This document shows positions 1 through 64,000 of a DNA stretch of 64,000 nucleotides, piece after piece. The stretch is from the IMG/VR virus record IMGVR_UViG_3300025018_000148, positions 7,094 to 71,093 of that record; one strand, given 5' to 3'. How positions within the stretch are numbered: position 1 is the first letter of the stretch; every line of letters begins with the position of its first letter. The notes below the pieces were generated by a model that was not told where the DNA came from, did no database searches, and saw only the letters and a program-made list of their open reading frames with translations. This DNA is from a virus. Its lineage: Duplodnaviria > Caudoviricetes. The translations under genes were made by a program, and so were the position numbers.

Positions 1-2
1 AC

Positions 3-338
3 ACCGTTGATTATTGGGTAGGGCAGTCGGTCGTGCCCGAATTGTGGGTGGAGAAGGATGCGTTGATTGACGTGATTCGCACCGCTTCCCGAGGGTATGA
101 CGTGACCACGTTCTCTTCCCGAGGCTACCCCAGCGACTCCGCCCTCTATGAGGCGGCTCAGCGGATCAAAGCGAGGTATCGCGAGGAAGGGCAACAGACC
201 AAGGTTCGCCACAAAGGGTTGGACAAAACCGTGCGTGTCGTGGTGGGCAACTTCGGATCTCGTGCGACTGCCTTCGATGCGGTGGACATCACGAACCCTC
301 CCGAGTGGCAGATCTTTCGCCCCCACTACCAACCTTGA
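3..338 (+). CDS. 5'-partial ORF; N-terminal part resembles phage Toprim/TopoVI-A-like family, apparently chimeric C-terminus
   Basis: Frame is open from base 3: TVDYWVGQSVVPELWVEKDAL...SRGYPSDSALYEAAQRI matches the DxWxxQ..vEvWvEKDAL..RGYxS family motif; the expected downstream GDxDPSG motif is absent. Confidence 0.55.
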   Translation, partial: TVDYWVGQSVVPELWVEKDALIDVIRTASRGYDVTTFSSRGYPSDSALYEAAQRIKARYREEGQQTKVRHKGLDKTVRVVVGNFGSRATAFDAVDITNPPEWQIFRPHYQP

Positions 339-371
339 TTTCGTTCAACCTCACACCTAGCTATACCTACC

Positions 372-1949
372 ATGAAATTCGATGTCGCAAATACCGCAGT
401 CTACAATCGGGGCTCCGCTCCATTGACCTTCCTTGTTGAACTGGTCAACATTGTTCGGGGTCTGCCCGACGAGATCGTCAGTCCCGAATACAAGTCCTCC
501 TCCGAGGAGGACATCTTCGCTTTCCTGCAACGAGGTGTCCCTGCCGCGTATCAGATCGACTCGGCCCGCCCCATTGAACGGAAGGCGTGGCTTTGCGAGG
601 TGCTCCGGGTTCTCGGGGGCTTTGAATCCTCGTGGAATTGGTTGGAGGGACGGGACACCACCAACCCCGCTTCGTTCACCCCCTGCACCACGGAAGCCGG
701 GATCTTCCAGTGCTCCGGGAACTCGACCTATTTCGATCTGTCCCTCAAGGATACCGTGGCGAAGTATGCGAGGCAGGCGAACATTAACATCGAAAAGCTT
801 TCCGCCGACAAGGTCTGCGAATTGTTTCAGGTGCTCTCGAAGCAGAGTCACGCTTTCGCCGTCGAATACGTGTGCCGCTTGCTGCGGTTCACGATTCGCC
901 ACCACGGTCCAATCAAACGTGGTGAGATCCTGCCGTGGCTTCGTGAGGGTGCCTACAAAGAGTTCCTCCGCAATCTTGAGGAACCGGCTACCATTCCCGT
1001 TCCGGTGCCTCCCTCCAAACCCGAGCCGATTCGGATCGTTCTCGATCCCGGTCACGGGGGGCATGACTCCGGAGCCCTCGGCTCCCTCATGCTCGGAGGC
1101 AAGGCAACCGAGTTCACCGAGAAGGACATCGTGCTACGGGTCAGCAACGAGTTGCTCAGGATCTTGAGCACGGACTCTCGATTCTCGGCGACTGCCACCC
1201 GGACGACGGACAAGTTCTTGACCCTTGGTGACCGCTCCCGGCGTGCCAACGAGCGCAACGCCGCTCTGCTGAGCATTCACGCCAACTCGGGAGGCGGCAC
1301 CGGGCACGAGGTCTACACCTACTTCGGTCAGTCCCCTTCCGACCCAATCGCCACCTCCCTCTACGATGCCTACGACTCGGCTTTCCCCGAGCTTGTGGGT
1401 CGCCCGCATTTGGGGGACGGGGACCCTGACAAGGAAGCCAGTTTTGCCGTGCTCCGGAACACCAAGGGGCCTGCGGTCCTCTACGAACTGGGGTTCATGG
1501 ATCGCCGGGAAGACCTCGCGCTCATGGTGGACACCGAGTTCCCCGCCCGCGCCGCCATCGCGCTCTATCTGGGGCTCCTGAGAGCGTGGAATCTCGGTGC
1601 CCCTGTCGAGCCCCCTGTCGAGCCCCCTGTCGAGCCCCCTGTCGAGCCTCCTGTGCCTCCTGTGCCTCCTGTGCCGCCTGCGCCGCCTGCGCCCCCTGTC
1701 GAGCCCCCTGTGCCCCCTGCGCCTCCTGTCGAGCCTCCTGTCGAGCCTCCTGTCGAGCCTCCTGTGCCTTCGGAGAGCCCCACGAGCGAGGAGAAGACGA
1801 GGATCGCCGCATGGCTCCTCCGAGGGGCCTTGGATCGTGAGGCAAAACTCCCGGCTCTGCTGGAAGACCAGACCATCGGCACGTTCTACGCCATGTGCCG
1901 GGAAGCGGCTGCTCTCCGGGATGCAGCCCGTATTCTTCAAGAGGCATGA
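372..1949 (+). CDS. Endolysin: lysozyme/SLT-like N-terminal domain + N-acetylmuramoyl-L-alanine amidase (Amidase_3) + Pro-rich linker
   Basis: IVLDPGHGGHDSGA, TEKDI, LLSIHANS and VLYELGF are Amidase_3 zinc/catalytic motifs; the N-terminal FESSWNW...EAGIFQ resembles a lysozyme-like fold. Confidence 0.85.
   Translation: MKFDVANTAVYNRGSAPLTFLVELVNIVRGLPDEIVSPEYKSSSEEDIFAFLQRGVPAAYQIDSARPIERKAWLCEVLRVLGGFESSWNWLEGRDTTNPASFTPCTTEAGIFQCSGNSTYFDLSLKDTVAKYARQANINIEKLSADKVCELFQVLSKQSHAFAVEYVCRLLRFTIRHHGPIKRGEILPWLREGAYKEFLRNLEEPATIPVPVPPSKPEPIRIVLDPGHGGHDSGALGSLMLGGKATEFTEKDIVLRVSNELLRILSTDSRFSATATRTTDKFLTLGDRSRRANERNAALLSIHANSGGGTGHEVYTYFGQSPSDPIATSLYDAYDSAFPELVGRPHLGDGDPDKEASFAVLRNTKGPAVLYELGFMDRREDLALMVDTEFPARAAIALYLGLLRAWNLGAPVEPPVEPPVEPPVEPPVPPVPPVPPAPPAPPVEPPVPPAPPVEPPVEPPVEPPVPSESPTSEEKTRIAAWLLRGALDREAKLPALLEDQTIGTFYAMCREAAALRDAARILQEA
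1601..1769 (+). repeat. Tandem 12-bp/9-bp repeats encoding a (VEPP)n/(VPP)n linker
   Basis: Repeated cctgtcgagccc/cctgtcgagcct units in the endolysin 3' part. Confidence 0.9.
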
Positions 1950-2419
1950 GGAAGCGAAAGGGAGTGTATTGGAAGTGGGTGTCCACCGGACCCTACGAGA
2001 CCGACGTTCTCGTGGTGCTCGGCGGAGATACCTGCAATGCGACCGAGATCTTTCGAACCGAGATGGAGAAGGCGGGTTTCGAACTCCCGCCTTTCCCCGA
2101 AGCTATGATTGATGATACAACCACCAATGGTAGGTTCTTCAACTTTCATGGCATTCGGGACTGCGGGATCTGGTTCCCCAAAATCCCTGACAATGTCCGG
2201 GAGATAGGGACGGTCGCTCACGAGAGCGTCCATGTCGCCAACCACACCCTCGCCCGATGTGGAGTTCACTATTCGGTGGAGGGCATGGAAGGAGCGGAGT
2301 CACCGAATGACGAACCGTGGGCTTACTTTGTTGGGTTCCTTGTTCGTTCCATCCTATCCTTTGCCAACGAGGTGCGAGCGGACCTCACTAAGAAAAAACC
2401 TGCGACCAAAAAATCCTAA
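1946..2419 (+). CDS. Hypothetical protein with HExxH motif (metallopeptidase-like)
   Basis: ATGA overlap with the endolysin stop; AHESVHVANH followed by NDEPWAY. Confidence 0.6.
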   Translation: MRKRKGVYWKWVSTGPYETDVLVVLGGDTCNATEIFRTEMEKAGFELPPFPEAMIDDTTTNGRFFNFHGIRDCGIWFPKIPDNVREIGTVAHESVHVANHTLARCGVHYSVEGMEGAESPNDEPWAYFVGFLVRSILSFANEVRADLTKKKPATKKS

Positions 2420-2431
2420 CCTCAACATATC

Positions 2432-2947
2432 ATGCCCCGAGTAACCCGAGTAGCCAAAGCACGCAAATCCCAAGGGACTTGTTCCAAGTGCGGAACCAAG
2501 ATCAAGGCCGGAGACCCCTACCTCTGGTGGAAGTTCAAAGTCGGCGGCAGAAGGAACCGTTGTGCGGCTCCGGCTTGCGCTCCACGAGCTTCCGATCTGA
2601 CCCAGTCCGAGTTTCTCGGGCAGTTGTATGACCTCCAAGAGCAGGTCTCGGGGTGTCGCTCCGGCGACGAGCTTCAGGAACTCGCCGATCAGGTGCGGGA
2701 TCTTGGCTCCGAGCAGGAGGACAAGCTCTCCAACATGCCCGACAGCCTCCAGTATTCGCCCTCCGGGGAGATGCTTCAGGAACGCGCCGACTACTGCTTG
2801 GAGTGGGTGGACGAATTGGAGAGCCACGCGCACGAGTTCGAGGAGCTTCAGGAAGCCATGGACGCAGCGGAAGACGAGGAAGCGGTTCTCGAAGCGGAAG
2901 AAGCCATTGAGAACTGGGCGTCCTCGATCCCCGACTACCCCGGATGA
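2432..2947 (+). CDS. Hypothetical protein: basic Zn-finger-like N-terminus + very acidic helical C-terminus
   Basis: CSKC...C..PAC motif; D/E-rich tail; A/C-rich leader before ATG. Confidence 0.7.
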   Translation: MPRVTRVAKARKSQGTCSKCGTKIKAGDPYLWWKFKVGGRRNRCAAPACAPRASDLTQSEFLGQLYDLQEQVSGCRSGDELQELADQVRDLGSEQEDKLSNMPDSLQYSPSGEMLQERADYCLEWVDELESHAHEFEELQEAMDAAEDEEAVLEAEEAIENWASSIPDYPG

Positions 2948-3177
2948 GTCTCGAACTTACACAGGAAGTGTCCCTCGCAAAGTTGATGGACGTGACACCG
3001 GTCGGGGGGTTCTTTCTCACGACCCGTGACGCTCGTTACATCACAAGGTATGCGGGGAGAAAGAGGTTGAAGATCCGGGTGCAATCGGTCAAGTTCTTCC
3101 ACCACTCCTCGGACGAACTTGTCTCGGGCAACGTGGTCACCGTGCTGGAACGAATCCCGAAAGACGATGAAGCCTGA
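2944..3177 (+). CDS. Hypothetical protein
   Basis: ATGA-coupled ORF, 77 aa. Confidence 0.6.
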   Translation: MSLELTQEVSLAKLMDVTPVGGFFLTTRDARYITRYAGRKRLKIRVQSVKFFHHSSDELVSGNVVTVLERIPKDDEA

Positions 3178-3475
3178 TGTCTGCAACAACCTACTCCACG
3201 AGACTCTCGCCAAGGTATTGATGAACGCGGCGCACGTAAACCCCGAGATTACCGGGTTCATCACCTTGGAGTTTGTCCGGCAATTGGAGATCCTCGTGTT
3301 CATGACGACCGGGAATTCCTTCAACCCTCCCATGCACAAGAACTCGTGCTTCCTTCCGGTGGTCCCGGATGGAAGCACGGCGAGGATTCTTTTCAGAGTC
3401 AGCCCCAGCCCTCGCATCGCTCTGGCTGCGTGGGAGGTCACTTCCAAACAATCCAGAGTAGCTCTGCAAAACTAA
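3167..3475 (+). CDS. Hypothetical protein
   Basis: ATG at 3167 overlaps the end of the previous gene and fills the gap. Confidence 0.5.
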   Translation: MKPDVCNNLLHETLAKVLMNAAHVNPEITGFITLEFVRQLEILVFMTTGNSFNPPMHKNSCFLPVVPDGSTARILFRVSPSPRIALAAWEVTSKQSRVALQN

Positions 3476-3481
3476 CCCGGT

Positions 3482-3730
3482 ATGAAATACGTTATCTTCG
3501 ATCAAATGGGGCAAGAGCGAGTGGTGGTCTTCGATGAAGAGATCTCTCACGCTTGCGTCGTTCACCCTGAAAACGGGGAGCCTGTCGCTGCGGGATTCTT
3601 CTACGTCGATTTCGATGGGAGCGTGGTTCTCGACAAACGTCCCGCGCAGAGTCTCGCCGACCTTGGACCTCGCCCCCAAGACGCTTCCAGCATCTCCCTG
3701 TTGCTCAAGGGATTCTCGTCTCTTGAGTGA
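3482..3730 (+). CDS. Small phage hypothetical protein (MKY...H...PVxAGF family)
   Basis: 82-aa ORF with typical codon usage; pattern recognisable in small phage proteins. Confidence 0.65.
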   Translation: MKYVIFDQMGQERVVVFDEEISHACVVHPENGEPVAAGFFYVDFDGSVVLDKRPAQSLADLGPRPQDASSISLLLKGFSSLE

Positions 3731-3772
3731 ACCAACCTTGCTCTCTTCCACGAATTCAATACCTAAACTATT

Positions 3773-4570
3773 ATGGATAGACTCGAAATACCCGCAACTC
3801 TTTCGTGGGAAGAAATCTCGCCCAAGCTTCCGGAGTGGGCGGTGAAGTTCAACGATGAGCAGAGAGCCTTGGTCCCCGAGATCCTTGACGCCTTGGTCGC
3901 GAATTGGGTCCGGGACGACTGGTTCACCACCCTCGATTTCCGCTATCTCCCGGACACGGTGGGGGACGGAGGGACACCCTACGGCAATGTCGTCCAGTCG
4001 GTTCTCGAATCCCCCCTCGTTTGGTATCACCCGGACGGGGTTCTCAAACAGCCTTTGCTCGACATCGTGGTGGAGAATACCAGATACTTGTTCTCCAACT
4101 TCATTCAGCGGCAGGCTCGCAAAGCCCCGTATTCTTTCAACACCGATTCCTTGAACACCATGCTGCGACTGCCGGGGTGGAAGGAGCTTGTGGATTTCCC
4201 CCACGAGGACCGATACCCGGAGCAGCACGGGAAGGAGCCCATTGCCCCCTACATTCTTAAAGACGAGGGCGAGAGGGTCAAGTTGGTGCCTTCCGACCGG
4301 TATGAAGCCGCCCGTTGGTGGGATCGGATTGTCGTGCAACCGGGGTGGCTGTCCGTGGAAGTCCCTCGGCCCCTGTCTTCTGCCTACTGCTACGGGTCGC
4401 ACCCACAAACCCCCGAGAACTGGCGTGGGGAATGGAAGTGGTTGAACGCCCGCGAGACGATTGGGGAGACAACCTACATTCGTTTCGACGAAGGCTACTT
4501 CCGGGGGCGCTTCGTCGTTCGGACGGACTTCATGGAATTCAAGATCCGGCGCTTCCGGACCCGCATTTAA
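3773..4570 (+). CDS. Degenerate, internally deleted paralogue of the major capsid protein
   Basis: Collinear matches to MCP 31135-32304: PDTVG/PDEMG, QSVLESPLV/QTALESPPV, IVVENT/ILTQNT, YEAA/YETA, GEWKWLN/GDWKWLN, GYFRGRF/GYFRGIF. Confidence 0.8.
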   Translation: MDRLEIPATLSWEEISPKLPEWAVKFNDEQRALVPEILDALVANWVRDDWFTTLDFRYLPDTVGDGGTPYGNVVQSVLESPLVWYHPDGVLKQPLLDIVVENTRYLFSNFIQRQARKAPYSFNTDSLNTMLRLPGWKELVDFPHEDRYPEQHGKEPIAPYILKDEGERVKLVPSDRYEAARWWDRIVVQPGWLSVEVPRPLSSAYCYGSHPQTPENWRGEWKWLNARETIGETTYIRFDEGYFRGRFVVRTDFMEFKIRRFRTRI

Positions 4571-4597
4571 CTTCTACCCTATCAACCTAACATACTA

Positions 4598-5905
4598 ATG
4601 GAACTGACCATACACCCACCTATCGACAAACTGGACGAGTATGTCCTGCAACAGCTAGAGGAGTCTGATCTCTCCGAGGAACAGAGAGCCTTGGCTCGGG
4701 AGATCATCACCACCCGCGACAACTTCCTCGTCACCGGGAATGCGGGGGTGGGTAAGAGCCACCTCCTCAATTGGCTTCGCCGGTTCATCAACCTCTCGGT
4801 GACTGCGTCTACCGGGATCGCTGCGATCCAGATCAAGGGGAGCACGATTCATGCGTTCGCCGGTCTCGGTATCGGCAAGCAGACCGCAGCGCAGATCGTG
4901 AACAGCCTTGCGGAGAAGGCGTTCAAATACAACGACCGCACCCTTCGTCGCCTTCAAGAATGTGAGCGTCTTGTCATCGACGAGGTCTCCATGCTGGATG
5001 CCGACATGCTCGATCTGCTGGAGCAGGTGCTCATGCTGGCTCGGGGCCGGGAAGAATCCTTCGGAGGCGTCCAGATGATCTTCATCGGGGACTTCCTGCA
5101 ACTGCCCCCTGTCACGAAGAAGGGACCCCCGAAGTTCGCGTTCACGGCGGAGTCGTGGCAGAATGCCGGGGTCAACGTCCGCCTGCTCACCAAGGTTTTT
5201 CGGCAACAGGACGAACACTTTTCCGCGATCCTCAACAAGATTCGTTTCGGAGAGACGGACGACGAGGTGTTCCAGTTCTTGAAGGCGCGGCACAAGGCAG
5301 TGGACACCGACCCGGCGCATCCTCCTTGCATCCTTCACACCCACAATGCCGGGTGTGAGGAGAAGAATTTGACCGAACTCGCCCGCCTGCCGGGGGAGGA
5401 AGTCATCCTCGAAGCGACCGAGTCGAGCAAGCATCCGAACTTCGCCAGTCAGATTGACAAAGAATGTTTGGCTCCTCAAAAGCTGCACCTCAAACTCGGA
5501 GCACGGGTCATGCTTCTCGCGAACTACAACCTGTCTCGGGGTCTTGCGAACGGGTCCCTCGGGGTGGTGCAGCAGATCTCTACGACGGAGGTCGAGGTCC
5601 TGTTCGACAACGGGGAGACCTGCAATGTCATCGAGTCCGATTACGAACTCATCCGTGGGGACGAAGTCGTCGCCACCCGGAAGCAGTTTCCTCTGCGCCT
5701 TGCGTGGGCGATCACGATCCACAAGAGTCAGGGGATGACCATCCCCAAGGTCGAGGCGCACCTCGCCGGGTGCTTCGCCAAGGGACAGTCCTACGTGGCG
5801 CTCTCGCGGGCCAAGACTGCGGAGGGTCTGTTCCTTCGGGGTGGCAGCGCCAACATCGAGGCGCACCCCAAAGCGGTTAAATTCTACCAAGAGCACTGCC
5901 GATGA
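4598..5905 (+). CDS. Pif1/RecD-like SF1B DNA helicase
   Basis: GNAGVGKS Walker A, ASTGIAA, IDEVSM, GDFLQLPPV, VFRQ, QFPLRLAWAITIHKSQG, YVALSR. Confidence 0.92.
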   Translation: MELTIHPPIDKLDEYVLQQLEESDLSEEQRALAREIITTRDNFLVTGNAGVGKSHLLNWLRRFINLSVTASTGIAAIQIKGSTIHAFAGLGIGKQTAAQIVNSLAEKAFKYNDRTLRRLQECERLVIDEVSMLDADMLDLLEQVLMLARGREESFGGVQMIFIGDFLQLPPVTKKGPPKFAFTAESWQNAGVNVRLLTKVFRQQDEHFSAILNKIRFGETDDEVFQFLKARHKAVDTDPAHPPCILHTHNAGCEEKNLTELARLPGEEVILEATESSKHPNFASQIDKECLAPQKLHLKLGARVMLLANYNLSRGLANGSLGVVQQISTTEVEVLFDNGETCNVIESDYELIRGDEVVATRKQFPLRLAWAITIHKSQGMTIPKVEAHLAGCFAKGQSYVALSRAKTAEGLFLRGGSANIEAHPKAVKFYQEHCR

Positions 5906-6126
5906 TCGCAGTGTCCCGGAGAGACCTTCGCACTCGGCAGGGGCGGCGAGAGGAGATCCTCGAACAAATCCAACAGCACGGAGGGTTCTCGATTTTTTGG
6001 ATCGCGGATAACCGGGTGCGAGCGAGCGTGGCTCAGAAGATGCAAGACTCCGGGGAGATCGTGACCGATACCAAGACCTGCGGTTTCCCGTGGATTAAAG
6101 TGACGCTTGCAACCCGAACTAAATGA
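5902..6126 (+). CDS. Hypothetical protein
   Basis: ATGA-coupled to the helicase. Confidence 0.6.
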   Translation: MIAVSRRDLRTRQGRREEILEQIQQHGGFSIFWIADNRVRASVAQKMQDSGEIVTDTKTCGFPWIKVTLATRTK

Positions 6127-6326
6127 GACCCCTTTCCATCCGACTTCGAAGACTCTGGTATGCTTGGTTCGCAAGACGCGATTACGGGAGAGAGCTTTCC
6201 CGGAGAGCAGAAGTCGAACAAGAGTTGTGGAACGTATACCATGGGAAGCGGGAAACTTTCACCAAAGAAGAGTGCCGGAAGTTGGCACTTAAACTCGGAG
6301 TCCCTGAACGACTTCGGGGCAGATAA
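6123..6326 (+). CDS. Hypothetical protein
   Basis: ATGA-coupled 67-aa ORF. Confidence 0.55.
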   Translation: MRPLSIRLRRLWYAWFARRDYGRELSRRAEVEQELWNVYHGKRETFTKEECRKLALKLGVPERLRGR

Positions 6327-6368
6327 ACTTTCTCAGCAGTCGTTGAGAACAACCCAAAATAGTATATT

Positions 6369-6998
6369 ATGCAAACTGAAATCCAGTCCGGCAGTCCCGG
6401 ACAACACCCCATCACGCGAGTTGATGCCCCCGGCAAAGGCGGCGCGTCTCACGCTTACGTCATTCTCGGGCTCGCCTTGGTGAGTCAGAACCCCTCCTAC
6501 GACCTTCTCCCCCTGCAATTCCAGCCGCAGCGCCGGGGCATCGGGCTCCTCTTTCAACAGGGGGCACCGGGGGGTAGCGAGGACGACCCGCAGTCGAATG
6601 GGATTCATAGCGAGGATCTCCTTGCCATCCTGATTGACCGGCACGAGGGCTTCGCCCAAGGTCCGTTCAACTGTCCCGAGAACGACGAGGTGGTGGCGCA
6701 TCTCAAGGCGGCTCTCGCCCTGCTCGATTCCCGCCGTGCCCGTCGCCAGCAGGCAGGGGTCTTGGGTCAGCAGGTCGCCGATCCCCGACCGGCAGGGGAA
6801 GCTCCTACCCCGGCAGTCGATGACTGGCGGGTCGGCGACTTTCTCAAGTATGCGGGTTCCGAGTATGAGATCGCGGAAAAACCCTCTGAGGGTTTCGTCG
6901 GGATCTTTGATGAGCGTCCGCATTCCGACCACATCGATTTCGTCAAGATTGACAACGTCGTCTTCTCTCGCGTGGGGGAGCCCGAAGGGAGCTCTTGA
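6369..6998 (+). CDS. tad1: Tad1-like (Thoeris anti-defence) signal-sponge domain with ~75-aa C-terminal extension
   Basis: GKGGASHAYVI...LFQQG...NGIHSEDLLAILIDRHEGFAQGPFNCPEN...HLKAALALLDSRRARRQQAGVLG follows the Tad1 pattern GPGGAxHxY..FQxG..GV.xxDLL.I..DRL..FQ.GPF..REN..A..H.E.AL.....R...R....V.G as recalled. Confidence 0.78.
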   Translation: MQTEIQSGSPGQHPITRVDAPGKGGASHAYVILGLALVSQNPSYDLLPLQFQPQRRGIGLLFQQGAPGGSEDDPQSNGIHSEDLLAILIDRHEGFAQGPFNCPENDEVVAHLKAALALLDSRRARRQQAGVLGQQVADPRPAGEAPTPAVDDWRVGDFLKYAGSEYEIAEKPSEGFVGIFDERPHSDHIDFVKIDNVVFSRVGEPEGSS

Positions 6999-7390
6999 CC
7001 GATTCCGGGGAGGGCTCCAGCCCTTCCAGCGAAGAATCCTCGACTGGTTCGCCGACCCCGGCTCCCCTCGATTCCTCTTCCTCCACGGACCCCGTCGAGA
7101 CCTCACCTTCGATCTCGAACACGTCCGATGGAAGTTCCGAAACGAGCGAGAGCCCGACCCAGACGACTGGGAATCCTCCGGTCTCGGATACCTCACTCGA
7201 CTCTTCTTCGGGGAGCACGGAGCCCGCGAATACCGGAAGCGGCAACTCGCCCGTCGAGCCCCCTCTGGCTGTCGAGGAGATGACGACAAAGGAACTCTAT
7301 GACGAAGCGGTCAGCCGGGACATTCCCGGTCGCTCGTCCATGAGCAAGGAAGAGCTTCAAACGGCAGTGACCAAGGCGCGTAAAGCGTAA
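6995..7390 (+). CDS. Ser/Thr/Pro-rich disordered protein with C-terminal Rho-termination-factor N-terminal-like (Rho_N) domain
   Basis: TTGA overlap with the tad1 stop; C-terminus MTTKELYDEAVSRDIPGRSSMSKEELQTAV is the Rho_N-like motif. Confidence 0.65.
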   Translation: MTDSGEGSSPSSEESSTGSPTPAPLDSSSSTDPVETSPSISNTSDGSSETSESPTQTTGNPPVSDTSLDSSSGSTEPANTGSGNSPVEPPLAVEEMTTKELYDEAVSRDIPGRSSMSKEELQTAVTKARKA

Positions 7391-7415
7391 CTGCCCGCCC
7401 CAGCCCCGCACGAAG

Positions 7416-7456
7416 GAGGCTCTGCTGGTTTCGACCGGCAGAGCCTCTATTCTTTC
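7416..7456 (+). terminator. Intrinsic terminator where the + and - blocks converge
   Basis: gaggctctgctggt-TTCG-accggcagagcctc followed by tattctttt. Confidence 0.75.
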
Positions 7457-8061
7457 CCGGCGTCCTTGCTCAGCCAACAGTGGGCGGGGTAGTCGTGAGT
7501 GGGGTCCACGACCTCCTTGAGGATCTCGTCCGGGAGGCAGACTTTGAGCTTCAGGACGCAGCCACATACCTTGCAGTTCCGGAGTTCCTTCTCCCGGTGA
7601 ACCTTGGCATCCCGGTCGAGGAACTCAGCGAGCCACCGTAGGACGCCCTGACAGCCGTAGCAGCCCTTCACGTCCACGTTCAGGGGGCAGGCGGCGCAGA
7701 TGTCCGCCCGAGCCCGTATCGTCGCAGCAGGAGCCACGGAGAAGCCTTTCTTGACCACCCACGCCCGAACTGTCCGGAAGAAGCGCAGGAGATCCACGAT
7801 CCGGATACGGCGCTCCTCGGGGGTCTTGACTCCCGGCTCCCGGCAGAAGCGTTCCTCAATCTCGGGAATCGAACAGAGTTCCAGTTGAACCTCCTCCCAC
7901 CATCCGGAGGAGAGGTCGAAGCCATTGGCTCTGCGATGCTGGTAGATTCGGGACTTGAGATCGGCAGGAGTCAGGGCTCGAATGAGGAACCCCGACTCCT
8001 GCTGGGTGTAGGTCCAACCTCCCGGAGGAGTGGTGCTGACATCTGCGAGAATCATGGACAT
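7447..8061 (-). CDS. Cys-rich (multiple CxxC) hypothetical protein
   Basis: ICAACPLN, CYGC, CKVCGCVLKLKVC, HCW; start refined to ATG at 8061. Confidence 0.75.
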   Translation of the reverse strand: MSMILADVSTTPPGGWTYTQQESGFLIRALTPADLKSRIYQHRRANGFDLSSGWWEEVQLELCSIPEIEERFCREPGVKTPEERRIRIVDLLRFFRTVRAWVVKKGFSVAPAATIRARADICAACPLNVDVKGCYGCQGVLRWLAEFLDRDAKVHREKELRNCKVCGCVLKLKVCLPDEILKEVVDPTHDYPAHCWLSKDAGKE

Positions 8062-8100
8062 AAAAAAGGGAGCCGGGGCGCATGGCGTCACCCCGGCTCC
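8062..8100 (-). terminator. Intrinsic terminator
   Basis: Minus strand GGAGCCGGGG-loop-CCCCGGCTCC-CTTTTTT immediately downstream of the 8414-8112 gene. Confidence 0.75.
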
Positions 8101-8111
8101 CACCGAGCGGG

Positions 8112-8414
8112 TCAGTTGTCGGGGAGTTTGTAGACGGAGATGTCCACGTCGGGGGTGGTGGAACCGGTCGTGGTCGTCTTCAGCGGCACGTCGTCCGTGA
8201 TCCCGTCCACGACGAAGCGGGCAGCAGCCGTGGCGGACACGTCGTTCCCTGCGGTGTCTTTGAGCGTGATCCCATGTTGGGAGACCACGATGGTTCCCAA
8301 ACCGAAACTGGCTGCATCCGAACCAATGACGATAAGGTGTTTGCCGCGTTGAGCGGGAGTGAACAGGGTCACCCCCGCTCCGTTGCCTGTGATTGTTCCT
8401 TTGACTGCACTCAT
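8112..8414 (-). CDS. Small beta-rich protein, possible virion decoration/accessory protein
   Basis: 100 aa, Thr/Gly/Val-rich, followed by a terminator; start refined to ATG 8414. Confidence 0.6.
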   Translation of the reverse strand: MSAVKGTITGNGAGVTLFTPAQRGKHLIVIGSDAASFGLGTIVVSQHGITLKDTAGNDVSATAAARFVVDGITDDVPLKTTTTGSTTPDVDISVYKLPDN

Positions 8415-8426
8415 ACTAGTATGTTG

Positions 8427-8470
8427 GGTTTGGTTGGTTTGGTTTGGTTTGGTTTGGTTTGGTTTGGTTT
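8427..8470 (-). repeat. Pentanucleotide microsatellite (AAACC)n in the 5' leader
   Basis: 7 perfect ggttt copies at 8436-8470 plus ggttt/ggtt at 8427-8435. Confidence 0.95.
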
Positions 8471-8528
8471 CCTTTTCTTGTTGCAACAAGGAGACTAACA
8501 ATAATCTAAGGGGTCTTCCCGGTCAAGA

Positions 8529-11500
8529 TCAGAAGTTGTCGTCCTCGGAGAGTTGCTGCACCGGGGGGACCAGTTGCAGGGCTTCCCGGAACAATGCGAT
8601 CCGGTCTTGATTGAGTTCTCGTCCGTTCTGGGTGGCAATGGTGTAAGTCTCCTTGGTCGGCATGTAGCGCCGGTATTGGTTGGAGAGGATGTCGGCAATC
8701 GCGTCATCTCCGAGTTTGCTCGATTGAAGTTCCCGGACAACGTCCCCCTTGGTCATGGTCCCCAGACGAATCGCGGCAACAGCCTTCCGACGAATCCTCA
8801 AGTATGCGTCCTTCATCTTATCGTTCGCCCGCACATACGAGGAAATGATCTCATCGTTGCTCTGGGTCCCCGGCGATTTGAAGACACGAGTGAACTCGGA
8901 AGCCGCCTGCCGCTGATCGTATTTGAATGCTCTCGCACCCCAAGAAAGATTGGACTCGGAGTTGGTCGAGGACTTTTTGATACCGAAGGCTGCGGACACG
9001 AACTCGTTGGCGAAGTTGTAGCTCCGACCGGCTTGGGACACTTCCTCGTTCCACCCCTTCATGATGCGACGGATCGAAGCGAGGGACCCCGGTTCGAGGG
9101 CGCTCTCGTAGATGTGTTGAAGGGAGAGTTTGGCTTTGCGAAGAAGCGGGTCGGTTGTGTCATAGACATTGCCCCCCGATTTTTCCACGCCCCGAGCGAT
9201 GTCAATCAAAGCCCCGAAGAAGATCTGCTCCTTGGCGACCGGGTCGATCAACTCGGAGAGGGTTTCCGTAATGGTCTCAGGGACTCCCGAGTCGGGGTCT
9301 TTCATGCCCCGGATGAAGGCACGAACCGGGCGAGCCCAAACATCGTAGGGGTTCATATAGGAGAGGTTGAAGTAATCAATGTCGCCATTGGCTTCCCTCC
9401 CCATCATGACGAAAGTGGAGTTGGTCTCCCAGTAGGGAAGTTGCTGGCGGAGATCTTCTTCGTCTTCCTCGTCCCAACCCGACTGGGCTCGGGCGAGAGC
9501 CACGATGCCGTAGAGTCCTGCCGTAGCGAGAGCGAAGCCGGTGAGCCGCGAAACCCCGGCAGCGACCAGGGCACCATTGTTGGTCTTCAGACCTTCAGCG
9601 ACGTGCGACAGACCCGTGCGGAGGATTCCCGCAGAGGTCCGGTAAACTTCGGCGGGGAAGGTGATGTATGGCGCAAGGAAAGGCATGAGTCGGATCGCTC
9701 TCACCAGTTCGGGAGCTTGCGAGTAAGTGGGCATGGTTGCCCGAACAATCTTGGCGGCTTCTTCCTCGATCTCGGAGCGAGTTGCGTTCGGGCGAAACTT
9801 CTCCACTCGCTTCAACTCGTTCTCGAAGTTCACGATTTTCCAGAAGTCGTCTTGCGACCCATAGAATCTTGTGGCGGATTCGAAACCTTTTCCGACGAGT
9901 CGAGAGAGCAGGGTCTTTTCCATCATCTTCTCGACGAACGTCACCGCTTTCTTCTTCGAGGAGAACCCTTGGGTCAGTTCAGAGATCAACGACTCGGTCA
10001 CCGATTCGCCGATCACGTTCAACTCGACCAAACGGATGATCCTTTCGCGGATAGCCTTGGGTCCCCGGTTGCTGAGATTCACGAAGTCATCGACGATGGC
10101 AGTCTTGATCTGCCACGGAGATCTCCAACCGAGGTTGCCGTTGGCGACGGTAGGGATGATGTTCCCCCAGAAGTTTCTCCACGCCGACTGCCACGACAAC
10201 ACGGTCTTGGTCGCCATCGAATACCCGGTCAAGCTCTGGAAGAACTTCAGCCACGCCGGACGGGACTGGTCAGACATGGTCTGAGCAAGAGCATCCCGGA
10301 GAGCCGGGGGTCCGTAGAGTCCGGACAGAGGAGTGAACCGGACATCCGGGGTATTGTTGAACCGACCCGTCATGCCGTTGTTCGTGAGGAGCGGCACCAA
10401 CCGGTTTCCTTGCCCATCATACTGGGAGTTCTCAGATACCCAGCCCTCCTTGACTCCGAGATCCCGGATCTCTTGGAAGAATTTCTGGGTGGCGAGGAAC
10501 TGGGTCACGGCTCCCAGAGACTTGGCGGCATTGATGATCGGATCGTCATACTCGCCCCACAGTTCGCGGATCTCCGGAGGGATCGTGCCCCGTTGCATGA
10601 GCGTGTTGACCTCCTTCGACACGGTCGCGCCTTGGAGGATGTTCTTGACGCCGAAGTCGGCGACAGAGAGATAGTCGTGGAACTTCTCCCGGACCATGTC
10701 GTCGGTCACTGCCGCTTGCGCCTGAGCGAGAGCCGCAGGTCCGGTGGCGGCACCCGAGGCAATGAGCTTTGCCTGCTCTTCCGCGATCAATTCCGCACGG
10801 ATGAAGTTGAGCGACTTGTTGCGGATCGTGGAGGCTTCGGCATCCTCCGAGAGCAGCCAGTCCACGTAGTTGTCCTGATCGAAGATCTTGTAGGAACGGT
10901 GCAACCAGAGCCCCTCATTCTCGTGGATGGTTGCCTTCAGATCTCCGGAGATCAGACCGTCGCGTTGGAGTTCTTTCGAGAGCAGGTCGATCTGTTGGCG
11001 CATGTCCCGAAGCACATCCACAAGATCTTTAGGGAGTTGGTTGTTCAGGATGTCATCCTGCCGCACCCGAGCTTGTTGGCGAATGCGGGCGCGAGCTTGC
11101 TTCTCGTAGTTCTCGGCCCGCAGCTTGTAGGCTTTGACATCGAGATCGAACTGCTCCTTCGCAGTCTCCCGGAGCTTGGCAGCTTGGTCGGCGAGGGAGC
11201 GATTGCCGGTAGTCGTCGCTCGGGTATCAAGGCTCTTCGCTCTCTGGCGAGCCTTGAGGTAATCCGACTTGGCTTGGGCGAGTCCGCTCTTCCGGATCTG
11301 CCGGGAGAAATCTTCGTCGGCGAGAGTCAGCCGGTTGTCGGTGTTACCGAGAGCCTCGTTCACGAGAGCCGTGGGCCATTTATCCTCGGGGCCGAAGTGC
11401 TTCTTCATCAAGCTCCGGACCTCCGCATGGAAGAACTCAGCACGCTTCATGGAGGCGTTCACCCGCCCCCGAGATTTCTCAAGCTGCTCGAACAGGCGAC

Positions 11501-14500
11501 GATCCCAGCGGAAGGCCGCAGAGAACCACCCCCCTTGATTGTATCCCTTGGTCTTCCCGGAGTTGTAGAGCGGGACACGTTGTTGTCTCCCCCACGGAGA
11601 GGCGTCCAGAGGGACCGACCTCGTTTGCCCGGTTTCGATCTCCCGCCCTAGCAGGGCATTGTATACGGTGGTGGGAGTGGGGGCTCCTTCGGAAGGGTTG
11701 AACGGGATCTCTCCCCGGTCAATGTGGAGCTTCCGATTCTCCATGACCCAGAGAGCCTTGGACACCCGATCCATGAAGGAGTGCAGAGCCGGATCGCGTC
11801 GAACGCGAACCCATTCCCTGAGCCTGCGGAGCACGGAGCGAAGGTAGAAGGTAGCCCGTCGAAACACGCCGGGATTCATGGACAGGAAGCCAAGGGTCTC
11901 CTCGGTCGTGTGCCCCGTCCTGAGCCTTTCATAGGTCATCCGGAGTGCTTCGTGCCCCAGACGATAAAGTCGCGTCTGACGCTGCGCAGGCGTCAAGCGT
12001 GGGTCGTTGCCGGTGAAGTCGATCAAAGCCTGTTGGTAGTCCCGGTCGCTGGGATACGCCGACCGATGAAGGTAGTTGCGGGCGACATCGAGTCGCTCGT
12101 CAAGTGACATCTGGTTGGCATGTGCGATCACCTCGGCGTCCCCAAGTTCTTGGGTGGCACCAAGGTGGACAGTCTCGTGAATGAAGATCTTCTCAATGGC
12201 GTGGGCGGCATCCTGCGGATACATGCCCTCCGTCATTTCCGAAAGCATGTCGGGGTTGAAGATGAGTTGCCTTCCCACGGTGCGGGCGGGAACGGGGACG
12301 GTGCGGTCGAGTCGGGTAGGCACGTTGGGATACCGAATGCGAGCCCGCTCAAGAAGCGCATTGGTCACTTCCGACCATTCCCCGCCACGAGTATACTGAG
12401 TCTGTTGGGGAGAATCACCGGTCGGGCTTGCATTGAGAGGCGTGTTCTTTCCGCGAGCAGAATGAAGATTGCCTCGGGTGCGAAGAAAAGTGTCCGTGGC
12501 TTCGATGAAGAGATACTCTTCTTTCGCAGTCATGGATCTCGTGGTGTCCCCGTCTTCTTGGGTGACGATCCATACTTCGGAATTCGTTCTCTCGTTGTAG
12601 TCGAGGAGCATGTCGATCCGGTCACTCACTGCTTGCTGGCGGGCGTCACGCATCTCTCCGGCGATCCGTTCAAGAGCATCTTTGTTCCTGATCGAGTCTT
12701 CGTCGAAGTTGTCGGTCACGGAGGAATACACCGATCCGTAGTCCCACTGCCCATCTTCGTAGGTAGCCCAAACAATGTCGCCGTCCGGAGTCTTGAAGAG
12801 ATTGGTTCCGGGGATGGAGGAAGTTTCGAAATCTCCGTCGTCGCGGACACGGACCAAGGTCAAGGGCTTCTTGTCCTCAAGGTATGCTTCCGACTCCTGC
12901 ACGGAATCCGTGTTGAACATCTCCTCCCTCACCTCTGCCACGGTGCGAGCCGTGGGATTGGAGGTAGGACTGGCGTCCAAGGGTGTGGTGTTTCGGTTCG
13001 CGATCTCCGGGAACACATCGACCGGGAGAAGGGTGGTGACCCCGGTCGTGTTGCCGGTGAATCGGAAAGTCTTCCCGGTCGAGGACACGTTGGAGACGAT
13101 CCCGAGTCTCTCGGCAGAGACGAGGGCAAGCATTCTTGCGGCATTCTCTTGAGGATCGGTTTCGTCAATGGGAAGGAAGGTGGCAGAGCGCACTTGGCGA
13201 CCCCGGCTATTCTTGGTGTCTTCCAGAAGTCGCAGCACCTTGTCGAAAGCCATGCGCTGCGTTCCGCTCATCATCGCTTTTTGACGATTACGCTCATCCA
13301 TGAGTTCCCCGAAGGTGACTCCGGTCAGGAAATCGTTGATCGATTTGAAGGGTTCAGGTGCAGTTTCCGGAGTCACCTCGGGAGCCGGGTTCGTGACAGA
13401 GTGGATCTCGATGGCATCGAGCCCCGAAGTGTAGAAGCTAACCCCGCTGGGTCCCTCTCCTCGCTGCAACTCCATCACTCGGGCCGGACGTTTGGCGAAG
13501 GTGACGGTGGCACGGAGGTTGCCATCCTTGAGCTTGTTGACCGCGACTCGCGCAGGGCGCTCTCCGTCCGGGTCCACGTAGCGGTCTTTCAACGCATCCC
13601 GAAGGTCGGAGGACACGTTCGTCACCGAGCCGGTCAAAGTGATCTCACTGCGATCCTCGGTCTGCCTGAAGCGGGCATTGGTGGCACCCGTAAGACCGAA
13701 AGAATATTCTTGAGCCTCGGGCTCTTGAACGGTATCGGGCTCGGGGGTCACCTCGGCTTCGGTCTCCGGGGCTTCGAAAGAAGCAAGCTCGTTGCGGTCG
13801 AGGAGGTCTTCGATGGTCTCCGGTTCGAAGTCCTCCTCGGAGTCAGCGGTAGCTTCTTCCTTCGTCAGGAACAGGACATCGATGGCAACAGCCTCTCCTT
13901 TTTCATTCACGATGAAATTTTGCGGAGTCACTTCCTCCATCAGGATAACCCCATCGGGGGTCTGCCACACGGTCCCGGAACGATTCCACTCGCTCCAACC
14001 CTGTTTCTCAAGCAGGTTCCTCAGTTCGAGGGGGCTCTCGGGGTGACGACCTTCGACGAACGGTTGAGAGGTAACCATTCGCCCATCTGGAAGAAGTCCC
14101 TCGACTCGAATGTCATCCCCCCACATGACATTCTGAGCTTCGAGACGAACCAAGTATTTGCGGAGGTTCCGCGACTTGCCGTAGTCGGGGCGACGGAGGA
14201 CTTTCCAGACCCGACCGGTCGAGTAATCGTTCCAGACTTCGTGCTCCTCGCCACTGGTGTAGTCGGGCTTGTCGGGGTCCATTCCAGCCGGAAGCCCCGG
14301 CAAGATCTTCAGCCCTCCTCGCTGGGCTTCTGAGGACCTCCGAAGCGGCGATTCGACTCCTCCGCCTGCTTCTTCATTTGTTCGGCGGAGACTCTCGACG
14401 ACTTCGGTCGGGCGGGGATTGTCACTCCCCGAATTACTCTTGAGCCAGTCTCGGAAGAAGCGGGGGGACGCTGGGGAGGTGCTGCCGTCCGCAAGGATTC

Positions 14501-17500
14501 GACTGCTCTCTTCGCCCAACTCTTGTTTGACTCCCCAAGATTCCTGCGAGGCAAGCTGCGGGAGAACACTGGGGTCAGGGAACTTTTGTTTGATGGATTC
14601 GACGGTGGTGTCGAATCCGAAGGGGAGGATGGGTTCTTTTGCATTGTTGGGGTTCCCTCTGTTGGATTTGGTGTTGACGGTGGTGAAGGTCGAGACATCG
14701 AAGAGCGCGTCTTGGTCAGCGGCAATCGAGATCTCGACCGCAGTGTCGAAGTTGATGATGGGGAAAGAAACGTCGAGCACAAAGCGGTTGGTGTCGATGT
14801 CGAACCACCCTCCGAGTTGCGCTCCCGGAATGTCGAACATATCTGCGTGCTGCTCTAAGTAAGCTTCGAGATCCGCATCCGAGAAGTCCTCGTTCACGAA
14901 CGCCCCCGTCGCTTTCGAGGGTGCGACGAGGTAGCCAATCGTGGCGAAACTTCCGTCCGGTCCCACGGTGAATCCGTCCTTCGATTCCCGGATGATCGCC
15001 GCGAGAGCGGAGGAATTGGATTTGAAGTCTTGGAATCTCGATGGGGCGGGCGGGTTGGTTTCAGAATCCGATACCACAGATTCTTGGGTTTGTCCAGCAG
15101 AACTTTCCGGGCTTCCGGTTCCCTCGGGGGCTACCGAAGGAAGTCTTGGACGGCTTTGCGTTGGGCTGCTTCCGGAAGGAGTTGCAGTCTCAGCCTTTCT
15201 TTGAGAGGCAGTTTGCGAAGAACGTCTTTCCACTCGGGAGAGGTCTGCGAGGACTTCGTCGAGGAGTTCTTCGACTCGTTGCCTGACGTTGGGGTTTTTG
15301 GTTTCATTGTAGATTTGTTCCCTCAGATTGTTTAGTTCATCGACGGCGGCACCAAGTTCCTCGGGAGTCGCTTCGACATCCTCGTCCGTGGTGAGCTTCA
15401 GTAGGTTGGGTTTGTTGATCAGGTGCCGGGTGAGAGACTGTTCGAAGATACGAGCGTCCCGCTCATACTGCTCGGCAGTGTATTCTTGCTGCTGGTTGAA
15501 ACGGTCAATTCCCTCGCGAACTTCCGCCCGCACTTCCGGGATGTCCTGCACCTCTTCGAAGCGGGGATACTCGATGGCGATCTCGGCTCCTTGTCGAGCC
15601 CGCAATTCGAGACCAACTGTGATGGCGTCGTCCCCTTCGATGGTGAACTCCTTGCCGGTCTCCCGGTCTTTCAGGGTCATCGACGGGGTGTCTCCGGTGA
15701 AGTCGGACGCCACGAAGCCGGACACGGTGGAACGCTTTCCTCCGGGGGTCGAGGCGAAACGGTTCGTCACGACTGCGCCATCTTTCCTCACGAATGCCGT
15801 TCTTGGCGTTCTCGTGCGGCTGGAGACCGGGGTAGCCAGTTTCCGCCCTCCCACCTCGGAGATGATCTGGGCGGCTTGTGCGTCGTCCTGCTCGGCGCTT
15901 TCGTCCAAGGACACCGAGAACTCGCTTTCGGAGAATTTCTGGTCCGGGTTTTTCCCGACGATGATGGGAGGAGCCGTGGGTCCCCGGTCGAGGAGGACCG
16001 TCCCGTCTTCTTCGATGACCAAGGTTCCCGTCTCCCCCTCAACACGCACCGGTCGTCCCTCAACTGCGCGGAAAGTGGGCTCGGCCTTGGTGGGGGTGAC
16101 CGGCGTGACTCCCCCGGCAGCGGGCACGTCTGTTGCGGTCCCGGAAGAAGGAGTCTCGACACCATCAACAATCTCGGTTGTTACTTCACGTTCACGAGCT
16201 TCTTCGATGACTTGCTCAAAGGACACCGGAGTGTTCTTGTATCGGTCGTTGATCGTGCTGACAACCTTGGTTCTCGCTTCCGTGGCGTCCATGCCCTCGG
16301 CGACCAGTTCAGCAACAGCCCGGTTGCCGGTGGCAACCGGGTCATACTCGGCACCCGGAGTGACCGTCGCGTTCAACAGGTTCGAGATCTCGTCCCGTCG
16401 CGCCTTCAACTTCGTCGTGTCCGTGTTCGGTTCGGCTTGATCGATCTGCTGTTCGATCTGGTCGAGTTCGTCGATCAAAGAAGTGACACGAGCTTCCGCT
16501 GCATCGAACACCCGGTTGCCTGCCACTTCGACTTCCCGGACGTTGGCTTTTTCAAGAGCGTCGGCAGTCTGAGTCAGACCGGCTTCCCGGAGTTCCTCGA
16601 CCTTGCGTCTCCGAGCATCCATTTCGGGGGACCGCAGAATCGCTTCGTTGGTGCGGGCAGCAAAAGACTCGAAGGCATTGGTGGGGAGTTCCACGGCTCC
16701 CCCGATGACGGCACCGGCAGTCCCGGCGAAGAGGGTGTTCTTCCACCAGTCCTCCCACGTCATGTCCGGGTTGCTGATAAGGGCATCGAGACCCCCGTTG
16801 ATCCCTTCGTCCAAGGCTTCCTCCAGACCTTCCGAGAGACCCCCTGCGGTGACGCGACCTGCAAAGGCCAAAGTATTTGCGGCACCGTCACTCAGTTCGG
16901 TCTTGAACTCTTTCGCGGCATACTTCTTGATTTGATCGGAAAGAGTCTTCCGAGCCGCAGGATTGTTGGCGACTGTGTTGAGACGAGCGATACCCTCGAT
17001 CCCTCGAAGACCGAAGACGCTCGTGATCGCAGCGGTGATGACTCCCGTCCGGGTTGCATCGAGCAGACCTCGTTGTCTCGCCTCGGCTTCGAGTTCTTCC
17101 CCGGCGAGACCCTGCGCGGCGAGTTCGCTCCGATGTCGTTCGTAGTTCTCGTAGAAAGCGGGACCGGCAGAAGAGGCTCCGGCAAGGGCGATTGCCATGG
17201 GTTTCTGGAGCAGGTCGAGATACTCACCCGTAGCCAGTTTCTTGGTCGGACTCTTTGCGAGGAGACTCTTGGCAAGTTGCGCAGATACCTGCTTCTTCAC
17301 CCCCTTCTTGGCGGCTTGAGCAGCCACCTGTTTTGCGACGGTCACGGTTCCCCCGGACAGCATGGTGGTGGCAATCTGAACGAAGGCATTGGCAGCGGGG
17401 TCGATCAACTTCCCGGCTCCCTCCAGCCCTCCGAGCAATTCGATTCGGGCACTGGCGCTTTGCTTGGCTGCGGAAGTCTCACCGAGAAACCCCATGGAGG

Positions 17501-18410
17501 TGTCCTCGACAATTCCCCCGAGGCGATCCGCCCCAACTTTCTTGAGCCCTTGCCCTGCGAGAATCCCCAGATACCCGGCACCCTCGGCACCGGAGAGGAG
17601 TCCACTTCCGAAAGCCTCGAATCCCTTCTCCCAATCTCCACGGTTGGATTTCTGAAAGGCTTCGATGACATCCCCATTGGTGGCTTCCGGATTGGTAGCC
17701 GCGTATTCTTTGGCAAAACCTCTGAAGGAAGTGAGACCTTTGAAACTTCCAATATGTTCTTTTGCGAGATCCTCCCGAACACGAGTGAACCCGGCAAGGA
17801 CACGGGCTTTCTCCTCGTTGCGGGCTTCGGAGTTGTTCACGACTTCAAGAAACTTCTCCCGATCATAGTATAGCTTCGGGTTCACGAACAACTTGCCTTG
17901 CACGACTCCGTAGTCACGCTTCCCTTGCAAGGCTTCGTCCGCTCGGCGGGCTTCCTCCACCACTCCGGTTCTCCCCGCCTGTTTGTTGGCTCCCTTGGTG
18001 GCGAGGTAGATCCGGTCATCGGCAGCTTGCAACTCAGCGGACAAGTAGTCCTCGTCGTCTCCGAGGGTTCGGAACTTCAGGTTGTTGATCTCACGCTTCT
18101 CCCGCTCCGCAGCACGGACTTCCTCCAATGCGGCGAAGATGGGAGCAAGGTTGTCCTCCTTCTCTTCCTCCGCCATCTGAGAGAGGATCTCTTCAGGAGC
18201 CATGGGCTCTATCCCGAGGGCTTGCTGTCGCGCCTGCTTGACTCGAATGTCATGCCGGAGCTTGTCCTCAAGATTCCACTCTCCCGTGGAGTTCTTTTGA
18301 TCGAGGACATAATTCTCCCACTTTCGAATAGCATCGAGCCGGGTGTCGGCGTCTCCTTCTTGAAAGCGGGGGTCGTTCAGGACTTCGTCCAGCGGGATGA
18401 GGTCAGCCAT
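8529..18410 (-). CDS. Giant (3293 aa) internal virion/DNA-ejection polyvalent protein
   Basis: Last large gene of the tail module; Gly/Ala hydrophobic N-terminal region; kinase-like domain (GEEHEV..RVWK..RLEAQN..VTSQPFVEG..TPQNF..IDV); HETVH zincin motif; helical C-terminal region typical of podovirus internal proteins. Confidence 0.8.
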   Translation of the reverse strand: MADLIPLDEVLNDPRFQEGDADTRLDAIRKWENYVLDQKNSTGEWNLEDKLRHDIRVKQARQQALGIEPMAPEEILSQMAEEEKEDNLAPIFAALEEVRAAEREKREINNLKFRTLGDDEDYLSAELQAADDRIYLATKGANKQAGRTGVVEEARRADEALQGKRDYGVVQGKLFVNPKLYYDREKFLEVVNNSEARNEEKARVLAGFTRVREDLAKEHIGSFKGLTSFRGFAKEYAATNPEATNGDVIEAFQKSNRGDWEKGFEAFGSGLLSGAEGAGYLGILAGQGLKKVGADRLGGIVEDTSMGFLGETSAAKQSASARIELLGGLEGAGKLIDPAANAFVQIATTMLSGGTVTVAKQVAAQAAKKGVKKQVSAQLAKSLLAKSPTKKLATGEYLDLLQKPMAIALAGASSAGPAFYENYERHRSELAAQGLAGEELEAEARQRGLLDATRTGVITAAITSVFGLRGIEGIARLNTVANNPAARKTLSDQIKKYAAKEFKTELSDGAANTLAFAGRVTAGGLSEGLEEALDEGINGGLDALISNPDMTWEDWWKNTLFAGTAGAVIGGAVELPTNAFESFAARTNEAILRSPEMDARRRKVEELREAGLTQTADALEKANVREVEVAGNRVFDAAEARVTSLIDELDQIEQQIDQAEPNTDTTKLKARRDEISNLLNATVTPGAEYDPVATGNRAVAELVAEGMDATEARTKVVSTINDRYKNTPVSFEQVIEEAREREVTTEIVDGVETPSSGTATDVPAAGGVTPVTPTKAEPTFRAVEGRPVRVEGETGTLVIEEDGTVLLDRGPTAPPIIVGKNPDQKFSESEFSVSLDESAEQDDAQAAQIISEVGGRKLATPVSSRTRTPRTAFVRKDGAVVTNRFASTPGGKRSTVSGFVASDFTGDTPSMTLKDRETGKEFTIEGDDAITVGLELRARQGAEIAIEYPRFEEVQDIPEVRAEVREGIDRFNQQQEYTAEQYERDARIFEQSLTRHLINKPNLLKLTTDEDVEATPEELGAAVDELNNLREQIYNETKNPNVRQRVEELLDEVLADLSRVERRSSQTASQRKAETATPSGSSPTQSRPRLPSVAPEGTGSPESSAGQTQESVVSDSETNPPAPSRFQDFKSNSSALAAIIRESKDGFTVGPDGSFATIGYLVAPSKATGAFVNEDFSDADLEAYLEQHADMFDIPGAQLGGWFDIDTNRFVLDVSFPIINFDTAVEISIAADQDALFDVSTFTTVNTKSNRGNPNNAKEPILPFGFDTTVESIKQKFPDPSVLPQLASQESWGVKQELGEESSRILADGSTSPASPRFFRDWLKSNSGSDNPRPTEVVESLRRTNEEAGGGVESPLRRSSEAQRGGLKILPGLPAGMDPDKPDYTSGEEHEVWNDYSTGRVWKVLRRPDYGKSRNLRKYLVRLEAQNVMWGDDIRVEGLLPDGRMVTSQPFVEGRHPESPLELRNLLEKQGWSEWNRSGTVWQTPDGVILMEEVTPQNFIVNEKGEAVAIDVLFLTKEEATADSEEDFEPETIEDLLDRNELASFEAPETEAEVTPEPDTVQEPEAQEYSFGLTGATNARFRQTEDRSEITLTGSVTNVSSDLRDALKDRYVDPDGERPARVAVNKLKDGNLRATVTFAKRPARVMELQRGEGPSGVSFYTSGLDAIEIHSVTNPAPEVTPETAPEPFKSINDFLTGVTFGELMDERNRQKAMMSGTQRMAFDKVLRLLEDTKNSRGRQVRSATFLPIDETDPQENAARMLALVSAERLGIVSNVSSTGKTFRFTGNTTGVTTLLPVDVFPEIANRNTTPLDASPTSNPTARTVAEVREEMFNTDSVQESEAYLEDKKPLTLVRVRDDGDFETSSIPGTNLFKTPDGDIVWATYEDGQWDYGSVYSSVTDNFDEDSIRNKDALERIAGEMRDARQQAVSDRIDMLLDYNERTNSEVWIVTQEDGDTTRSMTAKEEYLFIEATDTFLRTRGNLHSARGKNTPLNASPTGDSPQQTQYTRGGEWSEVTNALLERARIRYPNVPTRLDRTVPVPARTVGRQLIFNPDMLSEMTEGMYPQDAAHAIEKIFIHETVHLGATQELGDAEVIAHANQMSLDERLDVARNYLHRSAYPSDRDYQQALIDFTGNDPRLTPAQRQTRLYRLGHEALRMTYERLRTGHTTEETLGFLSMNPGVFRRATFYLRSVLRRLREWVRVRRDPALHSFMDRVSKALWVMENRKLHIDRGEIPFNPSEGAPTPTTVYNALLGREIETGQTRSVPLDASPWGRQQRVPLYNSGKTKGYNQGGWFSAAFRWDRRLFEQLEKSRGRVNASMKRAEFFHAEVRSLMKKHFGPEDKWPTALVNEALGNTDNRLTLADEDFSRQIRKSGLAQAKSDYLKARQRAKSLDTRATTTGNRSLADQAAKLRETAKEQFDLDVKAYKLRAENYEKQARARIRQQARVRQDDILNNQLPKDLVDVLRDMRQQIDLLSKELQRDGLISGDLKATIHENEGLWLHRSYKIFDQDNYVDWLLSEDAEASTIRNKSLNFIRAELIAEEQAKLIASGAATGPAALAQAQAAVTDDMVREKFHDYLSVADFGVKNILQGATVSKEVNTLMQRGTIPPEIRELWGEYDDPIINAAKSLGAVTQFLATQKFFQEIRDLGVKEGWVSENSQYDGQGNRLVPLLTNNGMTGRFNNTPDVRFTPLSGLYGPPALRDALAQTMSDQSRPAWLKFFQSLTGYSMATKTVLSWQSAWRNFWGNIIPTVANGNLGWRSPWQIKTAIVDDFVNLSNRGPKAIRERIIRLVELNVIGESVTESLISELTQGFSSKKKAVTFVEKMMEKTLLSRLVGKGFESATRFYGSQDDFWKIVNFENELKRVEKFRPNATRSEIEEEAAKIVRATMPTYSQAPELVRAIRLMPFLAPYITFPAEVYRTSAGILRTGLSHVAEGLKTNNGALVAAGVSRLTGFALATAGLYGIVALARAQSGWDEEDEEDLRQQLPYWETNSTFVMMGREANGDIDYFNLSYMNPYDVWARPVRAFIRGMKDPDSGVPETITETLSELIDPVAKEQIFFGALIDIARGVEKSGGNVYDTTDPLLRKAKLSLQHIYESALEPGSLASIRRIMKGWNEEVSQAGRSYNFANEFVSAAFGIKKSSTNSESNLSWGARAFKYDQRQAASEFTRVFKSPGTQSNDEIISSYVRANDKMKDAYLRIRRKAVAAIRLGTMTKGDVVRELQSSKLGDDAIADILSNQYRRYMPTKETYTIATQNGRELNQDRIALFREALQLVPPVQQLSEDDNF

Positions 18411-18414
18411 GGGA

Positions 18415-19443
18415 TTACTCGAAAAAGCGGTCGGACTCTCGGATGTCCTTCCGGATGATTTTGGTGGTGTCTTTCAAGCCCCCGGCTCCGGTGGTTTCCG
18501 AAGGCAGATCACCCAGTTCACGTTGCAGCTTGTCGATGGAATCGGCAACCAACTTCTTGCGCTCGGGGGTCGCCGACTCATTGAGCGGGTCGTTCAACTC
18601 CTCCTGATATTTCATGAGTCCCTGAAGACGGGTCCGCTTCTCGGCGACAGACTTGTCTTCGAGTTCTTTTTGGGCGAGGGCTTGTTTCCTTTCGCCCATG
18701 TAAACCGAAAGTTTCTTGGGGTCTACGCGCCCCTTGTCGTCCACGAGTCCTTCTTCGAGAACGTTCCCATCGGCATCGGTGACCCCGAAGATCTTCGACT
18801 CCGAAATCCCTTCCGCGAGAAGAGCGTTGACCTCGGAAGCCGTCTGCGATTCTGAGATGACCCGGCGAAGAGCTTGCTTCGGGGTAGCGGTTTTGGAATA
18901 CTTGTCGTAAAGCTCCCGTTGTGCCGGAGACATTTGTTCATAGGCATCCTCAAGTTCTTCCTGATCCCGGAAGCCCTTCTCATCCTCCCGGAGAATGCCT
19001 TCCTGTTTGCGACGAACCCGGAAGTCACGGTTCCCCTCCCTGCGCCGACGTTGAAGTTCCATCTCGGCACCACGATCTGCCTCGGCATCGGCAAAGACCC
19101 CTCCCTGCACTTCGAGGAAATTCGACACGGCAGCATCAAGCGATGCGTTGGGGTTGCGTGCAAGAATGTCCTGCACCTTCGTCATATACTCGGGGTCGTT
19201 AGCGGGGTCCAGTTGGGTCAACTGGGACATGGCAAGTTGACCCTGTTGGAGAGTTTGCTCCTCACGACGAAGCTTGTTGAATCGACTCCGAGTCTCAAGT
19301 AGTTGGCTCTCGGTGTTGGCCCGGTCGGCGGTGAGGCGATTCGCTTGCTCAAAGCTGACTGCGTTCCTCCCAAATACGGAAGGAGCCGAACGCCCTCCGA
19401 CGTTCGGAACCCCCTCAAGAAGTTCATCTAGTAGGTCCGCCAT
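18415..19443 (-). CDS. Probable internal virion (ejection) protein
   Basis: Helical, charged 342-aa protein directly upstream of the giant internal protein. Confidence 0.55.
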   Translation of the reverse strand: MADLLDELLEGVPNVGGRSAPSVFGRNAVSFEQANRLTADRANTESQLLETRSRFNKLRREEQTLQQGQLAMSQLTQLDPANDPEYMTKVQDILARNPNASLDAAVSNFLEVQGGVFADAEADRGAEMELQRRRREGNRDFRVRRKQEGILREDEKGFRDQEELEDAYEQMSPAQRELYDKYSKTATPKQALRRVISESQTASEVNALLAEGISESKIFGVTDADGNVLEEGLVDDKGRVDPKKLSVYMGERKQALAQKELEDKSVAEKRTRLQGLMKYQEELNDPLNESATPERKKLVADSIDKLQRELGDLPSETTGAGGLKDTTKIIRKDIRESDRFFE

Positions 19444-19446
19444 GTG

Positions 19447-20439
19447 TTAGCCTCCAAGAATACGGGTGATTCGGTTACGGGGTTTGATACCTTCCCGAAT
19501 GTCGGGCAAGGTTGCCGACTTGAAACGGCGACCTTCGGGGTCGAGGGACTCGGTTCGGACTCCGGCCCGCGCACGATTCTGAAGACGACTCATTGCTTCT
19601 TCCCTGCCGAACTCCGCTTCCTCCCTCTGGAAGATTCGGAAGTCGCTTCCCTCGGAGTAAAGTTTCTTTTCCTCTTCGTCGAGGTCTGCGAGTTTGAGCG
19701 TTCCGGCTTCGACCGCATCATAGAGTTCGAGAGAACGAGTGGTTCGATTCACCCCTTCACGAAGCGCCATGGACTCGGGGGAGAGAACCTCGGCTCCCGA
19801 AGCGGTCGGGGTAGGTGCCGGAGTCCGGGGACCCGAAGAGCCCCTGCCAATGACGTTCCCTGAAGCGTCACGAATGATCCGGTCGCCGGTCTCCGGGTCG
19901 GTCTCGGTTTTGACCGGCGCGAGACCGGGGGAGCTTGCGACATCGTTGGAGGTTCTGGTGGAGAAAACCGGGTTGACCCCGGTCCCTCCCATCTGGCGAT
20001 ACCGGCGATCCACGACCCCTCTCGCCTCTCCTTCATACCTGCCTCCATCGTCCGCTCCGGCGATCACCACGGGTGCAGACCCTCCCGTCCCAGTGGTAGG
20101 AGCACGCCGACTGTCAAGAAGACGTGACCCCGCATAGTTGAAGTCGTGATTGGCGGAAGGAATGCCGGTCATTTGAATCCCGGCAGCACGACCTTGGTTG
20201 AGAAGTTCAATGGCTTCCTGTCCGGCAGCGGTGTCCCCTTTCCGAAGTCGGCGATTGAGTCCCCGGAAAGTTCTTTTGTAGAGATTGCGCTCTACCCGTT
20301 GATCGTCTGCGAGACGAGACACCGCATCCCGGCGCTCCAGCAAGGAGGGCGAGTCCACGGTCAAGGCTCCCTCGGCTCCGAAGGATCTGGTGGAGGGGCT
20401 GACTGCCAGTGCCCCCGGTTCTCCGAATCGTCTTGCCAT
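19447..20439 (-). CDS. Probable internal virion (ejection/pilot) protein
   Basis: Start refined to ATG 20439, 4 nt after the upstream stop; Gly/Arg-rich; position in the ejection cluster. Confidence 0.55.
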   Translation of the reverse strand: MARRFGEPGALAVSPSTRSFGAEGALTVDSPSLLERRDAVSRLADDQRVERNLYKRTFRGLNRRLRKGDTAAGQEAIELLNQGRAAGIQMTGIPSANHDFNYAGSRLLDSRRAPTTGTGGSAPVVIAGADDGGRYEGEARGVVDRRYRQMGGTGVNPVFSTRTSNDVASSPGLAPVKTETDPETGDRIIRDASGNVIGRGSSGPRTPAPTPTASGAEVLSPESMALREGVNRTTRSLELYDAVEAGTLKLADLDEEEKKLYSEGSDFRIFQREEAEFGREEAMSRLQNRARAGVRTESLDPEGRRFKSATLPDIREGIKPRNRITRILGG

Positions 20440-20443
20440 GGTA

Positions 20444-21397
20444 TCACATGATGTTGTCGATGCCTCCCACCCCCGGACCCCACGGTTGGAAGTCCAGTTG
20501 CTCTTGCGCACCACCTTGGTAGTGGGAAGCTTCTTCGTTCAAAAGATTGATGCCTGCTCCAAAGTATTCACGAGCCTTGCCCATGGAGGAGTTCTCTTCG
20601 AAGTCGAGAGCATACATCCCCAGTTTGAGCGCGGACAGATTGCCGGGGAAAAGCCAGTCCTCCTCTGCGACCACCGGCACGGCACGACGCTTGCAGAGCG
20701 CGAGCACGGATTGGGCTCCGAGATCGAGAACCCGATAGGCTCGGAAGAGCGGCTTCTTCATGAAGGCTTCCGCTCGAAGCAGCACTGTCGAACTTGCGGT
20801 GTGGGACAGAGTGACGGGTCCGGCAGTGATCGGCTTTTGGATACCCTTGACCCCCGAGTATACGATGCTTGTAGCGACAGTCGTCCCGGCGAGGGTGACT
20901 TCTTCGCCGGGGGTCCCGGAAGAATCAACCACCCAGTTCCCGTTGGAGTCATACCCAAGGACCCGCACTTTCTTGTTCTCGTCCACGGAGGCGACGGCGG
21001 AGAAGGTCAGGGTGGAAGCGGTCGAAGGGAAACTCGCTTGCACTCCGAAAGACCCAAGATCCATGAGGGTTCGAAACACGCTCCCTTGGGCATCGACTTC
21101 CCCGACACCGTCGTAGGCAAACTGATAGCGATCCCCTTGAACGACGGCGGGAGTCTTGTCGAGGTTTGCATTGATGACCGACTCCAGATAATAGGGGAGG
21201 AAGAAAGTTTTGTCTTCCGACACATCGATCCGATACGTGGCTCGGCTCCCCACCCACTTCTCCATGGTGTGATACCGCTCAATGACTTCATTCAACCTGA
21301 CGAGGAACGCCGGATCGGACGTGTCGTTCGGGAAGAATTCGTGGGCGAATCGCTCTCGGGCGTCCGCGACAGTGCTGTTGGTGAGACCGAGATCCAT
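20444..21397 (-). CDS. Probable head-tail adaptor/tail tubular protein
   Basis: 317 aa; helical N- and C-termini flanking a beta-rich core; position in the tail module. Confidence 0.45.
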   Translation of the reverse strand: MDLGLTNSTVADARERFAHEFFPNDTSDPAFLVRLNEVIERYHTMEKWVGSRATYRIDVSEDKTFFLPYYLESVINANLDKTPAVVQGDRYQFAYDGVGEVDAQGSVFRTLMDLGSFGVQASFPSTASTLTFSAVASVDENKKVRVLGYDSNGNWVVDSSGTPGEEVTLAGTTVATSIVYSGVKGIQKPITAGPVTLSHTASSTVLLRAEAFMKKPLFRAYRVLDLGAQSVLALCKRRAVPVVAEEDWLFPGNLSALKLGMYALDFEENSSMGKAREYFGAGINLLNEEASHYQGGAQEQLDFQPWGPGVGGIDNIM

Positions 21398-21431
21398 GAT
21401 GTTCAGATACTACCGTGTCGAAAGAGATAAA

Positions 21432-22814
21432 TCAAGAAGAAGGAGCGTGGACCCACACGGGTCCAAAATTTTCCCGGTTCCCCTGCGTCGGAGCGTCTTG
21501 TGCCGGAACTCCGGTGTGGATACATCGCTCCCAAGCAAAGTGCCAATCGAAGGTCCCCGAGATTATGAGGCTGGGGTCGGTGGAAGGAACCCACACTGAC
21601 TCATACCCTGCCACGTTGATGCCAGTGGATGCGCCGTAGGTTTGGTCAAAGATGGAACTGGCGTCCGGACCATAAGGATACGTGCGGACATCGAAGTCGA
21701 ACTCCGGCAAAGACCTATAATAGTATGAGGGGTTCCCGGAGTAAAAGCCAGCCGCTTCCAACTGGCAGATGTCTTTGTGCACTTGGCAAAGCTCGAAGTC
21801 TCCGTAGAAACCTTGAATCTCCAAAAGCGCAGACGCACTCGACCCGAAGTCAATCTCGGAGGTGTCGGAACTGCTTTGATCGTAGTAACATTCGAAATGC
21901 CAATATCCAAAATGGGAAAGGTAAACAAGCTGGGCTCGCAGCCAAACCGACAAACTGCTTCTCTTCGCCCCGGTATAAGAGTCCCAGTAGGTAATGAGGG
22001 GAACGTCTTCTTCCAGAGTCTCCGAGTAATAGGTGACTCCGGTGTCAATCTCCCCCGAGCTATCGGCTCCCTCGTCATGGACCCAATGCAGGAACGCATA
22101 CGGGGTGTTGCCCTGTGGATCTCCGTTTCTCGCACCTCTTCCTCCGAAAGGATTTCTTGCGTTGTTATCGTGGTCTTGACACAGCTTCCACGCCCATCCA
22201 GCATGTCGGTGCCCCAGACGAAACTCCTCCGGGTCCCCATATACCGGGGAACTCCATGGCACCCCTTCCGGGTCCCACGAACGATTCTGGGTATTGAATT
22301 CCCAAGCAATGCGATCAAGGTATTCTGGAGAAGGTTCTAATTCTAGGGGATACTCTCCACCGTTGCCCTCTGGAGGATTCTCCAACATTTCCATCGACTC
22401 CGTGGCAGGCACATAACTGGGACTGTAAGTGTAGCTGAAAACTTGATCCTCGATGTCCGCAGAATGACTCTCCGACCCGACCTCGTTCGAGAACGAAAAG
22501 TCCAGAGAGTGCCGGGTCTGTTGCCAGAATTGAATCATCTCTTGAGGAATCCGTGTGAAGTCCCCCTTAAAGAAGTAGGGAGAGTTTTCCAGAACTGCCT
22601 CCGTCACCAATTCGGTCCCTCTGCCGTAGCGGTATAGAGTGGACGAAGGGTTCACAGCAATCGCGCCCCGAAGCTGGGTGTGTGCGCTGCATGGGTGAAT
22701 CGCCTTCCTCGTCTCCCCCGAGGTAAACCGATAGGGGTGTGGTGAAACAGGACGCGCTCCGTAGACCGGCCCCGCCCCATACATGGGAATGAAATCTCGA
22801 AACTTGCTTGCCAT
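21432..22814 (-). CDS. Putative virion tail protein
   Basis: 460 aa, aromatic-rich; coupled operon in the tail module. Confidence 0.55.
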   Translation of the reverse strand: MASKFRDFIPMYGAGPVYGARPVSPHPYRFTSGETRKAIHPCSAHTQLRGAIAVNPSSTLYRYGRGTELVTEAVLENSPYFFKGDFTRIPQEMIQFWQQTRHSLDFSFSNEVGSESHSADIEDQVFSYTYSPSYVPATESMEMLENPPEGNGGEYPLELEPSPEYLDRIAWEFNTQNRSWDPEGVPWSSPVYGDPEEFRLGHRHAGWAWKLCQDHDNNARNPFGGRGARNGDPQGNTPYAFLHWVHDEGADSSGEIDTGVTYYSETLEEDVPLITYWDSYTGAKRSSLSVWLRAQLVYLSHFGYWHFECYYDQSSSDTSEIDFGSSASALLEIQGFYGDFELCQVHKDICQLEAAGFYSGNPSYYYRSLPEFDFDVRTYPYGPDASSIFDQTYGASTGINVAGYESVWVPSTDPSLIISGTFDWHFAWERCIHTGVPAQDAPTQGNRENFGPVWVHAPSS

Positions 22815-23668
22815 TATGCCAAAGGAACCAGCACCGGAACTGCGATGCGGGAGTTGTTAATATCAGGATTGTGAATACCCCAGATCATCACGGACTGAGG
22901 CGAACGATTCAGATGCTTACCCCAGATAGTTGCGGTGATCTGCGCACCATAGTCCCCCGAGCCGATGACTCCGGGAAAGAACTCCCATAGGGGAAAGAAT
23001 GCCTCGGTCACTTCCTCGATGAAACCAACCGTTGCCGTCTTGAAAGTCTTCGGGTGCTCGGTCCACTTATTGCCACTCTTCAACTCCACGGTGGGTGTGT
23101 CAGAAGCGATGTTGGAGAGCTTCAAATATACGAAGGTATTCGCGGAGATGTCGAGGGGGTCGTCGAGGTTGTCGATGGTCACCTCGGTATCGAGATCCCC
23201 GAAGCTCCAGTAAATCTTTCCGGGGTAGGTGAGGAAGTAATCTTCCGCTTCCCCGTCGAACCTGATGGACCAAGGAACTCGGGGAAGCACAGTCTCATCA
23301 CTGGCAAGCGTCATGCCCGCCTTGGATTCTCTGGCTCCCTGCACGGTATACATTCCTCGGAAACCCGAGATTCTTGCTCCACCAGAAGAGGAGAAAATAG
23401 TCTTGTCCTGACTGGAGGCGATCTCCCCCTGCACGACTTCCAGCAATGCGGCGAAACGGGCTTCCGGACCTTGTGCCCCTGACAAAGCAGCTTCATAATT
23501 GTCGGCGATCTCGCTGAACACCGACTTGGCTTCCGGAAAAGCAGGAGCCTCTTCGGAGACTCCGTTCAATCCAACCGGACGAGTCGCCCCCAACTTGCCA
23601 GTCGTCAGCCCCCCGGTTTTTAATCCTCCGGTCAACAGCCCGCCACCCGCTTGTTTCTTGATCGCCAT
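22814..23668 (-). CDS. Putative virion tail protein
   Basis: 284 aa, coupled to both neighbours. Confidence 0.55.
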   Translation of the reverse strand: MAIKKQAGGGLLTGGLKTGGLTTGKLGATRPVGLNGVSEEAPAFPEAKSVFSEIADNYEAALSGAQGPEARFAALLEVVQGEIASSQDKTIFSSSGGARISGFRGMYTVQGARESKAGMTLASDETVLPRVPWSIRFDGEAEDYFLTYPGKIYWSFGDLDTEVTIDNLDDPLDISANTFVYLKLSNIASDTPTVELKSGNKWTEHPKTFKTATVGFIEEVTEAFFPLWEFFPGVIGSGDYGAQITATIWGKHLNRSPQSVMIWGIHNPDINNSRIAVPVLVPLA

Positions 23669-23669
23669 A

Positions 23670-25787
23670 TCAGGAAGGTTTGCTCACTAGAACTCTCTCG
23701 GCTTTGAAGCCACCCCGGTAAGGGGTCTGCGTGTAGGAGGCTACAATAGCTGCGGGCCAATCCACATAGTTGGTCGCAGGAAAAGTCTTGGTAGTGGTAG
23801 TGTAAACATACTTGGGGTGGTTGGTCCCGATTACCTCCGTGATCGTGATGGATGGGTGCAAGCAACTGGGGATCGAGAAACCGCGAGTCAGGGGGAAATC
23901 GAAGGACATGCCCTCGGGCATCATCGCGGCATTGGCACTGACCGCAATTGGGGTCTTGCTCCAAGACTCGGTGATAACCGCATTGCAAGGACCTGAGTAT
24001 CCCTCTTTGAGGGTGTAGTCATACCCGAATCGATCAAGATACTCCACCCCGTCCCGATGCGCCTCGACTGCAAAAAACTGAATCGACCGGAGAACCGCAG
24101 GCCAAGAGTAGTTTACCACAGATTGATAGCTTCGGGTGTTGCCTACCAAACCCGTGGACTTCCTTGTGGTCTTGATCGAGAAGAACGGATTGATCGGCGT
24201 GATCTCCGAGTAGTTCCCGTTCGCATCCACGTCAGACCCGGCAGTTCCGGCAGGCACGATCTCCTGCCGCTCCCGCAACACGAGCCCGGTCTCGGGGTCG
24301 AGAGACCAACCTTCCAACGGATTGATGGTCAGCTTCAGGAAGGTGTCTCCCTTCTGGTGGATCACCTGATTGTTCCCCGAAGGACCGACGTTGGAAGACA
24401 TGGTTGCCCCGACCCCGTCGATGGGGCTCCCGCCCACTGCGGGAAGACCGGCGCTATTTTGCACCGGCTGACTCGACACCGTCATCTCCCGCCTGCGGAT
24501 GAATTGATTGGGGATGTTGGCGTTGTGGTCTAGGCTCTTCGCAGCGAAGGCGGGACCGGGGAAAGCATCATAGGTTCGAACCAGTGCCAGTGACGCCGGA
24601 TTGTCTACCGGGTTGTCCATGGTCTCGTCGGTCAACAGGAGCGACGTGAAGCCATTCACCGGGCAACTCTCGTATTCTGGAGTCGCAACCCAATCTTCAC
24701 GAGGATGGGGGATTCTCCAGACAAGCCGCAGGTGTGCCGAAGTTCCATAGGGGCGGGTCACACGATACCCGAAGGATCTCAGGAAGGAGAACTCCTCCTC
24801 GTCCGTCAAATTGGGGATGCGGTCATAAGCGACCTCCAGCTTGACGTAGATGGAGTCGAGGCTGTCGTTGAAGCGGGTCACTCGCTTGAAAGCATACACG
24901 GAGTCGATGTCATCGGGGTCGGAAAGAGGAACCTCCAGAGTGGGGAGTGCCGACCGCAGCACGACATACTCCCGGATGGTCCTCGGGTAGTCCTCGTTCG
25001 CTTGGTAGGGGTAATCGTAGGAGGCATTGTAGGCATCCTGTTGTGCCATCGAAGGGACAGCATCATACTTGCGCTGCACCAGAATGTATAGTGACTCGAT
25101 GATCTGGTCCCCCACATTCACCTCGCTCTCCTCGAAAAGACGGGCGTTCTGGTAGATGAGATCTGCGGACTCCTTCACCAGTGGTTGAAAATCCTGACGG
25201 GGGAGAATCAAGGTCCTCGTGAATCTGGGGTTGGTCCTCAGACCCCCGTAAGGAAAAGTTTTTTCGATGTTGTGGATCAACTGCTCCGCGAGAGACGGCA
25301 CCCGGTCATAGATTCTCCGGACTGCAATGAACAAGGAATCGAGCTTATCATTCCCGGTTGTTACTTCAGTTTCAAATACGAGCTTTGCTCCCTTGAAGCG
25401 GAGAAACTCTGTGGGGGTAGCATCCCCTTCGTCGAGGGGGTGCTTGGTTCCCTTCTCCACCGGCTCGTAGTTGCTCCGACGAAGCAGGAAAACACAATCA
25501 TACCGGGGGGCATTGGTGAGCCCGTTGTAGGGGAATGAAACGTCCCAGTTATGCTTCGCCTGATCCTCCCGGTCAGCCGCATAGAACCACCTCTCCATCC
25601 CCTCGGCATCGTGGGGCTCCACGAAGACCAACTCGTGATTCGGGTAGTCCTTGCCGGGGTAGGGCGTCCCATACTCAGGACTCCTATACTTGGGCAGCTT
25701 GCGGTCAACGACAATGTAGAACAACACGTCTCCCGCTTTCGGGGAGACGTGGGTGAAAACCGGGAACCTATGTTGGGCTTCAGCCAT
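23670..25787 (-). CDS. Putative tail protein with internal ~80-aa repeats
   Basis: Three copies of PY.....PR....L.R.........D.L.S.YI.V.R.YD.VP. Confidence 0.6.
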   Translation of the reverse strand: MAEAQHRFPVFTHVSPKAGDVLFYIVVDRKLPKYRSPEYGTPYPGKDYPNHELVFVEPHDAEGMERWFYAADREDQAKHNWDVSFPYNGLTNAPRYDCVFLLRRSNYEPVEKGTKHPLDEGDATPTEFLRFKGAKLVFETEVTTGNDKLDSLFIAVRRIYDRVPSLAEQLIHNIEKTFPYGGLRTNPRFTRTLILPRQDFQPLVKESADLIYQNARLFEESEVNVGDQIIESLYILVQRKYDAVPSMAQQDAYNASYDYPYQANEDYPRTIREYVVLRSALPTLEVPLSDPDDIDSVYAFKRVTRFNDSLDSIYVKLEVAYDRIPNLTDEEEFSFLRSFGYRVTRPYGTSAHLRLVWRIPHPREDWVATPEYESCPVNGFTSLLLTDETMDNPVDNPASLALVRTYDAFPGPAFAAKSLDHNANIPNQFIRRREMTVSSQPVQNSAGLPAVGGSPIDGVGATMSSNVGPSGNNQVIHQKGDTFLKLTINPLEGWSLDPETGLVLRERQEIVPAGTAGSDVDANGNYSEITPINPFFSIKTTRKSTGLVGNTRSYQSVVNYSWPAVLRSIQFFAVEAHRDGVEYLDRFGYDYTLKEGYSGPCNAVITESWSKTPIAVSANAAMMPEGMSFDFPLTRGFSIPSCLHPSITITEVIGTNHPKYVYTTTTKTFPATNYVDWPAAIVASYTQTPYRGGFKAERVLVSKPS

Positions 25788-26203
25788 TATTCAGCTTCGA
25801 GGGAGTCGAGGTTCTTGAGACGCTTGGACATCTGTTCCTTCTCGTATTCGAGAGTTTGGCACCGCTTCCGAAGTTTCCGGTTGTCCTCTTCGAGAGCTTC
25901 GATTTCTTTTTCAAGTTTTTCGAGCCGTGCGTTGAGATTCTTTTCAATGGTCTCGATCCGGGTGATGAGCTTGTCCCGCTCTTCGAGAAGCTGTTTGTTC
26001 CAGTCGAGAGTTCGATTCACGATCTCCATGTGCCCGGAGATCTCCACGCCCTTCGCTTCGGCACGAGTCTTCCTGCGGTTCAAAAGCGCCACGAGGAAAC
26101 CTCCACTGAGGAGACCCCCCACTGCGGTGGCGATAGCGACAATAGCTTCGGGTGGCAAGCTGCTCATGTCCGGGTTATTCAGGAATGCAGGTGGAGTCAT
26201 CAT
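25787..26203 (-). CDS. Membrane-anchored coiled-coil protein (lysis/spanin- or holin-associated)
   Basis: TM segment IVAIATAVGGLLSGGFLVALL followed by a heptad coiled coil; start refined. Confidence 0.6.
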   Translation of the reverse strand: MMTPPAFLNNPDMSSLPPEAIVAIATAVGGLLSGGFLVALLNRRKTRAEAKGVEISGHMEIVNRTLDWNKQLLEERDKLITRIETIEKNLNARLEKLEKEIEALEEDNRKLRKRCQTLEYEKEQMSKRLKNLDSLEAE

Positions 26204-26516
26204 CGAAATGCTCGCGGACCCTTTCATTGAAAGTCCGAATGACTCGCCGATGATGACTAAGCAAAAGGGTGGAGCCAAAGGCGTAGCACACGGCTTCACA
26301 AGTAGGGAGAAGCATAGCGTCGAAGAACCACACCCAGTCCCAGTGGTCAAGAAGATAGGTGCTGATTCTCTGAAGGGCATTAAAGATGAGTCCTGCTCCG
26401 AACCATAGGAAAGAGACCGGTGTCTCCAGGAACTTGAGAGCCACCATGCCATACACGAAGACCGCGAAGAACGCAGCGAAGATAGCGACAATATGTAAAA
26501 CGTGGGGCGCATTCAT
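26175..26516 (-). CDS. Small multi-pass membrane protein
   Basis: About three hydrophobic segments in 113 aa. Confidence 0.6.
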   Translation of the reverse strand: MNAPHVLHIVAIFAAFFAVFVYGMVALKFLETPVSFLWFGAGLIFNALQRISTYLLDHWDWVWFFDAMLLPTCEAVCYAFGSTLLLSHHRRVIRTFNERVREHFDDDSTCIPE

Positions 26517-26562
26517 TAGGGTAGTGTTGAGAGGGGCAGGTTATCCTACCCCTCTCATTGAA

Positions 26563-26805
26563 TCATTTGTTCGCGGAAAAGTCGATCATTCTCGTGGCAC
26601 GAACCTGTCCGATAAAGGACCAGATGATGCCGATAGCGGTCACGATCTCGTCCCAGTTCTCGAACACCATTGCGACAAGCCCTGAGACGGCTTCCGTGTT
26701 GACTTCCCACCCGAACAGAGCGGAAAGAATGTTGGCGATAATGCCGATGGCGGCAATCAGGAGTCCCTGAATCCGGCGACTTTCAAGTGGTCTTTTGGTA
26801 TCCAT
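26563..26805 (-). CDS. Holin-like protein
   Basis: MDTKRPLESRRIQGLLIAAIGII...VTAIGIIWSFIGQVRAT pattern with 2-3 TM segments; A/C leader before ATG 26805. Confidence 0.65.
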   Translation of the reverse strand: MDTKRPLESRRIQGLLIAAIGIIANILSALFGWEVNTEAVSGLVAMVFENWDEIVTAIGIIWSFIGQVRATRMIDFSANK

Positions 26806-26847
26806 AGTAGTTTGGGGTTGTTGCGTATAATTGATCGAGTCTTTCAA

Positions 26848-27462
26848 TCAAAGGCTTGCCGGGGATTTCCACCTCCCCGGATAGGTATTCTCGGCCCACG
26901 CGAGATCCCGGTCAAATCGTTCCCTCACCAAGGCATCGGTCTCGGCATCGTAATATTCTGTGAAATCCCTGCGGTCGGTCTTGTTGAAAGCCCCGAGTCT
27001 AGGCTCCTTGATGCCGATCTCCCGGCACGCTTCGCTGAACCCCGCTTCGAAGTCCTCGTATAGGTAGACTCTCTTGGTGATGCTTTGCCAATTCGTGTCG
27101 CACACCATCCACAACTGGTTGCTCCATTCCCGGTCGAGAGGATCGTCTGCAACCGGACCAAGCATCCAGTCCCGGAAACTGAGCCGCGAGGCTGCGACAA
27201 CGTGTGGGGAACGTTCGTCCGGGTAATACTGCTTCCTGAACTCGTAGCTCGACACCATGCGATCCCAAGGATTGCGAATGAACGCGAAAGAAAACATCTC
27301 GTTCCACAGATCGACTCCAAGCCGATCCCGATAGATGGTCGCTTGGTCGTGATCCTTGACAAACGGCTGACAGTCCTCCCACTCGGCGAGAGCCTCGCAG
27401 ACAGACGTGCCCCCCGCCTTGTTGACGTGGATAAAGGCAAAGTTCTTTCGGAGAGAAATCAT
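26848..27462 (-). CDS. Sulfotransferase family 2 protein
   Basis: FAFIHVNKAGGTSV (5'-PSB loop) and FAFIRNPWDRMVSSY (3'-PB); ATGA overlap with the upstream gene's stop. Confidence 0.85.
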   Translation of the reverse strand: MISLRKNFAFIHVNKAGGTSVCEALAEWEDCQPFVKDHDQATIYRDRLGVDLWNEMFSFAFIRNPWDRMVSSYEFRKQYYPDERSPHVVAASRLSFRDWMLGPVADDPLDREWSNQLWMVCDTNWQSITKRVYLYEDFEAGFSEACREIGIKEPRLGAFNKTDRRDFTEYYDAETDALVRERFDRDLAWAENTYPGRWKSPASL

Positions 27463-28349
27463 GCACGTAGAGAGGGGTTGGAACGCAGGACTGTGCGAGC
27501 CCGTGCCGCAGCACGTTGCGCGGAAATTTTCAGGGCCCCCACATCCATTCGGCGGGAGGGCTCCCCGATGTGTTGATGGAAGGACCTGACGGCATTGTGA
27601 GGTATGACAAATCGCCACTTGCCCCAGTTATGCAGGGGAGAAAAATAATCCGTCGTGAAGACCCCCGGCACCATGTCGAGGCACCCTTGCTCGTAGAAGC
27701 CTCCTGCTCCTGACAAGTAGGCATTCGTCCACCAAGCACAGAATTCTTTCGACCGGGTCAACAACATCCCGGCATTGAATTCCCCATCACGATGCTGCAA
27801 CAACCCTCCCCCACGATCTTGAGGCATGATGATGTCGCGTCTACCCCAGTAAAAGGGGGACAGCACAACGTCGGCGAAAAAATTTCTCCCGAGGTTTGCT
27901 CGGAAAGTCATGTCGCAATCCACGAGAAGAACCCCGTCTCGGAAGTCTTCGGGTAGCTCGCCCACTCGTTCTGACAAAGCTCTCAACTTCCATAGGATAG
28001 GGAGCGGTTGCCAGTATTCAGAGTGCTTGGCGACTCTGTCCAAAGACACCTCTTGCGAAATATCCCAAACTTCATGCACCACACAATTCTCGACGAAAAG
28101 TTCCTCGGCAATGGCGAGCACTTCCTCCGGGTGGTCCGTATAAACGTGGATCGTTTTTCCCGGAAAGGTTACCCGGACAGAAGGAAGAAACTCCCGCATC
28201 TCGTGGATGAGTTCCCCCATACACACTGTCACGATCTCGGCCAACCCCATGGGTAGGTTCGATCCAACCCTCGGAGGCACCGGGGCGGATCGCGGTCTCG
28301 CGGACGGCGGAGCCGGTCGAGATGTTGATACTGGAGTCACTTCGATCAT
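27459..28349 (-). CDS. GT-A glycosyltransferase-like (nucleotide-diphospho-sugar transferase)
   Basis: IHVYTD, LLVDCDM (DxD), FNAGMLL, YEQG, HN motifs; ATGA-coupled to the tail fibre stop. Confidence 0.7.
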   Translation of the reverse strand: MIEVTPVSTSRPAPPSARPRSAPVPPRVGSNLPMGLAEIVTVCMGELIHEMREFLPSVRVTFPGKTIHVYTDHPEEVLAIAEELFVENCVVHEVWDISQEVSLDRVAKHSEYWQPLPILWKLRALSERVGELPEDFRDGVLLVDCDMTFRANLGRNFFADVVLSPFYWGRRDIIMPQDRGGGLLQHRDGEFNAGMLLTRSKEFCAWWTNAYLSGAGGFYEQGCLDMVPGVFTTDYFSPLHNWGKWRFVIPHNAVRSFHQHIGEPSRRMDVGALKISAQRAAARARTVLRSNPSLRA

Positions 28350-30844
28350 GCTGGGTCGTAGACAACTTCGAACTGCATCACAAAAACTTCGCTCACCGAG
28401 GACCCAGCAGCCCCAGATCCCCCGTAATCTTGGCTACCGTCCGCGAGGATCTCGTAAAAGATTGTGTCCCCCGCTACGAAAGCCCGATCATACTCGGCAC
28501 GAGCATACTTCCTTGTCGCCGTGAGAGTGCTGGAGGTGTTGACGGAGACAGGCGACCCCACCCCAATACTCTCGTGAACCAATTGAAATACTGCGGGGTA
28601 TGTCCCGGCTCCCGATACGTAAGCGGAGCAACCCCTGACACGCCCCGGACGCGAAGCGACGAACCCCAACTTCAGCCCGGTGCCAAGCGTGCCTGAGAGA
28701 GCCCTCTCCAACACGATCAACCCTGCCACGGCAGAGACCCCCGGCGTCTGGAGAACCACGGTGGTGGCAGTAGCAAGGTTTCCCGCATCGAGCCGGATCA
28801 ACTTCGTGTTATCCACGGGGTCCTGCACCAAGGTTTGCGTGTCATCGACCGGGAGGGAGGCACTTCCGGGAGCACCAAAGTATCCTACCACCGTCCAATA
28901 TGAACCGTTGAACTTGGTGAGAAGTTCCTTCTTCGGATCATCGAGAACGATGTCCGCCTCATCCCAAGTCCGGTATCCGTTGGCACCCGTGCTGTGTGTC
29001 ACCGTGATTACCCGAGCGGCATCCGCACATCGAATGAGACAGAACTGCCCCGAGGAAGCGCCGGTCATCGCGACCAACGCATCCGAAGCAGCCGCCCCCT
29101 CCGTGTCGAGGACCATGTTGTTCTTCGCGTAGGCGACACTGCCGGATGCAATCGCCGTGCTTGCACTCGGATTAAGGAGAATATTGTTGAAGGTCTGGGC
29201 TCCCGTGGATTCCACAGACCCGTCTGCTTTCAACGCCCCCGAAGCAGCCCCGAGAGCATCCTCCCAATAGTAGTCATTACTCGGATCAACATAATCATTG
29301 GGGAGGACCGTCGTGGTTCCGCTCCCTGTCGCAGTCCCCGACTTGAGTTCATAAATCTTGAGATCGCCAGAGGAAGCTTCGACGAACGCATAGACCACCG
29401 GGAGAGTTGGGGTGAGCCCACTCCACGAGATCTCCTGAAGACAATTGGCAGTTGCACCGAGAACCGTGTCGAGATCCTTTCGCAGCACAATCGTTTCCTC
29501 GCTGGACGCCACCCCCGGAATGTCGAGAGCCACGGCTTCCCAGTAGTAGTCGTTGGTGGGGTCCGAGTAATCGTGGGGAAGCACGGTCACGGTCCCGTTC
29601 GCAACAGCCGTCCCGGACTTCAGTTCATAGAATAGAAGCTCCCCGGAAGAGGCTTCGATGAACGCATACAAGACGGGAAGGGTAGGAGTTTGCCCGCTCC
29701 ACGAGATGTCTTGCAGGCAGTTTGTCGTGGCTCCGAGCACGGTGTCGAGTTCCTTCCGGAACAGGATGACCCGATCCGTGAAGGAGCTTTCCGAAGCGGA
29801 CGCGCCGATGTTGCCCCGCGCCCGCTCCTTCTCGTCCTCCGTGAGAGCCTGCGCCTGATCGTAGAGAACCGCTCCCTCAAGATTGCTAGAACTAATCGCT
29901 CCGATGTTGTCTCGGGCTTGCGCCTTCTGCGTGTCGTTCAACGTCTGAGGACCGGAATACAGGACCGCTCCATCCAAGGAGAGCCCGCTGATTCCGAGGT
30001 TGTCCAAAGCCTGCTCCTTTTGAGGCGTCGTCAAAGTTTGCGCCTGATCGTAGCGAAGCGCCCCATCGAGAGATAGCTCATTGATCCCCAAGTTTGTGAG
30101 GGCTTGGAGTTTCTGCCCGCTCGTCAGAGATTGCGAAGAGTAAAGCAACGCAGCCCCCAAGGAAGACAGGGTTCCGGCTCCGATATTGCTTCGCGCCTGC
30201 GCCTGCTGTCCCGCATCGAGAGACTGGGCTGCGTCGTATCGCACGGCTCCGGTGAGATCGGCAGGGAAAGACCCCGGCTTCCCTGTCACGTCATCCCATG
30301 CAACAGCCTCGGCGAGTTCCGCCACGTCCACCTTGCCGTTACCGTTGGTGTCGTAGATCTCTTTGAGCATGTATTGGGCACCCCCGGCAGACCCGGAGTT
30401 GTTGTCCGCATACATGATGATCGCTGCGGAACCGAGAACGGTCTCGGCTCCCGAGGTGTCGTTGAAAGCGGTCAGGACCATCCAGAGCGTCCGTTGCTCG
30501 TCGTCACCCATGTCATACTCCATCTCCCCGGCAGCGACGTTGAACTCGGCATTGTAGCCGGTGCGATTGTTCCACGCCGTAAGGGTGACCGTGTCGGTCA
30601 CATCGACCGCAAGAACGTTGGTGTCCACCATCGCGGGGGTGTCGTCGGTCTGACTCTCCCGAATGATAAGATTAATTCGTTCGAAACCCGCAAGATCTAG
30701 GGGTCGATCAAAACGAAAGGCCCCCAAGAAAAGTTGGAGGCTGTTCCCGGAGATCACCGTGGGAATTTTGCGGGTGTCGGCATCGATCAAAAATTGCCCG
30801 CCGTTTTTCCCGGTGTCGGTCTGAAGCCAGATGGTTTTAGCCAT
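28346..30844 (-). CDS. Tail fibre / receptor-binding protein
   Basis: Five GAVxYxxxQxLxxxQxxQARxNIG repeats, then two tandem ~85-aa near-identical domains and a beta-rich C-terminus. Confidence 0.8.
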   Translation of the reverse strand: MAKTIWLQTDTGKNGGQFLIDADTRKIPTVISGNSLQLFLGAFRFDRPLDLAGFERINLIIRESQTDDTPAMVDTNVLAVDVTDTVTLTAWNNRTGYNAEFNVAAGEMEYDMGDDEQRTLWMVLTAFNDTSGAETVLGSAAIIMYADNNSGSAGGAQYMLKEIYDTNGNGKVDVAELAEAVAWDDVTGKPGSFPADLTGAVRYDAAQSLDAGQQAQARSNIGAGTLSSLGAALLYSSQSLTSGQKLQALTNLGINELSLDGALRYDQAQTLTTPQKEQALDNLGISGLSLDGAVLYSGPQTLNDTQKAQARDNIGAISSSNLEGAVLYDQAQALTEDEKERARGNIGASASESSFTDRVILFRKELDTVLGATTNCLQDISWSGQTPTLPVLYAFIEASSGELLFYELKSGTAVANGTVTVLPHDYSDPTNDYYWEAVALDIPGVASSEETIVLRKDLDTVLGATANCLQEISWSGLTPTLPVVYAFVEASSGDLKIYELKSGTATGSGTTTVLPNDYVDPSNDYYWEDALGAASGALKADGSVESTGAQTFNNILLNPSASTAIASGSVAYAKNNMVLDTEGAAASDALVAMTGASSGQFCLIRCADAARVITVTHSTGANGYRTWDEADIVLDDPKKELLTKFNGSYWTVVGYFGAPGSASLPVDDTQTLVQDPVDNTKLIRLDAGNLATATTVVLQTPGVSAVAGLIVLERALSGTLGTGLKLGFVASRPGRVRGCSAYVSGAGTYPAVFQLVHESIGVGSPVSVNTSSTLTATRKYARAEYDRAFVAGDTIFYEILADGSQDYGGSGAAGSSVSEVFVMQFEVVYDPA

Positions 30845-31037
30845 GACGTTTGAAGTGGTCGTCTACTACATCGAGTAGTGTTTTCCTCGGGAGGACCTCG
30901 TGTCCGTCCAAAGCTTCGAGTTCGGCATAGCCCCCCTCGGTAATTCGAATGGTTGCCATGAGATCCACCGTGTCCTCTCCCGAATTAGGGATCTTCAGAC
31001 CCTCCGGAAGTTTGAACCTCAACTTCTCTGTTCTCAT
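30837..31037 (-). CDS. Hypothetical protein
   Basis: 66-aa ORF overlapping the tail fibre start. Confidence 0.55.
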   Translation of the reverse strand: MRTEKLRFKLPEGLKIPNSGEDTVDLMATIRITEGGYAELEALDGHEVLPRKTLLDVVDDHFKRHG

Positions 31038-31050
31038 GACCTTGCCTAGT

Positions 31051-31094
31051 AAGGAAAGAGCCCCCTGCCAGAGTGGTTCTCCGTCAGGGGGCTC
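31051..31094 (-). terminator. Intrinsic terminator after MCP
   Basis: gagccccctg...cagggggctc stem followed by TTTCCTT on the minus strand. Confidence 0.7.
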
Positions 31095-31134
31095 CCCATG
31101 TTACGCTTTGTTGCCCCAAGCGAAAGTGGTCTCG

Positions 31135-32304
31135 TTAAGCCACGGGGTTGTGGTTTTCGTCGATGAAGACGTTCTGGACGTTGGCCCGCTTGTGGCGAAG
31201 CACATATCCGAACTCCGGATGGATCGGTTCAGACCCGGACGAGAAGATCCCACGGAAGTAGCCCCAAGACTTGTCGGGGTTTTCGACCCGATCTGGGATG
31301 TTGAGCCACTTCCAATCCCCCATGTATTTCTGAGCCTCGAACTCGGTCTCGCCACCGGGAGTGGTGATCGAAGCCGGGATGAGAGAACGAAACACCGAGC
31401 GGAGGAAGATGATGGTGTCCTCGTAGGTAGCGGTCTCGTAATCCGGATTCTCGACAGCCCTCGACCCCTTGGTCGTGGCGACAAGAATCAGCGGCGGGAC
31501 CTCGACCCACACACCCCCGGTGAAGTTCCAGCGGGGCGGGAAGTCGTCGATGAGATGGTAGAACCCGTTGTAGGCGCGGCTGACACCGAGAGGAGCAAGA
31601 AGCTCGGGAGCACGAGAAGTGTTCCGAATATCCTCACGGATCTCGTAGTCCTTGCGGACGATAGCCTTGTCCGTTTCGGGCGACATGATCGCGACGAACT
31701 GCGGGCGACCATCGACGTAATCGACAGAGCCGTCATCACGAGCCGCACCCTGACGAGTGAGCTTGAGGTGGAACCGTTCGAGGATGTCGCCGGTCAGACG
31801 ACCAGTGGGTTCCGTGGTCGGGAAGGAGCCACTGGCTTCCGGGAAACCGTCAGCGCAGATGACCTTGTGCTCCGAGAGGCGCACATACTCGCTCCGGTGA
31901 CGCTCCTGCCAAAGCCAACCGGTGTTCTGGGTCAGGATGCTGTAACAGTTCTCAAGCTGCTTGCGCCGCTTGAACGTGAAACGCAGGTCGTTGATACAAA
32001 CCGGAGGCGATTCGAGAGCCGTCTGCTGGAGGTTGTAGTTCCGAAGGGTTTGAGCGAATTCGATCTGTTCGGCAGTAGGCACACAGTTGGAGCCAGTGCC
32101 ATCGTTGAAGGTGACCGTTTGCCACGTCGGAGAGTTCGCAGGGATCGTGCGCTCGTAAGTGAGCACCGAAATCTGCTCGCCCATCTCGTCGGGCCAAGTC
32201 CCCTTCTCGACAAGATCGATCCAGACAGTAGTGTGAAGCGTGCGGTCGTGGATGTCCTCGGAGATCCGTCCCGATTCGCTTACCAAAAGATCGTTGATGT
32301 CCAT
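31135..32304 (-). CDS. Major capsid protein
   Basis: 389 aa; downstream of portal and scaffold; own long leader, candidate promoter and terminator. Confidence 0.8.
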   Translation of the reverse strand: MDINDLLVSESGRISEDIHDRTLHTTVWIDLVEKGTWPDEMGEQISVLTYERTIPANSPTWQTVTFNDGTGSNCVPTAEQIEFAQTLRNYNLQQTALESPPVCINDLRFTFKRRKQLENCYSILTQNTGWLWQERHRSEYVRLSEHKVICADGFPEASGSFPTTEPTGRLTGDILERFHLKLTRQGAARDDGSVDYVDGRPQFVAIMSPETDKAIVRKDYEIREDIRNTSRAPELLAPLGVSRAYNGFYHLIDDFPPRWNFTGGVWVEVPPLILVATTKGSRAVENPDYETATYEDTIIFLRSVFRSLIPASITTPGGETEFEAQKYMGDWKWLNIPDRVENPDKSWGYFRGIFSSGSEPIHPEFGYVLRHKRANVQNVFIDENHNPVA

Positions 32305-32484
32305 GATGGGAAAGTAGAATAAAGGGTGTGGTGAGCCAGAAATTCACAACCTCCCTCTTGGGGGCTGTTTTCTGTCGGTCCCGGCGAGCCAGTTCGGGGA
32401 AGGAAGCTCTGAGGTGTTGGATAGAACGAGACGTGGTTCGAGCAACCACCGGGATGCTAAGCGACATCTCGGGAACGCACCTGA

Positions 32485-32514
32485 ACCCTACCGCATAATA
32501 CGCGAGGGCGTCAA
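32485..32514 (-). promoter_or_regulatory. Candidate sigma70-type promoter for MCP
   Basis: TTGACG-N18-TAGGGT preceded by an A-tract. Confidence 0.4.
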
Positions 32515-32541
32515 GGATTTTTTGGTTGTGTGAGGATCTTT

Positions 32542-33366
32542 TTACCCCGGAAAGGCAATGACCTGTGCCCCGAGATTGCCGGTCAACGGTCCCGGTTGCC
32601 CAAGCTCGGTAAGCTCAAAGCACTTCAACCCCAGCAGAGAAAGCTGCTCGACAATCATTGCGGTCGTGCATCCGAGGTTGGGTCCGGGGTGCGCCTCGAC
32701 AATGACGAACCCCTTCTTCGGGAGCCCCCGCAAAGTCTTCTCCGCCCCGGCAATGACCTCCATCTCAAACCCCTCCACATCGATCTTGATGGCTTGCGGG
32801 GGATCGACATGAGCATACTGCGGGGGCAGATTACCAAATAGCTCGTCGAGAGAGACCACCTGAACTCGTTCAACCACGGCGTCCTTCTCTTCCTCCCGCC
32901 GAAAGGAGGACATTCCGGGGGTCTTGGTCCACCGAAGCTCGGTAATCCCCGCCTCCTTGCCCGCAGCCTTCGATAACACCCAGTCCAAAGGCATTCCGTG
33001 ATGGGCGAAGTTGATCCGGCAAAGCTCCCTCATTCGCCCCTCCGGTTCCAAGGCGATCACGGGAGCCCCGGTGATGCGGTGGGCGAAGATAGACATCGCT
33101 CCGATGTTGGCCCCCACATCCACGAAAACCATGCCCGAACGCAGATGCCTTTTTATCGCCTCGAACACCGGTCGCTCGTAAAACCCGAAGTGGAGCAAAC
33201 TGTGGGACAACCACCCCTCGGTCATCCACAAATCGAACCTCAGATACTCCGTGCCAGTGAGGTAGTATCTCATCCCCGAATGGGGGTCAAGATAGCAGGG
33301 GACGGTCTGAGGAACGAGATGCAGCAAGGCGTTGCCCGAAAAAAGTTTTGGTTCAGGCAACGCCAT
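32542..33366 (-). CDS. FkbM-family SAM-dependent methyltransferase
   Basis: VFVDVGANIG, IALEPE, IKIDVEGFEMEVIAGA. Confidence 0.92.
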   Translation of the reverse strand: MALPEPKLFSGNALLHLVPQTVPCYLDPHSGMRYYLTGTEYLRFDLWMTEGWLSHSLLHFGFYERPVFEAIKRHLRSGMVFVDVGANIGAMSIFAHRITGAPVIALEPEGRMRELCRINFAHHGMPLDWVLSKAAGKEAGITELRWTKTPGMSSFRREEEKDAVVERVQVVSLDELFGNLPPQYAHVDPPQAIKIDVEGFEMEVIAGAEKTLRGLPKKGFVIVEAHPGPNLGCTTAMIVEQLSLLGLKCFELTELGQPGPLTGNLGAQVIAFPG

Positions 33367-33383
33367 ATATGCTTGCTTACGAA

Positions 33384-34667
33384 TTACCCGAAGGTGATGT
33401 CACCGCTCGCGAATCTTTCGTCCACACTTTCGAGGAACGTCGATCCCGGTTTGTAGTCCTTGTCGGACTTGCCGGGGGCGGGGTCTTTCCCGCTCACTCC
33501 GACTCCCTTGCCCTTGCCGGGGGCGGAACCAGTCAGACGAGCAACGGACTTCTCAAGCTCTCCGATGCGCTTGGTGTAGCCCGCACGCTCCGCAGCGTGC
33601 TTCTTGACCAGAGCCGGGACGAGATGAGTAGCGAAGGCTGCGAAAGCCTGCGTTCCAAGAGCGGCAATCGCGAGGTTGGCCCCCCGACCTTTCTTGAAGA
33701 CCTCGGCGAATTCGGGAAGCACCTCTCCGTCTTCCCCAACAATGCCGGGGATCTTGGTGGTGATGTTCTTCCAGACGGTGTCGGCGGCAGCTTCGAGAGC
33801 CTGTTGGTCTTCCTTGCTGCGGGCACCTTTTTCGGCGAGTCCCTTCCGGTCGAGATCCTTCTTCATCTCGGCGGCATTCTTCCGGAACTCGGCATCCTTC
33901 TCGAAGATCTCGTCCGCACGACTCACGAGACCATAGAGCTTGTGCTTGAGGAAGTCCGGCATGTCGTCGGTGATTTCGGACAACTTCTTGGCACGAGCGG
34001 ACAGGTTGGTCTCCGCCAGAGCCTCGAAAATCTCGTTCTCCAGTTCGGAGTCCCCGTCAGAGATCGCTTTGACCTCCTTCTCAACACGAGCCATGGGAGC
34101 ACGAACCTCCTGTTGATACTGCTCGGAGTTCGTGACCGACACCGCAGCGATGATCTTGTCCTGCTCAGCGAGTTTGGCTTCGAGTTCCTTGACCCTTTCG
34201 GAGGAGACCTCGGGGGCGCTCTCCCGCAATGTCTTGATCTCGGCCTTGAGAGACAGGTTCTCCTTCTCCGCAGCACGAAGCTCCTTCCAACGGGCTTCCG
34301 ACTTGGCTCCCTGCTTCTTGACTTCTTCGGGGACTTCCTCCTCGTCATCGTCGTCCTCGGTGGATTCCTCCTTCGAAGCTTTCTTCTTCTCGGGTTCCTC
34401 CTCTTCGAGCTTGGTCAGGTCGTCGAGGGACGGTTCGACAATCTCCTCGATCTCTTCGACCTCCTCGGATTTCGACGGGGTCACCTTGGCAGGAGTCTCT
34501 TTGCCGGGAGTCTCCTCGGATTTCGACGGGGTCACCTTGGCAGGAGTCTCTTTGCCGGGAGTCTCCTTGCCGGGGATTTCTTCGTGTTCGGGGGCGTCAA
34601 GGACCGTGCCACCTTCCGCAATGCGGGCGTCCAGCAGATCCATGAGTCCTAAGCGTTGTGTGGACAT
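33384..34667 (-). CDS. Capsid scaffolding protein
   Basis: Acidic disordered N-terminus, long coiled coil, between portal and MCP. Confidence 0.7.
   Translation of the reverse strand: MSTQRLGLMDLLDARIAEGGTVLDAPEHEEIPGKETPGKETPAKVTPSKSEETPGKETPAKVTPSKSEEVEEIEEIVEPSLDDLTKLEEEEPEKKKASKEESTEDDDDEEEVPEEVKKQGAKSEARWKELRAAEKENLSLKAEIKTLRESAPEVSSERVKELEAKLAEQDKIIAAVSVTNSEQYQQEVRAPMARVEKEVKAISDGDSELENEIFEALAETNLSARAKKLSEITDDMPDFLKHKLYGLVSRADEIFEKDAEFRKNAAEMKKDLDRKGLAEKGARSKEDQQALEAAADTVWKNITTKIPGIVGEDGEVLPEFAEVFKKGRGANLAIAALGTQAFAAFATHLVPALVKKHAAERAGYTKRIGELEKSVARLTGSAPGKGKGVGVSGKDPAPGKSDKDYKPGSTFLESVDERFASGDITFG
34461..34562 (-). repeat. Perfect 51-bp tandem duplication in the scaffold gene
   Basis: Two identical units 34461-34511 and 34512-34562 (TPGKETPAKVTPSKSEE). 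Confidence 0.95.
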
Positions 34668-34696
34668 GGTATATTAGGGTATCTTGGGGTTGAGAT

Positions 34697-35065
34697 TCAA
34701 ACTTCCTTCTGGCTTTCCGCTTTCCTCGAAACGCGGGCGTCTCCGGTCCACTCTTCCAGAGTGTCTTCTCCAGAGTCTTCTTTCGAATGCCGCAACGACA
34801 GAAGATTTTCAACAGTCAGGTGTTGCCCCGAGTTGATGCACTGAATGAAGGCAAGTTTGGCTTGTAGCTCGATGACGTTGGCAAGACCAAGATTCTGCGG
34901 GGTTTGCTCCGGAATGGCAAATTCCCGAAGCACGTCGATCAAGAGTTCCCCGGTTGGAGTCCGGAGAAACGTGTCGAGAATGTTGGCATGGGACTTGTCC
35001 CGGTGCCACCGGGTCGTCTTGGGAAGCCGATCCGGGTCGATAGCGTGAATAGAATTGTCTGGCAT
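34697..35065 (-). CDS. Hypothetical protein between portal and scaffold
   Basis: ORF in the head module; start refined to ATG 35065. Confidence 0.6.
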   Translation of the reverse strand: MPDNSIHAIDPDRLPKTTRWHRDKSHANILDTFLRTPTGELLIDVLREFAIPEQTPQNLGLANVIELQAKLAFIQCINSGQHLTVENLLSLRHSKEDSGEDTLEEWTGDARVSRKAESQKEV

Positions 35066-35104
35066 TGGTTGGGGCAACTAGGGGTGGGTAACAATATAGG
35101 GTTC

Positions 35105-37363
35105 TCACAATCCTGACTGCCCCGCACCAGAGGTGCGGAAGTCGAAAGGACTGATCGCACTCGCCGCTTTCGCGTCTGCAAGACGAGCATCCGTGTTGGC
35201 TTTGAGAAGTTTTGCCTGAATCTCGGCATCCGTCTTCTGCTGGATGATCTGGAGATTTTGCATGTGGAGTTCCGCCTTGCGTCGGAGTTCCTGTTGGTGA
35301 GCTTCTTCCTTGGGATCGGCAGCACCTTGGGGTGCGCCTTCCTCCGCCGCTTTTTGTCGGGCAGCTTCGAGCTTGCGGAATCCGTTGGTGATGATCTCCC
35401 CGGACTGCTGGAGGATCTGCCGGAATCGAGACACGTCGTTCTGGGACGAGTAGTTCGCTTCTTCCTCGTTGAGATGCTGGACACAGTGCTCGTGCAGAAC
35501 GAACAACCCTTCGACAACTTCCTCCATGGGGAGTCCCTCCGACACTTGCTGGATGACCTGCGCCATGATAGCGGTGTGCTCTTCGAGGTGCGTAATGTGC
35601 ATCTCGTTCGACTGCACCGGAACGGACACGCCATCGAGAAGCCACTGGGTCTCAAGATATGCGATCTTGGCGGCATCGGGTTTACGGACAACCTCGGGTC
35701 TGGAGATATACTCGTCCGCAGCATCGTAGGACCCAAGAATGTGGGCGGCACGATTCCGAGTCAAAGCCTTCCGACCGGTCTCGTCGAAGCCGGGGGAGAT
35801 CTCGGTCAATTGCCTGAAGGCTTCTTCCCGAGCCACGGCGCTCCCTGCTCCCACGGGACGGGTGATCCGGATTGTCCGGATCTTGAGTTTGTAAAGCGCC
35901 TCCAATGGAATCCCTTCTTCCTCAAGTTCTTTGTGCAAGGCTACGATCTCCCTGCCCCCCGGCATTCTTTCGTCCCACCCTTCTTGGATGATCCGTCGAA
36001 TCATCTCGATGATAAGCTTCTCGAACTGCTCGACGAACAGCAGCAGGTTCTTCACGGTCATCCCGGTCGCGTTCGAGATTCGGGCAGACGCTTCGAAGCG
36101 AGACATCTCGCGGGAGTCGTCAGGGAGCGCGAGGGAAGCGGTATAACCTCCTGCCTTCTCCCGAATCAGCGACTTCATCTGGTTGATGACCGGAAGAGTG
36201 TTCTGGGCGAAGTTGCCCAAGCCCCGCTCGATCACCTCGGCATCGGGGTGGAGCACTGTGAAAGGCCCCCGGAAGGATAACTGGGCTTTCCCGAGTGCCG
36301 AAGCATTCTTGGGACGAACGAGCAGAGACGAAGCGAGCATTGCTCCGTCGATGTGGTGACCATACATGCGATTGTTGGTCTGAACCGCAGAGAAGATCTT
36401 TTTCCCAAGCCCTCGGATGCCGTGGAACTTCCCTCCCGAACCAACATTGAAAATGAACGACACGAAAGCCTCGCCCATCCTCTCATACTGGTTCTTCTTC
36501 TCGAAGAGGAACTTGTCCACCCCGTCGTCGGAGGTCAAGATATACTGGGTGACAGAACCATCAAACTCGGTGACCCAGCAGTAGAGCACCTCGACGACCT
36601 TGGCCCGCGCCGACATGCAAAGATCGTTGGACTTGGCTTCCGTGACCCAATCTTCCCACGACTTATAGTTCCCGTTGTTGCCGGTCTTCGAAGCTTTGAG
36701 AATCGCCTTCTTGACCGAAGCCTCGTCCCACCCCATCTCCTTCGCGCCACCGTTGCGGATCTTGCTATACAATTCCGTAACCGTGAACTTCTCGCGAGCA
36801 AACGCGACCTCCACCTCGTCTTCCGAGGAGTCGGTATCTCGGGGAATGTAGAACTGCCCGAGGCGGCGAACATCAAAACGCCAATCGATGTGATCCCGGA
36901 AAGTGGCGAACGACACCCCCTCAGACACAAAGTATGTTGCGTTCAAAAGGTAGCGTTGCAGGAAGAGACCCCATCGGCGGATCAGCTTGGAAACCTTGTC
37001 ACACACCTTGCGGGCATTCTCGTTCCGCTCGGTCGGCGTCTCACCGAACTCGGTCTCGGCAGTGAAGAGCACCTCGACACTCTGGAGCATGTCGATGTAA
37101 GCCCCAAGAGCTTTCTCCAGAAGGTCCTCCCCCTCCCCGAAGTTGACGTTACACCGATAGGACTGGTTAGCTCGCTTGAGTTCCCCCCGATCATACGGAG
37201 GTTCCCCATCAAACATGAGTTGCTGCTTGGCCCGATCTCGGGAGGCTTCCTTGTCCGCCCGCTCCAAAATCTTGAAGTAGGTTCGAGCAGCCTTGGCGTC
37301 CGAGAACCGGGACTCCGGGGGCTCCTCGGTCTTGGCGTCCAATGATGCGGGCTCGTCTGACAT
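35105..37363 (-). CDS. Portal (head-tail connector) protein
   Basis: 752 aa; downstream of TerL; Gln/Ala-rich coiled-coil C-terminus typical of podovirus portals. Confidence 0.8.
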   Translation of the reverse strand: MSDEPASLDAKTEEPPESRFSDAKAARTYFKILERADKEASRDRAKQQLMFDGEPPYDRGELKRANQSYRCNVNFGEGEDLLEKALGAYIDMLQSVEVLFTAETEFGETPTERNENARKVCDKVSKLIRRWGLFLQRYLLNATYFVSEGVSFATFRDHIDWRFDVRRLGQFYIPRDTDSSEDEVEVAFAREKFTVTELYSKIRNGGAKEMGWDEASVKKAILKASKTGNNGNYKSWEDWVTEAKSNDLCMSARAKVVEVLYCWVTEFDGSVTQYILTSDDGVDKFLFEKKNQYERMGEAFVSFIFNVGSGGKFHGIRGLGKKIFSAVQTNNRMYGHHIDGAMLASSLLVRPKNASALGKAQLSFRGPFTVLHPDAEVIERGLGNFAQNTLPVINQMKSLIREKAGGYTASLALPDDSREMSRFEASARISNATGMTVKNLLLFVEQFEKLIIEMIRRIIQEGWDERMPGGREIVALHKELEEEGIPLEALYKLKIRTIRITRPVGAGSAVAREEAFRQLTEISPGFDETGRKALTRNRAAHILGSYDAADEYISRPEVVRKPDAAKIAYLETQWLLDGVSVPVQSNEMHITHLEEHTAIMAQVIQQVSEGLPMEEVVEGLFVLHEHCVQHLNEEEANYSSQNDVSRFRQILQQSGEIITNGFRKLEAARQKAAEEGAPQGAADPKEEAHQQELRRKAELHMQNLQIIQQKTDAEIQAKLLKANTDARLADAKAASAISPFDFRTSGAGQSGL

Positions 37364-37389
37364 GGGGGTGGGCTAGGCTGGGAGTTTCG

Positions 37390-38535
37390 TTAGGCCGGTT
37401 CGAGTTGCTTCTCCAGCTTTGTGAGCTTGCTTCTCAAGGTCGTCCTCTCTTTCTTGAGGGACTTGACCTCCTCTTCAAGACTCTTGATCAACCCCCTATA
37501 CTGGGAGATCACTTCGTCCTTCTTGGCGAGCTTGCTCTCGTAGGCTTGAATCTGGGTCTCCGTGCCGGGAACTTCCCTCGAACTCTGAAGCTCTTCCACC
37601 TTGGTGTGAAGCTTGTCGTTGAGGTCACGAAGCTGGGAGATCTCCCGCTTGAACTCGTGGCGCTCTTCCGTGACCTGCCGCAGTTCCCCGGAGAGCCGGT
37701 CGATCTCCTCCTGCTGTTTTTCGAGATCCTTCCTCCGCTTCTCGATGGCAAGCTCGTCGGGGGAAAGGAAGGTCTTCTTCAGGAGGACGAAACCCAACGA
37801 CCCGTCGCGACACCCGTGAATGACTGCGACCTCCCGGTCGTTGGCAGTCTTCTTCGCATTCTTGCGGATGCTGCTCTCATACGTGGGGGACTGCTTGCCT
37901 TCGATCAACTCGGAACGGTTGCGCTCGAACTCGACAGAAGCCCAAACGGTAGCGAGAACCTTCGACTGCCGCGCCTGCTTGACGATCTCTCCCCGGAGAT
38001 AGTGCTCAAAGGAGATGTCCCCAAGAAAGCGGAGGAGGGTGGACGAGAAATTGAAGTCTGCGGGGTAGACCCCGAAGCGCATGAACTGTCCCTTGTCGGC
38101 GAACTGCCCTTCGATGAACTTGCCGTCGTTGTCACGGGCGCGTTCGAAGGCGGGTTCGATACACCCAAGAAACGGGAGCGCCGCGTTCTCCTTATACTCC
38201 GCTTCGACCATGTCGAGCCATCTTCGCTGGGTGGGGTAGGCGTCCTCCATCCAGATCCACGGGAGGTTCTTCTCGGCAGCGATTTCCGCAGCTTGCCGGA
38301 ACATCTGGTTCCGTCCCCGCATGAGGTCCGAGACTTCTCGGTTGGCAACGGTCACTTTGACCTCCCGGAAAAGTCGGGAGATCCTTTCGCCGAACCTCTG
38401 TCCTTCCTCAAGAACTGTGGGGCAGGTGAGCACGACGACATCGTGGTTGGCATTGGGACCGATTTTTTCGAACAGCTTGGCAATCTGCTCGAAGAGTGGG
38501 GCGTTCTTCGCGTGGATGGGGATGATGACGAGCAT
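37390..38535 (-). CDS. Glycosyltransferase-like domain fused to a C-terminal coiled coil
   Basis: LVIIPIH start, WIWMEDAYP..WLD...EY...PFLG..GVYP..VIHG pattern resembles GT-A folds; last ~110 aa are heptads. Confidence 0.45.
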   Translation of the reverse strand: MLVIIPIHAKNAPLFEQIAKLFEKIGPNANHDVVVLTCPTVLEEGQRFGERISRLFREVKVTVANREVSDLMRGRNQMFRQAAEIAAEKNLPWIWMEDAYPTQRRWLDMVEAEYKENAALPFLGCIEPAFERARDNDGKFIEGQFADKGQFMRFGVYPADFNFSSTLLRFLGDISFEHYLRGEIVKQARQSKVLATVWASVEFERNRSELIEGKQSPTYESSIRKNAKKTANDREVAVIHGCRDGSLGFVLLKKTFLSPDELAIEKRRKDLEKQQEEIDRLSGELRQVTEERHEFKREISQLRDLNDKLHTKVEELQSSREVPGTETQIQAYESKLAKKDEVISQYRGLIKSLEEEVKSLKKERTTLRSKLTKLEKQLEPA

Positions 38536-38547
38536 TTTAGTGGTTGG

Positions 38548-40368
38548 TTAGGACATGGACAAGAATCCGAAGTTGGACTCCCCAAAGAAATCATCTTCGG
38601 CAGAAGAAGTCAACTCTTGATGATGATTCATTCGGTTGCCCTCGGCACAGAATCTATCCCAAGATTTGTCGGGTGCCACCTCAAGTTGTTCCCCCTCCAC
38701 CGAGGTCAACTCCAGCCTTTCCCGGCAAAGATCCAGCAAACCGAATGCAGCGTCCGCCACGTCGGGGGACATGCCCGCCCGACCCTTCATCTTCTTCTTC
38801 GGCTCCACCTCGATGATCTCGTAGTCCCCCTTCTTCCGGGTGGTATACACGCGAGCGCAGGCTTCCCGGACAATGCTGGTAGTCATTCCTTTCAACTGCC
38901 CTGTCCGGATTAACTCTACCCCGGCATACCAGATCTCTGAAACTTTGTTAGAGTAGGCTTCCTTTCCGGTTCGGCTGTCGGAGGAAGAAACGGCCCGGTC
39001 AGACGGGGCTCCCCCGAAATAGCATTTGTGGAAACCGACTCCCCAGACTTTCGACAGGATCGATCCAAAAGGCCCCCCGCCCCCGGTGGAGTCGATCCCG
39101 GCATTCTCGATGGTCACCCCCGCTTTCAGACACAGGTCCTTATATTGTTGAGCGATCTGGTAATCCAAGGGCTCATCCTTGGTAACGTCCTCCGCGAGGA
39201 GATACTCCTCGGGGTCGTATAGTAGCACCTTGCGATCTCGGGTGTCCAGTCCGCATTTGCCCATCACAACCATGGCCCGATCCCCGTCGCTGGAGAACGC
39301 CGTGTCAAGGAAAGCAACTCTGGTGGGCACTTCTTTCCAATACACGTTGCGCTCGTCCGCCTCATGAAGGGCGATTTCGGCTTCGGAGTAGATCCCGGAA
39401 GCGGAACCGGTGGGGCACCAATACCCTCTATACATACGCCAGTATGATAGGGAATTTTCTCCGAGCTTCGCCTTCTGCTCTTCGAGTTTTTCCCGAGAGA
39501 GCAGGTAAGGATAAAGAATCTTCTCTGCGATGACGTTGGGAGACTTCTCTCCGTCGAAACGGATGCAATACCCATCCTCGGTCTCCCACTCTTCGTCGAG
39601 GGCAGTGACCGAGTTCCAACCATACTTGGGCTTGGCAAAGATTCCGAAGGCGTCGAAACGGGAGTTGGGGTTTCCGATCCCGATCAACTGGAAATACGGA
39701 TTGCTGGAAAGGTTGGCGCGAGCCGCCTCCAGAATTGCGCGACTGAGTTCCGGAAGCTCGTCCGCCACAAGAATGACCCGGCGTCTCTTGAACCCGATCA
39801 TCTTCCCGATAGAGTCCTGCTCCTTCTTCTTCTCCCCCGCGAGCAGGGTGATCCCGGAAGTGTCCATCGTTTTCCCGGTCTCGGGATTCACATACCGGAT
39901 GACCCCCATAGAGTCCACAAGATTGCCGGGTAGACCGGGGACGGCGTTCCAATACTCGCAAATGCGCCCCCAGATCCGAAGCTTGGAATCCTTGAGGGTG
40001 GTTGACGTGACGAGAACCTTCGTATTCTCGGGGTCGGCGAGGTAGTTGACGATAGCCCACAACGCATAGAAGTCGGACTTGCCGGATGAAGCACACCCCG
40101 CGACCGCTAGGTAATCATACTTGCAGGAGTATTCGAGCATCCGGAGAGCCCACGGATGCCAGTCGAAACGCATTCTGGACCCCTCCGTATTCCAGAGCAC
40201 GTCCACGACATTGATGAAATGCTGCTCCTTCCCGAGACCCCCTTCTTCCACCGGGATGCCTAACAGAAACGCCCCAAGCTCCACCGTCAGATCGTTGGTC
40301 CCCGCAGGCCAATGACGCCCATACCGGGTGGAACCCTCTTGATCTTCAGAAGGGCTCGTTATCCTCAT
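38548..40368 (-). CDS. terL: Terminase large subunit
   Basis: GCASSGKS Walker A, ILVADE Walker B, GIGNP motif, RNase H-like FLDTAF and SPDVADA. Confidence 0.92.
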   Translation of the reverse strand: MRITSPSEDQEGSTRYGRHWPAGTNDLTVELGAFLLGIPVEEGGLGKEQHFINVVDVLWNTEGSRMRFDWHPWALRMLEYSCKYDYLAVAGCASSGKSDFYALWAIVNYLADPENTKVLVTSTTLKDSKLRIWGRICEYWNAVPGLPGNLVDSMGVIRYVNPETGKTMDTSGITLLAGEKKKEQDSIGKMIGFKRRRVILVADELPELSRAILEAARANLSSNPYFQLIGIGNPNSRFDAFGIFAKPKYGWNSVTALDEEWETEDGYCIRFDGEKSPNVIAEKILYPYLLSREKLEEQKAKLGENSLSYWRMYRGYWCPTGSASGIYSEAEIALHEADERNVYWKEVPTRVAFLDTAFSSDGDRAMVVMGKCGLDTRDRKVLLYDPEEYLLAEDVTKDEPLDYQIAQQYKDLCLKAGVTIENAGIDSTGGGGPFGSILSKVWGVGFHKCYFGGAPSDRAVSSSDSRTGKEAYSNKVSEIWYAGVELIRTGQLKGMTTSIVREACARVYTTRKKGDYEIIEVEPKKKMKGRAGMSPDVADAAFGLLDLCRERLELTSVEGEQLEVAPDKSWDRFCAEGNRMNHHQELTSSAEDDFFGESNFGFLSMS

Positions 40369-40915
40369 CTATGTCTTGCTCCCGCCATTTAACTGGTCGG
40401 TAGATTACATCCTCGGGCTCTTCTTGTCCACCCCCTTCCCACTCGTCTCGGGTCCGGGTCTTTTCGCTATTACCCTTCATGATGTTCTCAATAGCCTCCA
40501 ACACCTGAACATTTCCATCCTCGTATCCCTTCAAGGCGTCGATTCGGTCAAGGTGCATCGAGCCCGCCTTCCTGCCTCGCGTAATGTGATACCCGGTGCC
40601 GATGCAGATCTCCTCGAAATGTTCGAATGTCAGGGTGAAGGGAATCCGTCTGCGGCGAGCCTTGTTCTTGATAGCACTATATATTGCCTTGATGGGGTTG
40701 TTGGCCCGCCACAAACGAATGCGGCAATTGGCACACTTCAGGGATCTCCCCGACCGGCAGGCTTTTTCCGAAGGGTTCCGACAAAAAGCTACTTGGCAAA
40801 GATCTTTATGCTTCTTTTTCTTGGACAAGATTGCGACCCACTTCTCCCTCCCCTCGTCGTCGGTGACGAGTTCATACATTCCCGGAAAATAGGAGGGTAG
40901 ATCTCCGTAGCCCAT
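40346..40915 (-). CDS. HNH-like endonuclease
   Basis: CxxxxC/CxxC zinc ligands and LDRIDALKGYEDGNVQVLEAIENIMKG. Confidence 0.7.
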   Translation of the reverse strand: MGYGDLPSYFPGMYELVTDDEGREKWVAILSKKKKHKDLCQVAFCRNPSEKACRSGRSLKCANCRIRLWRANNPIKAIYSAIKNKARRRRIPFTLTFEHFEEICIGTGYHITRGRKAGSMHLDRIDALKGYEDGNVQVLEAIENIMKGNSEKTRTRDEWEGGGQEEPEDVIYRPVKWREQDIDEDNEPF

Positions 40916-43110
40916 TATTTGCTTCCTTTCCCTTTCTTGCCCTTAATCCTTGGGATCTCGATCACCCACTTCGCCTTGTTGCCCTCACCGGTTTTACGGG
41001 ACAACCAAGGGACCCCTTGCTTGTGCAGCGCCCCCATGAGCTTGCCGAATTGGATCACCGAATACCCGCGCACCAGAGGAAGCACTTCAGAATCCGGACC
41101 CTGCATCTCCATGAGCAAGGCAGAGGAGTTCCCTTCCCACTGGTCCTGCTTGACCGACAAAGCCATCTGCTCCCTCCAGAGATCGATGACCTCGGCGAGG
41201 CGATACTGACTGGAAGACTCCCGAGCCGTCTCGACAAGGTCCGGGTGTTTGTAGGGGAAGATCCCGTAGCGGGTGTCCTCGGGAGTCAAGACCCGCTCGT
41301 CAGGCACGAACACGTCCACCAACCACCGCAGGAAGAAAGGCAACTCCTTCCGGACCAATGCCGCCTGCTCCACGTTTTCAAGGAACCGGGCTTGCCAAGC
41401 ATCGTTGATCCTAAACATTGCCACCTTGTCCTGAATGTTGATGTCCAGATCCGGGATGATGCTAACAGAGTCGGGGTCCTCGTTACAGGACATAATCATG
41501 AGACCATACCAAGGAATGATGCGGGCATCCTTGAACTTCGGTTGGCAGTCCACCTCCGGTGTGGCGACGTGCTTCTTCACTGCCTCCGAAAACTTTTTGT
41601 GCTGGGTCATAGTGGAAGCCGACTCGTTGTCGTCCACATACCAGACCACCGACTCCGCGAGTTCCTTGGTGAAGTCCCTGCCTCCAACCAAAAACTTGCC
41701 CGCATCCGTGGCGCTTCCGAAAATCTCCCGGAGAAGGAACGTGTTCAGAAAGGACTTCCCTTTCCCGGTCGGACCTACCAACACAAGACAGTGACTCGAC
41801 ACCGGTCTCGAATGAAGGAAGCTCACATACTTTCGTCTAAGCTCTACGAGAAAGTATTCCCGTGGGTGAATCTCGTCGCTCTCGTGCCGATGGAAAAAAT
41901 TCTTCACGAACTCATACATCCACGGAAAATTGTCGGGGTCCCCCGATCCCTCGGCTCCCGGTTGCATCGGATGTTTCTGATTGATGTTGAGATACCTCTC
42001 CCCGTTCCAGTCCACGAACTTCTCCTTGGTGTGGGTGAACGGTGCGGCGGCATCGATCCGATTATATGCTTGGATAGCGTATAGAACCTTCTCCGCCTCG
42101 GAAGCAGTCTCCTTCGGCTTCTTGGAAGCGGTGAGACCTCGTTCAACTTTCAAATACAACAGAGCATCTTCGCGACGAACCCCGACCCAGTTGCCCCGGT
42201 GGTTCATTCGCCAATACCCCACCCCGTCGAAGTAACACCCTTCGGTAGCCTCTCCGATTTTCTTCTCCTGAAACTTCTCCACGAACTCCCTCCCAAGAAG
42301 CTCGTCCCAAAACATATTGCCCTTCTCGGATCGAGAGGAGAAAGAATGAATGCCCCACTCTGCCACAATCCCCGACTTATCCTTCTCTTTGCCGTCCCCG
42401 CAAATCGGGAGCCAGAACAAAGGAATACGAGCACCCAGTTCGAGATCCGCCCCGAAGAGCCTCCCCGGATACTGCTTCTCGATCTCGGCTTGGATGAGAT
42501 CCAAAGGAAGATCCTCGTAGGCGGAGGAGATCTTCTTGGTCCGGGTGATCGCCTCCACCTGTAACTGCTGAGTGATGAACCTCGGGACCAGCATCGCGTC
42601 CTCGACAGCTTGCCAATCTGTCCCGAGTTCCCAAAGCATATTGAGGTCGTAGGAAGCGGTGTCGAGACCGGGGGCCAATTTGACCGCTTTGACTCGGGCG
42701 GCAAAACCCCGCATGAACTTCTCTGCGACCTCCGGACAATCCACCCACACCTTCTCCTCGAACTCCCACACGGCTCGAATGCCCCCCGAGAACGTCCGGC
42801 TGAAATGTGTGGGTCGCTCCTCGGGGCCAAGGGTCTCGACCCGCCGAAGGAATTCCTCCGATGTGATGTCGGCGTCATAGTCCGCCACCCACCCGTAGAG
42901 GCAGGAGGGGGGATTGTCAGACTCGACACGGTGATGTGGATTGGACGATTCAACAAGAGTAAAGAATACGTGCTTGGTGTCTTCCTGAAGCTGCCACTTC
43001 CGCAGCTTGGCTTTGACAGAGAATGCCGGACGCTTCGACTTGGTCTCCCACGGAGGCTTCTCCATCACCCGCAGGTCATGAGAAGAAAGATTGAGTGCGG
43101 CTCGGAACAT
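40915..43110 (-). CDS. Primase-helicase (AEP/Prim-Pol N-terminus + D5-like/SF3 NTPase)
   Basis: VADYD and SRTFSGGIRAVW primase-like motifs; LVGPTGKGKS Walker A; YVDDNE Walker B. Confidence 0.8.
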   Translation of the reverse strand: MFRAALNLSSHDLRVMEKPPWETKSKRPAFSVKAKLRKWQLQEDTKHVFFTLVESSNPHHRVESDNPPSCLYGWVADYDADITSEEFLRRVETLGPEERPTHFSRTFSGGIRAVWEFEEKVWVDCPEVAEKFMRGFAARVKAVKLAPGLDTASYDLNMLWELGTDWQAVEDAMLVPRFITQQLQVEAITRTKKISSAYEDLPLDLIQAEIEKQYPGRLFGADLELGARIPLFWLPICGDGKEKDKSGIVAEWGIHSFSSRSEKGNMFWDELLGREFVEKFQEKKIGEATEGCYFDGVGYWRMNHRGNWVGVRREDALLYLKVERGLTASKKPKETASEAEKVLYAIQAYNRIDAAAPFTHTKEKFVDWNGERYLNINQKHPMQPGAEGSGDPDNFPWMYEFVKNFFHRHESDEIHPREYFLVELRRKYVSFLHSRPVSSHCLVLVGPTGKGKSFLNTFLLREIFGSATDAGKFLVGGRDFTKELAESVVWYVDDNESASTMTQHKKFSEAVKKHVATPEVDCQPKFKDARIIPWYGLMIMSCNEDPDSVSIIPDLDINIQDKVAMFRINDAWQARFLENVEQAALVRKELPFFLRWLVDVFVPDERVLTPEDTRYGIFPYKHPDLVETARESSSQYRLAEVIDLWREQMALSVKQDQWEGNSSALLMEMQGPDSEVLPLVRGYSVIQFGKLMGALHKQGVPWLSRKTGEGNKAKWVIEIPRIKGKKGKGSK

Positions 43111-43113
43111 GGG

Positions 43114-44910
43114 TCAATCTTTTTGATAGAAGTCAATAATCTTTGCTTCCGCAGCCAAGGGAAGATCCGGAGCCCAAGGAACCGGTTTCCTCATGATCTC
43201 GCCCATCTGGACACGACGCTCCTCGGCTTCGTCCTCACGGACAAGACTGAGGTATTCGTCATATACCCGCAGGACGATGGGGAAGCCCTCGTCCTCCAAC
43301 TCAAGATACTTGTCCATGAACACGTCTCTCGCGATTGCCTGAACCACGTTCTCGCAAAGCAATCCTCCGTAGAGGTGCTTGTTCATGAAGCCTTTCTCCG
43401 CACACACAATCGCCTGAAGGTTCGAGTTGCCCCGGACATTGCGATAGATTTGGGTCCGACCGTTCGGCAAGGGAATGATGAAGGTGCCGCTGCCGCCTTT
43501 GGTGATCGAAGCACGACGGAGGTTGGTTTCCAGTTCCTTCCAGAAATCCTTCACCCGCTTGTTCTTCTTCTGATACACCTTATACACGAGCCTCTTCGCT
43601 TCGGCGGGAGTCAACTCCACCCCATACTTGAGGGCTACCTCCATGAACTTCTTCCAGCCGGAACCGTATCCCAACTGGAGGACCATGACCTTCCAAAGCT
43701 GCCGGTCGGCGCTGCCCCACTCGCCTTTGTGACCCAAGGTTCCCAGACCAAAGGCGACATAGGGGTCCTCCCCGGCTCTCAGACGCTCCAAGAACTCCTC
43801 GTCCTCCACAAGCCACGCCAGAACCCTTGGCTCGATCTGGGAGAAGTCTGCCCACAGGAAACGGTATCCGGGAGGCGGGACGATGTGACTTCGAAGGTCA
43901 ACCCCGAAGATCTCCGCCTTGTGCAGATTGAGGGCATTGAACCCGTCTCCGCCCGCATCCCGCCCCGTATGCGCCCCACAATACTTGAGTCCGTAGGGCA
44001 TCCACGCGAAGTCCCCGTCGTCGGGGAACACGATCCGGTCCTGCAAGGTCAGAAGCTTCTGGAGAAGCGTGTTGGCGGAAGCCCAATTCTGCATCGCTTC
44101 GATGAAGGGATACTTCTCCCCGTATTCCTCGATCCACGCAGCCGCATCCTGTGAATCCTTGGAGCGGCTCGAAGGGACCGGCAACCCATTCTTCCGGCAC
44201 TCCTCCGCCATGAGAACGTCGGAGAGCGGCGTTTTGTTTTTCTTCGTGGGGGCATCCCACCAAGGAATGTCCTCCACCATCTCGAACATCTTGCGGTTCA
44301 AATGCCGGATCGACTTGTCAAGCTTGACCGCATCGATGGGGAGACCCCGATTCTTCATCTCGAAGGTCAGATCGGAAATCTTTCTCTCCGCCTCGGGCCA
44401 ACCCGGACTGAGTTCCCTCCAAAGTTTAGGGAGCCAACGGGAGTCATCGAGACAGTATTCCACCAACTCTCCCTGCTCCTCGGGGGTGAGATCCTTCCAC
44501 CGCTTGCCGTTCATCCGGTCGCGGACGGACTTGTCCATCTCGACCTCGAAAACAAAATGGAGCGCAGTAGCCAGATCCCTCGCAATCCCATGGTAAGCCA
44601 CAAGATCCGCAGTGCAATACCAACGCTCCGGCTCGGGAGCATCGATGATCCCCTTCTTCTGCAAAAACCGATAGAGAGTTTGGTCGAACCCCTTGTTGTG
44701 GGATAACCAATCATACTTTTGCAAGCAATTAAAATCGAAGTCACTCGGGTGCCCGCAAAATTCCTTGCCATCTTCAGTGACCACGGACACGAGATACGCA
44801 TCGAATTCCGGGTGATTAATATACCCCAAGATTCCTTGCTCCTTAATAGAGCAGTGCTTCTCCTTGTAGTAGCTCTCAAAGTCAATCGCAACAACCAACT
44901 TTTCGTTCAT
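43114..44910 (-). CDS. polA: Family A DNA polymerase with 3'-5' exonuclease
   Basis: AIDFESY exonuclease I; ADFSQIEPRVL motif A; RQLWKVMVLQLGYG motif B; VYDE motif C. Confidence 0.92.
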   Translation of the reverse strand: MNEKLVVAIDFESYYKEKHCSIKEQGILGYINHPEFDAYLVSVVTEDGKEFCGHPSDFDFNCLQKYDWLSHNKGFDQTLYRFLQKKGIIDAPEPERWYCTADLVAYHGIARDLATALHFVFEVEMDKSVRDRMNGKRWKDLTPEEQGELVEYCLDDSRWLPKLWRELSPGWPEAERKISDLTFEMKNRGLPIDAVKLDKSIRHLNRKMFEMVEDIPWWDAPTKKNKTPLSDVLMAEECRKNGLPVPSSRSKDSQDAAAWIEEYGEKYPFIEAMQNWASANTLLQKLLTLQDRIVFPDDGDFAWMPYGLKYCGAHTGRDAGGDGFNALNLHKAEIFGVDLRSHIVPPPGYRFLWADFSQIEPRVLAWLVEDEEFLERLRAGEDPYVAFGLGTLGHKGEWGSADRQLWKVMVLQLGYGSGWKKFMEVALKYGVELTPAEAKRLVYKVYQKKNKRVKDFWKELETNLRRASITKGGSGTFIIPLPNGRTQIYRNVRGNSNLQAIVCAEKGFMNKHLYGGLLCENVVQAIARDVFMDKYLELEDEGFPIVLRVYDEYLSLVREDEAEERRVQMGEIMRKPVPWAPDLPLAAEAKIIDFYQKD

Positions 44911-44933
44911 GTTATGGGTCCATGTTCAAGGTT

Positions 44934-44970
44934 AAAAAACCCCTCCCGGAAGGGCAACTTCCGGGAGGGG
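44934..44970 (-). terminator. Intrinsic terminator after the SSB-like gene
   Basis: cccctcccggaag/cttccgggagggg 13-bp stem with a T-tract on the minus strand. Confidence 0.75.
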
Positions 44971-44995
44971 TAAAGGAAACGCCGGACTGGGAGGA

Positions 44996-45847
44996 TTACT
45001 CCTCCTCACCCGACGACGTAGCCAACGAGAAGTCGTCGTCAGCCTGCTCCGCGAGGAAGTCGTAGGTCTCCTTGTCGGTGACCACGCCAACGAGCTTCGA
45101 GGTAGGAACATACCACGTATTGTCGTCGTTCGACTTCTTGACGGACTTGAGCGTCCAGAGACCGGTGAAGAGCCCCCCGGCGCTCTGGAGCTTGCCCATG
45201 CCGTGCGTGATGATCGCCTTGGCGAAGGCATTGTAGGCACCCCCGGCGACAGTGAAGATGACACGCGCCCAATGAGCGCCATCATATTCGAGCGGGAACC
45301 GATGAAGCTCCGACTTGTCGAGCTTGGCGGGAGCCTGAATCAGCAGGACGACGTGAGCGAGCGGCTGGTAATACCGCTCCTCCTCGACCGCTTCCTCGGA
45401 CCACTTGGTCGTGCCGCCCGCAGCAGCCACCTCCGCCTTCGTGGAGACCACGTTGGGAGTCTCGCCCCCTTGGTAATCGACCTTCTGCTGGTAGAGCTTG
45501 GTGATGTCGAGGACGACAAAGTTGAGCTTGTCGTCCCGCGTGGCGAGCACGAGTTCCTTCTCCAGCACGAAGGAACCGATGGGCATGTCCTCCTCCGTGC
45601 AGAGCTTGGAGGCGGGGTTGACGATGTTGAGACGGGGGAGAATGACATCGTTCTCGTCGATCTCGCCATGGACACCCTTTGCGGCGGAGGCGGGGCGGGA
45701 GAGTTCCTGCTTCTGCTGTTTCGCCGGGGGGTTCTTCGCCGAAGCGGACTCGGACGCTTTCGCGGGAGCCTTCTTTGCCGGAGCCGCCTTTTTGGTTGCG
45801 GCTTTCTTCGGTTTGTCGTCCTCGTCATAGAAGTTGAGCTTGCCCAT
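44996..45847 (-). CDS. Putative ssDNA-binding protein with basic PAKK-rich N-terminus
   Basis: DVILPRLNIVNP motif, beta-rich core, acidic C-tail DDDFS...EEE; between nuclease and polymerase. Confidence 0.5.
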   Translation of the reverse strand: MGKLNFYDEDDKPKKAATKKAAPAKKAPAKASESASAKNPPAKQQKQELSRPASAAKGVHGEIDENDVILPRLNIVNPASKLCTEEDMPIGSFVLEKELVLATRDDKLNFVVLDITKLYQQKVDYQGGETPNVVSTKAEVAAAGGTTKWSEEAVEEERYYQPLAHVVLLIQAPAKLDKSELHRFPLEYDGAHWARVIFTVAGGAYNAFAKAIITHGMGKLQSAGGLFTGLWTLKSVKKSNDDNTWYVPTSKLVGVVTDKETYDFLAEQADDDFSLATSSGEEE

Positions 45848-45875
45848 AGTATTTTAGGTATTGGTTTGTTTTTTG

Positions 45876-48539
45876 TTATTTGTTTTGTTGTCTGTCAATC
45901 TGAAGGAATTGGATCGTGTGATCCCCTCCAGAGAGAATATCATTCTCGATCAACTCTTCGAGAAAAGCTTCTAAATTGTCTTCTTTGCTGCCATGCGGAG
46001 CAGCCTCACGAATCTTGTCTTCGAGAGCCGTGATATGCACGGACCCCACACACTCGATGAAATCCGGCAAGGTGACTCCATACCCCTCCGCCACATTGAA
46101 CGCGGCAACGGCATTGGAGACAACCCGCTTCGTCTTCTTGGTCATCTTCTTGAATCCGGGGATGTCCAGCCCTTCGTCGAAGGCAAGCTCGTTCGCCTTC
46201 GCCTTGACGGATTCGATCCATGCTTCCAGCACCGGCACCATCATCCGGGCTTTGCCGATCTCCTCGGGGGTGTCCATGAGGGAGGCGTCGAGATACTCCG
46301 GGAGGACGAGCCCGTCCTCCATACGATCCCGATAGATGAGGAGAACCTTGTCGTTGAGAGCCTGACAAGTCTCCTTGCGACCGCACCACTCACAGACGTG
46401 GGGAGTCGGATTGAATTCCTTCCCGGCAAGCTTCTTTGCCTTGGAGATGACGAGGTTGATGCGGAGATGGAGATCGTGCATCGTCCCCGAAGATTCCTGC
46501 CCCTCCTCCTCCCACCACTCGGGAATCTCGACATTCTCGTCCCGCAGGAATGCGGCCATGGTGATTGTGTTCTGCCGGGGGACGAGGAAATAGAAATACA
46601 CGATCTCCACTTTGGGGAACCTCTGGAAGACCCCCAAAGTATACGCCCACGCTTGACTGTTGATCTCCGCATCATCGACCGGCGTCCAACCGCACTTGTA
46701 GTCGTGGGCGACCGCAACATTGCCGTAGACGGCAAGACGATCCATGGTGCCGAAGGTCTGGTGATTCGAGAGATCGATCTGAAGGCGGATCTCGTTGAAC
46801 TTCTCACCCTCCGAGACTCCGAACATCTCCTCGTTGGAGTAGACCTTGTTCATCATCTGCCACGCGAGCATCTGCTCGCCCTCGTCCTGAAGGGACTCGG
46901 GGTCCTCCCGTTCGAGAGCATGGTGAATCCGGGTCCCCGCGACAGTCATCTCGTGCAACTCCGCATCCTCCTTCTCCTTCCGGTTCTCGTAGGAAGGGCA
47001 CGTCTCAAAATACTTGAGGGAGGAAGGTCCGTATTCGGCGTGCGCCGGTTGCGCGTCCAGCAATTCGAACTCAGGTTCGAGAACCTCTTCCTGCTTTTTG
47101 ACGGGAGCTTTCTTGGAGGGGCTCTTTTTCGCAGGGGTCTTTTTGGTCGGCGCGGCTTGCTTGGCGGGGGCTTTCTTCGGGGGCATAGCGTTCTCGTTCG
47201 GTTGGTGCAGAGTCTCCAGATTCTTTAGCTTGCGATCCAAGGCTTCTCGAACTTGCTCTTCGACGGTGCCTGCCGCAAACAGAATGCGTTGAAGAGTATC
47301 AGTCTTTGCTCCCGCTCTGTCAACTCTTCCTAGCACTTGTTTGATAGTCTTCTCATTCCAAGCCGGAGAAATGAGTGCCAACCGGGGAGCATTGCCGATT
47401 TTATCGTGCAAGGAGATCGCGACTCCCCCCGCCTCGACGTTCAAGATTATGATGTTGTCCCGTCCGGACTGGAAAGCTTCGATGGCGGATTGCCGCTCTT
47501 CGGGGGACTGCTGGACCTTGGTGTCCGGGTCGGTCCCCCACACAATCGGACAATTGCCTCCGAGCCGGGAGTTGAGAGCCTTGACACTGGCGTTGAAATT
47601 CAAGAATATGGGGACGTGCCACCCTTCGGCAATCGCCTCGGTCACCATCTCGGCCATGAGTGGAATCTTGAGCAACTCGACTCTCTGCCGCGCACGGAGC
47701 ATGGCGATCAGAATCTCCGCCTCCGGAGACACCTTGTCCTCCGCTTCTTTGGCTTCGAGTTCCTCGATCTCCGCTTCCATCTCCGCATAGATCCTCTCAA
47801 TCTCCCCGTCGTCACCGAAGTCCACCGGGGTTGTGATGATATGACCGTTGGAGAAGAACTCCCGGAGTTCGTGCCGGTGGACCTTGTAGCCATGACCGGG
47901 GTAAAGCTCCCGGTTCAATTGCTGGAGAATCTCCTCCGCCTTCTCTTCGTTCTGGGTGAACTGCCATCTCTTCCACCGGTCCTTCCGGCACCCGTGGCGC
48001 TTCGCCCATGCGACATAGTCGTAATACCGGTGGAGCCCCAGCACATACCCCACGGTCTTCAATTCAGTGGGGTCCTTGGCGACCGTCGCAGACACGAGCA
48101 TGTTCATGATGTCCGTGTTATCCCCCGCATACTTGAGCATTCTCGAACTGAGCGACTTGGCTTCCTTGCACTTGTGGACCTCGTCCCAGATGATGAGTCC
48201 GATCTGCTCGTTCCAGACGAAATCCCTTTGCTCCGGGTCCCCCTTCTTGGGAGGATCTCCCACCCAAGCTCCGCAGATGGTGTTGCCCCGGCGAATCAAA
48301 TCATAGTTGATGATCCCAAGATACTCTACCCCCTGCTCATTGAACGTGGCTTCCCAGTCGGGGATGACCGACAGGGGGCAGATCACGAGAGGACGCCTGC
48401 CCACATTGCGGGAGATCTCAACACTCATGAGCGTCTTCCCCGTCCCCGTGTCGGAGGCATTCAACGCAGACCCTTTCTCCAGAAGGAGGTGGGTGAGGTG
48501 ATCGATGGCGACCTGCTGCGGTGGATAGGGAGTGAGCAT
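45876..48539 (-). CDS. SNF2-like SF2 helicase fused to a PD-(D/E)XK (DUF2800/Cas4-like) exonuclease
   Basis: DTGTGKT, WDEVH, SAT and QVLGRVDR, then GPSSL..CP, GTRIH, GTMD..DYKCG, CEWC..C. Confidence 0.85.
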   Translation of the reverse strand: MLTPYPPQQVAIDHLTHLLLEKGSALNASDTGTGKTLMSVEISRNVGRRPLVICPLSVIPDWEATFNEQGVEYLGIINYDLIRRGNTICGAWVGDPPKKGDPEQRDFVWNEQIGLIIWDEVHKCKEAKSLSSRMLKYAGDNTDIMNMLVSATVAKDPTELKTVGYVLGLHRYYDYVAWAKRHGCRKDRWKRWQFTQNEEKAEEILQQLNRELYPGHGYKVHRHELREFFSNGHIITTPVDFGDDGEIERIYAEMEAEIEELEAKEAEDKVSPEAEILIAMLRARQRVELLKIPLMAEMVTEAIAEGWHVPIFLNFNASVKALNSRLGGNCPIVWGTDPDTKVQQSPEERQSAIEAFQSGRDNIIILNVEAGGVAISLHDKIGNAPRLALISPAWNEKTIKQVLGRVDRAGAKTDTLQRILFAAGTVEEQVREALDRKLKNLETLHQPNENAMPPKKAPAKQAAPTKKTPAKKSPSKKAPVKKQEEVLEPEFELLDAQPAHAEYGPSSLKYFETCPSYENRKEKEDAELHEMTVAGTRIHHALEREDPESLQDEGEQMLAWQMMNKVYSNEEMFGVSEGEKFNEIRLQIDLSNHQTFGTMDRLAVYGNVAVAHDYKCGWTPVDDAEINSQAWAYTLGVFQRFPKVEIVYFYFLVPRQNTITMAAFLRDENVEIPEWWEEEGQESSGTMHDLHLRINLVISKAKKLAGKEFNPTPHVCEWCGRKETCQALNDKVLLIYRDRMEDGLVLPEYLDASLMDTPEEIGKARMMVPVLEAWIESVKAKANELAFDEGLDIPGFKKMTKKTKRVVSNAVAAFNVAEGYGVTLPDFIECVGSVHITALEDKIREAAPHGSKEDNLEAFLEELIENDILSGGDHTIQFLQIDRQQNK

Positions 48540-48557
48540 CGGTGAAAACTTTGTCGC

Positions 48558-48863
48558 TCATTTGCGAGCGATTTTGAACGACAAACGATTTTGAGGATCA
48601 CGAATGTCCGACAAATCCGGCTCCCGGTGTATCCGACCTTCCTGCGCTTTGAAGCTCCCCGCCAATCGGAGATACTCTTCCCGGTGTCGGGCTTCGTAGA
48701 CCGTCCTCGTGCTGGTCACCAGAAGCCGGTAGATCCTGTCGAGTTCCTCGGAAGTCACATACCCCGGAACACGACCCGGAGAGGGCAGCACGGGGGTCTC
48801 CACGACCTGCCGACACCCGGCAACAAAAGCGGCAACGCCGATGAGGAAGCGACGACGGTTCAT
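48558..48863 (-). CDS. Tat-signal lipoprotein-like peptide carrying an MCP-derived segment
   Basis: MNRRRFLIGVAAFVAGC (RRxFL + lipobox); LDRIYRLLVTSTRTVYEARHREEYLRLA is 11/28 identical, ungapped, to MCP 117-144. Confidence 0.75.
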   Translation of the reverse strand: MNRRRFLIGVAAFVAGCRQVVETPVLPSPGRVPGYVTSEELDRIYRLLVTSTRTVYEARHREEYLRLAGSFKAQEGRIHREPDLSDIRDPQNRLSFKIARK

Positions 48864-49225
48864 GACTTGGGCTGTTGCTTCTCGATTCGCTGGATCTCCC
48901 GGTCAAGATACCTCCGGGCCTTCTTCAGATCTTCGAGAGGGTTTCCTTTTTCGTCGGCACGCCAAATATACTTGATGGCGTTTCCGAGGCAAAAGTTCAT
49001 GTGCTCGGTGATCTGAATACACTCCACTCCGGAAGGGTGCTTCCGATAGTGGGGAGGCAGGTTGACCAAGTCAACTTCCGGAAGTTGGTCCGGAGCTTCG
49101 GAGGCATCCCCCGAGACCATCCACGTCCACTTCCCATGCCCTTCGCAGGCGGGATCATTGCACTGCCCCATAACATTCGTGGGACCTTGGCACCGGGGAC
49201 AGAGATAGTCAGATGCGCTTCCCAT
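48860..49225 (-). CDS. DUF3310 (SaV-like) protein with N-terminal CxxC
   Basis: VNLPPHYRKHPSGVECIQI...FCLGNAIKYIWRA..K..EDLKKARRYL. Confidence 0.85.
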   Translation of the reverse strand: MGSASDYLCPRCQGPTNVMGQCNDPACEGHGKWTWMVSGDASEAPDQLPEVDLVNLPPHYRKHPSGVECIQITEHMNFCLGNAIKYIWRADEKGNPLEDLKKARRYLDREIQRIEKQQPKS

Positions 49226-50294
49226 GGAGAATACTCTTGAGGTTGTGGGCAACGATCTCCGGGGAGAGCGAGTTGAGGACGGAGCACTGAAGCTCCACGG
49301 CACACTTCTTTCCGGGAGGGAAAGGATTGCCTCCCACAGGAAGGTAGTTGCAGAACCGGCAGGGTCCCATGCCTTTCATGGCTTGGACCGTCTTCTGGTC
49401 CCCTTGGGTGAGCGAAGGATCGAAAGCTCCGGAGAGCACGAGAGCGGGGATGTCGAGGGCTCCGGCGACGTGCATGAAGAGGGAGTCGGGGACAAGCATC
49501 ACGTCACAGGTCTTGGCAACCGCGACCGACATTCGAACGGACAACCCCTTCTCGGAAAGATTGACCAGATTGTCCGCTTTCCCCCACGCAACATCAATGT
49601 CACCGGGAGCCCCGAACAGGTAAATCTCGTCGGCGACTTTGTTCCGGAGGAGATGCGCCATGACCTCCACCGTCCGTTTGCGATGATAGGTCCGGTTCTC
49701 CGCCGATGCCCGCACTTGCACCCCGACCCGGATCTTCCCCGACTCCTTGGGGAAGCTGTCCTCCGCCCACGCCATCTCGTCGGCGGTGAGCACGTAGAGA
49801 ACCTTGCGGTCGTCGAGACGGTCGAGTCCACAAGCCCGAGCGAACCGGGTCGCGTAGGTGTAACCGGCAAGCTCCTTGTCAGGATGCTCCAAGACCCCTT
49901 CGAGGAAGAAGTAGTGGTTGCCCGGCTGCTGGTAGTCCTCAAACTTTACGGGGTATCCAACCGTGTCCACAACCCCATTGAGGATGGGTGCATACCGGGG
50001 GTGGCACACCACCTTGACCGCAACCCCCGGATACCTGAGTCTCAAAGCTTTCACGGTGGGGGTGAGAAGGAGCAGGTCCCCGAAAGATCCGGGGCGGACG
50101 AGATATATTGTATCCCCGGAAAGGATGTTCGAAGGGAGAACTCCCGAAACGACTTTCCTCTGGAGGTTCTCCACCTCTCCCACCGCATTCTGGGTGAGGG
50201 CTTGCGCCAACGGCATGGGTCCGAGGATATACTCTCCGGAGTCCACTCCCAGCCGGGAGAACCACCATGCTTGATTGCAATTCACTTTATACAT
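49209..50294 (-). CDS. GT9-family (heptosyltransferase-like) glycosyltransferase
   Basis: GSFGDLLLLTPTVKALR, VPDSLFMHVAGALDIPALVL, PCRFC...C. Confidence 0.85.
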   Translation of the reverse strand: MYKVNCNQAWWFSRLGVDSGEYILGPMPLAQALTQNAVGEVENLQRKVVSGVLPSNILSGDTIYLVRPGSFGDLLLLTPTVKALRLRYPGVAVKVVCHPRYAPILNGVVDTVGYPVKFEDYQQPGNHYFFLEGVLEHPDKELAGYTYATRFARACGLDRLDDRKVLYVLTADEMAWAEDSFPKESGKIRVGVQVRASAENRTYHRKRTVEVMAHLLRNKVADEIYLFGAPGDIDVAWGKADNLVNLSEKGLSVRMSVAVAKTCDVMLVPDSLFMHVAGALDIPALVLSGAFDPSLTQGDQKTVQAMKGMGPCRFCNYLPVGGNPFPPGKKCAVELQCSVLNSLSPEIVAHNLKSILHGKRI

Positions 50295-50320
50295 ACTTCA
50301 GATACTTGGGGTTAAACTCG

Positions 50321-51160
50321 TCAGCTTCCGACAACATTTCCGTCCTCCGTCCAACGGAACTCGCCGACAGGGAGGGGCTTCCCACACTGACAGCAATAAG
50401 TGAGCCCGTAGAATGACGGATCACTTGCATAGGTCTCGGCGATCACCGGAGCAATGTTCGTTGTCGCCCCGCAGGTCGTGTGAACGTAGGAGCGACGAAG
50501 GGGGCGAACAAACCCCCGCTTCGCCAGTTCTTCCTTCGAGAGGACGAGAAACTTCACGCTCTGCCCGTCTGCCCTGCGCTCATGGAGTCGGGGATCGTCG
50601 GGGTCGGTAGTGAACGGGGGTTCGACCGGGGGCTTCTCCCACGTCATCCCACCATAAGGAGGGTCGAGTTTCGTGGGGGCGAACTTGTTGAGCCATTTTC
50701 GCGCTCCCCGAAAGGCCGCAGTGGTCTCGACTCCGGTCGTCCCGATCATGGAGATAAGCTCCGCAGCTTCCGCCACGGCTCTTTCCAAGGTGTGCCCGGT
50801 ATTGCACTGGACCTGCGTGCTGCGGTCGTCGTAGCACGTCTTCATGAGTCCGTCCTTCTCGTGGGTGACCTCGAACCGCTGCCCGAAGAGATGCTCCTCA
50901 CACCAGTCTTGGATGCACTCAACAATCTGAGCCTTGGAAACCCCTTGATTCCACTCCAGACACTCGGGGGAAACCCGAGCCGTGAAGATCTTGATGTCGT
51001 GGGTGTTCTCGCGCAAGATACGATGCACATCGCGGACCATCTCGACAACCGGGTCCCCGATGTGAAGAGGGTGCTTCCACCCATCATAATGCGCCAAAGT
51101 TCCGTCGAGATCGAAACCGATCCAACCCCTCTTCTTGATTCCGTGCGTATCAGTGCCCAT
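50321..51160 (-). CDS. HAD-superfamily phosphatase-like domain fused to a C-terminal Zn-binding domain
   Basis: IGFDLDGTLA motif I, IFTAR, YDD; C-terminal HTTCG...YCCQC. Confidence 0.75.
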   Translation of the reverse strand: MGTDTHGIKKRGWIGFDLDGTLAHYDGWKHPLHIGDPVVEMVRDVHRILRENTHDIKIFTARVSPECLEWNQGVSKAQIVECIQDWCEEHLFGQRFEVTHEKDGLMKTCYDDRSTQVQCNTGHTLERAVAEAAELISMIGTTGVETTAAFRGARKWLNKFAPTKLDPPYGGMTWEKPPVEPPFTTDPDDPRLHERRADGQSVKFLVLSKEELAKRGFVRPLRRSYVHTTCGATTNIAPVIAETYASDPSFYGLTYCCQCGKPLPVGEFRWTEDGNVVGS

Positions 51161-51401
51161 GCTTCTTTGCTCCTCGTAAAATTTGCTTCACTTCGGGGTC
51201 AGACATGACCCGGAGATGGATGCCATCTTCAAGTTCCTGCACGACCATGTTCTGCCCCTCATGACTGGCTGTCGCGGCGAAGACATCCTCGGCAGAGAGG
51301 ACGATGTGCTTCAACCCCTGCTTGTGCATGAGGATCATCAAAAGCTTGTGCCACTGCCCTGAAAAGGCTTCGGCGACTGCGGGGTCAGGATTTATACTCA
51401 T
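51150..51401 (-). CDS. Hypothetical protein
   Basis: 83 aa from ATG 51401, overlapping both neighbours. Confidence 0.6.
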   Translation of the reverse strand: MSINPDPAVAEAFSGQWHKLLMILMHKQGLKHIVLSAEDVFAATASHEGQNMVVQELEDGIHLRVMSDPEVKQILRGAKKHGH

Positions 51402-51618
51402 ATTGTGGGAGGTGTTGGCTGAGAGCGATCCAAGGAGACTCCCCGAGGACCTTTGTGTGAATGTCATGAGAGATGTTGTGAGCCTCGGCAATCAGGATCT
51501 CGTCAATGGTCCAACGACGGGAGGCTTGCGCCACCACCGGGGAAGATTCGAGAATGGGACGGACCCCCGCCACAAAAGCGAGAGCCATCCCGAGGAAAGC
51601 TCTTCGAGAGGACCTCAT
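51385..51618 (-). CDS. Tat-signal peptide carrying an MCP N-terminus-derived segment
   Basis: MRSSRRAFLGMALAFVAGV...VAQA; TIDEILIAEAHNISHDIHTKVLGESPWIAL is 12/30 identical, ungapped, to MCP 2-31; ATGA-coupled. Confidence 0.75.
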   Translation of the reverse strand: MRSSRRAFLGMALAFVAGVRPILESSPVVAQASRRWTIDEILIAEAHNISHDIHTKVLGESPWIALSQHLPQYEYKS

Positions 51619-52073
51619 TTCGGCCAACCCTCCCTTCGGGGAGCGAACCAACGGACGGCTCGATGCGCCGACCTCGCTCGCCACAGAGGGACCCCCTCCC
51701 GCAACATGAGGTTGAGGAAGATGTCATCCGCCTCCTTCCGGGTGAAAGGACGCTGGAAAGTCACACCCTCTTCGGTCTCCCCATAATGGAAGGAGCCTTT
51801 GCCGGTGGTCTGGTAAAGATAGTCGTGGATCAGGGGTGCGATCAAAGACAGTTCAAACGACCCTATCAAAGGCCAAAGAATCCGGGGGACAGAAGCCAGA
51901 TCGAATTCGAAATCCTTCGGGATCTCGAAGTGGACCATCTCGTCCTCGAAGTCCAGCTTCACCCGGTATTCCTCGACCAAAAGCCACACACCCCGGTGGG
52001 CAATATAGGTCACCCACACCGGGGGAAGAACGGACTTCTCGGGTCCGTGACGGGTTACGAGCAGGGAAGCCAT
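51615..52073 (-). CDS. DUF1353 family protein
   Basis: IPKDFEFDLASVPRILW...APLIHDYLY...RKEADDIF. Confidence 0.85.
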   Translation of the reverse strand: MASLLVTRHGPEKSVLPPVWVTYIAHRGVWLLVEEYRVKLDFEDEMVHFEIPKDFEFDLASVPRILWPLIGSFELSLIAPLIHDYLYQTTGKGSFHYGETEEGVTFQRPFTRKEADDIFLNLMLREGVPLWRARSAHRAVRWFAPRREGWPK

Positions 52074-52079
52074 GGCAGA

Positions 52080-52856
52080 TCAGAGTTGTTTCTCGAAGAG
52101 GTATGGGCTGACACAATCGAGTTCCCCGTTCACAAAATGCCCGATGTAGCCGTAAACGGTCTTGTAAACCCCCGAGAGAAAATCTGCCGGGAGGTTGAAA
52201 CGCTCCGGAGCGGGGTTCTCCCCGGAGTGGCAGGTGTCGAAGAGAACCTTCAGAATGACCCCCCAGAGTTGCTCGGAGGACTCTTTCTTGCCGTCAGATT
52301 GGAACACGGCGATGATCTCATCCTTACCGACTCCCTTCGAGAGGGCGAAGATGACCCGGTCCTCCTTGTGCAAGGCTCCGGCAGGAACATCAAGAGCCGC
52401 CCCGGTGGGCTCGGGAGCGGTCGTCGAGGTCGCCGTGGGACTGAGATGCTCGCGAAGCTTCATGATCTCCTCTCTGAGGGAGATGTTCTCCTGCTCCAGA
52501 TGAACTTTGTCCTTGAGCAGCATCTCAACGTCCTGCTTCAACTCGCTGGCAGTGTCCACGAGCCCGGTGACCAGACCTCCCGGATTCTCCTCGGTGAAGG
52601 GGACCCCAAGAATGTTGGCAATGATGTCCCGGTAATCGTAGTGCGCCGCTTCGATGGACTGCCGAAAATAGAGCGAGTAGTCGAAGGGGTCATTGCGGAC
52701 GACGAGACGACCCTCCTCGGTCCAGAATTCCTCGACACGGCGAACCGGGTCGTGTTTGCCGCGACCCTCTCCGACCGTGGTGAGGTTGGTGAAGATGAGC
52801 GTGACGGCTTCCGCCCGGTTATGCGGGCCTGCTTGATCGGTGACGTTGCGTTCCAT
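52080..52856 (-). CDS. Hypothetical protein with a central coiled coil
   Basis: 258-aa ORF with normal codon usage. Confidence 0.65.
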   Translation of the reverse strand: MERNVTDQAGPHNRAEAVTLIFTNLTTVGEGRGKHDPVRRVEEFWTEEGRLVVRNDPFDYSLYFRQSIEAAHYDYRDIIANILGVPFTEENPGGLVTGLVDTASELKQDVEMLLKDKVHLEQENISLREEIMKLREHLSPTATSTTAPEPTGAALDVPAGALHKEDRVIFALSKGVGKDEIIAVFQSDGKKESSEQLWGVILKVLFDTCHSGENPAPERFNLPADFLSGVYKTVYGYIGHFVNGELDCVSPYLFEKQL

Positions 52857-52869
52857 GGGATACTTGGGG

Positions 52870-53406
52870 TTATCTGAGCCGCCCGGTTACTGCGGCGTGA
52901 AAAATCAACAGAGCGTCGGCATTCGCAAGCGTGACCTGCTCGGAGGGGAATCGCTCCTGAGCCTTCTCCTTGAGGTGGTTCTTCCACGCACGCTCGCCGA
53001 TCAAAGACTTCTGCCCGGTGACGATCATCGCGGCAGTCATCCACTTGAGCGGAGCCACTTCGCGAACCTCGAAGCCCTCGAAAACGAAAGCGCACTCCAG
53101 ATGCCCCGTGACACGACCGAAAGAGAACATCGACTTGGCGGAAACCGCACCCTCCTCTTCTTCCTCCTCCCCCTTGCGCTTGGTGGAGGTCTTCATGCCC
53201 GCCATGTATCCCGTGTTGCGCTCCAAGAATGCGAGCCTCTTCGGATAGGCATAGGGAGGGAACTCCTCGTGAACGTGTAAGAAAAGCCGTTTCAATCCCT
53301 CAAGCTTCTCGGGATACTTGGTCCAATGATACCTTTCCTTCGAGGTCCCCCACACGAGAGCCCCCGCCTTGCCGGGATCAGCAGCAATGACCAACCGCTC
53401 AGGCAT
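52870..53406 (-). CDS. ruvC: RuvC-like Holliday junction resolvase
   Basis: IAADPGKAG, FLE, SMFSFG, VAPLKW, ADALLI. Confidence 0.8.
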   Translation of the reverse strand: MPERLVIAADPGKAGALVWGTSKERYHWTKYPEKLEGLKRLFLHVHEEFPPYAYPKRLAFLERNTGYMAGMKTSTKRKGEEEEEEGAVSAKSMFSFGRVTGHLECAFVFEGFEVREVAPLKWMTAAMIVTGQKSLIGERAWKNHLKEKAQERFPSEQVTLANADALLIFHAAVTGRLR

Positions 53407-53608
53407 TCTTCAGTTCCTCCCTTGCGGTTGCTAGTTCTTCCTCGGTGATCCGGACCTTGGCTCCACGCTCCGTGGCGAGCCTCGTGATCGTTGCCCCCAC
53501 GGAGCCCAATCCCAGCCGATTCTTCAGGGCAACCAATGTTGCCTTGGTGAGTTCGGGGAGGTAGGCGTTCAGGCGAGTCGGGTTCTCAATCTCCGGTTTT
53601 CGGGACAT
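53399..53608 (-). CDS. Small ribbon-helix-helix-like DNA-binding protein
   Basis: RLNAYLPELTKATLVALKNRLGLGSVGATITRL; start refined to ATG 53608. Confidence 0.55.
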   Translation of the reverse strand: MSRKPEIENPTRLNAYLPELTKATLVALKNRLGLGSVGATITRLATERGAKVRITEEELATAREELKNA

Positions 53609-53615
53609 GGGAGGA

Positions 53616-53644
53616 TTTCTACACCGAAAACCGATTTTCGGCAA
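53616..53644 (-). promoter_or_regulatory. Candidate promoter with a palindromic operator in the spacer; leaderless mRNA
   Basis: TTGCCG-N17-TAGAAA-N7-ATG; ccgaaaa-ccga-ttttcgg palindrome at 53624-53641. Confidence 0.55.
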
Positions 53645-53647
53645 GCA

Positions 53648-53687
53648 CAAAAACAAAACCCCGCCCCAGCGACAGGCTGGGGCGGGG
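53648..53687 (-). terminator. Intrinsic terminator downstream of the integrase
   Basis: ccccgccccagc/gctggggcgggg 12-bp stem then TTTTGTTTTT on the minus strand. Confidence 0.75.
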
Positions 53688-53743
53688 CGAAGCAAGTGCC
53701 GGAAAACCGCTCGTAAACCGGGCACCAACAGAACCACCGAAAG

Positions 53744-54871
53744 CTACCGATGACCGGGGAGAATGTCAAGCCAAGCTTTCGCCTGCTCGGTCGTGACCAG
53801 AGCTTTATACTCCGACTCCAACACCTCCTCGGAATGCCCGGTCTCCTTCGACACCGTGGTTCGATCATATAGTTGAGTCATCGAAGAGACGAATCCCTTC
53901 CGGAGCCCGTTATCCACCCACACCACCCCCGCGAGTTTTGCGCAGGCGCGAAGACGCCGGTTGGGGTTCGTGTTGGTGACGAGCTTCTCCGCAAAGTTCC
54001 TGCGGTAGCCGGGGGACTTGTCCCAGATCCATTGCAACCAAGAATGTAGGGTGTCGGAAACGGTGACCGCACGACGTTGGTCCGTCTTCGTGATCTCGGA
54101 CGAGAGCGGGATCTGGGGTTGCCCGTCGAGGACGGCGATGATGTGCGACATCCGCAACTGCCGGATCTCCGACTGCCGCATTCCGGCGAAGGCCCCGAGC
54201 ACGAGCAGATATAGGACATCGATGTCGCGAGTCTTGGCAGCGGCTCCCAAGAGGGCTCCCAAAACCTCGGGGGTGAAAGGCACAGGATCTTTAGGAGGCA
54301 CCCGAGAAGGCCGGACATCCCGGACGGGGTTGTCCCCCTTCACCCGGAACCCGTGACCGCAAGCCCAATCAAAGAACCCCACAAGGATGGTCCTCTTATT
54401 GTTGCGGGTCTTGGAATTCTTGTAGAGCCGGAGGAACAACTGGATGTCGTTCAAAGCAACCCCCGCCACCGTGTTGTCGGCGAAATCAGCGAACTGCTCC
54501 AACAGACTGCGCTTCCCGCGAACCGTGGACTCGGGCAAACCCCGCTCACGCTCGGTCGAACAGAACCCCGAAATGGCGTCCTCCCACCGGACAGGCTTCA
54601 CGCCGCGAACCTCGCTCACATACCTTTGCACGGCTGCGAGCACCCCCAAACCTTCTGAAACCTCCCCCAAGAGGAGCCTTGCCGCGTGGTATTCCTCGAC
54701 CTCCTGCGGCGTGAGGGGTCGCTGAACATTCTTCAGATACACGAGAATGCTGTCCTTCTGCTTCTGGACTTCCGAGTCCTTCACGATCCGGCGTATGGTC
54801 TCCCCCGCCACAGAGTAGCGGAGTTCCTTGAAGCCGGGTTTGTTGTCGTAGATCTTGACGGGGCTGCTCAT
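53744..54871 (-). CDS. int: Tyrosine recombinase (phage integrase)
   Basis: FAGMRQSEI (R), ITKT (K), NGLR (HxxR variant), TGHS, EYKAL (Y nucleophile). Confidence 0.9.
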   Translation of the reverse strand: MSSPVKIYDNKPGFKELRYSVAGETIRRIVKDSEVQKQKDSILVYLKNVQRPLTPQEVEEYHAARLLLGEVSEGLGVLAAVQRYVSEVRGVKPVRWEDAISGFCSTERERGLPESTVRGKRSLLEQFADFADNTVAGVALNDIQLFLRLYKNSKTRNNKRTILVGFFDWACGHGFRVKGDNPVRDVRPSRVPPKDPVPFTPEVLGALLGAAAKTRDIDVLYLLVLGAFAGMRQSEIRQLRMSHIIAVLDGQPQIPLSSEITKTDQRRAVTVSDTLHSWLQWIWDKSPGYRRNFAEKLVTNTNPNRRLRACAKLAGVVWVDNGLRKGFVSSMTQLYDRTTVSKETGHSEEVLESEYKALVTTEQAKAWLDILPGHR

Positions 54872-54878
54872 GAGCTAG

Positions 54879-54906
54879 AGACTAGCATAGTTGAGGGCTT
54901 GTGCAA
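54879..54906 (-). promoter_or_regulatory. Candidate integrase promoter (leaderless)
   Basis: TTGCAC-N16-TAGTCT with extended TGn, 7 nt before ATG. Confidence 0.55.
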
Positions 54907-54909
54907 GAG

Positions 54910-54945
54910 AAAAAAAACGCCCTCCTGAGAAATCAGGAGGGCGTT
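54910..54945 (-). terminator. Intrinsic terminator after the repressor-like gene
   Basis: aacgccctcctga-gaaa-tcaggagggcgtt with a flanking A/T tract. Confidence 0.8.
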
Positions 54946-54977
54946 CCGCCGTGGTTGTTGCGAGGTGGCGTGACAAA

Positions 54978-55556
54978 TCAATCAAAGGACATCTTCGTGC
55001 CATTGCCGGTCGAGGAATCCGGGGCAGGCGTCTCCTTGGAAGCCTCCTGCTTCACGGGGGCAGCTTTCTTGGCGGGAGCCGCCTTGGATGACTCCTTCTT
55101 CACCGGAACAGCTTTCTTGGCCGGAGCAGCTTTCTTCACCGGAGCCTTGGGAGTCTCCTTCTTCGCAAGGGCGGCTTTCTTGGCCGGAGCCTGCTTCTTG
55201 GCGAGCTTCGCATCAACCGGCTTCATGAGAGCCTCGGACACCTTGTCGGTGCCATCAAAGAGCGCGTCGAGGAAAGCCCGCCCCTTGGCAGTGACCTCGA
55301 AGACGATGGTGCGATCCTCGCCTTTCTTGGCCTTGATAAGACCGAGGTCCTTGAGCTTCGTGGTCACCCCGGCGACCGAGGCGTCGTGAAACCCGAGATC
55401 CCGGCACAACTGCCCGAGATACGCGGGGTTCCCCGCAAGGTTGCGCTCGTAGATCGCGATAAAGATCTGAGCGGTGGTGAGTCCGACCGGACCCGAGGTC
55501 CTCGTGAGGAAGTCACGAAGGGCGGAAAGGAGTTGCTTCACAGGGGCAAGTTTCAT
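54978..55556 (-). CDS. MarR-like winged-HTH regulator (repressor candidate) with histone-H1-like tail
   Basis: LTTAQIFIAI...LGQLCRDLG..ASVAGVTTKLKDLGLI...DRTIVFEVTAKGR; PAKK-rich C-terminus. Confidence 0.75.
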   Translation of the reverse strand: MKLAPVKQLLSALRDFLTRTSGPVGLTTAQIFIAIYERNLAGNPAYLGQLCRDLGFHDASVAGVTTKLKDLGLIKAKKGEDRTIVFEVTAKGRAFLDALFDGTDKVSEALMKPVDAKLAKKQAPAKKAALAKKETPKAPVKKAAPAKKAVPVKKESSKAAPAKKAAPVKQEASKETPAPDSSTGNGTKMSFD

Positions 55557-55632
55557 TGGATTGGATTAGTGGTTTAACAATATTTGGTCTAACGGAACCC
55601 CAAATTACCTTACCCCCAGTATACATCAACAG

Positions 55633-55666
55633 AAAAAAAATCCCGGCAGTCGCCTGCCGGGATTTT
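55633..55666. terminator. Probable bidirectional terminator
   Basis: aaaatcccggcag-tcgc-ctgccgggatttt with A and T tracts. Confidence 0.75.
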
Positions 55667-55694
55667 CAAAAGAGAGCTTGCGGGTCCGGGAGGG

Positions 55695-56111
55695 TCACTC
55701 CCGGTGACCGGAGCCGCTCTGGTGCCGTTGTCGGAGATGAAGGAGCATCCGAATACCGGGCTCGTTCACGGCGAGGTCGGCGCAGTCATGGGCAGGTCGG
55801 TAGCGAGACACGTTGACCGGCGTTCGGAGCAGACGCTCGACCCGAAGACGATAGAGGGCATCCGAAGATTCCTTGGCACGAAGGTCCGCGATACTCTGAA
55901 ACACCGGGGTCGTCTCACTGACGACGTAGACCGTGGCATCGGTCTCGGTCTTCAGGGAGAACAGTCCCACGGCAGGCGAAAGCGTCGGAGCTTTCAGGAC
56001 CAGTTCGGCAGAGGTGTCACGGTCCCCCGAGAAGGAGACCACCGGCAGGGCGAAGAGCCCGACCAACGCGAGAGTCGCGAAGGCGAGCAGGGATGTGGAT
56101 TTGGATTTCAT
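55695..56111 (-). CDS. Signal-peptide/membrane-anchored hypothetical protein
   Basis: MKSKSTSLLAFATLALVGLFALPVVSFS N-terminus; terminator downstream. Confidence 0.55.
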   Translation of the reverse strand: MKSKSTSLLAFATLALVGLFALPVVSFSGDRDTSAELVLKAPTLSPAVGLFSLKTETDATVYVVSETTPVFQSIADLRAKESSDALYRLRVERLLRTPVNVSRYRPAHDCADLAVNEPGIRMLLHLRQRHQSGSGHRE

Positions 56112-56206
56112 AGGTGTGTGCTCGAAGAGCACCCTAAAGTATCCGAAGCCCCATTTCTGGCAAGGAGAAAATGTGGGATTCCTTCGGATGTATCGGATCG
56201 AGCAAT

Positions 56207-56468
56207 GGAGATTCCGAGGGACAGGGAGATGCCGGGATCTCATCTCCGCGCCTCCCGCCCTTACCGTTCAAGGGATTCCGCCTCGAACAGGGAGATTGGG
56301 GAGATGTTTTGGTAAAGATCAGTCAGCATACAGTAATTTCGTGGAAAGAAGTGAAATTACTGTATGCTACCCTCTTAATTCTATTTTTATCTCCCTATCT
56401 CCATCATCTCCTCAACTCATTAAACATCACTAAGTTACAAATGAGGAGATGAATAGGGAGATGGAGAT
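56207..56468. repeat. Intergenic iteron/inverted-repeat locus (origin or att candidate)
   Basis: 11 GGAGAT/ATCTCC hexamers; perfect 16-bp IR 56325-56340/56353-56368; imperfect IR 56389-56414/56442-56468; AT-rich core. Confidence 0.7.
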
Positions 56469-56512
56469 GGGTCTTTTAGCTCCCCGGTCAAACCGACACA
56501 AACCCCTTTTCT

Positions 56513-57136
56513 TCAGGAGATCCGGGTTCTCACCTCCACGGAGAACTTCATTCCCCGGATCTCTTTGGTCACCGTCACCAGAGTGTGTGGGGCGGCTTCC
56601 TTCAGGCTTTTCGCCGACACGTTGCGGTATCCGTCCCGGTAGCCTTTCCTTGCGTATCCGTTCCTCGTATTCTCGGGGATGTTCTCCCGGCCTTTGAGGC
56701 ACACGAGCTTCTGGTCCAGAGCAAGATTGCCGACGACTTCATGGGGGATCACGAGGATGGTCCGCAAAGACGCGCTCATCTTTTCCCAGACTTCCCGGAC
56801 GGTCGAGGCTCCCTTCACGCGATGCAACGCCACCGCATACAATAGGGGGACCTCCGCTTCCCTGTCCTTCAGTCTCCTCCACTCATATAGTGGGAGCTTG
56901 CTGGTGTGGTAGAGACTCTTGATCTCGTAGTAGAACCCGTTTCCGAATGCGTCGAAGACAATGTCGTGAGTTCCCGTGTTTTTGATGGGGTTGACACCAA
57001 GGATTGCCGGGATCACCTCCTCGACTACCTTGCCGTATTCGTTTCGCGCCTGTCCGTTCGAGGTGATCTCCCGATCCGGGACTGTGAGAGGGAACAACTC
57101 CTCTTGGATTGCTCGGGGTGGTGGTGCGACGGTCAT
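56513..57136 (-). CDS. PD-(D/E)XK restriction-endonuclease-like nuclease
   Basis: YGKVVEEVI...FDAF...YYEIKS; start refined to ATG 57136. Confidence 0.6.
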   Translation of the reverse strand: MTVAPPPRAIQEELFPLTVPDREITSNGQARNEYGKVVEEVIPAILGVNPIKNTGTHDIVFDAFGNGFYYEIKSLYHTSKLPLYEWRRLKDREAEVPLLYAVALHRVKGASTVREVWEKMSASLRTILVIPHEVVGNLALDQKLVCLKGRENIPENTRNGYARKGYRDGYRNVSAKSLKEAAPHTLVTVTKEIRGMKFSVEVRTRIS

Positions 57137-57345
57137 GTGAAGAGATTGAATTCGGGGTCGTCCCAGTCGTGGAAATATCCGAGGTCGTGGTCGAGTCGGT
57201 TGATGGAGGAGGCAGCATAGTCGGAGGTGAAGGTGTCGTTCTTCTCCGGTAACCGGTTGCCCCGGTCTCTGACGGTCCTTAGAACCCCGAGAATGTTGCC
57301 AAGCTTTCTGCGGAGGTGTTCGACTTGCTTGGTCTTCCGTCGCAA
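57133..57345 (-). CDS. Hypothetical protein
   Basis: Coupled small ORF. Confidence 0.45.
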   Translation of the reverse strand: MRRKTKQVEHLRRKLGNILGVLRTVRDRGNRLPEKNDTFTSDYAASSINRLDHDLGYFHDWDDPEFNLFT

Positions 57346-57375
57346 GAAACTCTCCCACGCAAGTTCTTTGGTCTC

Positions 57376-57534
57376 TTAGGCGAAACGCCTCTTCCCTGAC
57401 AGGCTGACCCAGCGATCCTTCGCAAAGGGGGTCTTCACCCAAACTCCTTTGGGGGTGCTCCTGAGCACTGGGAAAGATTCGAGGTAGACTGAGTTTCCGC
57501 AGTCCCAATACCTGTAAAGTTTAGTGGGGGTCAT
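57376..57534 (-). CDS. Hypothetical protein
   Basis: MTPTKLYRY...TPKGVWV; ATGA-coupled. Confidence 0.5.
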   Translation of the reverse strand: MTPTKLYRYWDCGNSVYLESFPVLRSTPKGVWVKTPFAKDRWVSLSGKRRFA

Positions 57535-57758
57535 GAACGGGAGAGGATGAGATACGCAACTGCCATTCCGACACCGGCTCCCCACAGAATGAGAGAGACC
57601 ACGAAAGTGGCGAGGCTCAGGACCCGGCACAATTCGACCGGGAAGATCTGCCACAGGGGAGGATTCTTGAGGGGTCGAAGGTAGACCTCACGGAGGTTGT
57701 TCTCATACGCGATGATCAGGAGGGGGCGGGGGACGTGATCGGAGATGGGGAGCTTCAT
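57531..57758 (-). CDS. Small membrane protein
   Basis: C-terminal hydrophobic segment; A/C leader before ATG 57758. Confidence 0.5.
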   Translation of the reverse strand: MKLPISDHVPRPLLIIAYENNLREVYLRPLKNPPLWQIFPVELCRVLSLATFVVSLILWGAGVGMAVAYLILSRS

Positions 57759-57976
57759 AGTTGGGTGTGCGGTTGTTTGTCGATGTGGAATTGATCGTCG
57801 TAGAGCATTCGGATTCCGTTCTGAGCCAGCAGGTCCACAACATCCTTGAGCTTCAGGTTGGCGAGGGTTTCGATTGATGGTCCACCTCTCGCTTGGGTCA
57901 GGGCTCCCTCCAGTCTGCACCAGAAGTCACCTCGGCATTCTTGAGCGTGTAGCCCGTCAGGTCCGTCGTCAGTCAT
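57755..57976 (-). CDS. Hypothetical protein
   Basis: 73-aa ORF overlapping the next start. Confidence 0.5.
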   Translation of the reverse strand: MTDDGPDGLHAQECRGDFWCRLEGALTQARGGPSIETLANLKLKDVVDLLAQNGIRMLYDDQFHIDKQPHTQL

Positions 57977-58269
57977 ACCCGAATTCTAGCAGCAATATTC
58001 TTGGGGTCAAATTATTTTCTACACCGAGAAAAACTGGAAAACCGGAATTTTATACAACCTACCGATATATACTCTACTGTCGCCACGGTCCCCTGCCACC
58101 CCCACCCGTGCCGTGTCCTGCCCTCTGTCGTCGTCCTCCTGCCCTGCCCTCGGCCCCCTCATTCTGGTAGTGTTAGGGGGTCTGCTGCCCTGCCCTTGCC
58201 ACGGTCGAGCCCTTGTCCCTTGTCGTCAGGGTCCGCGAGTCCTCGACTCAGGGACAAAATCGATGTAAC

Positions 58270-59130
58270 CTATTCACCCTCAATTACTTGAGTCACGACA
58301 CTGGTCTCCCTCCTGACTGAGTCCTGACTAACCTGCGATAAGACGCCGATTTGAATGATTGACCTGCGACCCTCTCCGCCTGTCTTTTGACGTGTAGCAC
58401 GCCGATAGAGTTCATCGACTGTTTTGAGGTCCCCGACTTTGTGAATCGGGATCAACCCGCCCGATTCGTAGAACTTTGTTAGTGACCGTTCTGCTAGGGT
58501 TGCGACCTTCTCGTCGAATCCGTCCTCGGCTTCCGGGGAGCGGGCAGATGTGGTTTTGTTAGAGCGACTTACGGGCGGGGCTTTTGGCGGGATGTTAGGG
58601 GAGTTCTTGCTGGTATCGGTATCCGACTTTGTGATTCTGTTAGTCGGTTTCCCCGGCTTCCGGTCTCCCTCGCTGAAGTCCAACGTTTTACGAATGTTAG
58701 GGCGACCCTTTGTCTCCGGCTTCCGGACCTCCTCTCGCACCGGTTCAGGTTCGAGCAAAACCCTGATTTGAACGGACTCGGCGCGGAGGTGATCGAGTGC
58801 CAGAGAGTCGGTTTTTGTGCATCCGTCAGGGCGGTAGATCGCACCTCCGTTTCGCTGAGCTTCTGCAACAATGTTAGTCTTCCGTTTTGTGATTCTGTCA
58901 GGCGTTGCCCAGTCCTCCCTCGTCATCCGGGTTCGCACGAGATCCGGGGACAGTCCAAACTCACGGCAGCATTCCGGGAGGGATCGTTTCCCTTGTCTCC
59001 CTGCTTCGAGTTCTTGTCGTAGTGTCAGGATAGCCTTCTCCTGAAGTTCCTTCGCAGCTTGCGAAAGCTTCCGGCGCGTCTTGATGGGGCGTCCCGTTTC
59101 CTTGTCTCGTTTGATGGGCATCTCTAACAT
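58270..59130 (-). CDS. HTH protein, terminase small subunit candidate
   Basis: SLPECCREFGLSPDLVRTRMTREDW HTH-like segment; disordered middle; helical C-terminus DLKTVDELYRRAT...IIQIGVL; next to the strand switch. Confidence 0.4.
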   Translation of the reverse strand: MLEMPIKRDKETGRPIKTRRKLSQAAKELQEKAILTLRQELEAGRQGKRSLPECCREFGLSPDLVRTRMTREDWATPDRITKRKTNIVAEAQRNGGAIYRPDGCTKTDSLALDHLRAESVQIRVLLEPEPVREEVRKPETKGRPNIRKTLDFSEGDRKPGKPTNRITKSDTDTSKNSPNIPPKAPPVSRSNKTTSARSPEAEDGFDEKVATLAERSLTKFYESGGLIPIHKVGDLKTVDELYRRATRQKTGGEGRRSIIQIGVLSQVSQDSVRRETSVVTQVIEGE

Positions 59131-59244
59131 TACAACAATCCTTGCCCTCTGTCCACCCTGTCGAGGGACCTCCGGAAGTGCCGTAAAAGGGACACGGCAA
59201 AAAAGGACTTGATTCCCCCAGAATATTGGTTTAAAGGTTCCCTA

Positions 59245-59665
59245 CGCTGAAACGCGACCCGCCCCGACAGGCGGAGGGGTTCTGGTCCCAAAGGAGACCG
59301 GAAGCACCTGAGACCGAAAAGCCCGTGAGGGTGCGAGGGTCTCGAAAGCACCCCAGTTCTTTGACATCCTGACCCGCTCCACCAGGGACGCAAGGTGGAG
59401 ACCCTAACAGTGACCGAAACGGACGAGTGATCGCCGGTAGTAGAGATCCGAAAGCAGGCAGTCCCAGAACCCAGCTTTATGGGGAGGGAGACATCCGCGC
59501 CAAGTCAGGCGGGGAGGTTCGAGTAAGTGGCTTAGCTGTTAGGGTTCAGGTAATATTGTTTGTTACAGTGTTAGAGCAACCCTTGTCGTCCGTCCTTCGG
59601 GGCGGGCGGCAGGCGGGTGCAATCGATCCCGGAATTCAATCCGAGCCGGGATCGATCCCACCTGA
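59245..59665 (+). ncRNA. Candidate large structured non-coding RNA
   Basis: No credible ORF; perfect long-range helices 59277-85/59464-72, 59401-10/59536-45 and 59258-67/59597-606; local hairpins with UUCG/GAAA loops. Confidence 0.55.
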
Positions 59666-59692
59666 TACCAAAATCTAGCCTAACAAAACACT

Positions 59693-59791
59693 ATGAATCT
59701 TGAATATGTAATTGAAGACGCCTTCGAATTCCAGCCGGAGTCCTTCGACTCTGAAGTCCTCGAACTCCTCGCCGCCATCTCTCAGTCTTGA
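59693..59791 (+). CDS. 32-aa acidic peptide
   Basis: Preceded by the early leader motif (ctagcctaacaaaacactATG); MNLEYVIEDAFEFQPESFDSEVLELLAAISQS. Confidence 0.5.
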   Translation: MNLEYVIEDAFEFQPESFDSEVLELLAAISQS

Positions 59792-59895
59792 GATCCGGTG
59801 ATTCCCACCCTGCCCTGACAGTCCTTGTGGTTCTGTCAGGGCAGCAGGGAGTCTCTCGACTCCGATTAAATCTAACCTAACAAAACAATACCAGC

Positions 59896-60141
59896 ATGAG
59901 CAAAAAGCACTTCATCGCCCTCGCCGACGCACTTCGCACCTCTCGTCCGGAATGCCACTGGGACCCTAACAAAATCCTCCAGTGGCGTCTGGACGTTCAC
60001 CGAATCGCGGACTTCTGCCAGTCGCAGAACCCGCGATTCGACCGGGGCCTTTGGTTCGACTACATCGACGGGACCCGTGGTCCCTCCGGTGGCAGAATCG
60101 CCAATCCTCCCCTTGGCGTCCTCAACGTGATCGACGCCTGA
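59896..60141 (+). CDS. Early hypothetical protein (K.F..IA...NPRFDR family)
   Basis: Leader motif; MSKKHFIALADAL...QNPRFDRGLW. Confidence 0.75.
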   Translation: MSKKHFIALADALRTSRPECHWDPNKILQWRLDVHRIADFCQSQNPRFDRGLWFDYIDGTRGPSGGRIANPPLGVLNVIDA

Positions 60142-60238
60142 TGGCAGTTCCCACCCTGCCCTGGCAGAACCACAAAGTTTTGTCAGGGCAGCAGGGAGTT
60201 TCCCTCCATTTCAATCTAACCTACACTAACAAAACAAT

Positions 60239-60885
60239 ATGATTACCGAGCAAGATGCAATCGAGCAATACGTGGCAACCCGTATCTCTCAGCCGTTCAA
60301 TTGGACGAAGCTGACAATCGTCGAGTTGGTCCGGGCTGACCGGATCACCCTGACAAGTGCCTCAAAATCTCTGACCGACGAGGTCCGGGAATTCGAGTCT
60401 ATCGAGGACTGGCAAGACGCTTTCGGCGAGGACTTGTTCCCTCCCGCTCTACCTCTACGATCACTCCGGGATCACGATTTCCTGCCGCCCGTTCCACTGC
60501 CCGTTCCACTGCCCGTGGGACTCCGGTCAGGTCGGCTATGCTGTCCTGACAAAGCAAGAAATCGACTCCGAGTTCGGCGGTGACCGGGAGCGGGCGGAAG
60601 CCTGTCTCCGGTCCACCGTGAGCACCTACGACGACTACCTCACGGGGCGCGTCTACGGTTACACGATCTCAATCTCCGACGAGAACGAGGACGCCGACGA
60701 GGACCTCGACGAGATCGACGACTCCTGCTGGGGTTACTACCTCGGCGAAAAAGAGTCGGCACGGGACGACGACAGCTACCTCGCTCAAGAGGCGAGAAGC
60801 GTCATCGATCACCACCTCGCCACGGTCTCCCCGGACGGCAACCAAACACGACTCCGAACGGGACCTCGCCGGGTTCCAAAGCTGA
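60239..60885 (+). pseudogene. Doubly frameshifted early gene (PLYLYDHSG...WDSGQVG...VYGY...DSCWG family)
   Basis: Family motifs are continuous only after a frame change near 60440; the natural stop at 60883-85 is reached only after a second shift. Confidence 0.7.
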
Positions 60886-60978
60886 GCGTCTCCTGTCAGG
60901 TCATCCCCGCAATCGTGGGGGTGACTTGCAGGGAGATTCTAAGACGAAACTCCACTAACCTAACAAAACAATAATACT

Positions 60979-61344
60979 ATGACCAAGCTTACCATCACCC
61001 TTGAAGTGGACGACGACAAAATCGATGTCTGGGAATTGAATGATGAGATCCACGAGTTCTTCTCCCGCAAGCGGGCGGTGACCTCGGTGAAGATTGACGA
61101 GAATTGCGGGGGCGAGACCAACGTGGAGTTCTTCGCGAGGGTATCCGAAACCGCTCCGCGAGGAGGGGTCTTGACCCAGTGCTTTGCTCTCGACGCTATC
61201 GGGAAGCACGCCGACCGGGTTGCCGCGACTCCCGACGAGGACCTCGCCGCCCTCTTCGCGGAAAACGCCTTCATCTCGTGGCAGGCATGGAAAGCTGCCG
61301 CCCTCGACTGGGTGGAAGCTTTCAAGCTTCGCAGTCAACGCTGA
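60979..61344 (+). CDS. Early hypothetical protein
   Basis: Leader motif; stop abuts the repeat. Confidence 0.8.
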   Translation: MTKLTITLEVDDDKIDVWELNDEIHEFFSRKRAVTSVKIDENCGGETNVEFFARVSETAPRGGVLTQCFALDAIGKHADRVAATPDEDLAALFAENAFISWQAWKAAALDWVEAFKLRSQR

Positions 61345-61461
61345 GCGTCTCCTGTCAGGGCATCCCGGTGAAGTTACAACCAACTTTGCCGGGGTGTCTT
61401 GCAGGGAGATTCTGAGACCAGTCTCTCCGATCAAAAGCTAACCTAACAAAACAATAATATC

Positions 61462-61878
61462 ATGAAATTACCCGATCAGAACTGGAACCTTCCCGGCGAG
61501 GCGGAAGCCCTCGGCTTCGCGACGTTCAATAACGTCCCGCACCTCTGCGTTCACCTCCCGGATCAGAACTGCACGCTCACCGTCCGCACCTCGGATGGCA
61601 GGTTGGCGACTCTCGCCTTCTTGCAATACCGGCCCGGTGGTCCCCCGCAATGCGTCGATGTGGTCGCTCACAAGCGAGCGGACCACGAGGACAACATCCC
61701 TGAGCAGGATGTCAGGGTCTTCGGCAGGTCTCGCAAGTGTGGAGGTCTGACCGCTTATCACCACGACCCCAGTCAACCGGAGAAGGACGAAAGAGTCGTC
61801 TTCCCCAGCATCACCACGGTCATCTTCCCCGAGCCCGATCCCGAGTGGACCCCGGACAAGGAGCGGATTGCCTTGTGA
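61462..61878 (+). CDS. Early hypothetical protein
   Basis: Leader motif; stop abuts the repeat. Confidence 0.8.
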   Translation: MKLPDQNWNLPGEAEALGFATFNNVPHLCVHLPDQNCTLTVRTSDGRLATLAFLQYRPGGPPQCVDVVAHKRADHEDNIPEQDVRVFGRSRKCGGLTAYHHDPSQPEKDERVVFPSITTVIFPEPDPEWTPDKERIAL

Positions 61879-62011
61879 TTTCTCCCGTCAGGTCATCCCG
61901 GCAATTGCTGGGGTGCTCTGCGGGGAGCAATCCAAACGGACCTCCGATCAAAGCTGAAACGCGAAGCTCTGACGAGCAACGCGAAGTCTAACCTAACAAA
62001 ACAATAATACT

Positions 62012-62656
62012 ATGAGCAAACTACTTGATATATTCCTCGGTTCCCCGACTCACGTCGAGTTCCGGCAATCCCAGTTTCAGGAACTCTGCATCGAGGACCC
62101 CGAGAGGGCATTCTGGATTGCGGACGCCGCTGAGCAAGGGGAGGACGGCTCGACTCACGCGGGACACCTCGCCGACTGGCGGGAGTGGACTCCGGCATGG
62201 GTCGAGACCTACGTGGAAGGGCTCGAACGTCAGTTCGTCGCCAGCAACCCGGAACTGGCAGGCTTCACCACGGAAGCGTTCGAAGTCCTGCAAGAACTCC
62301 TCCTCGAACAAATCGGCGAGGAGATCGACGAACTCGAAGCTTGGCACGAGGCAAACGGCTCGCTCCACGAGGGGCTTTCGTCCCAAGTGCCGACTCCCGA
62401 CAAGGGGTTCGCAGAGTTCGGATGCGATGTCGCTGAGCACTTCTACCGTGAACTCAAAATCGGGGACCGTGGGACGTTCTACGAACCCGACTCGGAAGAG
62501 AACCTCGACTGCTACGTTTTTGACGTGACCGACGAGGAACGGCAGGGACTCGGCATCCGGTGGCAGAAAGCCTACCTCTTCATCGACTCCGCCCCTCAGA
62601 CGCCTCTCGTGACTGCGCAATCCTTCGCCGTCTCGGAAGAGGACCCGGACAATTGA
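62012..62656 (+). CDS. Early acidic hypothetical protein
   Basis: Leader motif; strongly D/E-rich. Confidence 0.8.
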   Translation: MSKLLDIFLGSPTHVEFRQSQFQELCIEDPERAFWIADAAEQGEDGSTHAGHLADWREWTPAWVETYVEGLERQFVASNPELAGFTTEAFEVLQELLLEQIGEEIDELEAWHEANGSLHEGLSSQVPTPDKGFAEFGCDVAEHFYRELKIGDRGTFYEPDSEENLDCYVFDVTDEERQGLGIRWQKAYLFIDSAPQTPLVTAQSFAVSEEDPDN

Positions 62657-62751
62657 CCGGTGATTCCCGACGCTCCATCCCAGACACCTCCGGGGTGGAG
62701 CGAGGGGAGTTTCCACTCCACTTCGATCAAACCTAACAAAACAATACTACT

Positions 62752-63051
62752 ATGAGCACGACATCCGATTCCAACGTCACGCCCTCCGTCGAGGACCGTC
62801 TCTCCGAGACGATCGCCAAGGCGATCTCCTATGCCACGAGAAGGGGTTCCACGGTGCTGGCAACGAAGCCCTATTCGAACCACCCTGACGATCACTACTT
62901 CTGCGTGGTGCTTCACAGGAACGTTCAAGGGGACTACGTGGTCCACACCTTCAACTCCCAGTTCGAGGGGCTCGACAACGGGGATTACAATGATTCCTTG
63001 GGGAATGCCTTGCGCGATTTCCAACGACGTGGCAGAATTCACGATCTCTGA
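62752..63051 (+). CDS. Early hypothetical protein (VHxFN...G...G.Y...L..A..DF family)
   Basis: Leader motif; recognisable small phage protein pattern. Confidence 0.8.
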   Translation: MSTTSDSNVTPSVEDRLSETIAKAISYATRRGSTVLATKPYSNHPDDHYFCVVLHRNVQGDYVVHTFNSQFEGLDNGDYNDSLGNALRDFQRRGRIHDL

Positions 63052-63150
63052 TCGTTCCCGTCAGGTCATCCCGGCAATTGCTGGGGTGCTCTGCGGGGAG
63101 CAATCCAAACGGACCTCCGATTCAAACTAACCTAACAAAACAATACTACT

Positions 63151-63732
63151 ATGAACGCAACATTCACTATTCTGGCAACCCTCTCTGGCGCGAGCTACCT
63201 CGTGCATCTCGACCAGTTCGATGGCTGGGACAACCTTGTCGAAAACCTGAAGCATGATGCGGAGGACGACCTCCGTGAAGCGTGGCAGGACCGGCAGGAC
63301 GAGGACTCCGAGGAGGAGTTCGACATCGACGAGGAGTTCGACATCGATCTCTTCGACCTCAAGGTCGATTGTGTGGACGACAAAAACTACGATCTCGGTT
63401 TCACCGGGACCAAGGTCACCGAGTCTTCCGATCTCTGGGAGTTCCTCGGGCTCGACGACGAGGAAGCGGATCTCGTCCGCTACTACTGCGAGGCGCACGG
63501 CTACGACTTCGATGACGGCACCCTGAGCAATGCGAGGGGCTGTTATGCGGGCACCTTCGATGACGAGGCTTCCTTCGCGGAGCACCTCGCCAACGAGACC
63601 GGGGCAGTCGATTTCAACCTCGCTTCGTGGATTGTGATCGACGGGCAGGCGGCATGGGATCGAACCCTCTGCTACGAATACAACTCGGTCGGCACGGACG
63701 ACGGCAAGGTTGCCATCTTCAACAACTGTTGA
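63151..63732 (+). CDS. ardA: ArdA-like antirestriction (DNA-mimic) protein
   Basis: Very acidic; C-terminus YAGTFDDEASFAEHLANETG...WIVIDGQAAWDR..C.EY.......AIF matches the ArdA C-terminal pattern. Confidence 0.7.
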   Translation: MNATFTILATLSGASYLVHLDQFDGWDNLVENLKHDAEDDLREAWQDRQDEDSEEEFDIDEEFDIDLFDLKVDCVDDKNYDLGFTGTKVTESSDLWEFLGLDDEEADLVRYYCEAHGYDFDDGTLSNARGCYAGTFDDEASFAEHLANETGAVDFNLASWIVIDGQAAWDRTLCYEYNSVGTDDGKVAIFNNC

Positions 63733-63837
63733 TTCCTCCTGTCAGGGCATCCCGGTAAAGTTACAACCAACTTTGCCGGGGTGTCTTGCAGGGAGCAATC
63801 GCTCCGAACAAAACTAACCTAACAAAACAATACTACT

Positions 63838-64000
63838 ATGAACAAAGACAAAATCGACGTGACATCCCTGCTCTCGCAGGAGGTTCGGGACCGGATCACC
63901 GTTGCGGTGGAGGAGCGACTGACCCAGTTGTTCCCCATCTTCGAGGTGATCCCTCAAGCCTTCGACGTGGTCCCCAAGATCACGGTGTCGCTCAACATCA
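63838..64000 (+). CDS. Early hypothetical protein, 3'-partial
   Basis: Leader motif + ATG; open to the window end. Confidence 0.65.
   Translation, partial: MNKDKIDVTSLLSQEVRDRITVAVEERLTQLFPIFEVIPQAFDVVPKITVSLNI

Follow-up and report, generated by a model that had tools for sequence, protein, structure and literature searches.

An uncultured phage (Duplodnaviria; Caudoviricetes) encodes, in addition to its major capsid protein (MCP), a second and shortened protein of the same family, P0001, which on the evidence of its sequence is an ancient derivative of the MCP family that carries an internal deletion and has been kept as a fast-evolving gene outside the head module. The phage genome is the IMG/VR record IMGVR_UViG_3300025018_000148, which comprises 71,093 bp and is rated complete; the window, i.e., the whole stretch of 64,000 nucleotides analyzed here, corresponds to bases 7094–71093 of this record, and coordinates below refer to the window unless stated otherwise. 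P0001 ("mini-MCP") consists of 265 amino acids (aa) and is encoded at 3773..4570 on the + strand. Its descent from the MCP family by internal deletion had been put forward in the original prediction, and is upheld by the comparison of the two family profiles (hhalign E 8e-12) and by the gap that the alignments reveal. Because the N- and C-terminal parts of P0001 align collinearly with the MCP, its architecture is best described as MCP residues ~54–156 joined to ~240–373. P0001 may act as a soluble mimic of the free capsid subunit, and this reading is weighed below against four others.

The Major Capsid Protein of the Phage

The MCP (P0002, 389 aa) is encoded at 31135..32304 on the − strand, as the original prediction had it, and the assignment proved correct when examined with AlphaFold2 (AF2) and Foldseek. 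Briefly, the AF2 model of P0002, built on 53 family members, has a pLDDT of 76, and its best Foldseek matches are HK97-fold capsid proteins, led by those of the N4-like phages DEV and N4 (E 4e-11 to 1e-9), on which basis the protein is identified as the MCP. The nearest solved structures are those of Pseudomonas phage DEV (9bgn) and Escherichia phage N4 (9e99). P0002 matched none of the Pfam, PHROG, and NCBIfam models and none of the PDB sequences, and is therefore placed in a capsid family that lacks annotation and has an N4-like fold; a search of 50,697 phage records likewise returned no match. Homologues of P0002 are present in at least 324 metagenomic clusters, partly marine and many of them on contigs of 65–78 kb, and the closest MCP relatives share 76–92% identity with it.

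The P0001 Gene and Its Genomic Setting

The open reading frame (ORF) of P0001 is complete from ATG to TAA and specifies a protein with a pI of 5.4 and no signal peptide. Its codon usage scores 0.34 bits/codon with a GC3 of 0.75, compared with 0.40 for the downstream gene of a Dda-like helicase and 0.38 for the MCP gene, and this likeness to confirmed genes rules out a spurious ORF. The antisense ORF at 3191–4408 was also considered as the true gene and was rejected (codon score 0.005 vs. 0.34 for P0001). A degenerate ACCTAA leader (3761..3772, + strand) lies directly 5′ of the P0001 ATG, where no Shine-Dalgarno sequence is found. With this codon usage and a leader resembling those of its neighbors, P0001 is a real gene. 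The Dda-like helicase gene (4598..5905, + strand; phrog_325, E 8e-65) begins 27 nt downstream and is preceded by the leader ACCTAAC, of the same type as those of the early + strand genes, and the two genes probably share an operon. P0001 itself matched no family in Pfam, PHROGs, NCBIfam, or PADLOC, including families of nucleic-acid-binding, defense, and anti-defense proteins.

According to the gene calls, a block of + strand genes extends from approximately 59900 across the record ends to approximately 7390 of the window and adjoins a long − strand block, which carries the structural genes, the DNA polymerase, helicases, and a protein of 3293 aa. A putative scaffold is encoded at 33384–34667. 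P0001 lies in the + strand block, approximately 27 kb from the MCP gene and outside the − strand morphogenesis genes. A 24-nt leader, CTAACCTAACAAAACAATAnTACT, abuts the ATG of approximately 14 + strand genes in nearly identical copies and without a Shine-Dalgarno sequence; these genes are located at 59896–63151 (+) of the window and 30–4409 of the genome, and the leader is found before most early + strand genes. Degenerate ACCTAA(C) leaders precede P0001, the helicase gene, and the gene at 44996–45847 (−), and an exact 19-mer of the early leader had no other match across IMG/VR. Furthermore, strong GC-rich hairpins with T tails, which are likely terminators, are situated at 7415–7448 (+) and 8068–8101 (−), near the convergence of the two blocks. 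Within the + strand block, a gene at 372–1949 (+) encodes an endolysin-like protein of 525 aa with an Amidase_3 domain (E 1e-30), among early-type genes and distant from the structural genes. In the − strand block, the 3293-aa ORF (8529–18410, −) is maintained at 30–35% identity in relatives; its best Pfam match, Kinase-PolyVal, is sub-threshold (E 0.008) and a PDB sequence search gave no match, and the size and position of the product would be compatible with either a virion RNA polymerase of the N4 type or an ejection protein.

Homology Between P0001 and the Major Capsid Protein

The relationship is clearest in the C-terminal block of P0001 (residues 135–262; 4175..4558, + strand), which is homologous to MCP residues ~240–373. 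BLASTP aligned P0001 157–247 with MCP 269–354 (E 1e-4), the Smith-Waterman score of the two proteins corresponded to z = 9.2 and was reached in none of 300 shuffles, and comparison of P0001 with the MCP family profile by hhalign yielded E 1.1e-8. These values, together with the E of 8e-12 for the two families, bear out the proposed equivalence of G135, P159, YEAA, GEWKWLN, and GYFRG in P0001 with G247, P271, YETA, GDWKWLN, and GYFRG in the MCP. Profile searches led to the same pairing: hmmsearch with the MCP family profile matched P0001 at E 8e-10, and a six-frame genome scan with the MCP HMM recovered the P0001 gene at E 8e-8. In the reverse direction, the MCP was the sole match of P0001 in its own proteome, and only MCPs were matched when P0001 was used as the query in five related phage records (E down to 2.9e-8). 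At the DNA level, the GxWKWLN and GYFRG motifs alone are still detectable between the two genes, and the copy is therefore old. P0001 keeps the MCP-conserved residues R147, Y177, A180, P198, G219, W223, N225, G241, F243, R244, and R262. Of 37 MCP columns that are at least 90% conserved in the shared C-terminal region, each member of the P0001 family keeps 15–17, and 11 are kept in all three diverged members. The MCP-invariant NPD (342–344), described as a lattice motif, is replaced by ETT in P0001 and is thus lost, and the invariant PGG, H250, and P360/P363 are absent as well. As judged from these alignments, the homology of the C-terminal half to the MCP family is solid.

The N-terminal block (residues 6–129; 3788..4159, + strand) is collinear with MCP 54–156 and contains a WxVxFND motif, the LESP strand, and the spine helix, which is predicted at residues 92–117 in a low-confidence AF2 model. 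Pairwise comparison of this half with the MCP gave no signal (z 0.3); a profile of residues 1–134 of the P0001 family aligned with MCP 54–156 at E 3.9e-5 in hhalign, and with the template trimmed to MCP 1–160 the E was 3.1e-6, compared with 0.11 for a reversed control. The first ~70 residues of P0001 are weakly matched by themselves (E 0.049). The alignment pairs W22-A-V-K-F-N-D of P0001 with W61-Q-T-V-T-F-N-D of the MCP. It also contains two of the matches of the original prediction, QSVLESPLV with QTALESPPV and IVVENT with ILTQNT, which accordingly hold, the latter at the start of the spine helix. Furthermore, the relative P0126, searched by itself, shows two blocks that match the MCP HMM in collinear order (MCP 93–139 and 271–340), between which 42 residues replace 131 MCP profile positions. 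Overall, the profile alignments provide moderate support for homology of P0001 residues 6–129 to MCP 54–156.

Architecture and Predicted Structure of P0001

Two long segments of the MCP are missing from P0001. No counterpart of MCP 1–53, comprising the N-arm and the first strands, was found, and ~80–90 residues corresponding to MCP ~157–240 are absent from both P0001 and P0126; since the two halves are collinear with the MCP, also in P0126, the internal gap is regarded as real. The original prediction had placed an internal gap of approximately 85 aa here, which stands with these slightly adjusted limits, and a further loss of approximately 40 aa between MCP 42 and 94, taken to be the E-loop, which does not: the W22 motif pairs with MCP W61, and the absent N-terminal part is consequently the N-arm. 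The latter loss had been derived by aligning N27D28, I37, W50, P60D61, and G64 of P0001 with MCP N4D5 through G42, a pairing that received no support (hhalign E 0.54, pairwise z 0.3); the alignment of P0001 27–64 to the N-arm (MCP 4–42) was thus dropped. An alternative hhalign path, placing P0001 73–137 on MCP 170–246, was also rejected for its low per-column confidence and its score of 17 alone, compared with 38.7 for the path through MCP 54–155.

In the MCP model, the region missing from P0001 forms helices at 172–184, 188–192, 209–222, and 233–239, which would be A-domain helices, a name given from the usual HK97 order rather than from superposition. The retained LESP strand, spine helix, and C-terminal strands would correspond to the P-domain and the later A-domain strands. 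This domain assignment is made by alignment to the secondary structure of the MCP model, since P0001 has no confident three-dimensional model of its own. P0001 hence departs from the full-length MCP architecture of N-arm, E-loop, P-domain, and complete A-domain.

The AF2 model of P0001, calculated from a 4-sequence alignment, has a pLDDT of 44 and a pTM of 0.26; Foldseek found no match for it in the pdb set at E ≤ 0.001, VIA-align returned generic helical matches only (Z ≤ 6), and the ESM Atlas search gave nothing usable. The low-confidence model contains a helix at 92–117, strands at 160–164 and 169–173, a helix at 175–179, and strands at 184–188, 240–250, and 258–262. The MCP model contains a helix at 110–143, strands at 272–276 and 281–285, a helix at 287–291, and strands at 294–300, 347–360, and 367–372. 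The order of the predicted elements of P0001 (92–117 and 136–262) follows that of the MCP, in a low-confidence model whose input alignment contained no MCP sequences.

Distribution and Evolution of the P0001 Family

With HMMER, 1.84 billion representatives were searched exhaustively and three relatives of P0001 were identified; in all, the family has four members among approximately 15 billion proteins. P0004 (on an NCBI contig of 8.4 kb) is 98% identical to P0001; P0125 (257 aa, on a contig of 1.7 kb) shares 34% identity with it over the full length (E 1e-19); and P0126 (245 aa, on a contig of 3.9 kb) was matched at E 2e-7. A further candidate, P0127 (723 aa, with repeated LNGWRWxN), was discarded as a chance match of a repeat motif (E 0.11 in hmmsearch against the MCP profile). 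No other member was found in INPHARED phages, IMG/VR, or GTDB genomes, and the JGI metagenome contigs yielded 13-residue chance matches only. P0001, P0125, and P0126 have acidic or polar N-termini that lack an RR motif with a hydrophobic stretch after it, and a C-terminal K-x-R-R-x-R tail (KIRRFRTRI in P0001) is conserved in the family.

At identities of ~30–34%, the family retains intact frames of 245–265 aa, a common internal deletion, and 42 invariant columns, which argues for a kept gene rather than neutral decay. Decay of the gene, with stops or frameshifts in relatives, had been named beforehand as an outcome that would count against the proposal, and no sign of it was seen in the four intact homologues, which have a common architecture. 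A tree of the region shared with the MCPs places the P0001 family in one clade (SH-aLRT 99), consistent with one origin, on end branches of ~1.2 compared with a median of 0.11 for MCPs, although the placement of the clade is unsure on such long branches. The family evolves approximately ten times faster than the MCP. P0001 is thus a kept gene that evolves fast, and not debris.

Among related phages, P0001 is an optional gene. It is absent from five complete relatives (68.9–78.6 kb) and from the related genome G003; even at E ≤ 1 the MCP HMM found one match in each of the five, compared with four in the present genome. In tblastn searches, the + strand block that carries P0001 together with the helicase and amidase genes had no match in G003 or G005, so that the earlier placement of P0001 in an accessory region agrees with a block that is not common to related phages. 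In the complete relative G004, the MCP match (G004:C1:55499-56689) contains one in-frame TAA, which could be explained by an error in sequencing, by a split gene, or by recoding.

Two Further Capsid Pieces in the Same Genome

The two remaining matches of the MCP HMM are short ORFs on the − strand. The 101-aa ORF (48558..48863) begins with an MNRRRFL leader and a lipobox-like AGC and continues as a copy of the MCP spine helix (MCP 111–145) that includes RHRxEYxRL, invariant residues lost from P0001; it matches the MCP with an hhalign E of 2.8e-6 and z 7.8, and with E 6.8e-5 in the genome HMM scan. The 77-aa ORF (51385..51618) carries an SRRAFL leader ending in AQA, to which a copy of the N-arm (MCP 2–33) is joined, with an hhalign E of 3.5e-7, z 9.0, and E 4.4e-5 in the genome scan. 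The leaders of both, recognized by eye, are of the twin-arginine (Tat-like) kind. No additional MCP matches of this type were found in the five complete relatives.

Possible Functions of P0001

The favored reading is that P0001 is a soluble mimic of the free capsid subunit, used in a conflict, and we judge the chances that this is correct to be evenly balanced. Without the N-arm and the A-domain helices, P0001 could not be expected to take the normal place of a subunit in a capsomer. Furthermore, it would be made in the cytoplasm and independently of the head module, because it has no export signal, is encoded 27 nt upstream of the helicase gene on the same strand, and belongs to a + strand block that relatives do not share. 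Since the parts needed for building a shell are absent, the protein would most likely imitate the unassembled shell subunit, and could occupy a partner that normally binds the P-domain of the MCP. Candidates for such a partner are a sensor with which the host detects capsid protein and, in a competing phage or a satellite, the subunits of the capsid or the scaffold. Capsid proteins trigger the CapRel, Thoeris, and CBASS defense systems (PMC13728456), and a capsid homologue, Ccm of SaPIbov5, is used against another element (PMC8569155). Several points speak against the mimic: the first ~70 residues show weak homology; fold searches with P0001, which lacks a confident model, produced only noise; the + strand block also contains the amidase gene; and the binding of a mimic might activate a sensor instead of blocking it.

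Alternatively, P0001 could serve the phage's own head as a minor virion or assembly protein, either an accessory subunit bound to the capsid or a chaperone that holds the MCP before assembly. Its derivation from the MCP, with many MCP-invariant residues kept, would fit such a role, and there are precedents in N4, whose capsid decoration protein gp17 is encoded outside the late module, and in T4, whose vertices use the MCP paralogue gp24. However, P0001 is missing from the five complete relatives, which have the same capsid family, and from G003, it is encoded outside the − strand morphogenesis genes, it has lost the N-arm and A-domain helices, and a roughly tenfold faster evolution than that of the MCP would be unexpected in a protein that works with a slowly changing shell; we regard a role in the head as unlikely. 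Recruitment of the capsid fragment to a non-capsid job, possibly the handling of DNA or RNA, would be in line with the probable operon with the Dda-like helicase and with the conserved basic tail, yet no nucleic-acid-binding family was matched in Pfam, PHROGs, NCBIfam, or PADLOC, and because the MCP ends in a similarly basic LRHKR, the tail appears to be inherited rather than new. We consider recruitment of this kind still less likely.

The two Tat-leader ORFs permit another explanation, in which P0001 would form the center of a set of three parts that dock on each other, so that P0001 would leave the cytoplasm as a passenger. Three MCP pieces occur in this one genome and none in the five relatives; the N-arm missing from P0001 sits on the 77-aa ORF, and the lost RHRxEYxRL on the 101-aa ORF. 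The genes, however, belong to different transcription units on both strands, and the 101-aa ORF overlaps the helix region that P0001 itself has and fills no gap, and this three-part arrangement is rated very unlikely. A related version, in which leaderless P0001 and the two Tat-tagged peptides with its missing N-arm and spine-helix motifs together form an MCP look-alike that disarms host capsid sensors, or is exported to the envelope against rival phages, is distinctly unlikely; if true, it would represent a new class of phage counter-defense or exclusion system in which pieces of the capsid are reused. That P0001 is simply the decaying, functionless remnant of a second capsid gene would agree with its extreme rarity (four proteins in ~15 billion) and with the long branches of its family. 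This explanation is highly improbable in view of three lineages at ~30–34% identity in which frames of 245–265 aa have stayed intact, with one deletion in common and 42 columns invariant, and of a codon usage as good as that of essential genes.

Comparison With Known Systems

Extra capsid copies are known as full-size shell parts, as in T4 gp24, or as satellite weapons, as in Ccm. P0001 differs from both in that it is a phage-encoded MCP copy, kept under selection, that is stripped of the N-arm and the predicted A-domain helices and lies outside the head genes, in a genome that also keeps two capsid peptides with predicted export leaders. No paper on a gene like P0001 turned up in the literature library that was searched. 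Since many bacterial defenses are triggered by capsid proteins, a conserved mimic that does not assemble could be put to the test as a candidate counter-measure or as a candidate means by which phages interfere with one another.

P0001 resembles its own MCP family in having the LESP strand, the spine helix, YExA, GxWxWxN, GxFRG, and RxxR in the same order, but differs in the absence of MCP 1–53 and ~157–240, of NPD, PGG, and H250, and in being encoded outside the head module, optional, and approximately ten times faster evolving. Compared with the Tat-leader capsid fragments of 101 and 77 aa, P0001 and its three relatives are leaderless and far larger, at about two thirds of the MCP. The vertex protein gp24 of T4, a paralogue of the MCP gp23, is likewise a second MCP-derived gene within one phage genome; unlike P0001, it is an essential virion component of full length whose gene lies with the head genes. 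The Ccm protein of SaPIbov5 shares with P0001 that it is a capsid homologue whose gene does not belong to the head module, in the case of Ccm that of the targeted capsid, for use in a conflict between elements (PMC8569155). However, Ccm, a homologue of the capsid protein of the helper phage phi12, is encoded by a satellite, has the whole HK97 fold, and fills the pentamer positions of the shell (PMC8569155), whereas P0001 is encoded by a phage and, to judge from its alignment, is too truncated to be expected in a capsomer position.

Follow-up and report, generated by a model that had tools for sequence, protein, structure and literature searches.

A Tad1-family phage protein with a predicted gcADPR pocket and an orphan C-terminal module, apparently truncated by a two-base insertion

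The window analysed here, a stretch of 64,000 nucleotides, is part of a 71,093-bp record (IMGVR_UViG_3300025018_000148) of an uncultured aquifer phage, which CheckV rates as complete. A Tad1-like open reading frame (Table 1) closes a block of plus-strand genes, in which it is preceded by a cut-down capsid paralogue, a PIF1/Dda-like helicase and then two small ORFs. This block is convergent with the virion block, which carries a protein of 3293 amino acids, and the terminator-like hairpin between the two is located 3' of position 7390, not 3' of position 6998. The start of the ORF is common to its homologues P0001, P0002 and P0003. The leader 5' of the ATG at 6369 is G-poor and devoid of a Shine-Dalgarno sequence, which is also the case at the other well-supported gene starts of this phage. 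A promoter-like site at 6343-6370 was ruled out as the promoter of the ORF, as it ends on the start codon. Among public contigs, those of the runs X2 and X6 contained only the 5' part, at a small share. A related-locus search found no loci related to those of P0001 (viral, metagenome) or P0002 (viral), and a tblastn search of cultured phages returned only six partial matches, in Agrobacterium/Rhizobium phages, which are uninformative for this clade.

Table 1. Features of the Tad1 locus, in window coordinates
Feature	Position	Strand	Description
Tad1-like ORF	6369..6998	+	209 aa, ATG start; Tad1 domain and C-terminal module, ends at the TGA apparently made by the insertion
Tad1 domain	6369..6773	+	Residues 1-135; N-terminal beta-sheet, two-helix hairpin, lid GVLGQ
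Lengthened acidic loop	6561..6599	+	Residues 65-77, GAPGGSEDDPQSN, after FQQG
Pocket signature	6651..6746	+	F95 (6651-6653), N105 (6681-6683), R122 (6732-6734), R126 (6744-6746); from alignment
P103 and A110	6675..6698	+	P103 (6675-6677), A110 (6696-6698); at CbTad1 R90 and T97 (cA3 binding, hexamer contacts)
C-terminal extension	6774..6995	+	Residues 136-209; Pro-rich hinge 136-152, acidic beta-rich module ~153-207
Frameshift junction	6990..6998	+	AGC TCT TGA; two extra bases (CT/TC to CTCT) relative to P0001; TGA overlaps the TTG of the next frame
Orphaned continuation, part 1	6995..7264	+	Acidic S/T/P-rich low-complexity linker; 60% S/T/P, no K/R over 90 residues
Orphaned continuation, part 2	7265..7390	+	Helix-extension-helix (HeH; Rho_N/SAP-like) end, with stop codon
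Terminator-like hairpin	7415..7448	+	15-bp stem followed by a T-rich run; between the convergent gene blocks; from consensus scan only

The product of this ORF belongs to the Tad1 family, as the first-pass annotation had proposed, and sequence, profile, predicted fold and dimer model all agree in this respect. In a phmmer search of all PDB sequences, residues 14-134 matched residues 16-122 of CbTad1 from a Clostridium botulinum prophage (PDB: 7uav, 8kbe-h; E value 7e-9), and a match was also obtained to CmTad1 (PDB: 8kbb; E value 6e-5). PHROG 2428 was matched with an E value of 2e-15. Among 1.84 billion cluster representatives, 1372 relatives were found at E <= 1e-3; the best 150 of these were used to build a family profile, and the column counts given below also refer to them. 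This profile recovered CbTad1 (E value 4.7e-39), phiKZ gp184/Tad1 (E value 1.4e-34) and CmTad1 (E value 2.5e-30). In the Tad1 domain, an N-terminal antiparallel beta-sheet precedes two helices (residues 81-97 and 103-128), after which comes the lid motif, GVLGQ, at positions 130-134. AlphaFold2, run with the alignment of relatives, modelled residues 1-140 at a pLDDT of 82-97. All 20 of the 20 Foldseek matches in the PDB at E <= 0.001 were Tad1 chains (TMt up to 0.82), the best being 7uaw_A (E value 3.4e-9; TMt 0.82), and the best matches in BFVD were Acb2/Tad1 hairpin proteins. No Acb2 chain was present among the PDB sequence matches, the matches of the 150-relative profile or the Foldseek fold matches.

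A model of two copies of residues 1-140 reached an ipSAE of 0.85, compared with 0.00 for the best of three controls. Of the proteins whose solved structure is a homo-pair, 20 of 30 attain this mark; among those solved as single chains, it is 1 of 23. The dimer model runs agreed in at least 96% of their contacts, with a partner pLDDT of at least 82. This result may express likeness to the solved CbTad1 dimer, and is not proof of a dimer. A Pfam scan of the 209-residue ORF returned no family (0). The local library, however, also misses the family members P0005 and P0006 despite their precomputed PF24729 assignment, and it matches only 1/38 and 1/34 family members. Because clear members of the family are missed, the empty Pfam result is uninformative and was set aside as evidence against Tad1.

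The way in which Tad1 holds its ligands is known from CbTad1, in which gcADPR and 2'3'-cGAMP share one pocket at the dimer interface that includes F82, N92, R109 and R113 (Li et al., bioRxiv 10.1101/2023.11.15.567273). The equivalent residues of SBS Tad1 are F100, N110, R127 and R131, and binding of both gcADPR and cGAMP is abolished in the F82A/N92A and R109A/R113A mutants (bioRxiv 10.1101/2023.11.15.567273). The C-terminal residues 116-122 act as a lid on the ligand, and the beta4-alpha1 loop shuts over gcADPR (bioRxiv 10.1101/2023.11.15.567273). Cyclic trinucleotides are bound at the three-fold interface of the hexamer via R90 and T97, both of which are also involved in hexamer assembly (bioRxiv 10.1101/2023.11.15.567273). 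In our alignment, the native CbTad1 number is the position in the 123-residue chain plus 1.

All four residues of the pocket are present in the phage protein, in which F95, N105, R122 and R126 correspond to CbTad1 F82, N92, R109 and R113 with identical spacing (+10/+17/+4). The corresponding columns are conserved in 143-149 of the 150 nearest relatives. The identity of the ligand rests on these four conserved residues, from which we infer that a pocket for gcADPR and dinucleotides has been retained. The pocket had been suspected in the first-pass annotation to carry substitutions, one of which was the change from RE to PE. The proline involved, P103, does differ from CbTad1, but it is located at R90, that is, at the Arg of the trinucleotide and hexamer site and not in the gcADPR pocket. 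Moreover, the R90 column holds Pro in 19/150, Glu in 32/150 and Arg in only 8/150 of the nearest relatives. At the position of T97 the phage protein has A110, and Thr is found there in 16/150. Since both R90 and T97 are replaced, binding of trinucleotides (cA3) is probably lost. The hexamer-contact residues 'MW' of CbTad1 also read 'AL' in the alignment, and formation of a hexamer is uncertain. The replacement of R90 and T97 is common in the nearest relatives; thus, the hexamer/trinucleotide site does not appear to be a defining trait of the wider family. In one published survey, substitutions of the trinucleotide residues were reportedly found in only ~6% of homologues; in contrast, the state in which both residues are absent is common among the environmental relatives sampled here. 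The altered ligand specificity considered possible in the first-pass annotation is only partly supported: loss of cA3 binding is predicted, whereas the quartet for gcADPR and cyclic dinucleotides is intact and the changed state is a common one.

Two other differences that had been singled out earlier are real with respect to CbTad1 but ordinary with respect to the family. The segment before FQxG has 10 more residues than in CbTad1, yet its 31 residues compare with a median of 25 among the relatives (86th percentile). Likewise, the Ala that replaces Arg before GVLG, A129, occurs in 32/150 of the nearest relatives. The loop after FQQG, which occupies the site of the beta4-alpha1 loop of CbTad1, has 11 residues between the conserved Gly and Asn, as opposed to 7 in 106/149 relatives, which places it at the 96th percentile. 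Within this acidic loop there is no Arg equivalent to CbTad1 R57. In addition, the position of CbTad1 Q83, which is Gln in 139/150 of the nearest relatives, is occupied by A96, and P0001 has A96 as well. The longer acidic loop without R57, together with A96, may shift the affinity or the specificity of the pocket.

The lid is not the end of the protein. In a family-pattern search of IMG/VR, the ORF stopped exactly 4 residues after the lid at 72/78 loci, and a tail of at least 20 residues was present at only 1/78. Of the 150 best-matching representatives of 50%-identity clusters, 38 carried a C-terminal extension of at least 50 residues and ~34 an N-terminal one, although representatives of this kind over-weight rare forms. 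These extensions are diverse, and nearly all are without a Pfam family. In the phage protein, the extension ends in an acidic module with a pI of 4.4 and 16 D/E versus 7 K/R. The only match to residues 136-209 was P0001, both in a local phmmer search and in a region-restricted word search of 5.8 billion proteins, and effectively also in the atlas. Pfam on the module alone gave no match below an E value of 0.1, with only Jag_N at 0.12-0.18, and the best atlas score, 0.75, was within the noise range. Two AlphaFold2 models gave the module a pLDDT of 36-54 and 33-46, respectively, and at this level of confidence the SH3-like fold put forward in the first-pass annotation, which would be a five-stranded barrel, amounts to a guess. 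P0002 and P0003 each have a module at the equivalent position that is non-alignable with that of the phage protein. Comparison of the window/P0001 modules with those of P0002/P0003 by hhalign resulted in a probability of 0.2%, with profiles that were very shallow, and the different module of P0002 has a weak match to KOW6 (E value 0.006). Judged from these searches, the extension is an orphan module.

With regard to its codons, the changes listed between the C-terminal extension and a ~90%-identical relative in the X4 run fall in 8 synonymous and 4 non-synonymous codons, and the extension is a real coding domain under purifying selection. Its module also diverges much faster than the flanks. 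Between the window and P0001, 12/55 residues differ in the module, 2/138 in the Tad1 domain and 3/131 in the tail (module versus flanks, 12/55 versus 5/269; Fisher p 6e-7). The divergence of the hinge could not be attributed to a compensated frameshift, as the P0001 peptide is absent from the other frames. The extra C-terminal domain recognised in the first-pass annotation thus exists, in the form of 74 selected residues after the lid, but it is incomplete, having ancestrally run on into a linker and an HeH end.

This incompleteness is apparent from P0001, a protein of 341 residues that is 88% identical at 100% coverage and corresponds to the ORF at 6369..6998 plus the next ORF at 6995-7390. 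At the junction, P0001 reads ...GEPAGS-LTDSGEG..., and the window reads ...GEPEGSS-stop, followed one base back by LTDSGEG... The CTCT of the two-base insertion lies in AGCTCTTGA. Both P0002 (296 aa) and P0003 (321 aa) are encoded by one long ORF with an S/T/P-rich tail. Since P0001, P0002 and P0003 are all unbroken, the contiguous gene is the ancestral form. In public contigs, the stretch that spans 70 nt in the window (6945-7014) is 68 nt long in the relative from the X4 run. The Logan contig from X1, the probable source run (aquifer metagenome), is identical to the window without gaps and at a depth of 17; support for the insertion comes from such contigs and not from raw reads. The HeH end, of a motif type that is nucleic-acid-associated, matches Pfam Rho_N (PF07498) with an E value of 1.5e-4 and 22.1 bits, which is under the cut-off of 24.9 bits. 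In the AlphaFold2 model of P0001 it forms helices at 308-317 and 328-340 with a pLDDT of 69-84. On the strength of these comparisons, we conclude that a recent insertion of 2 nt truncated the protein to the Tad1 domain and the module, and orphaned the part comprising the linker and the HeH end.

Could the full protein of ~340 residues nevertheless still be made, either because the insertion is an artefact of the assembly or of its consensus, or because a -1 shift of the ribosome provides a short and a long isoform? Apart from the 2 nt, the tail ORF is in frame; it shares 98% identity with the P0001 tail, and its frame is the one with the most synonymous changes (11 synonymous and 12 non-synonymous; the two alternative frames have 4/17 and 4/16), as in coding sequence. 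The terminator-like hairpin is found after the tail, and the overlap of TGA and TTG (TTGA) could permit coupled re-initiation. An assembly error, however, is at odds with the X1 contig, which was built independently and has the same sequence. As for a programmed frameshift, AGC TCT TGA contains no slippery site of the form X XXY YYZ, the RNA fold downstream is ordinary (z -0.81) and the shift is not conserved, P0001 being contiguous; this mechanism was rejected. Real starts have G-poor leaders, whereas the region upstream of the TTG at 6995 is G-rich, which speaks against re-initiation. Synthesis of the full-length protein is therefore a reading that we consider quite improbable, and the part comprising the linker and the HeH end is most likely not made in this phage.

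The frameshift, which none of the three extended homologues has, might also be the first step in the loss of the gene, such that the 209-residue product would no longer be a working sponge. The replacement of a nearly invariant Gln by A96 would be in keeping with decay, as would the loss of both R126 and the lid in P0003. On the other hand, the Tad1 domain of the phage protein is complete, with the two differences from P0001 mentioned above, and its four pocket residues and lid are intact. A96 also occurs in P0001, which is unbroken. Furthermore, stand-alone Tad1 proteins of ~120-140 residues are the functional norm, and loss of a tail need not harm the activity of the sponge. We thus give decay only a small chance. 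The condition of P0003 is nonetheless a counterpoint to the sponge reading, and parts of the extended clade may have drifted from sponge function.

We consider it likely that the gene encodes a Tad1 sponge of the anti-Thoeris type, which probably does not bind trinucleotides and which carries a lineage-specific appendage that has been partly lost here. In this proposal, two copies of this small phage protein would intertwine as a dimer, with higher oligomers also possible. The pocket at the dimer interface, lined by F95, N105, R122 and R126 and shut in by the GVLGQ lid, would sequester a nucleotide that serves the host as an immune signal. The likeliest ligands would be the gcADPR isomers made by the TIR proteins of type I Thoeris (3'cADPR / 1''-3' gcADPR); some cyclic dinucleotides are possible further ligands, and cyclic trinucleotides would probably remain unbound. 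The ancestral form, of ~340 residues, would have consisted of Tad1, the hinge, the acidic beta-rich module, the acidic S/T/P-rich linker and the HeH end. With the 2-nt insertion, translation would stop after the module to give the 209-residue product of Tad1 plus module. A chain that continues from the lid might hinder its closure.

The host of such a phage can be suggested only tentatively. The nearest genomic relatives of the Tad1 domain are from Gemmataceae and other Planctomycetota (41-44% identity), and in Planctomycetota both S/T/P-rich linkers and weak usage of Shine-Dalgarno sequences are common. The relatives, the linker and the type of leader together hint at a host in this phylum.

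For the appendage itself, a role in delivery or localisation can be envisaged by analogy, in which it would anchor the sponge on virions or on phage DNA, and so make it present at the start of infection. In phiKZ, Tad1 (gp184) is reported to sit as a wedge in the capsid through its extra N-terminal region, and the sponge part is cut loose by the head protease and injected (bioRxiv 10.1101/2025.11.23.690004; PMC13282480; PMC11297242), and gp184 is among the proteins recovered by our family profile. The nucleic-acid-associated motif type of the HeH end and the location of the Tad1 gene next to the virion gene block would also fit such a device. However, the extension is attached at the C-terminus, and its sequence bears no relation to the N-terminus of gp184; no further copy of the HeH motif was found in the phage. 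The HeH end is also cut off here, which makes its role dispensable in this phage. A delivery device is accordingly rated as unlikely to about the same degree as decay of the gene. The module could also be a second anti-defence unit joined to Tad1, acting as another sponge or inhibiting a protein of the host. This would agree with the described fusions of sponges (bioRxiv 10.1101/2025.07.12.664507), with purifying selection combined with a fast divergence that would fit an arms-race interface, and with the non-alignable modules at the equivalent place in P0002 and P0003, but the module is strongly acidic, unlike the nucleotide-binding pockets of sponges, and has no relatives besides P0001 and no confident fold, and we regard this as the least probable of these readings.

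Both of the latter two readings are compatible with the preferred one, that of an anti-Thoeris-type sponge with a partly lost appendage. In a broader form, the ancestral ~340-residue protein may have been a tethered sponge, with its lid wired to the module, a polyanionic linker and a DNA-binding HeH end, or else its module may have been a second anti-defence unit; we deem this either-or proposal unlikely. Such tethering, if real, would allow delivery of the sponge in the earliest stage of infection, from a position on phage DNA or inside the virion. Under either alternative, the split would represent a natural 'domain deletion', with a tail that is not needed in some hosts.

The use of Tad1 sponges by phages against Thoeris and CBASS has been studied in depth, and thousands of homologues are known. 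One more member is thus ordinary, and the protein described here is a modest variant of a counter-defence protein and not a new type of system. Its interest lies in three points. A natural Tad1 with an apparently intact gcADPR/dinucleotide pocket and neither of the trinucleotide residues is a useful test case for whether the two sites are separable. The C-terminal architecture, for which a literature search found no published description in a Tad1, starts right at the ligand lid, and its middle module outpaces the flanks in divergence. Finally, the natural split offers forms of 135, 209 and 341 residues with which the role of the appendage can be asked. The packaging and injection of Tad1 by phiKZ by way of an extra region suggest, by analogy, that the appendages of sponges may often serve delivery or localisation, and the present locus is one more place at which this idea can be tested.

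Among known systems, Acb2 (PF24729, 'Acb2/Tad1 hairpin') resembles the phage protein in its two-helix hairpin, which comprises residues ~76-134 of the latter. Acb2 (PDB: 7UQ2, 8H39), however, is a helical protein of ~90 residues without the N-terminal beta-sheet, whereas the phage protein has a beta-sheet region that aligns with Tad1. Fusions of sponge domains are known and have been a route to the discovery of a new sponge family (bioRxiv 10.1101/2025.07.12.664507). The fused sponges, i.e., Tad2-Acb4 and the fusions of Tad2 or Acb4 to Sequestin (PF21825), likewise combine a sponge domain with a second small module, although the module of the phage protein is acidic and falls outside those families (no Pfam match). 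The gp184 protein of phiKZ (PDB: 8Y6V, chain I) is similar in that a Tad1 domain is joined to an extra region, which in gp184 has a role other than that of a sponge. The extension of gp184 is N-terminal, anchored in the capsid and removed by a protease, while that of the phage protein is C-terminal and has an unrelated sequence.

The closest likeness is to the known Tad1 proteins themselves. CbTad1 (PDB: 7UAV/7UAW/8SMD/8KBE-H), CmTad1 (PDB: 8KBB-D) and the Tad1 of SBSphiJ7 share the fold (TMt 0.77-0.82). Known Tad1 proteins also have in common with the phage protein the F/N/R/R quartet and its spacing, the G-V-x-G of the lid, the dimer (here a model) and a location in phage genomes. The differences consist of the replacement of R90/T97 by P/A, of Q83 by A and of 'MW' by 'AL', the longer acidic beta4-alpha1 loop, and a chain that runs 74 residues, and ancestrally ~205, beyond the usual stop. 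In CbTad1 the lid ends the protein; in the phage protein the lid is present, as GVLGQ, and the chain runs on.

Upstream of the Tad1-like gene (6369-6998) lies a helicase gene, which is linked by ATGA overlaps to the two small orphan ORFs that follow it. The leaders preceding the starts at 372, 3773, 4598, 6369 and others are G-poor and A/C/T-rich, and no Shine-Dalgarno motif was found in them; a G-poor leader of this kind can thus serve as an aid for telling real start codons in this phage. A single sigma-70-like site was observed in 1.9 kb, versus 0.2 expected. Its 3' end lies on the start codon of the Tad1-like ORF and, as placed, it therefore cannot drive that gene.

Features surrounding the Tad1-like gene
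Feature	Position	Strand	Remarks
PIF1/Dda-like helicase	4598-5905	+	Pfam PIF1, E value 2e-32; PHROG 325, E value 8e-65
Small orphan ORF	5902-6126	+	after helicase, upstream of Tad1-like gene
Small orphan ORF	6123-6326	+	after helicase, upstream of Tad1-like gene
Sigma-70-like match, TTGAGA-16-TATTAT	6343-6370	+	10/12
Cys-rich ORF, 218 aa	7447-8103	-	directly downstream of, and convergent with, Tad1-like gene

The Cys-rich product contains several CxxC-type pairs, e.g., CAACPLN...GCYGCQG...CKVCGC. It has no match in Pfam and only a weak one to PHROG 13558 (E value 2e-4). With regard to the Acb2/Tad1 hairpin family itself, the local copy of the Pfam model (PF24729.2) was run on two sets of clear members, of 38 and 34 proteins, and detected just one in each at E value ≤ 0.01. 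A negative Pfam result obtained with that copy is therefore not reliable for the family.

Within named genomes, the Tad1 domain has its nearest relatives (loci L003, L005, L009, L006, L020 and L023) in Gemmataceae and other Planctomycetota, at 35-42% identity, which gives a weak hint that the host phylum is Planctomycetota. Among the extended homologues, P0003 (321 aa, outside the window) retains the Tad1 fold motifs and lacks both the equivalent of R126, the second pocket arginine, and the lid motif. Because of these losses, part of the extended clade may no longer bind ligand.

The profile built from the 150 nearest relatives also matched gp184 of phage phiKZ (PDB: 8Y6V, chain I, residues 55-227) with an E value of 1.4e-34. 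This inner-capsid protein was termed a minor capsid protein in the capsid-structure paper (PMC11297242), and later papers identify it as Tad1, injected after cleavage. The assignment of gp184 to Tad1 is thus already known, and its relevance here is as a precedent for appended regions.

Follow-up and report, generated by a model that had tools for sequence, protein, structure and literature searches.

Besides its major capsid protein (MCP) gene, the phage genome analyzed here carries three genes outside the head module, ORFs A, B, and C; these accessory genes are specific to the lineage and descend from old, partial MCP gene copies. Two of them, ORFs B and C, each join a predicted twin-arginine (Tat)-type leader to one conserved MCP element, and both are accessory, translationally coupled insertions into conserved junctions of the replication module. 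The pairing of such a leader with an MCP fragment recurs in a related genome and is not a product of chance.

The phage genome and its major capsid protein

The stretch of DNA that was analyzed (the window, 64,000 nt) comprises bases 7094-71093 of a 71,093-bp IMG/VR virus record rated complete by CheckV. The phage is uncultured; an aquifer metagenome is the source of near-identical DNA, and hydrocarbon and other aquifer metagenomes contain variant strains. The genome has a G+C content of 57% and encodes a 3293-aa virion protein, together with a 752-aa ORF without a family match that we take to be a putative portal gene from its size and position; a putative scaffold gene lies at 33384-34667. 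The replication module contains a PIF1 helicase, an SNF2/DUF2800 helicase, DUF1353, and DUF3310. The features discussed below are as follows (coordinates are those of the window), with the basis of each assignment in brackets.

31135..32304, minus strand: MCP, 389 aa, parent of the fragments, with predicted N-arm helices at residues 3-31 and a long spine helix at 113-143 (AF2 fold and Foldseek)
3773..4570, plus strand: ORF A, 265 aa, a leaderless, diverged partial MCP copy (HMM, hhalign)
4142..4522, plus strand: MCP-like segment of ORF A, residues 124-250, corresponding to MCP 229-357 (hhalign, motif)
48558..48863, minus strand: ORF B, 101 aa, predicted twin-arginine-type leader with lipobox, plus spine-helix copy (HMM, hhalign)
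48813..48863, minus strand: predicted leader of ORF B, MNRRRFLIGVAAFVAG followed by C, with RRxFL, h-region, VAGC lipobox, and R (read from the sequence)
48654..48755, minus strand: spine-helix-like segment of ORF B, residues 37-70, corresponding to MCP 113-146 (BLASTP, hhalign)
51385..51618, minus strand: ORF C, 77 aa, predicted twin-arginine-type leader plus N-arm copy (HMM, hhalign)
51523..51618, minus strand: predicted leader of ORF C, MRSSRRAFLGMALAFVAGVRPILESSPVVAQA, with SRRxFL, h-region, basic residue, and AxA (read from the sequence)
51415..51513, minus strand: N-arm-like segment of ORF C, residues 36-68, corresponding to MCP 1-33 (BLASTP, hhalign)

The MCP retrieved no match in Pfam or PHROG, none of its more than 324 homologues carries a Pfam domain, and a profile made from a 56-sequence alignment of the family (A1) found no significant match among PDB sequences, so that no solved capsid was reached by sequence. 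An AF2 model predicted from the same alignment (pLDDT 77, pTM 0.75) contains the N-arm, E-loop, spine helix with P-domain, and A-domain of the HK97 fold. In a Foldseek search with this model, the best PDB matches were N4-like capsids (Pseudomonas phage DEV 9bgn, N4 9e99/9lbz, and Shigella phages Moo19 and B2; E about 1e-10, prob 1.0), with other HK97-fold capsids ranking next; 328 PDB chains matched at E<=1e-3, and among the matches listed all were capsid or encapsulin shells. By its predicted fold and its context, the product of this gene is an HK97-fold MCP, and the predicted fold together with the genome layout is the basis on which we call the phage N4-like. A 76% identical MCP (P0003) is encoded on a 78-kb contig, while tblastn searches of GenBank phages with the MCP, ORF B, and ORF C retrieved no match.

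ORFs A, B, and C are derived from the MCP gene

BLASTP aligned all three ORFs to the MCP: ORF A with an E-value of 1e-4 (A157-247 to MCP269-354), ORF B with 3e-6 (B39-68 to MCP115-144), and ORF C with 6e-6 (MCP3-33). Since these pairwise E-values lie at about the level of one expected chance match in an all-against-all BLAST of the window ORFs, profiles were used. An MCP-family HMM built from 121 homologues was run on all 547 window ORFs of at least 40 aa and retrieved ORF A at 5e-9, ORF C at 1e-5, and ORF B at 1.9e-5, with the next ORF at E=4.3, and a six-frame search of the phage genome with A1 returned exactly the MCP and ORFs A, B, and C. Profile-profile alignment to the MCP with hhalign, a check proposed in the earlier note on this DNA, gave 95.7% for ORF A (9e-9, 121 columns), 92.8% for ORF B (3.9e-7), and 92.7% for ORF C (4.3e-7). 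As an empirical null, 18 related genomes were scanned in full with HMM filters off, which covered 19,881 frames (stop to stop, 30 aa or longer); outside the MCP genes, the only frames below E=0.09 were ORFs A, B, and C and one frame of a related genome, G032 (3.1e-4). A 104-aa ORF with two collinear MCP-motif matches in another genome (G027) was too weak to count, at E 0.095, and searches of 30, then 50, related records yielded no further MCP fragments. By HMM, hhalign, and the 19,881-frame null, the protein-level similarity that the earlier note had seen between these genes and the MCP is far above chance, and its view of them as real, capsid-derived, non-structural genes outside the head module is supported.

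Each of the three ORFs matches 104-121 of the 121 MCP sequences tested (for ORF A, 120 of the 120 homologues tested), and the phage's own MCP ranks 84th for ORF A, 46th for ORF B, and 77th for ORF C among the 121. Because the own MCP is only mid-ranked, the ORFs are not recent copies of it, and they are not tuned to the resident MCP. The fragments follow the consensus of the MCP family and keep its invariant residues. Enrichment for invariant residues is in part an ascertainment effect of searching with profiles. We also considered whether the own MCP had diverged to escape its own mimics, and rejected this on the mid-range ranks and on a column-by-column comparison of MCP, consensus, and ORF C, in which no such pattern appeared.

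The segment copied in ORF B (residues 37-70, MCP 113-146) retains the family-invariant R135, R137, E139, and R142, and the segment in ORF C (residues 36-68, MCP 1-33) keeps five of six near-invariant family residues (L7, E10, I14, I18, and W28). These spans bear out the earlier assignments of the two genes to MCP 117-144 and MCP 2-31, respectively. In contrast, the description of ORF A as the whole MCP minus two loops could not be demonstrated: only A124-250 aligns significantly (to MCP 229-357), and the N-terminal part scores about as shuffled sequences do. Against the HMM, the N-terminal 146 residues ranked 428th among 2000 shuffles, no better than chance, and 17 of 300 shuffles reached the real Smith-Waterman score, a marginal result. 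ORF A thus does not show the homology across the whole HK97 fold that a full-length MCP paralogue would have. Its significant segment contains the motif G-[DE]-W-K-W-L-N ... G-Y-F-R-G of the C-terminal hairpin, and weak collinear blocks also pair QSVLESPLV with QTALESPPV of the MCP (this one an 80% DNA block as well) and IVVENT with ILTQNT. A single-sequence AF2 model of ORF A had a pLDDT of 39, too low for use. The divergence at the DNA level that was claimed for all three genes applies to ORFs B and C, for which blastn gave no match to the MCP gene; ORF A retains three short collinear in-frame DNA blocks (in-frame blocks include A655-675 and A721-750, corresponding to MCP 985-1005 and 1042-1070). 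We rejected a descent of all three genes from one broken second copy of the MCP, because ORF B, spanning MCP 100-177 in its longest alignments, overlaps the weak ORF A blocks.

Twin-arginine-type leaders of ORFs B and C

Read against the twin-arginine consensus S/T-R-R-x-F-L-K, ORF B has N-R-R-R-F-L-I and ORF C has S-R-R-A-F-L-G; the motif also occurs in the ORF C orthologue P0126 (K-R-R-N-F-F-L) and in the MCP-like ORF of G032 (I-R-R-A-F-I-A). ORFs B and C both continue with an h-region, a "Sec-avoidance" basic residue, and a cleavage site. The h-regions are Gly/Ala-rich, and an arginine follows in all four leaders (CRQ in ORF B, GVRP in ORF C, GRRLR in G032, and ELR in P0126). ORF B has a lipobox of the form [LVI][ASTVI][GAS]C, V-A-G-C at residues 14-17; ORF C has V-A-G-V at the equivalent place and so would not be a lipoprotein. 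No full-length MCP of the family carries a Tat-like leader.

The Tat models PF10518 and TIGR01409 gave no match to ORFs B and C at E<=1 (Pfam) or E<=10 (NCBIfam). Short HMMs are often lost to filters, and the missing match to a Tat model weakens the leader call and does not exclude it. The Tat export signals attributed to two of the genes are therefore retained at the level of the motif and find no counterpart in Pfam or NCBIfam, and we assign ORFs B and C as putative Tat-type proteins by motif. ORFs B and C share with known Tat signal peptides and lipoproteins the [S/x]-R-R-x-F-[LI] motif, the Gly/Ala h-region, and the basic residue, along with AxA in ORF C and VAGC in ORF B. They differ from known Tat substrates in their predicted cargo, which is a copy of a phage capsid element of 40-70 residues and not a cofactor enzyme, as well as in the lack of an HMM match. 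The ESM Atlas neighbors of ORF B include small Tat-signal proteins, with scores of 0.81-0.85 that make them sub-threshold leads; for ORF A, the Atlas offered nothing of use.

Genomic context of the three ORFs

A relative with a 61% identical MCP (G005) has the gene order RuvC-like, a 117-aa gene, DUF1353, DUF3310, and helicase, and in this run from RuvC-like gene to helicase, neighboring genes overlap or lie 10 nt apart. In the window, DUF3310 and the helicase are separated by the insertion of ORF B, which is absent from this junction in G005. The ATG of ORF B overlaps the DUF3310 stop codon (ATGA), and 19 nt lie between the end of ORF B and the SNF2/DUF2800 helicase gene. The insertion between DUF1353 and DUF3310 comprises ORF C and three other genes, one of them for a GT9-like glycosyltransferase; ORF C is missing at the equivalent G005 junction. 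Similar to ORF B, its ATG overlaps the stop codon of the upstream gene, DUF1353 (ATGA), and a Shine-Dalgarno-like GGGAGGG lies 9 nt upstream; one gene caller reported the 77-aa form of ORF C and another a 67-aa form. ORF A has a PIF1-type helicase gene directly downstream. ORFs A and B are 44 kb apart, and ORFs B and C are separate insertions at a distance of 2.5 kb.

MCP fragments below E=0.01 are absent from 16 of the 18 fully scanned genomes and from 62 further records. The three ORFs are genes of a common design that are scattered over the genome, and they do not form a co-located system. Given this spacing and the 16 of 18 scanned genomes without a fragment, the idea of a dedicated set or system of MCP-derived genes, as put forward in the earlier note, is not upheld.

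Age, selection, and coding signal

ORF A is a near-orphan with one relative (98% identical) among 5.8 billion proteins, in which ORF B is a singleton. Because ORFs A and B have no orthologues, selection on these two genes is barely measurable. None of the contigs from four DNA sequencing runs covers ORF C. Contigs from hydrocarbon metagenomes cover ORF B at 95-99% identity without indels, and the five listed changes among its variants are three synonymous and two non-synonymous ones (K97N and G69E), with four of the five at third codon positions. Codon-aligned with the MCP gene, ORF B is identical at 15, 21, and 10 of 30 first, second, and third positions, and ORF C at 13, 20, and 11 of 31, which puts third positions at the random level and second positions at about 67% identity. 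We would like to note that this codon-position pattern is biased by the protein-based discovery of the genes; it fits long constraint at the protein level.

By codon-usage log-odds, the annotated frame is the best of the six for each of ORFs A, B, and C. ORF A scores 0.32, close to the MCP gene (0.34); ORFs B and C score 0.06 and 0.12, low values against those of long genes (0.37 +/- 0.13) but similar to that of the Pfam-confirmed DUF3310 gene (0.065). All three look like real genes.

Recurrence in related phages

When 1.84 billion representatives were scanned in full with HMMER, P0126 was the sole orthologue of ORF C (82 aa, 44% identity, E 5.6e-6); it is known from a 936-bp contig. P0126 retains both the leader (MKRRNFFLG...) and the N-arm-like part, which is the best-conserved part with 17 of 32 residues identical. 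A two-sequence profile of ORF C and P0126 aligned to the MCP profile at 93.8% (E 1.8e-7). No relatives were found when JGI metagenome contigs were scanned with the ORF C/P0126 alignment, nor in pattern scans of viral contigs with ORFs A, B, and C, the SNF2 helicase, and P0126. The predicted complex of the MCP with mature ORF C had a score of 0.01 and speaks neither for nor against binding.

A different phage, G032 (43 kb, MCP 49% identical), yielded an extra match to the MCP HMM in a 109-aa ORF that starts with MIRRAFIASLLGLVAFGRR. This ORF lies in the replication module, directly upstream of a RuvC-like gene, its ATG overlaps the upstream stop codon (ATGA), and GGGAGGG is found 7 nt upstream. 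Its entire mature part corresponds to MCP 278-366 (35.6% over 90 aa with P0026) and ends in ...W.N..D..NPDG..G.FR. The own MCP of G032 ranks 87th of 133 as a match to this ORF.

To score the association of leader and fragment, we used a strict leader filter that asked for RRx[FLIVM][LIVMFA], a hydrophobic run free of charged residues, and a Met within 20 residues. Four of the 19,881 frames passed, and three of the four are ORF B, ORF C, and the G032 ORF (hypergeometric P 1e-11). Since the filter was written after ORFs B and C were known, the G032 ORF alone is a fair, independent test: among 18,607 foreign frames, the one strict leader-bearing frame is also the one MCP-fragment frame. With a relaxed filter, 12 foreign frames bear a leader; over the strict and the relaxed filter, the probability of the G032 association is about 5e-5 to 6e-4. 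The pairing of leader and fragment is not due to chance. A search of related genomes for RRxFL ORFs with MCP-like segments, which the earlier note had suggested, thus turned up a second case in G032, besides the orthologue P0126; the recurrence is verified within this MCP family.

Discussion

A full-text search of the published literature found no account of leader-fused capsid fragments or MCP decoys, nor any system that joins Tat signals to capsid fragments, which agrees with the earlier note, and we know of no described phage-encoded capsid mimic. ORFs A, B, and C have no match in Pfam, PHROG, or NCBIfam. Extra MCP-descended genes within one phage genome are known from phage T4, in which gp24 is a paralogue of the MCP gp23 that has a full-length fold, is conserved and essential, and is encoded in the head module. 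ORFs A, B, and C differ from gp24 in being sporadic fragments outside the head module, with ORFs B and C bearing predicted leaders and lying in the replication module. Among published systems, the logic closest to that of a mimic of capsid or scaffold is found in the satellite proteins SaPI CpmB, PICI Ccm, and P4 Sid, small or capsid-like cytoplasmic proteins that compete for a coat-protein site. These are encoded by satellites and are not leader-fused pieces of the carrier's own MCP, and searches of Pfam, PHROG, and NCBIfam showed no sequence relation of ORFs A, B, and C to them. The Gol peptide of T4 gp23, recognized by the Lit protease, and the sensor CapRel illustrate that a short MCP segment can be what host defense recognizes; Gol is part of the MCP itself, whereas ORFs A, B, and C are separate genes. 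The T5 protein Llp and Cor are exported, lipid-anchored superinfection-exclusion lipoproteins, and the prophage protein Tab blocks tail assembly of superinfecting phages. The likeness to these is that of small accessory phage proteins; none of the three is homologous to ORFs A, B, and C per Pfam, PHROG, and NCBIfam, and none is derived from the phage's own capsid protein.

Conserved MCP elements have repeatedly been chosen as cargo, which points to mimicry of an MCP surface. Reasoning from the sequences, we tentatively favor a role for these genes as competitive stand-ins for the MCP, aimed at a host factor that binds it, a reading to which we would give real weight though not our confidence. 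Expression of ORFs A, B, and C would go with that of the replication genes and probably precede or coincide with that of the MCP. The leader would bring ORFs B and C to the Tat translocon and the cytoplasmic membrane, where ORF B would be lipid-anchored and ORF C either cleaved or signal-anchored. The capsid-derived segment would stand in for a conserved MCP surface without itself assembling, and would compete for an MCP binder. Our guess at the target is a host MCP sensor or binder that would be held at the membrane or exported with the leader, meeting the mimic instead of the assembling capsid; ORF A may act likewise in the cytoplasm. Since a mimic exported by Tat would end up in the periplasm and be separated from any cytoplasmic target, a hitchhiker or membrane-retention step must be assumed. 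A 2026 review describes the MCP as the trigger of several defense systems, with the MCP triggers sharing an oligomerization requirement, and names no decoy gene (PMC13728456).

It is doubtful, though conceivable, that the genes represent a wider undescribed class, in which a Tat-type leader would take short capsid-surface mimics to the membrane or periplasm and so neutralize a capsid-recognizing factor. That factor could be a host immune sensor, either retained at the Tat translocon or pulled out of the cell's interior, or it could be the internal proteins that a superinfecting relative ejects and that normally dock on the inner face of the capsid. In HK97-type procapsids (80alpha and P22), the N-arm and spine helix face the scaffold, and in those of 80alpha they jointly form the binding site for the scaffold C-terminus.

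Several other explanations compete with that of a stand-in for a host MCP binder. We think it unlikely that the fragments are weapons against related phages, which would bring about a form of superinfection exclusion: acting as dominant-negative pieces of capsid, or in the periplasm as mimics of its inner surface, they would disturb assembly or genome/protein ejection in co-infecting or superinfecting relatives. Such a use would suit sporadic, accessory genes whose products are nearer to the family consensus than to the own MCP (by the ranks given above, that of G032 included), and the copied N-arm, spine helix, and C-terminal hairpin are indeed conserved family elements; the tail-assembly block by Tab and the capsid redirection by CpmB and Ccm would be precedents. 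However, mid-range ranks are also what random old divergence would be expected to give, the column-by-column comparison shows no sign that the own MCP changed where ORF C keeps the consensus, and export would take ORFs B and C out of the cytoplasm, the site of capsid assembly. Exaptation without mimicry, in which pieces of MCP served as raw helical or beta-strand material for small envelope proteins such as receptor-blocking lipoproteins of the T5 Llp or Cor kind, and the likeness to the MCP would reflect descent and not function, likewise strikes us as improbable. It accords with the lipobox of ORF B and the signal-peptidase-like AxA of ORF C, with the small, fast-evolving, orphan nature of the genes, and, at lead level only, with the small Tat-signal proteins among the language-model neighbors of ORF B. 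Random raw material would not be expected to come repeatedly from one gene, whereas a leader with a different MCP piece has arisen or persisted at least three times (ORF B, ORF C with P0126, and G032), ORF A being a fourth capsid-derived gene, and the part best conserved between ORF C and P0126 is the MCP-like one.

That the products help assemble the phage's own heads, for instance by tethering the MCP to the membrane or, as chaperone-like regulators, by keeping it waiting for scaffold and portal, is very unlikely in our judgment, even though the copied elements face the scaffold in HK97-type procapsids and a membrane leader could localize assembly: the genes are missing from nearly all relatives that share the MCP family, and their place outside the head module argues that they are not core assembly factors. 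We find it scarcely credible that they are non-functional relics of illegitimate recombination or chance similarities in spurious ORFs. The orphan status of ORFs A and B and the weak codon adaptation of ORFs B and C would fit such an origin, but the E-values lie 4-8 orders of magnitude from the null of 19,881 frames, the reading frames are intact and tightly coupled to their neighbors, decay is codon-position-specific, an orthologue is conserved, and fragment and leader are associated.

Should the products be functional mimics, they would represent a new strategy of counter-defense or of competition between phages, would show which MCP surfaces are recognized inside the cell, and would mean that lytic phages exploit the Tat pathway in an unexpected way. 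Because the design recurs, it is directly testable in cultivable relatives. Whatever their function, ORFs A, B, and C show clearly that new phage genes can arise from parts of a core structural gene.

Capsid protein architecture in related phages

For the related phage records G020, G026, G028 and G029 (MCP-family loci L115-L118), the match to the MCP profile, an HMM of homologues, is split into two pieces, ~1-265 and ~265-381, and the same two-piece match was found in G073, G077, G078 and G082. Both pieces lie within a single open frame of 500-540 aa in all of these records, which identifies a predicted extra domain of ~120-150 aa inserted into their MCPs near residue ~265 of the window MCP. 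The MCP genes of five other records (G007, G030, G031, G033 and G034; loci L092-L094) contain one in-frame TAA within the profile match, which could be plain stop read-through at the C-terminal match end.

A small ORF with MCP-like motifs in G027

The IMG/VR record behind L080, G027, carries a small ORF with weak MCP-motif matches:

G027:C1:12446-12760, (-), 104-aa ORF

The two matches are collinear, the first pairing SPxICVNDLRF with PLCQICTNDIRR and the second FKWLNIxDRxxNPDGTIGYF with IQWRNIRSEANPLGTIGQF. The ORF is without a leader, a giant virion-protein gene is found directly upstream, and the MCP similarity reaches an E value of just 0.095 per genome. G027 may be a third genome carrying a mini capsid-derived gene.

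Other features of the window

The relaxed leader filter was passed by a small ORF of the window:

26563-26847, (-), ORF of 80-94 aa beginning MDTKRPLESRRIQGLLIAAIGIIANILSALFGW...

This ORF has two hydrophobic stretches and no similarity to the MCP, and it resembles a small holin-like membrane protein, not a substrate of the Tat pathway.

KKAPAKK-type stretches, rich in lysine, alanine and proline, are common to four otherwise unrelated proteins (BLASTP E 3.6e-5 to 2e-3) and look like histone-H1-like low-complexity tails or linkers:

33384-34667, KKAPAKK-type protein
44996-45847, KKAPAKK-type protein
45876-48539, KKAPAKK-type protein, stretch at residues ~444-504
54978-55556, KKAPAKK-type protein

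Towards the window's right end, within the early region (61737-63257), short ORFs ~1.2 kb apart have 55-89% identical stretches in common (E down to 3e-8), which indicates a direct DNA repeat.

Comparison with the related phage G005 revealed a block that arrived alongside ORF C, the gene combining a twin-arginine-type leader with a copy of the MCP N-arm:

49209-51491, (-), inserted block present with ORF C

The block encodes a heptosyltransferase-like GT9 protein, together with a 279-aa gene and a ~113-aa gene, neither of which had a family match. The glycosyltransferase is of the LPS type, a hint that the host of the window phage is Gram-negative.

What the first reader, a model, noticed from the sequence alone, without database searches (positions are those of the whole stretch)
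48558..48863. Tat lipoprotein signal fused to an MCP helix segment
MNRRRFLIGVAAFVAG-C has a twin-arginine motif and a lipobox. After a Pro-rich spacer, LDRIYRLLVTSTRTVYEARHREEYLRLA aligns ungapped to MCP LENCYSILTQNTGWLWQERHRSEYVRLS (11/28 identical, including RHRxEYxRL). This is inferred to be the spine-helix region. Tat exports folded complexes, so the peptide could carry a bound MCP-sensing partner out of the cytoplasm or display an MCP epitope in the envelope (speculative).
Basis: partly seen in the sequence, partly recalled or inferred. Interest (0 to 1): 0.82.

Follow-up and report, generated by a model that had tools for sequence, protein, structure and literature searches.

The report
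Export-tagged lipoprotein copying capsid spine helix
An uncultured phage carries a small gene found nowhere else that joins a bacterial export-and-lipid-anchor signal to an old copy of the long inner helix of its own head-shell protein; this design has not been described in print and its function is untested.

Summary
ORF 48558-48863 lies on the minus strand and encodes 101 aa. It starts with a twin-arginine motif (NRRRFLI), a Gly/Ala-rich hydrophobic stretch and a lipobox (VAG-C17).

Residues 35-69 match the spine helix of the phage's 389-aa protein (31135-32304). I show that protein to be an HK97-fold capsid protein closest in fold to N4-like phages.

The match is not chance:
- The capsid-family profile scores the ORF at 17.7 bits (E 8e-5).
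- The best unrelated ORF scores 1.7 bits in the window, and at most 6.2 bits in 57,000 six-frame ORFs of related phages.

Two other genes of the same phage carry other capsid pieces:
- 51385-51618 has a similar Tat-type leader plus the N-arm.
- 3773-4570 has no leader and matches the C-terminal third of the capsid protein.

The target has no homologue among 1.84 billion representative proteins. It sits where related phages have nothing, and 15-22 relatives lack such pieces. The copy is old (51% DNA identity).

Export, lipidation and function are all inferred. My best reading is a periplasm-exposed, lipid-anchored mimic of the capsid's inner surface. Notes from this scan report the same design (leader plus virion-protein piece) in at least 15 other genomes. 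I could not link this leader to them by sequence.

The parts
48558..48863 (-). Target gene, 101 aa: leader, linker, long helix, tail
   Evidence: ORF list. Best codon log-odds of the six frames, 0.14, and a GC1/2/3 pattern like the phage's genes. ATGA overlap with the upstream gene. Its own exact sequence is recorded on 2 contigs in the protein collection.
48813..48863 (-). Leader, residues 1-17: twin-arginine motif N-R-R-R-F-L-I, h-region, lipobox V-A-G-C17
   Evidence: Read. The lipobox rule plus an RR motif is rare: 3 of 11,543 ORFs. AF2 puts a helix at 3-21. No PF10518 or TIGR01409 hit.
48753..48812 (-). Linker, residues 18-37, with 4 Pro; modelled as disordered
   Evidence: AF2 pLDDT is below 50 at 18-32 with no secondary structure. 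Pro count. E-T-P at 22-24 lies on the same ungapped diagonal as the capsid protein's E-S-P at 98-100 (read).
48657..48761 (-). Capsid-like segment, residues 35-69, matching capsid protein residues 111-145 (spine helix)
   Evidence: hhalign 86.6%, E 4.5e-6. hmmsearch 17.7 bits against profile positions 116-148. AF2 puts a helix at 38-72. It keeps the family-invariant R135, E139 and R142, and the near-invariant L117, L124 and R137.
31135..32304 (-). Major capsid protein, 389 aa, HK97 fold; the model for the copied segment
   Evidence: More than 324 homologues. AF2 pLDDT 76. Foldseek hits to N4-like and HK97 capsid proteins.
31876..31977 (-). Spine helix of the capsid protein, residues 110-143
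   Evidence: DSSP on the AF2 model.
51385..51618 (-). Sibling gene, 77 aa: S-R-R-A-F-L leader ending A-Q-A, then a copy of capsid N-arm residues 1-34
   Evidence: hmmsearch 19.2 bits, E 2.9e-5. hhalign 93%, E 3e-7. The leader is 48% identical to the target's. ATGA overlap with the DUF1353 gene, from coordinates. Called as a gene by other pipelines.
3773..4570 (+). Leaderless 265-aa capsid paralogue; its residues 147-249 match capsid residues 258-356
   Evidence: hmmsearch 27.1 bits, E 1.2e-7. hhalign 95.9%, E 5e-9. The only relative is a 98% variant on an 8.4-kb contig.
48860..49303 (-). Upstream DUF3310 gene, translationally coupled to the target
   Evidence: Pfam PF11753, E 2e-15.
45876..48539 (-). 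Downstream helicase plus DUF2800 nuclease gene; with DUF3310 it frames the insertion slot
   Evidence: Pfam and PHROGs. In relative G002, DUF3310 and the helicase abut directly.

Best explanation
The target is a real accessory gene specific to this lineage. It belongs to an uncultured, N4-like-capsid phage whose hosts are probably in the Verrucomicrobiota or Planctomycetota.

The product has four parts:
1. A 16-residue twin-arginine-type leader ending in a lipobox.
2. A flexible linker of about 20 residues containing Pro.
3. One helix of about 35 residues that is an old, diverged copy of the spine helix of this capsid-protein family.
4. A basic tail of about 30 residues.

Shown: the anatomy, the homology to the capsid helix, the lack of any homologue, the insertion between two genes that are adjacent in a relative, and two sister genes carrying other capsid pieces.

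Inferred: the protein is made with the replication genes early or mid infection, exported (by Tat or Sec), lipidated on Cys17, and tethered in the periplasm.

Further inferred, and weakest: the helix works as a mimic. In procapsids of other phages the N-arm lies under the spine helix on the inner face of the shell, and the pair docks the scaffolding protein (PMC5644958, PMC6813328). Together with its sibling, the target would display exactly these two elements outside the cytoplasm. There it would act as bait for something that normally recognises that surface. I think the likeliest target is internal or ejected virion proteins of a superinfecting relative. That would exclude superinfection the way the lipoprotein Ltp does by binding the tape-measure protein.
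For: Gene reality: best codon score in its frame; ATGA coupling and an 18-nt gap to the next gene.

Leader: motif and lipobox read, and rare by rule. The sibling has a 48% identical leader with an AxA site and a basic residue after the h-region. Language-model neighbours include Tat-signal clusters at sub-threshold scores of 0.81-0.83.

Capsid homology: with empirical nulls.

Capsid identity and helix.

Single long helix in the target.

Three capsid-derived genes in one genome and none in 22 related records or in 15 related records (13 entire) rescanned without filters.

Insertion slot.

Envelope context: a GT9-like glycosyltransferase and a HAD-type phosphatase lie between the two leader genes.

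Diderm hosts: capsid relatives sit in Verrucomicrobiota and Planctomycetota MAG contigs.

N-arm and spine helix adjoin and dock the scaffold: PMC5644958, PMC6813328.
Against: There is no experimental or predictor evidence of export.

PF10518 and TIGR01409 do not match. Only 12 uncharged residues follow the RR motif, which is short for a Tat signal.

The AF2 model is of low confidence (pLDDT 56).

There are no homologues, so there is no conservation or dN/dS evidence of selection.

The copied segment is no closer to the phage's own capsid protein than to distant family members. It ranks 39-41 of 121. So there is no sign of co-evolution with its own capsid.

The identities are not significantly concentrated on one helical face (p 0.12).

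The exclusion mechanism is by analogy only.
Confidence: 0.5

Rival explanations
1. The target is an assembly interferer aimed at capsid protein or scaffold in the cytoplasm. The capsid piece would act as a dominant-negative fragment against co-infecting relatives, or as a timer on the phage's own assembly. This is comparable to satellite CpmB competing for the scaffold site, or to prophage tail-assembly blockers. The leader would serve only as a membrane tether or as a way of disposal.
For: The copied residues are the family-wide invariant ones rather than those specific to this phage's capsid protein. That suits action on many relatives. The N-arm and spine helix form the scaffold-docking site in other phages. 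A leaderless capsid paralogue exists in the same genome. An earlier scan note (e1-3289211) reached a similar reading on other DNA, unchecked by me.
Against: A leader with a positive N-terminus and a 12-residue h-region would put the mature part outside the cytoplasm, away from assembling capsids. A lipobox has no role in the cytoplasm. The phage's own capsid protein would be hit as well.
Confidence: 0.15
2. The target is an ordinary phage envelope lipoprotein, for example a receptor-masking or exclusion protein like T5 Llp or Cor, or an o-spanin-like lysis protein. Its capsid ancestry would be only the raw material for a new gene, with no mimicry involved.
For: Small phage lipoproteins expressed early are a known kind (10.64898/2026.03.26.714494 and PMC3952083, listed). 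The linker contains Pro, as in o-spanins. The slot upstream of the helicase holds varied small genes in relatives, including a 49-aa membrane protein in G007. The copy is old and strongly diverged.
Against: Two independent leader genes each carry a different capsid piece, and both keep the family's invariant residues. That is hard to explain as incidental. There is no similarity to any PHROG lipoprotein or spanin family. The gene is 46 kb from the endolysin and has no i-spanin partner.
Confidence: 0.17
3. The peptide folds in the cytoplasm, binds a host protein that senses capsid protein, and carries it out through Tat, or it soaks up such a sensor as a decoy.
For: Several defences do sense capsid proteins or short capsid segments, such as Avs7 and Dsr1 (10.64898/2026.01.04.697583). 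The Gol peptide of T4 gp23 with Lit is another case, cited from my own knowledge. Tat can export complexes (established knowledge). A possible anti-defence gene neighbourhood surrounds the leaderless paralogue (note e1-5973442, unchecked).
Against: Nothing in the data points to a host sensor. A lipobox implies a membrane-anchored end state, not removal of cargo. A single helix is a small handle for a specific complex. The papers searched hold no precedent. An earlier later-check on another genome (e1-3266402) found no support for exported decoys.
Confidence: 0.08
4. The target is a non-functional relic: a decaying scrap of a second capsid gene that happens to be open and happens to follow a leader-like start.
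For: It is an ORFan with no conservation data. Its codon score is at the low end of the phage's genes. Long spurious ORFs are common in this 57% G+C genome.
Against: The frame is open after divergence to 51% DNA identity. It has ATGA coupling. A canonical RRxFL motif plus lipobox is rare (about 1 in 10,000 ORFs). The sibling has the same build. The best codon score is in this frame.
Confidence: 0.1

Closest known systems
Twin-arginine (Tat) signal peptides and Tat-dependent lipoproteins (Pfam PF10518, TIGR01409)
   Same: It has an RRxFL motif after a short basic n-region, a Gly/Ala-rich h-region, and a lipobox Cys. The sibling has the classic S-R-R-x-F-L, a basic residue after the h-region, and an AxA site.
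   Different: The leader is only 16 residues before the Cys, with 12 uncharged residues after the motif. Neither profile matches it. The passenger is a single helix with no cofactor domain. Export is untested.
Phage-encoded small lipoproteins for superinfection exclusion: T5 Llp, Cor, Streptococcus phage TP-J34 Ltp
   Same: It is a small, early-expressed, lipid-anchored phage protein facing the envelope. Ltp acts by binding a protein of the incoming virion.
   Different: There is no sequence similarity. None of those proteins is known to be built from a capsid-protein piece or to use a Tat-type leader. It is not next to a receptor-binding gene.
HK97-fold major capsid proteins of N4-like phages (PDB 9bgn, 9lbz, 9e99), spine helix alpha-3
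   Same: Residues 35-69 are homologous to the spine helix. They keep the invariant R, E, R and two Leu of this capsid family.
   Different: Only one helix is present. There is no A-domain, P-domain sheet or E-loop. It cannot be a shell subunit.
Capsid-directed proteins of satellites: SaPI1 CpmB (competes for the scaffold site on the capsid protein) and SaPIbov5 Ccm (a whole capsid-protein homologue)
   Same: These are accessory proteins related to, or aimed at, the capsid protein's inner N-arm and spine-helix surface.
   Different: They are cytoplasmic and leaderless, and they act on a helper phage's assembly. Ccm keeps the whole fold.
'Leader plus virion-protein piece' mini-genes noted by this scan in at least 15 other genomes (e.g. 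e1-3266402, e1-3283814, e1-5378195); AI notes, not published
   Same: The design is the same: a twin-arginine-type leader joined to a short old copy of a piece of the phage's own capsid protein, often several per genome.
   Different: I found no sequence link between this leader or protein and any other instance.
Braun's lipoprotein Lpp (architecture only)
   Same: It is a small lipoprotein whose mature part is essentially one long helix, and it ends in Arg-Lys.
   Different: There is no sequence relation. Lpp uses Sec and forms a trimeric coiled coil. No heptad pattern or peptidoglycan link was tested here. The resemblance is recalled from memory, not tested.

Membership tests
Twin-arginine (Tat) signal peptide | S/T-R-R-x-F-L-K-type motif at the junction of the n- and h-regions | tested here: met
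   N-R-R-R-F-L-I at residues 2-8. In 3.2 Mb of related DNA the only canonical RRxFL leaders are this one and its sibling.
Twin-arginine (Tat) signal peptide | Match to the curated profiles PF10518 or TIGR01409 | tested here: not met
   No hit at E up to 10 or 0.01. These short profiles are insensitive and HMMER filters drop weak hits, so this is weak negative evidence.
Twin-arginine (Tat) signal peptide | Export that depends on TatABC and on the RR pair | not testable with these tools
   This needs reporter fusions in wild-type and tat-deletion hosts, plus an RR-to-KK variant.
Bacterial lipoprotein signal (lipobox, PROSITE PS51257-type rule, recalled from memory) | [LVI][ASTVI][GAS]-C with Cys at positions 15-35, K/R in the first 7 residues, and no charge in the 6 residues before the box | tested here: met
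   V-A-G-C17. The rule hits 59 of 11,543 ORFs, and 3 of them also have an RR motif.
Bacterial lipoprotein signal | Lgt/LspA processing and acylation | not testable with these tools
   This needs globomycin sensitivity, a C17A variant and palmitate labelling.
HK97-fold major capsid protein (family of alignment A1) | Significant profile similarity | tested here: met
   17.7 bits, E 8e-5. hhalign 86.6%. Null maxima of 5.2 and 6.2 bits.
HK97-fold major capsid protein (family of alignment A1) | Complete fold: N-arm, E-loop, P-domain sheet and A-domain | tested here: not met
   Only residues 35-69 align. The AF2 model has one long helix besides the leader. It is a fragment, not a member.
o-spanin (Rz1-like) | Gene embedded in or next to an i-spanin gene within the lysis cassette | tested here: not met
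   The endolysin is at 372-1949, 46 kb away. The neighbours are DUF3310 and a helicase. No type-II membrane protein is adjacent.
Llp / Cor / Ltp exclusion lipoproteins | Sequence membership in the family | tested here: not met
   No PHROG, Pfam or NCBIfam hit.
Scan-noted 'leader plus virion-piece' mini-genes | Tat-type leader fused to a piece of the phage's own capsid protein | tested here: met
   for the piece. for the leader.
Scan-noted 'leader plus virion-piece' mini-genes | Shared, nearly invariant leader sequence linking the members | tested here: not met
   No relative in 1.84 billion representatives. None in IMG/VR with a two-leader alignment. No look-alike in earlier windows.

The most novel reading that the evidence does not exclude
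The target and its sibling are exported mimics of the capsid's inner surface. They copy the two capsid elements, N-arm and spine helix, that lie together inside the procapsid shell and dock scaffold or internal proteins. They display these elements in the periplasm, one lipid-anchored and one soluble. There they would capture ejected internal proteins of superinfecting relatives, or another factor that reads this surface. With the similar genes noted by this scan in many unrelated phages, this would be an undescribed, general phage strategy: export-tagged pieces of the phage's own virion proteins.
Probability: 0.22. Interest if true: 0.85.

Novelty: new variant of a known kind. Interest (0 to 1): 0.62.

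Why it matters
Phages are known to encode small envelope lipoproteins and, separately, capsid-protein paralogues. A gene that joins an export and lipid-anchor signal to a copied piece of the capsid protein is in neither class, and I found no paper describing one.

If the helix acts as a mimic outside the cytoplasm, a virion's inner surface would be reused as a binding module in the envelope. Possible uses are exclusion of rival phages or evasion of host factors. That would give a handle on what recognises this conserved capsid surface.

This phage offers a compact test case. One genome holds three pieces, with two kinds of leader end (lipobox and AxA). Close relatives lack the genes and can serve as natural controls.

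Tried and rejected
Homologue searches for the target all came back empty:
- The word-indexed search found only the target itself.
- Full HMMER over 1.84 billion representatives found only itself.
- IMG/VR by peptide patterns found nothing.
- tblastn against cultured phages found nothing.

The capsid protein also has no match among cultured phages.

Closer relatives of the phage could not be fetched:
- The helicase as query found nothing in IMG/VR or in JGI metagenomes.
- A helicase N-terminus alignment brought 80 loci, the best at 59% identity.
The Logan and ENA contigs with capsid proteins 76-92% identical could therefore not be read.
- The genome search does not draw relatives for a virus record.

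The pairing of the target with its sibling, the capsid protein or the scaffold is therefore untested.

A leader-only alignment found no other leader of this kind in IMG/VR.

I tested whether the copy derives from the phage's own capsid lineage. It does not. The phage's own capsid protein ranks 39-41 of 121, and no clade stands out.

I tested for a recent duplication and rejected it: DNA identity is 51%.

I tested whether identities cluster on one helical face. The result was not significant, p 0.12.

I considered an o-spanin and set it aside on gene context.

The ESM Atlas gave only sub-threshold leads.

Promoter and terminator scans gave nothing above chance near the gene. The one exception is a strong terminator at 53658-53688 that heads the operon.

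Full report
**The sequence.** The window is bases 7094-71093 of a 71,093-bp IMG/VR virus record that CheckV rates as complete. Nearly all genes run on the minus strand.

The finding's coordinates hold a minus-strand ORF of 101 codons. Its ATG at 48863-48861 overlaps the TGA of the upstream DUF3310 gene (48860-49303), giving the sequence ATGA. Its stop lies 18 nt before the ATG of an 887-aa helicase plus DUF2800 nuclease gene. Of the six frames over this stretch, the annotated one has the best codon log-odds, 0.14 per codon. The other frames score -0.03 to -0.45, and the phage's genes score 0.06-0.57. Its GC1/2/3 pattern of 0.64/0.46/0.65 resembles the phage's 0.60/0.43/0.70.

A strong terminator at 53658-53688 precedes the operon, which runs from the resolvase gene through this ORF to the helicase and polymerase genes. 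The ORF is therefore probably transcribed with the replication genes.

**The leader.** The protein starts M-N-R-R-R-F-L-I-G-V-A-A-F-V-A-G-C. This contains a twin-arginine consensus (RRxFL), an 11-residue Gly/Ala-rich hydrophobic stretch, and a lipobox (V-A-G-C17).

I applied a PROSITE-type lipobox rule, written from memory, to 11,543 longest ORFs from the phage and 2.2 Mb of related loci. It hit 59 ORFs. Only 3 of these also have an RR motif: the target, and one poor sequence seen twice.

Looser scans for twin-arginine leaders covered those loci and a further 1.05 Mb from 15 related records, 13 of them fetched entire. They found only two canonical examples, the target and one sibling in the same genome.

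Against this, neither Pfam PF10518 nor TIGR01409 matches. Only 12 uncharged residues follow the motif. The ESM Atlas's nearest feature neighbours include a Tat-signal cluster and the periplasmic [Fe] hydrogenase small subunit, but at 0.81-0.83, below the level that counts. The leader is therefore Tat-like and lipoprotein-like by rule. Export itself remains an inference.

**The capsid protein.** This ORF has no Pfam or PHROG match but has more than 324 homologues in metagenomes.

An AlphaFold2 model built on 46 of them (pLDDT 76, pTM 0.75) has a helix at residues 110-143. Foldseek matches the model to capsid proteins of Pseudomonas phage DEV, N4, B2, Moo19, HK97 and many others at E 1e-11 to 1e-7.

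**Is the similarity real?** Several tests agree that it is.
- BLASTP gives 11/30 identities, 30.8 bits, E 3e-6 for the single comparison.
- I built a profile of the capsid family and searched it, with all filters off, against every six-frame ORF of at least 30 aa in the window (1,148 ORFs). It scores the target at 17.7 bits, E 8.1e-5, with profile positions 116-148 against target residues 38-70. The next unrelated ORF scores 1.7 bits.
- hhalign gives 86.6% probability, E 4.5e-6, for residues 35-69 against capsid residues 111-145.
- As an empirical null, I ran the same profile against 37,867 six-frame ORFs from loci of related phages and 19,290 from the 15 related records. The best non-capsid scores were 5.2 and 6.2 bits.

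The target keeps the family's invariant R135, E139 and R142, and the near-invariant L117, L124 and R137. It differs at Q116, N127 and W132. On the same ungapped diagonal, E-T-P at 22-24 faces the capsid protein's E-S-P at 98-100 (read).

A single-sequence AlphaFold2 model of the target is of low confidence (pLDDT 56). It places a helix at 3-21 (the leader), no structure at 22-37, one long helix at 38-72, and a disordered tail.

**Two more capsid pieces in the same phage.** The same profile search lifted two other ORFs far above background.
- ORF 51385-51618 (-) encodes 77 aa. It starts M-R-S-S-R-R-A-F-L, has a leader 48% identical to the target's, a basic residue after the h-region, and an A-Q-A site. 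The rest copies the capsid N-arm: profile positions 4-35, 19.2 bits, hhalign 93%. Its ATG also overlaps the stop of the upstream DUF1353 gene.
- ORF 3773-4570 (+) encodes 265 aa and has no leader. It matches capsid residues 258-356 (27.1 bits, hhalign 95.9%).

My tests were run before I read those notes and agree with them.

**Distribution and age.** The target has no homologue:
- only itself in the word-indexed search,
- only itself in a full HMMER pass over 1.84 billion representatives, which has no length limit,
- nothing in IMG/VR,
- nothing in cultured phages.

Twenty-two related virus records, 20 of them at least 90% complete, each hold the capsid gene and no extra capsid-like piece. My unfiltered rescan of 15 of those records, 13 of them entire, agrees.

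In the relative closest over this region (G002, helicase 52% identical), the genes for DUF1353, DUF3310 and the helicase follow one another directly. The target, its sibling, and the block between them are therefore insertions in this lineage. That block holds a GT9-like glycosyltransferase, a HAD-type phosphatase and a 113-aa ORF.

The copy is old. DNA identity to the capsid gene over the aligned 90 nt is 51%. The phage's own capsid protein is no closer to the piece than are distant family members, ranking 39-41 of 121, and no clade stands out for any of the three pieces.

**Host.** Relatives of the capsid protein lie on contigs of MAGs assigned to Luteolibacter, Chthoniobacterales, Opitutae, Verrucomicrobiales, Blastopirellula and Planctomycetia. 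This points to diderm hosts of the PVC group, which have a periplasm. That they have lipoprotein machinery is established knowledge, not tested here.

**What it most likely is.** The anatomy is that of a small tethered protein: lipid anchor, flexible linker, one long helix, basic tail.

[quoted passage not shown] The scaffolding protein docks on the N-terminal helix and, in SPP1, also on the amino end of the spine helix (PMC5644958; PMC6813328). The two leader-bearing genes thus copy two elements that adjoin on the capsid's inner face.

My best reading is that both are sent to the periplasm, one anchored and one soluble, and there present this surface as bait. The likeliest use, by analogy with the lipoprotein Ltp that binds an incoming tape-measure protein, is capture of internal or ejected proteins of a superinfecting relative. 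Early expression and the neighbouring glycan-modifying genes fit an envelope role. Every step after the anatomy is inference.

**Rivals.** I considered four:
- a cytoplasmic assembly interferer aimed at capsid protein or scaffold, with the leader as tether,
- an ordinary exclusion or lysis lipoprotein whose capsid ancestry is incidental,
- a decaying relic.

The o-spanin version fails on context. The endolysin is 46 kb away and there is no i-spanin partner.

**Relation to earlier notes of this scan.** Searches of the scan's notes show the same design, a twin-arginine-type leader joined to a piece of the phage's own capsid or other virion protein, reported in at least 15 other genomes. These include T4-like, Mx1-like, jumbo and N4-type phages. 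One later check (e1-3266402) kept the observation but found no support for exported decoys. These are unchecked AI notes.

What I could test here is whether this protein or its leader is related by sequence to others. It is not, as far as these tools can see. This is therefore an independent instance of the design.

I found no paper describing such genes.

**Limits.** The contigs of the closest relatives (capsid proteins 76-92% identical) could not be read. There is therefore no evidence on selection, and no partner was tested.

Noticed in passing
window 49209-51491 (-): A block inserted between the DUF1353 and DUF3310 genes, relative to phage G002. It holds a GT9-like (heptosyltransferase-type) glycosyltransferase, a 279-aa protein with an N-terminal HAD motif and weak hits to heptose-pathway and polynucleotide-kinase PHROGs, and a 113-aa ORF. 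The two leader-bearing capsid-piece genes lie on either side of it, with the DUF3310 gene between the block and the target.
   Followed up: partly
window 8529-18410 (-): A 3293-aa ORF. Its only PHROG match is a 'virion structural protein' family (phrog_22602, E 2e-34, residues 2491-3202). Its size and the N4-like capsid suggest a giant internal or ejected protein. I did not test for an RNA polymerase domain.
   Followed up: partly
window 53744-54871 (-) and 53658-53688 (-): A tyrosine-integrase-like gene (phrog_1, E 1e-21) in a phage with an N4-like capsid. It is followed by a 13-bp G+C-rich terminator that separates it from the replication operon.
   Followed up: no
window 372-1949 (+): A 525-aa endolysin-like protein (amidase PHROGs) with a long run of P-V-E-P-P type repeats near its C-terminus. 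No holin or spanin is evident next to it.
   Followed up: no
L118:4876-5025 (+) (virus record G007): In this relative, the slot just upstream of the helicase gene holds a 49-aa ORF with two hydrophobic stretches. Other relatives have a zinc-ribbon ORF or a glycosyltransferase there. The slot seems to be a hot spot for small accessory genes.
   Followed up: no
virus records G016, G019, G020, G021: The capsid gene of these four relatives matches the family profile in two pieces (positions 1-265 and 265-381) within one open frame of about 500-519 aa. This implies an inserted domain of roughly 50-65 aa (120-200 nt between the two matched pieces) after profile position 265.
   Followed up: no
window 3773-4570 (+): The leaderless capsid paralogue has a 98% identical variant on an 8.4-kb NCBI contig. 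That is its only relative found among proteins of similar length (145-464 aa) in the 15-billion-protein collection.
   Followed up: partly
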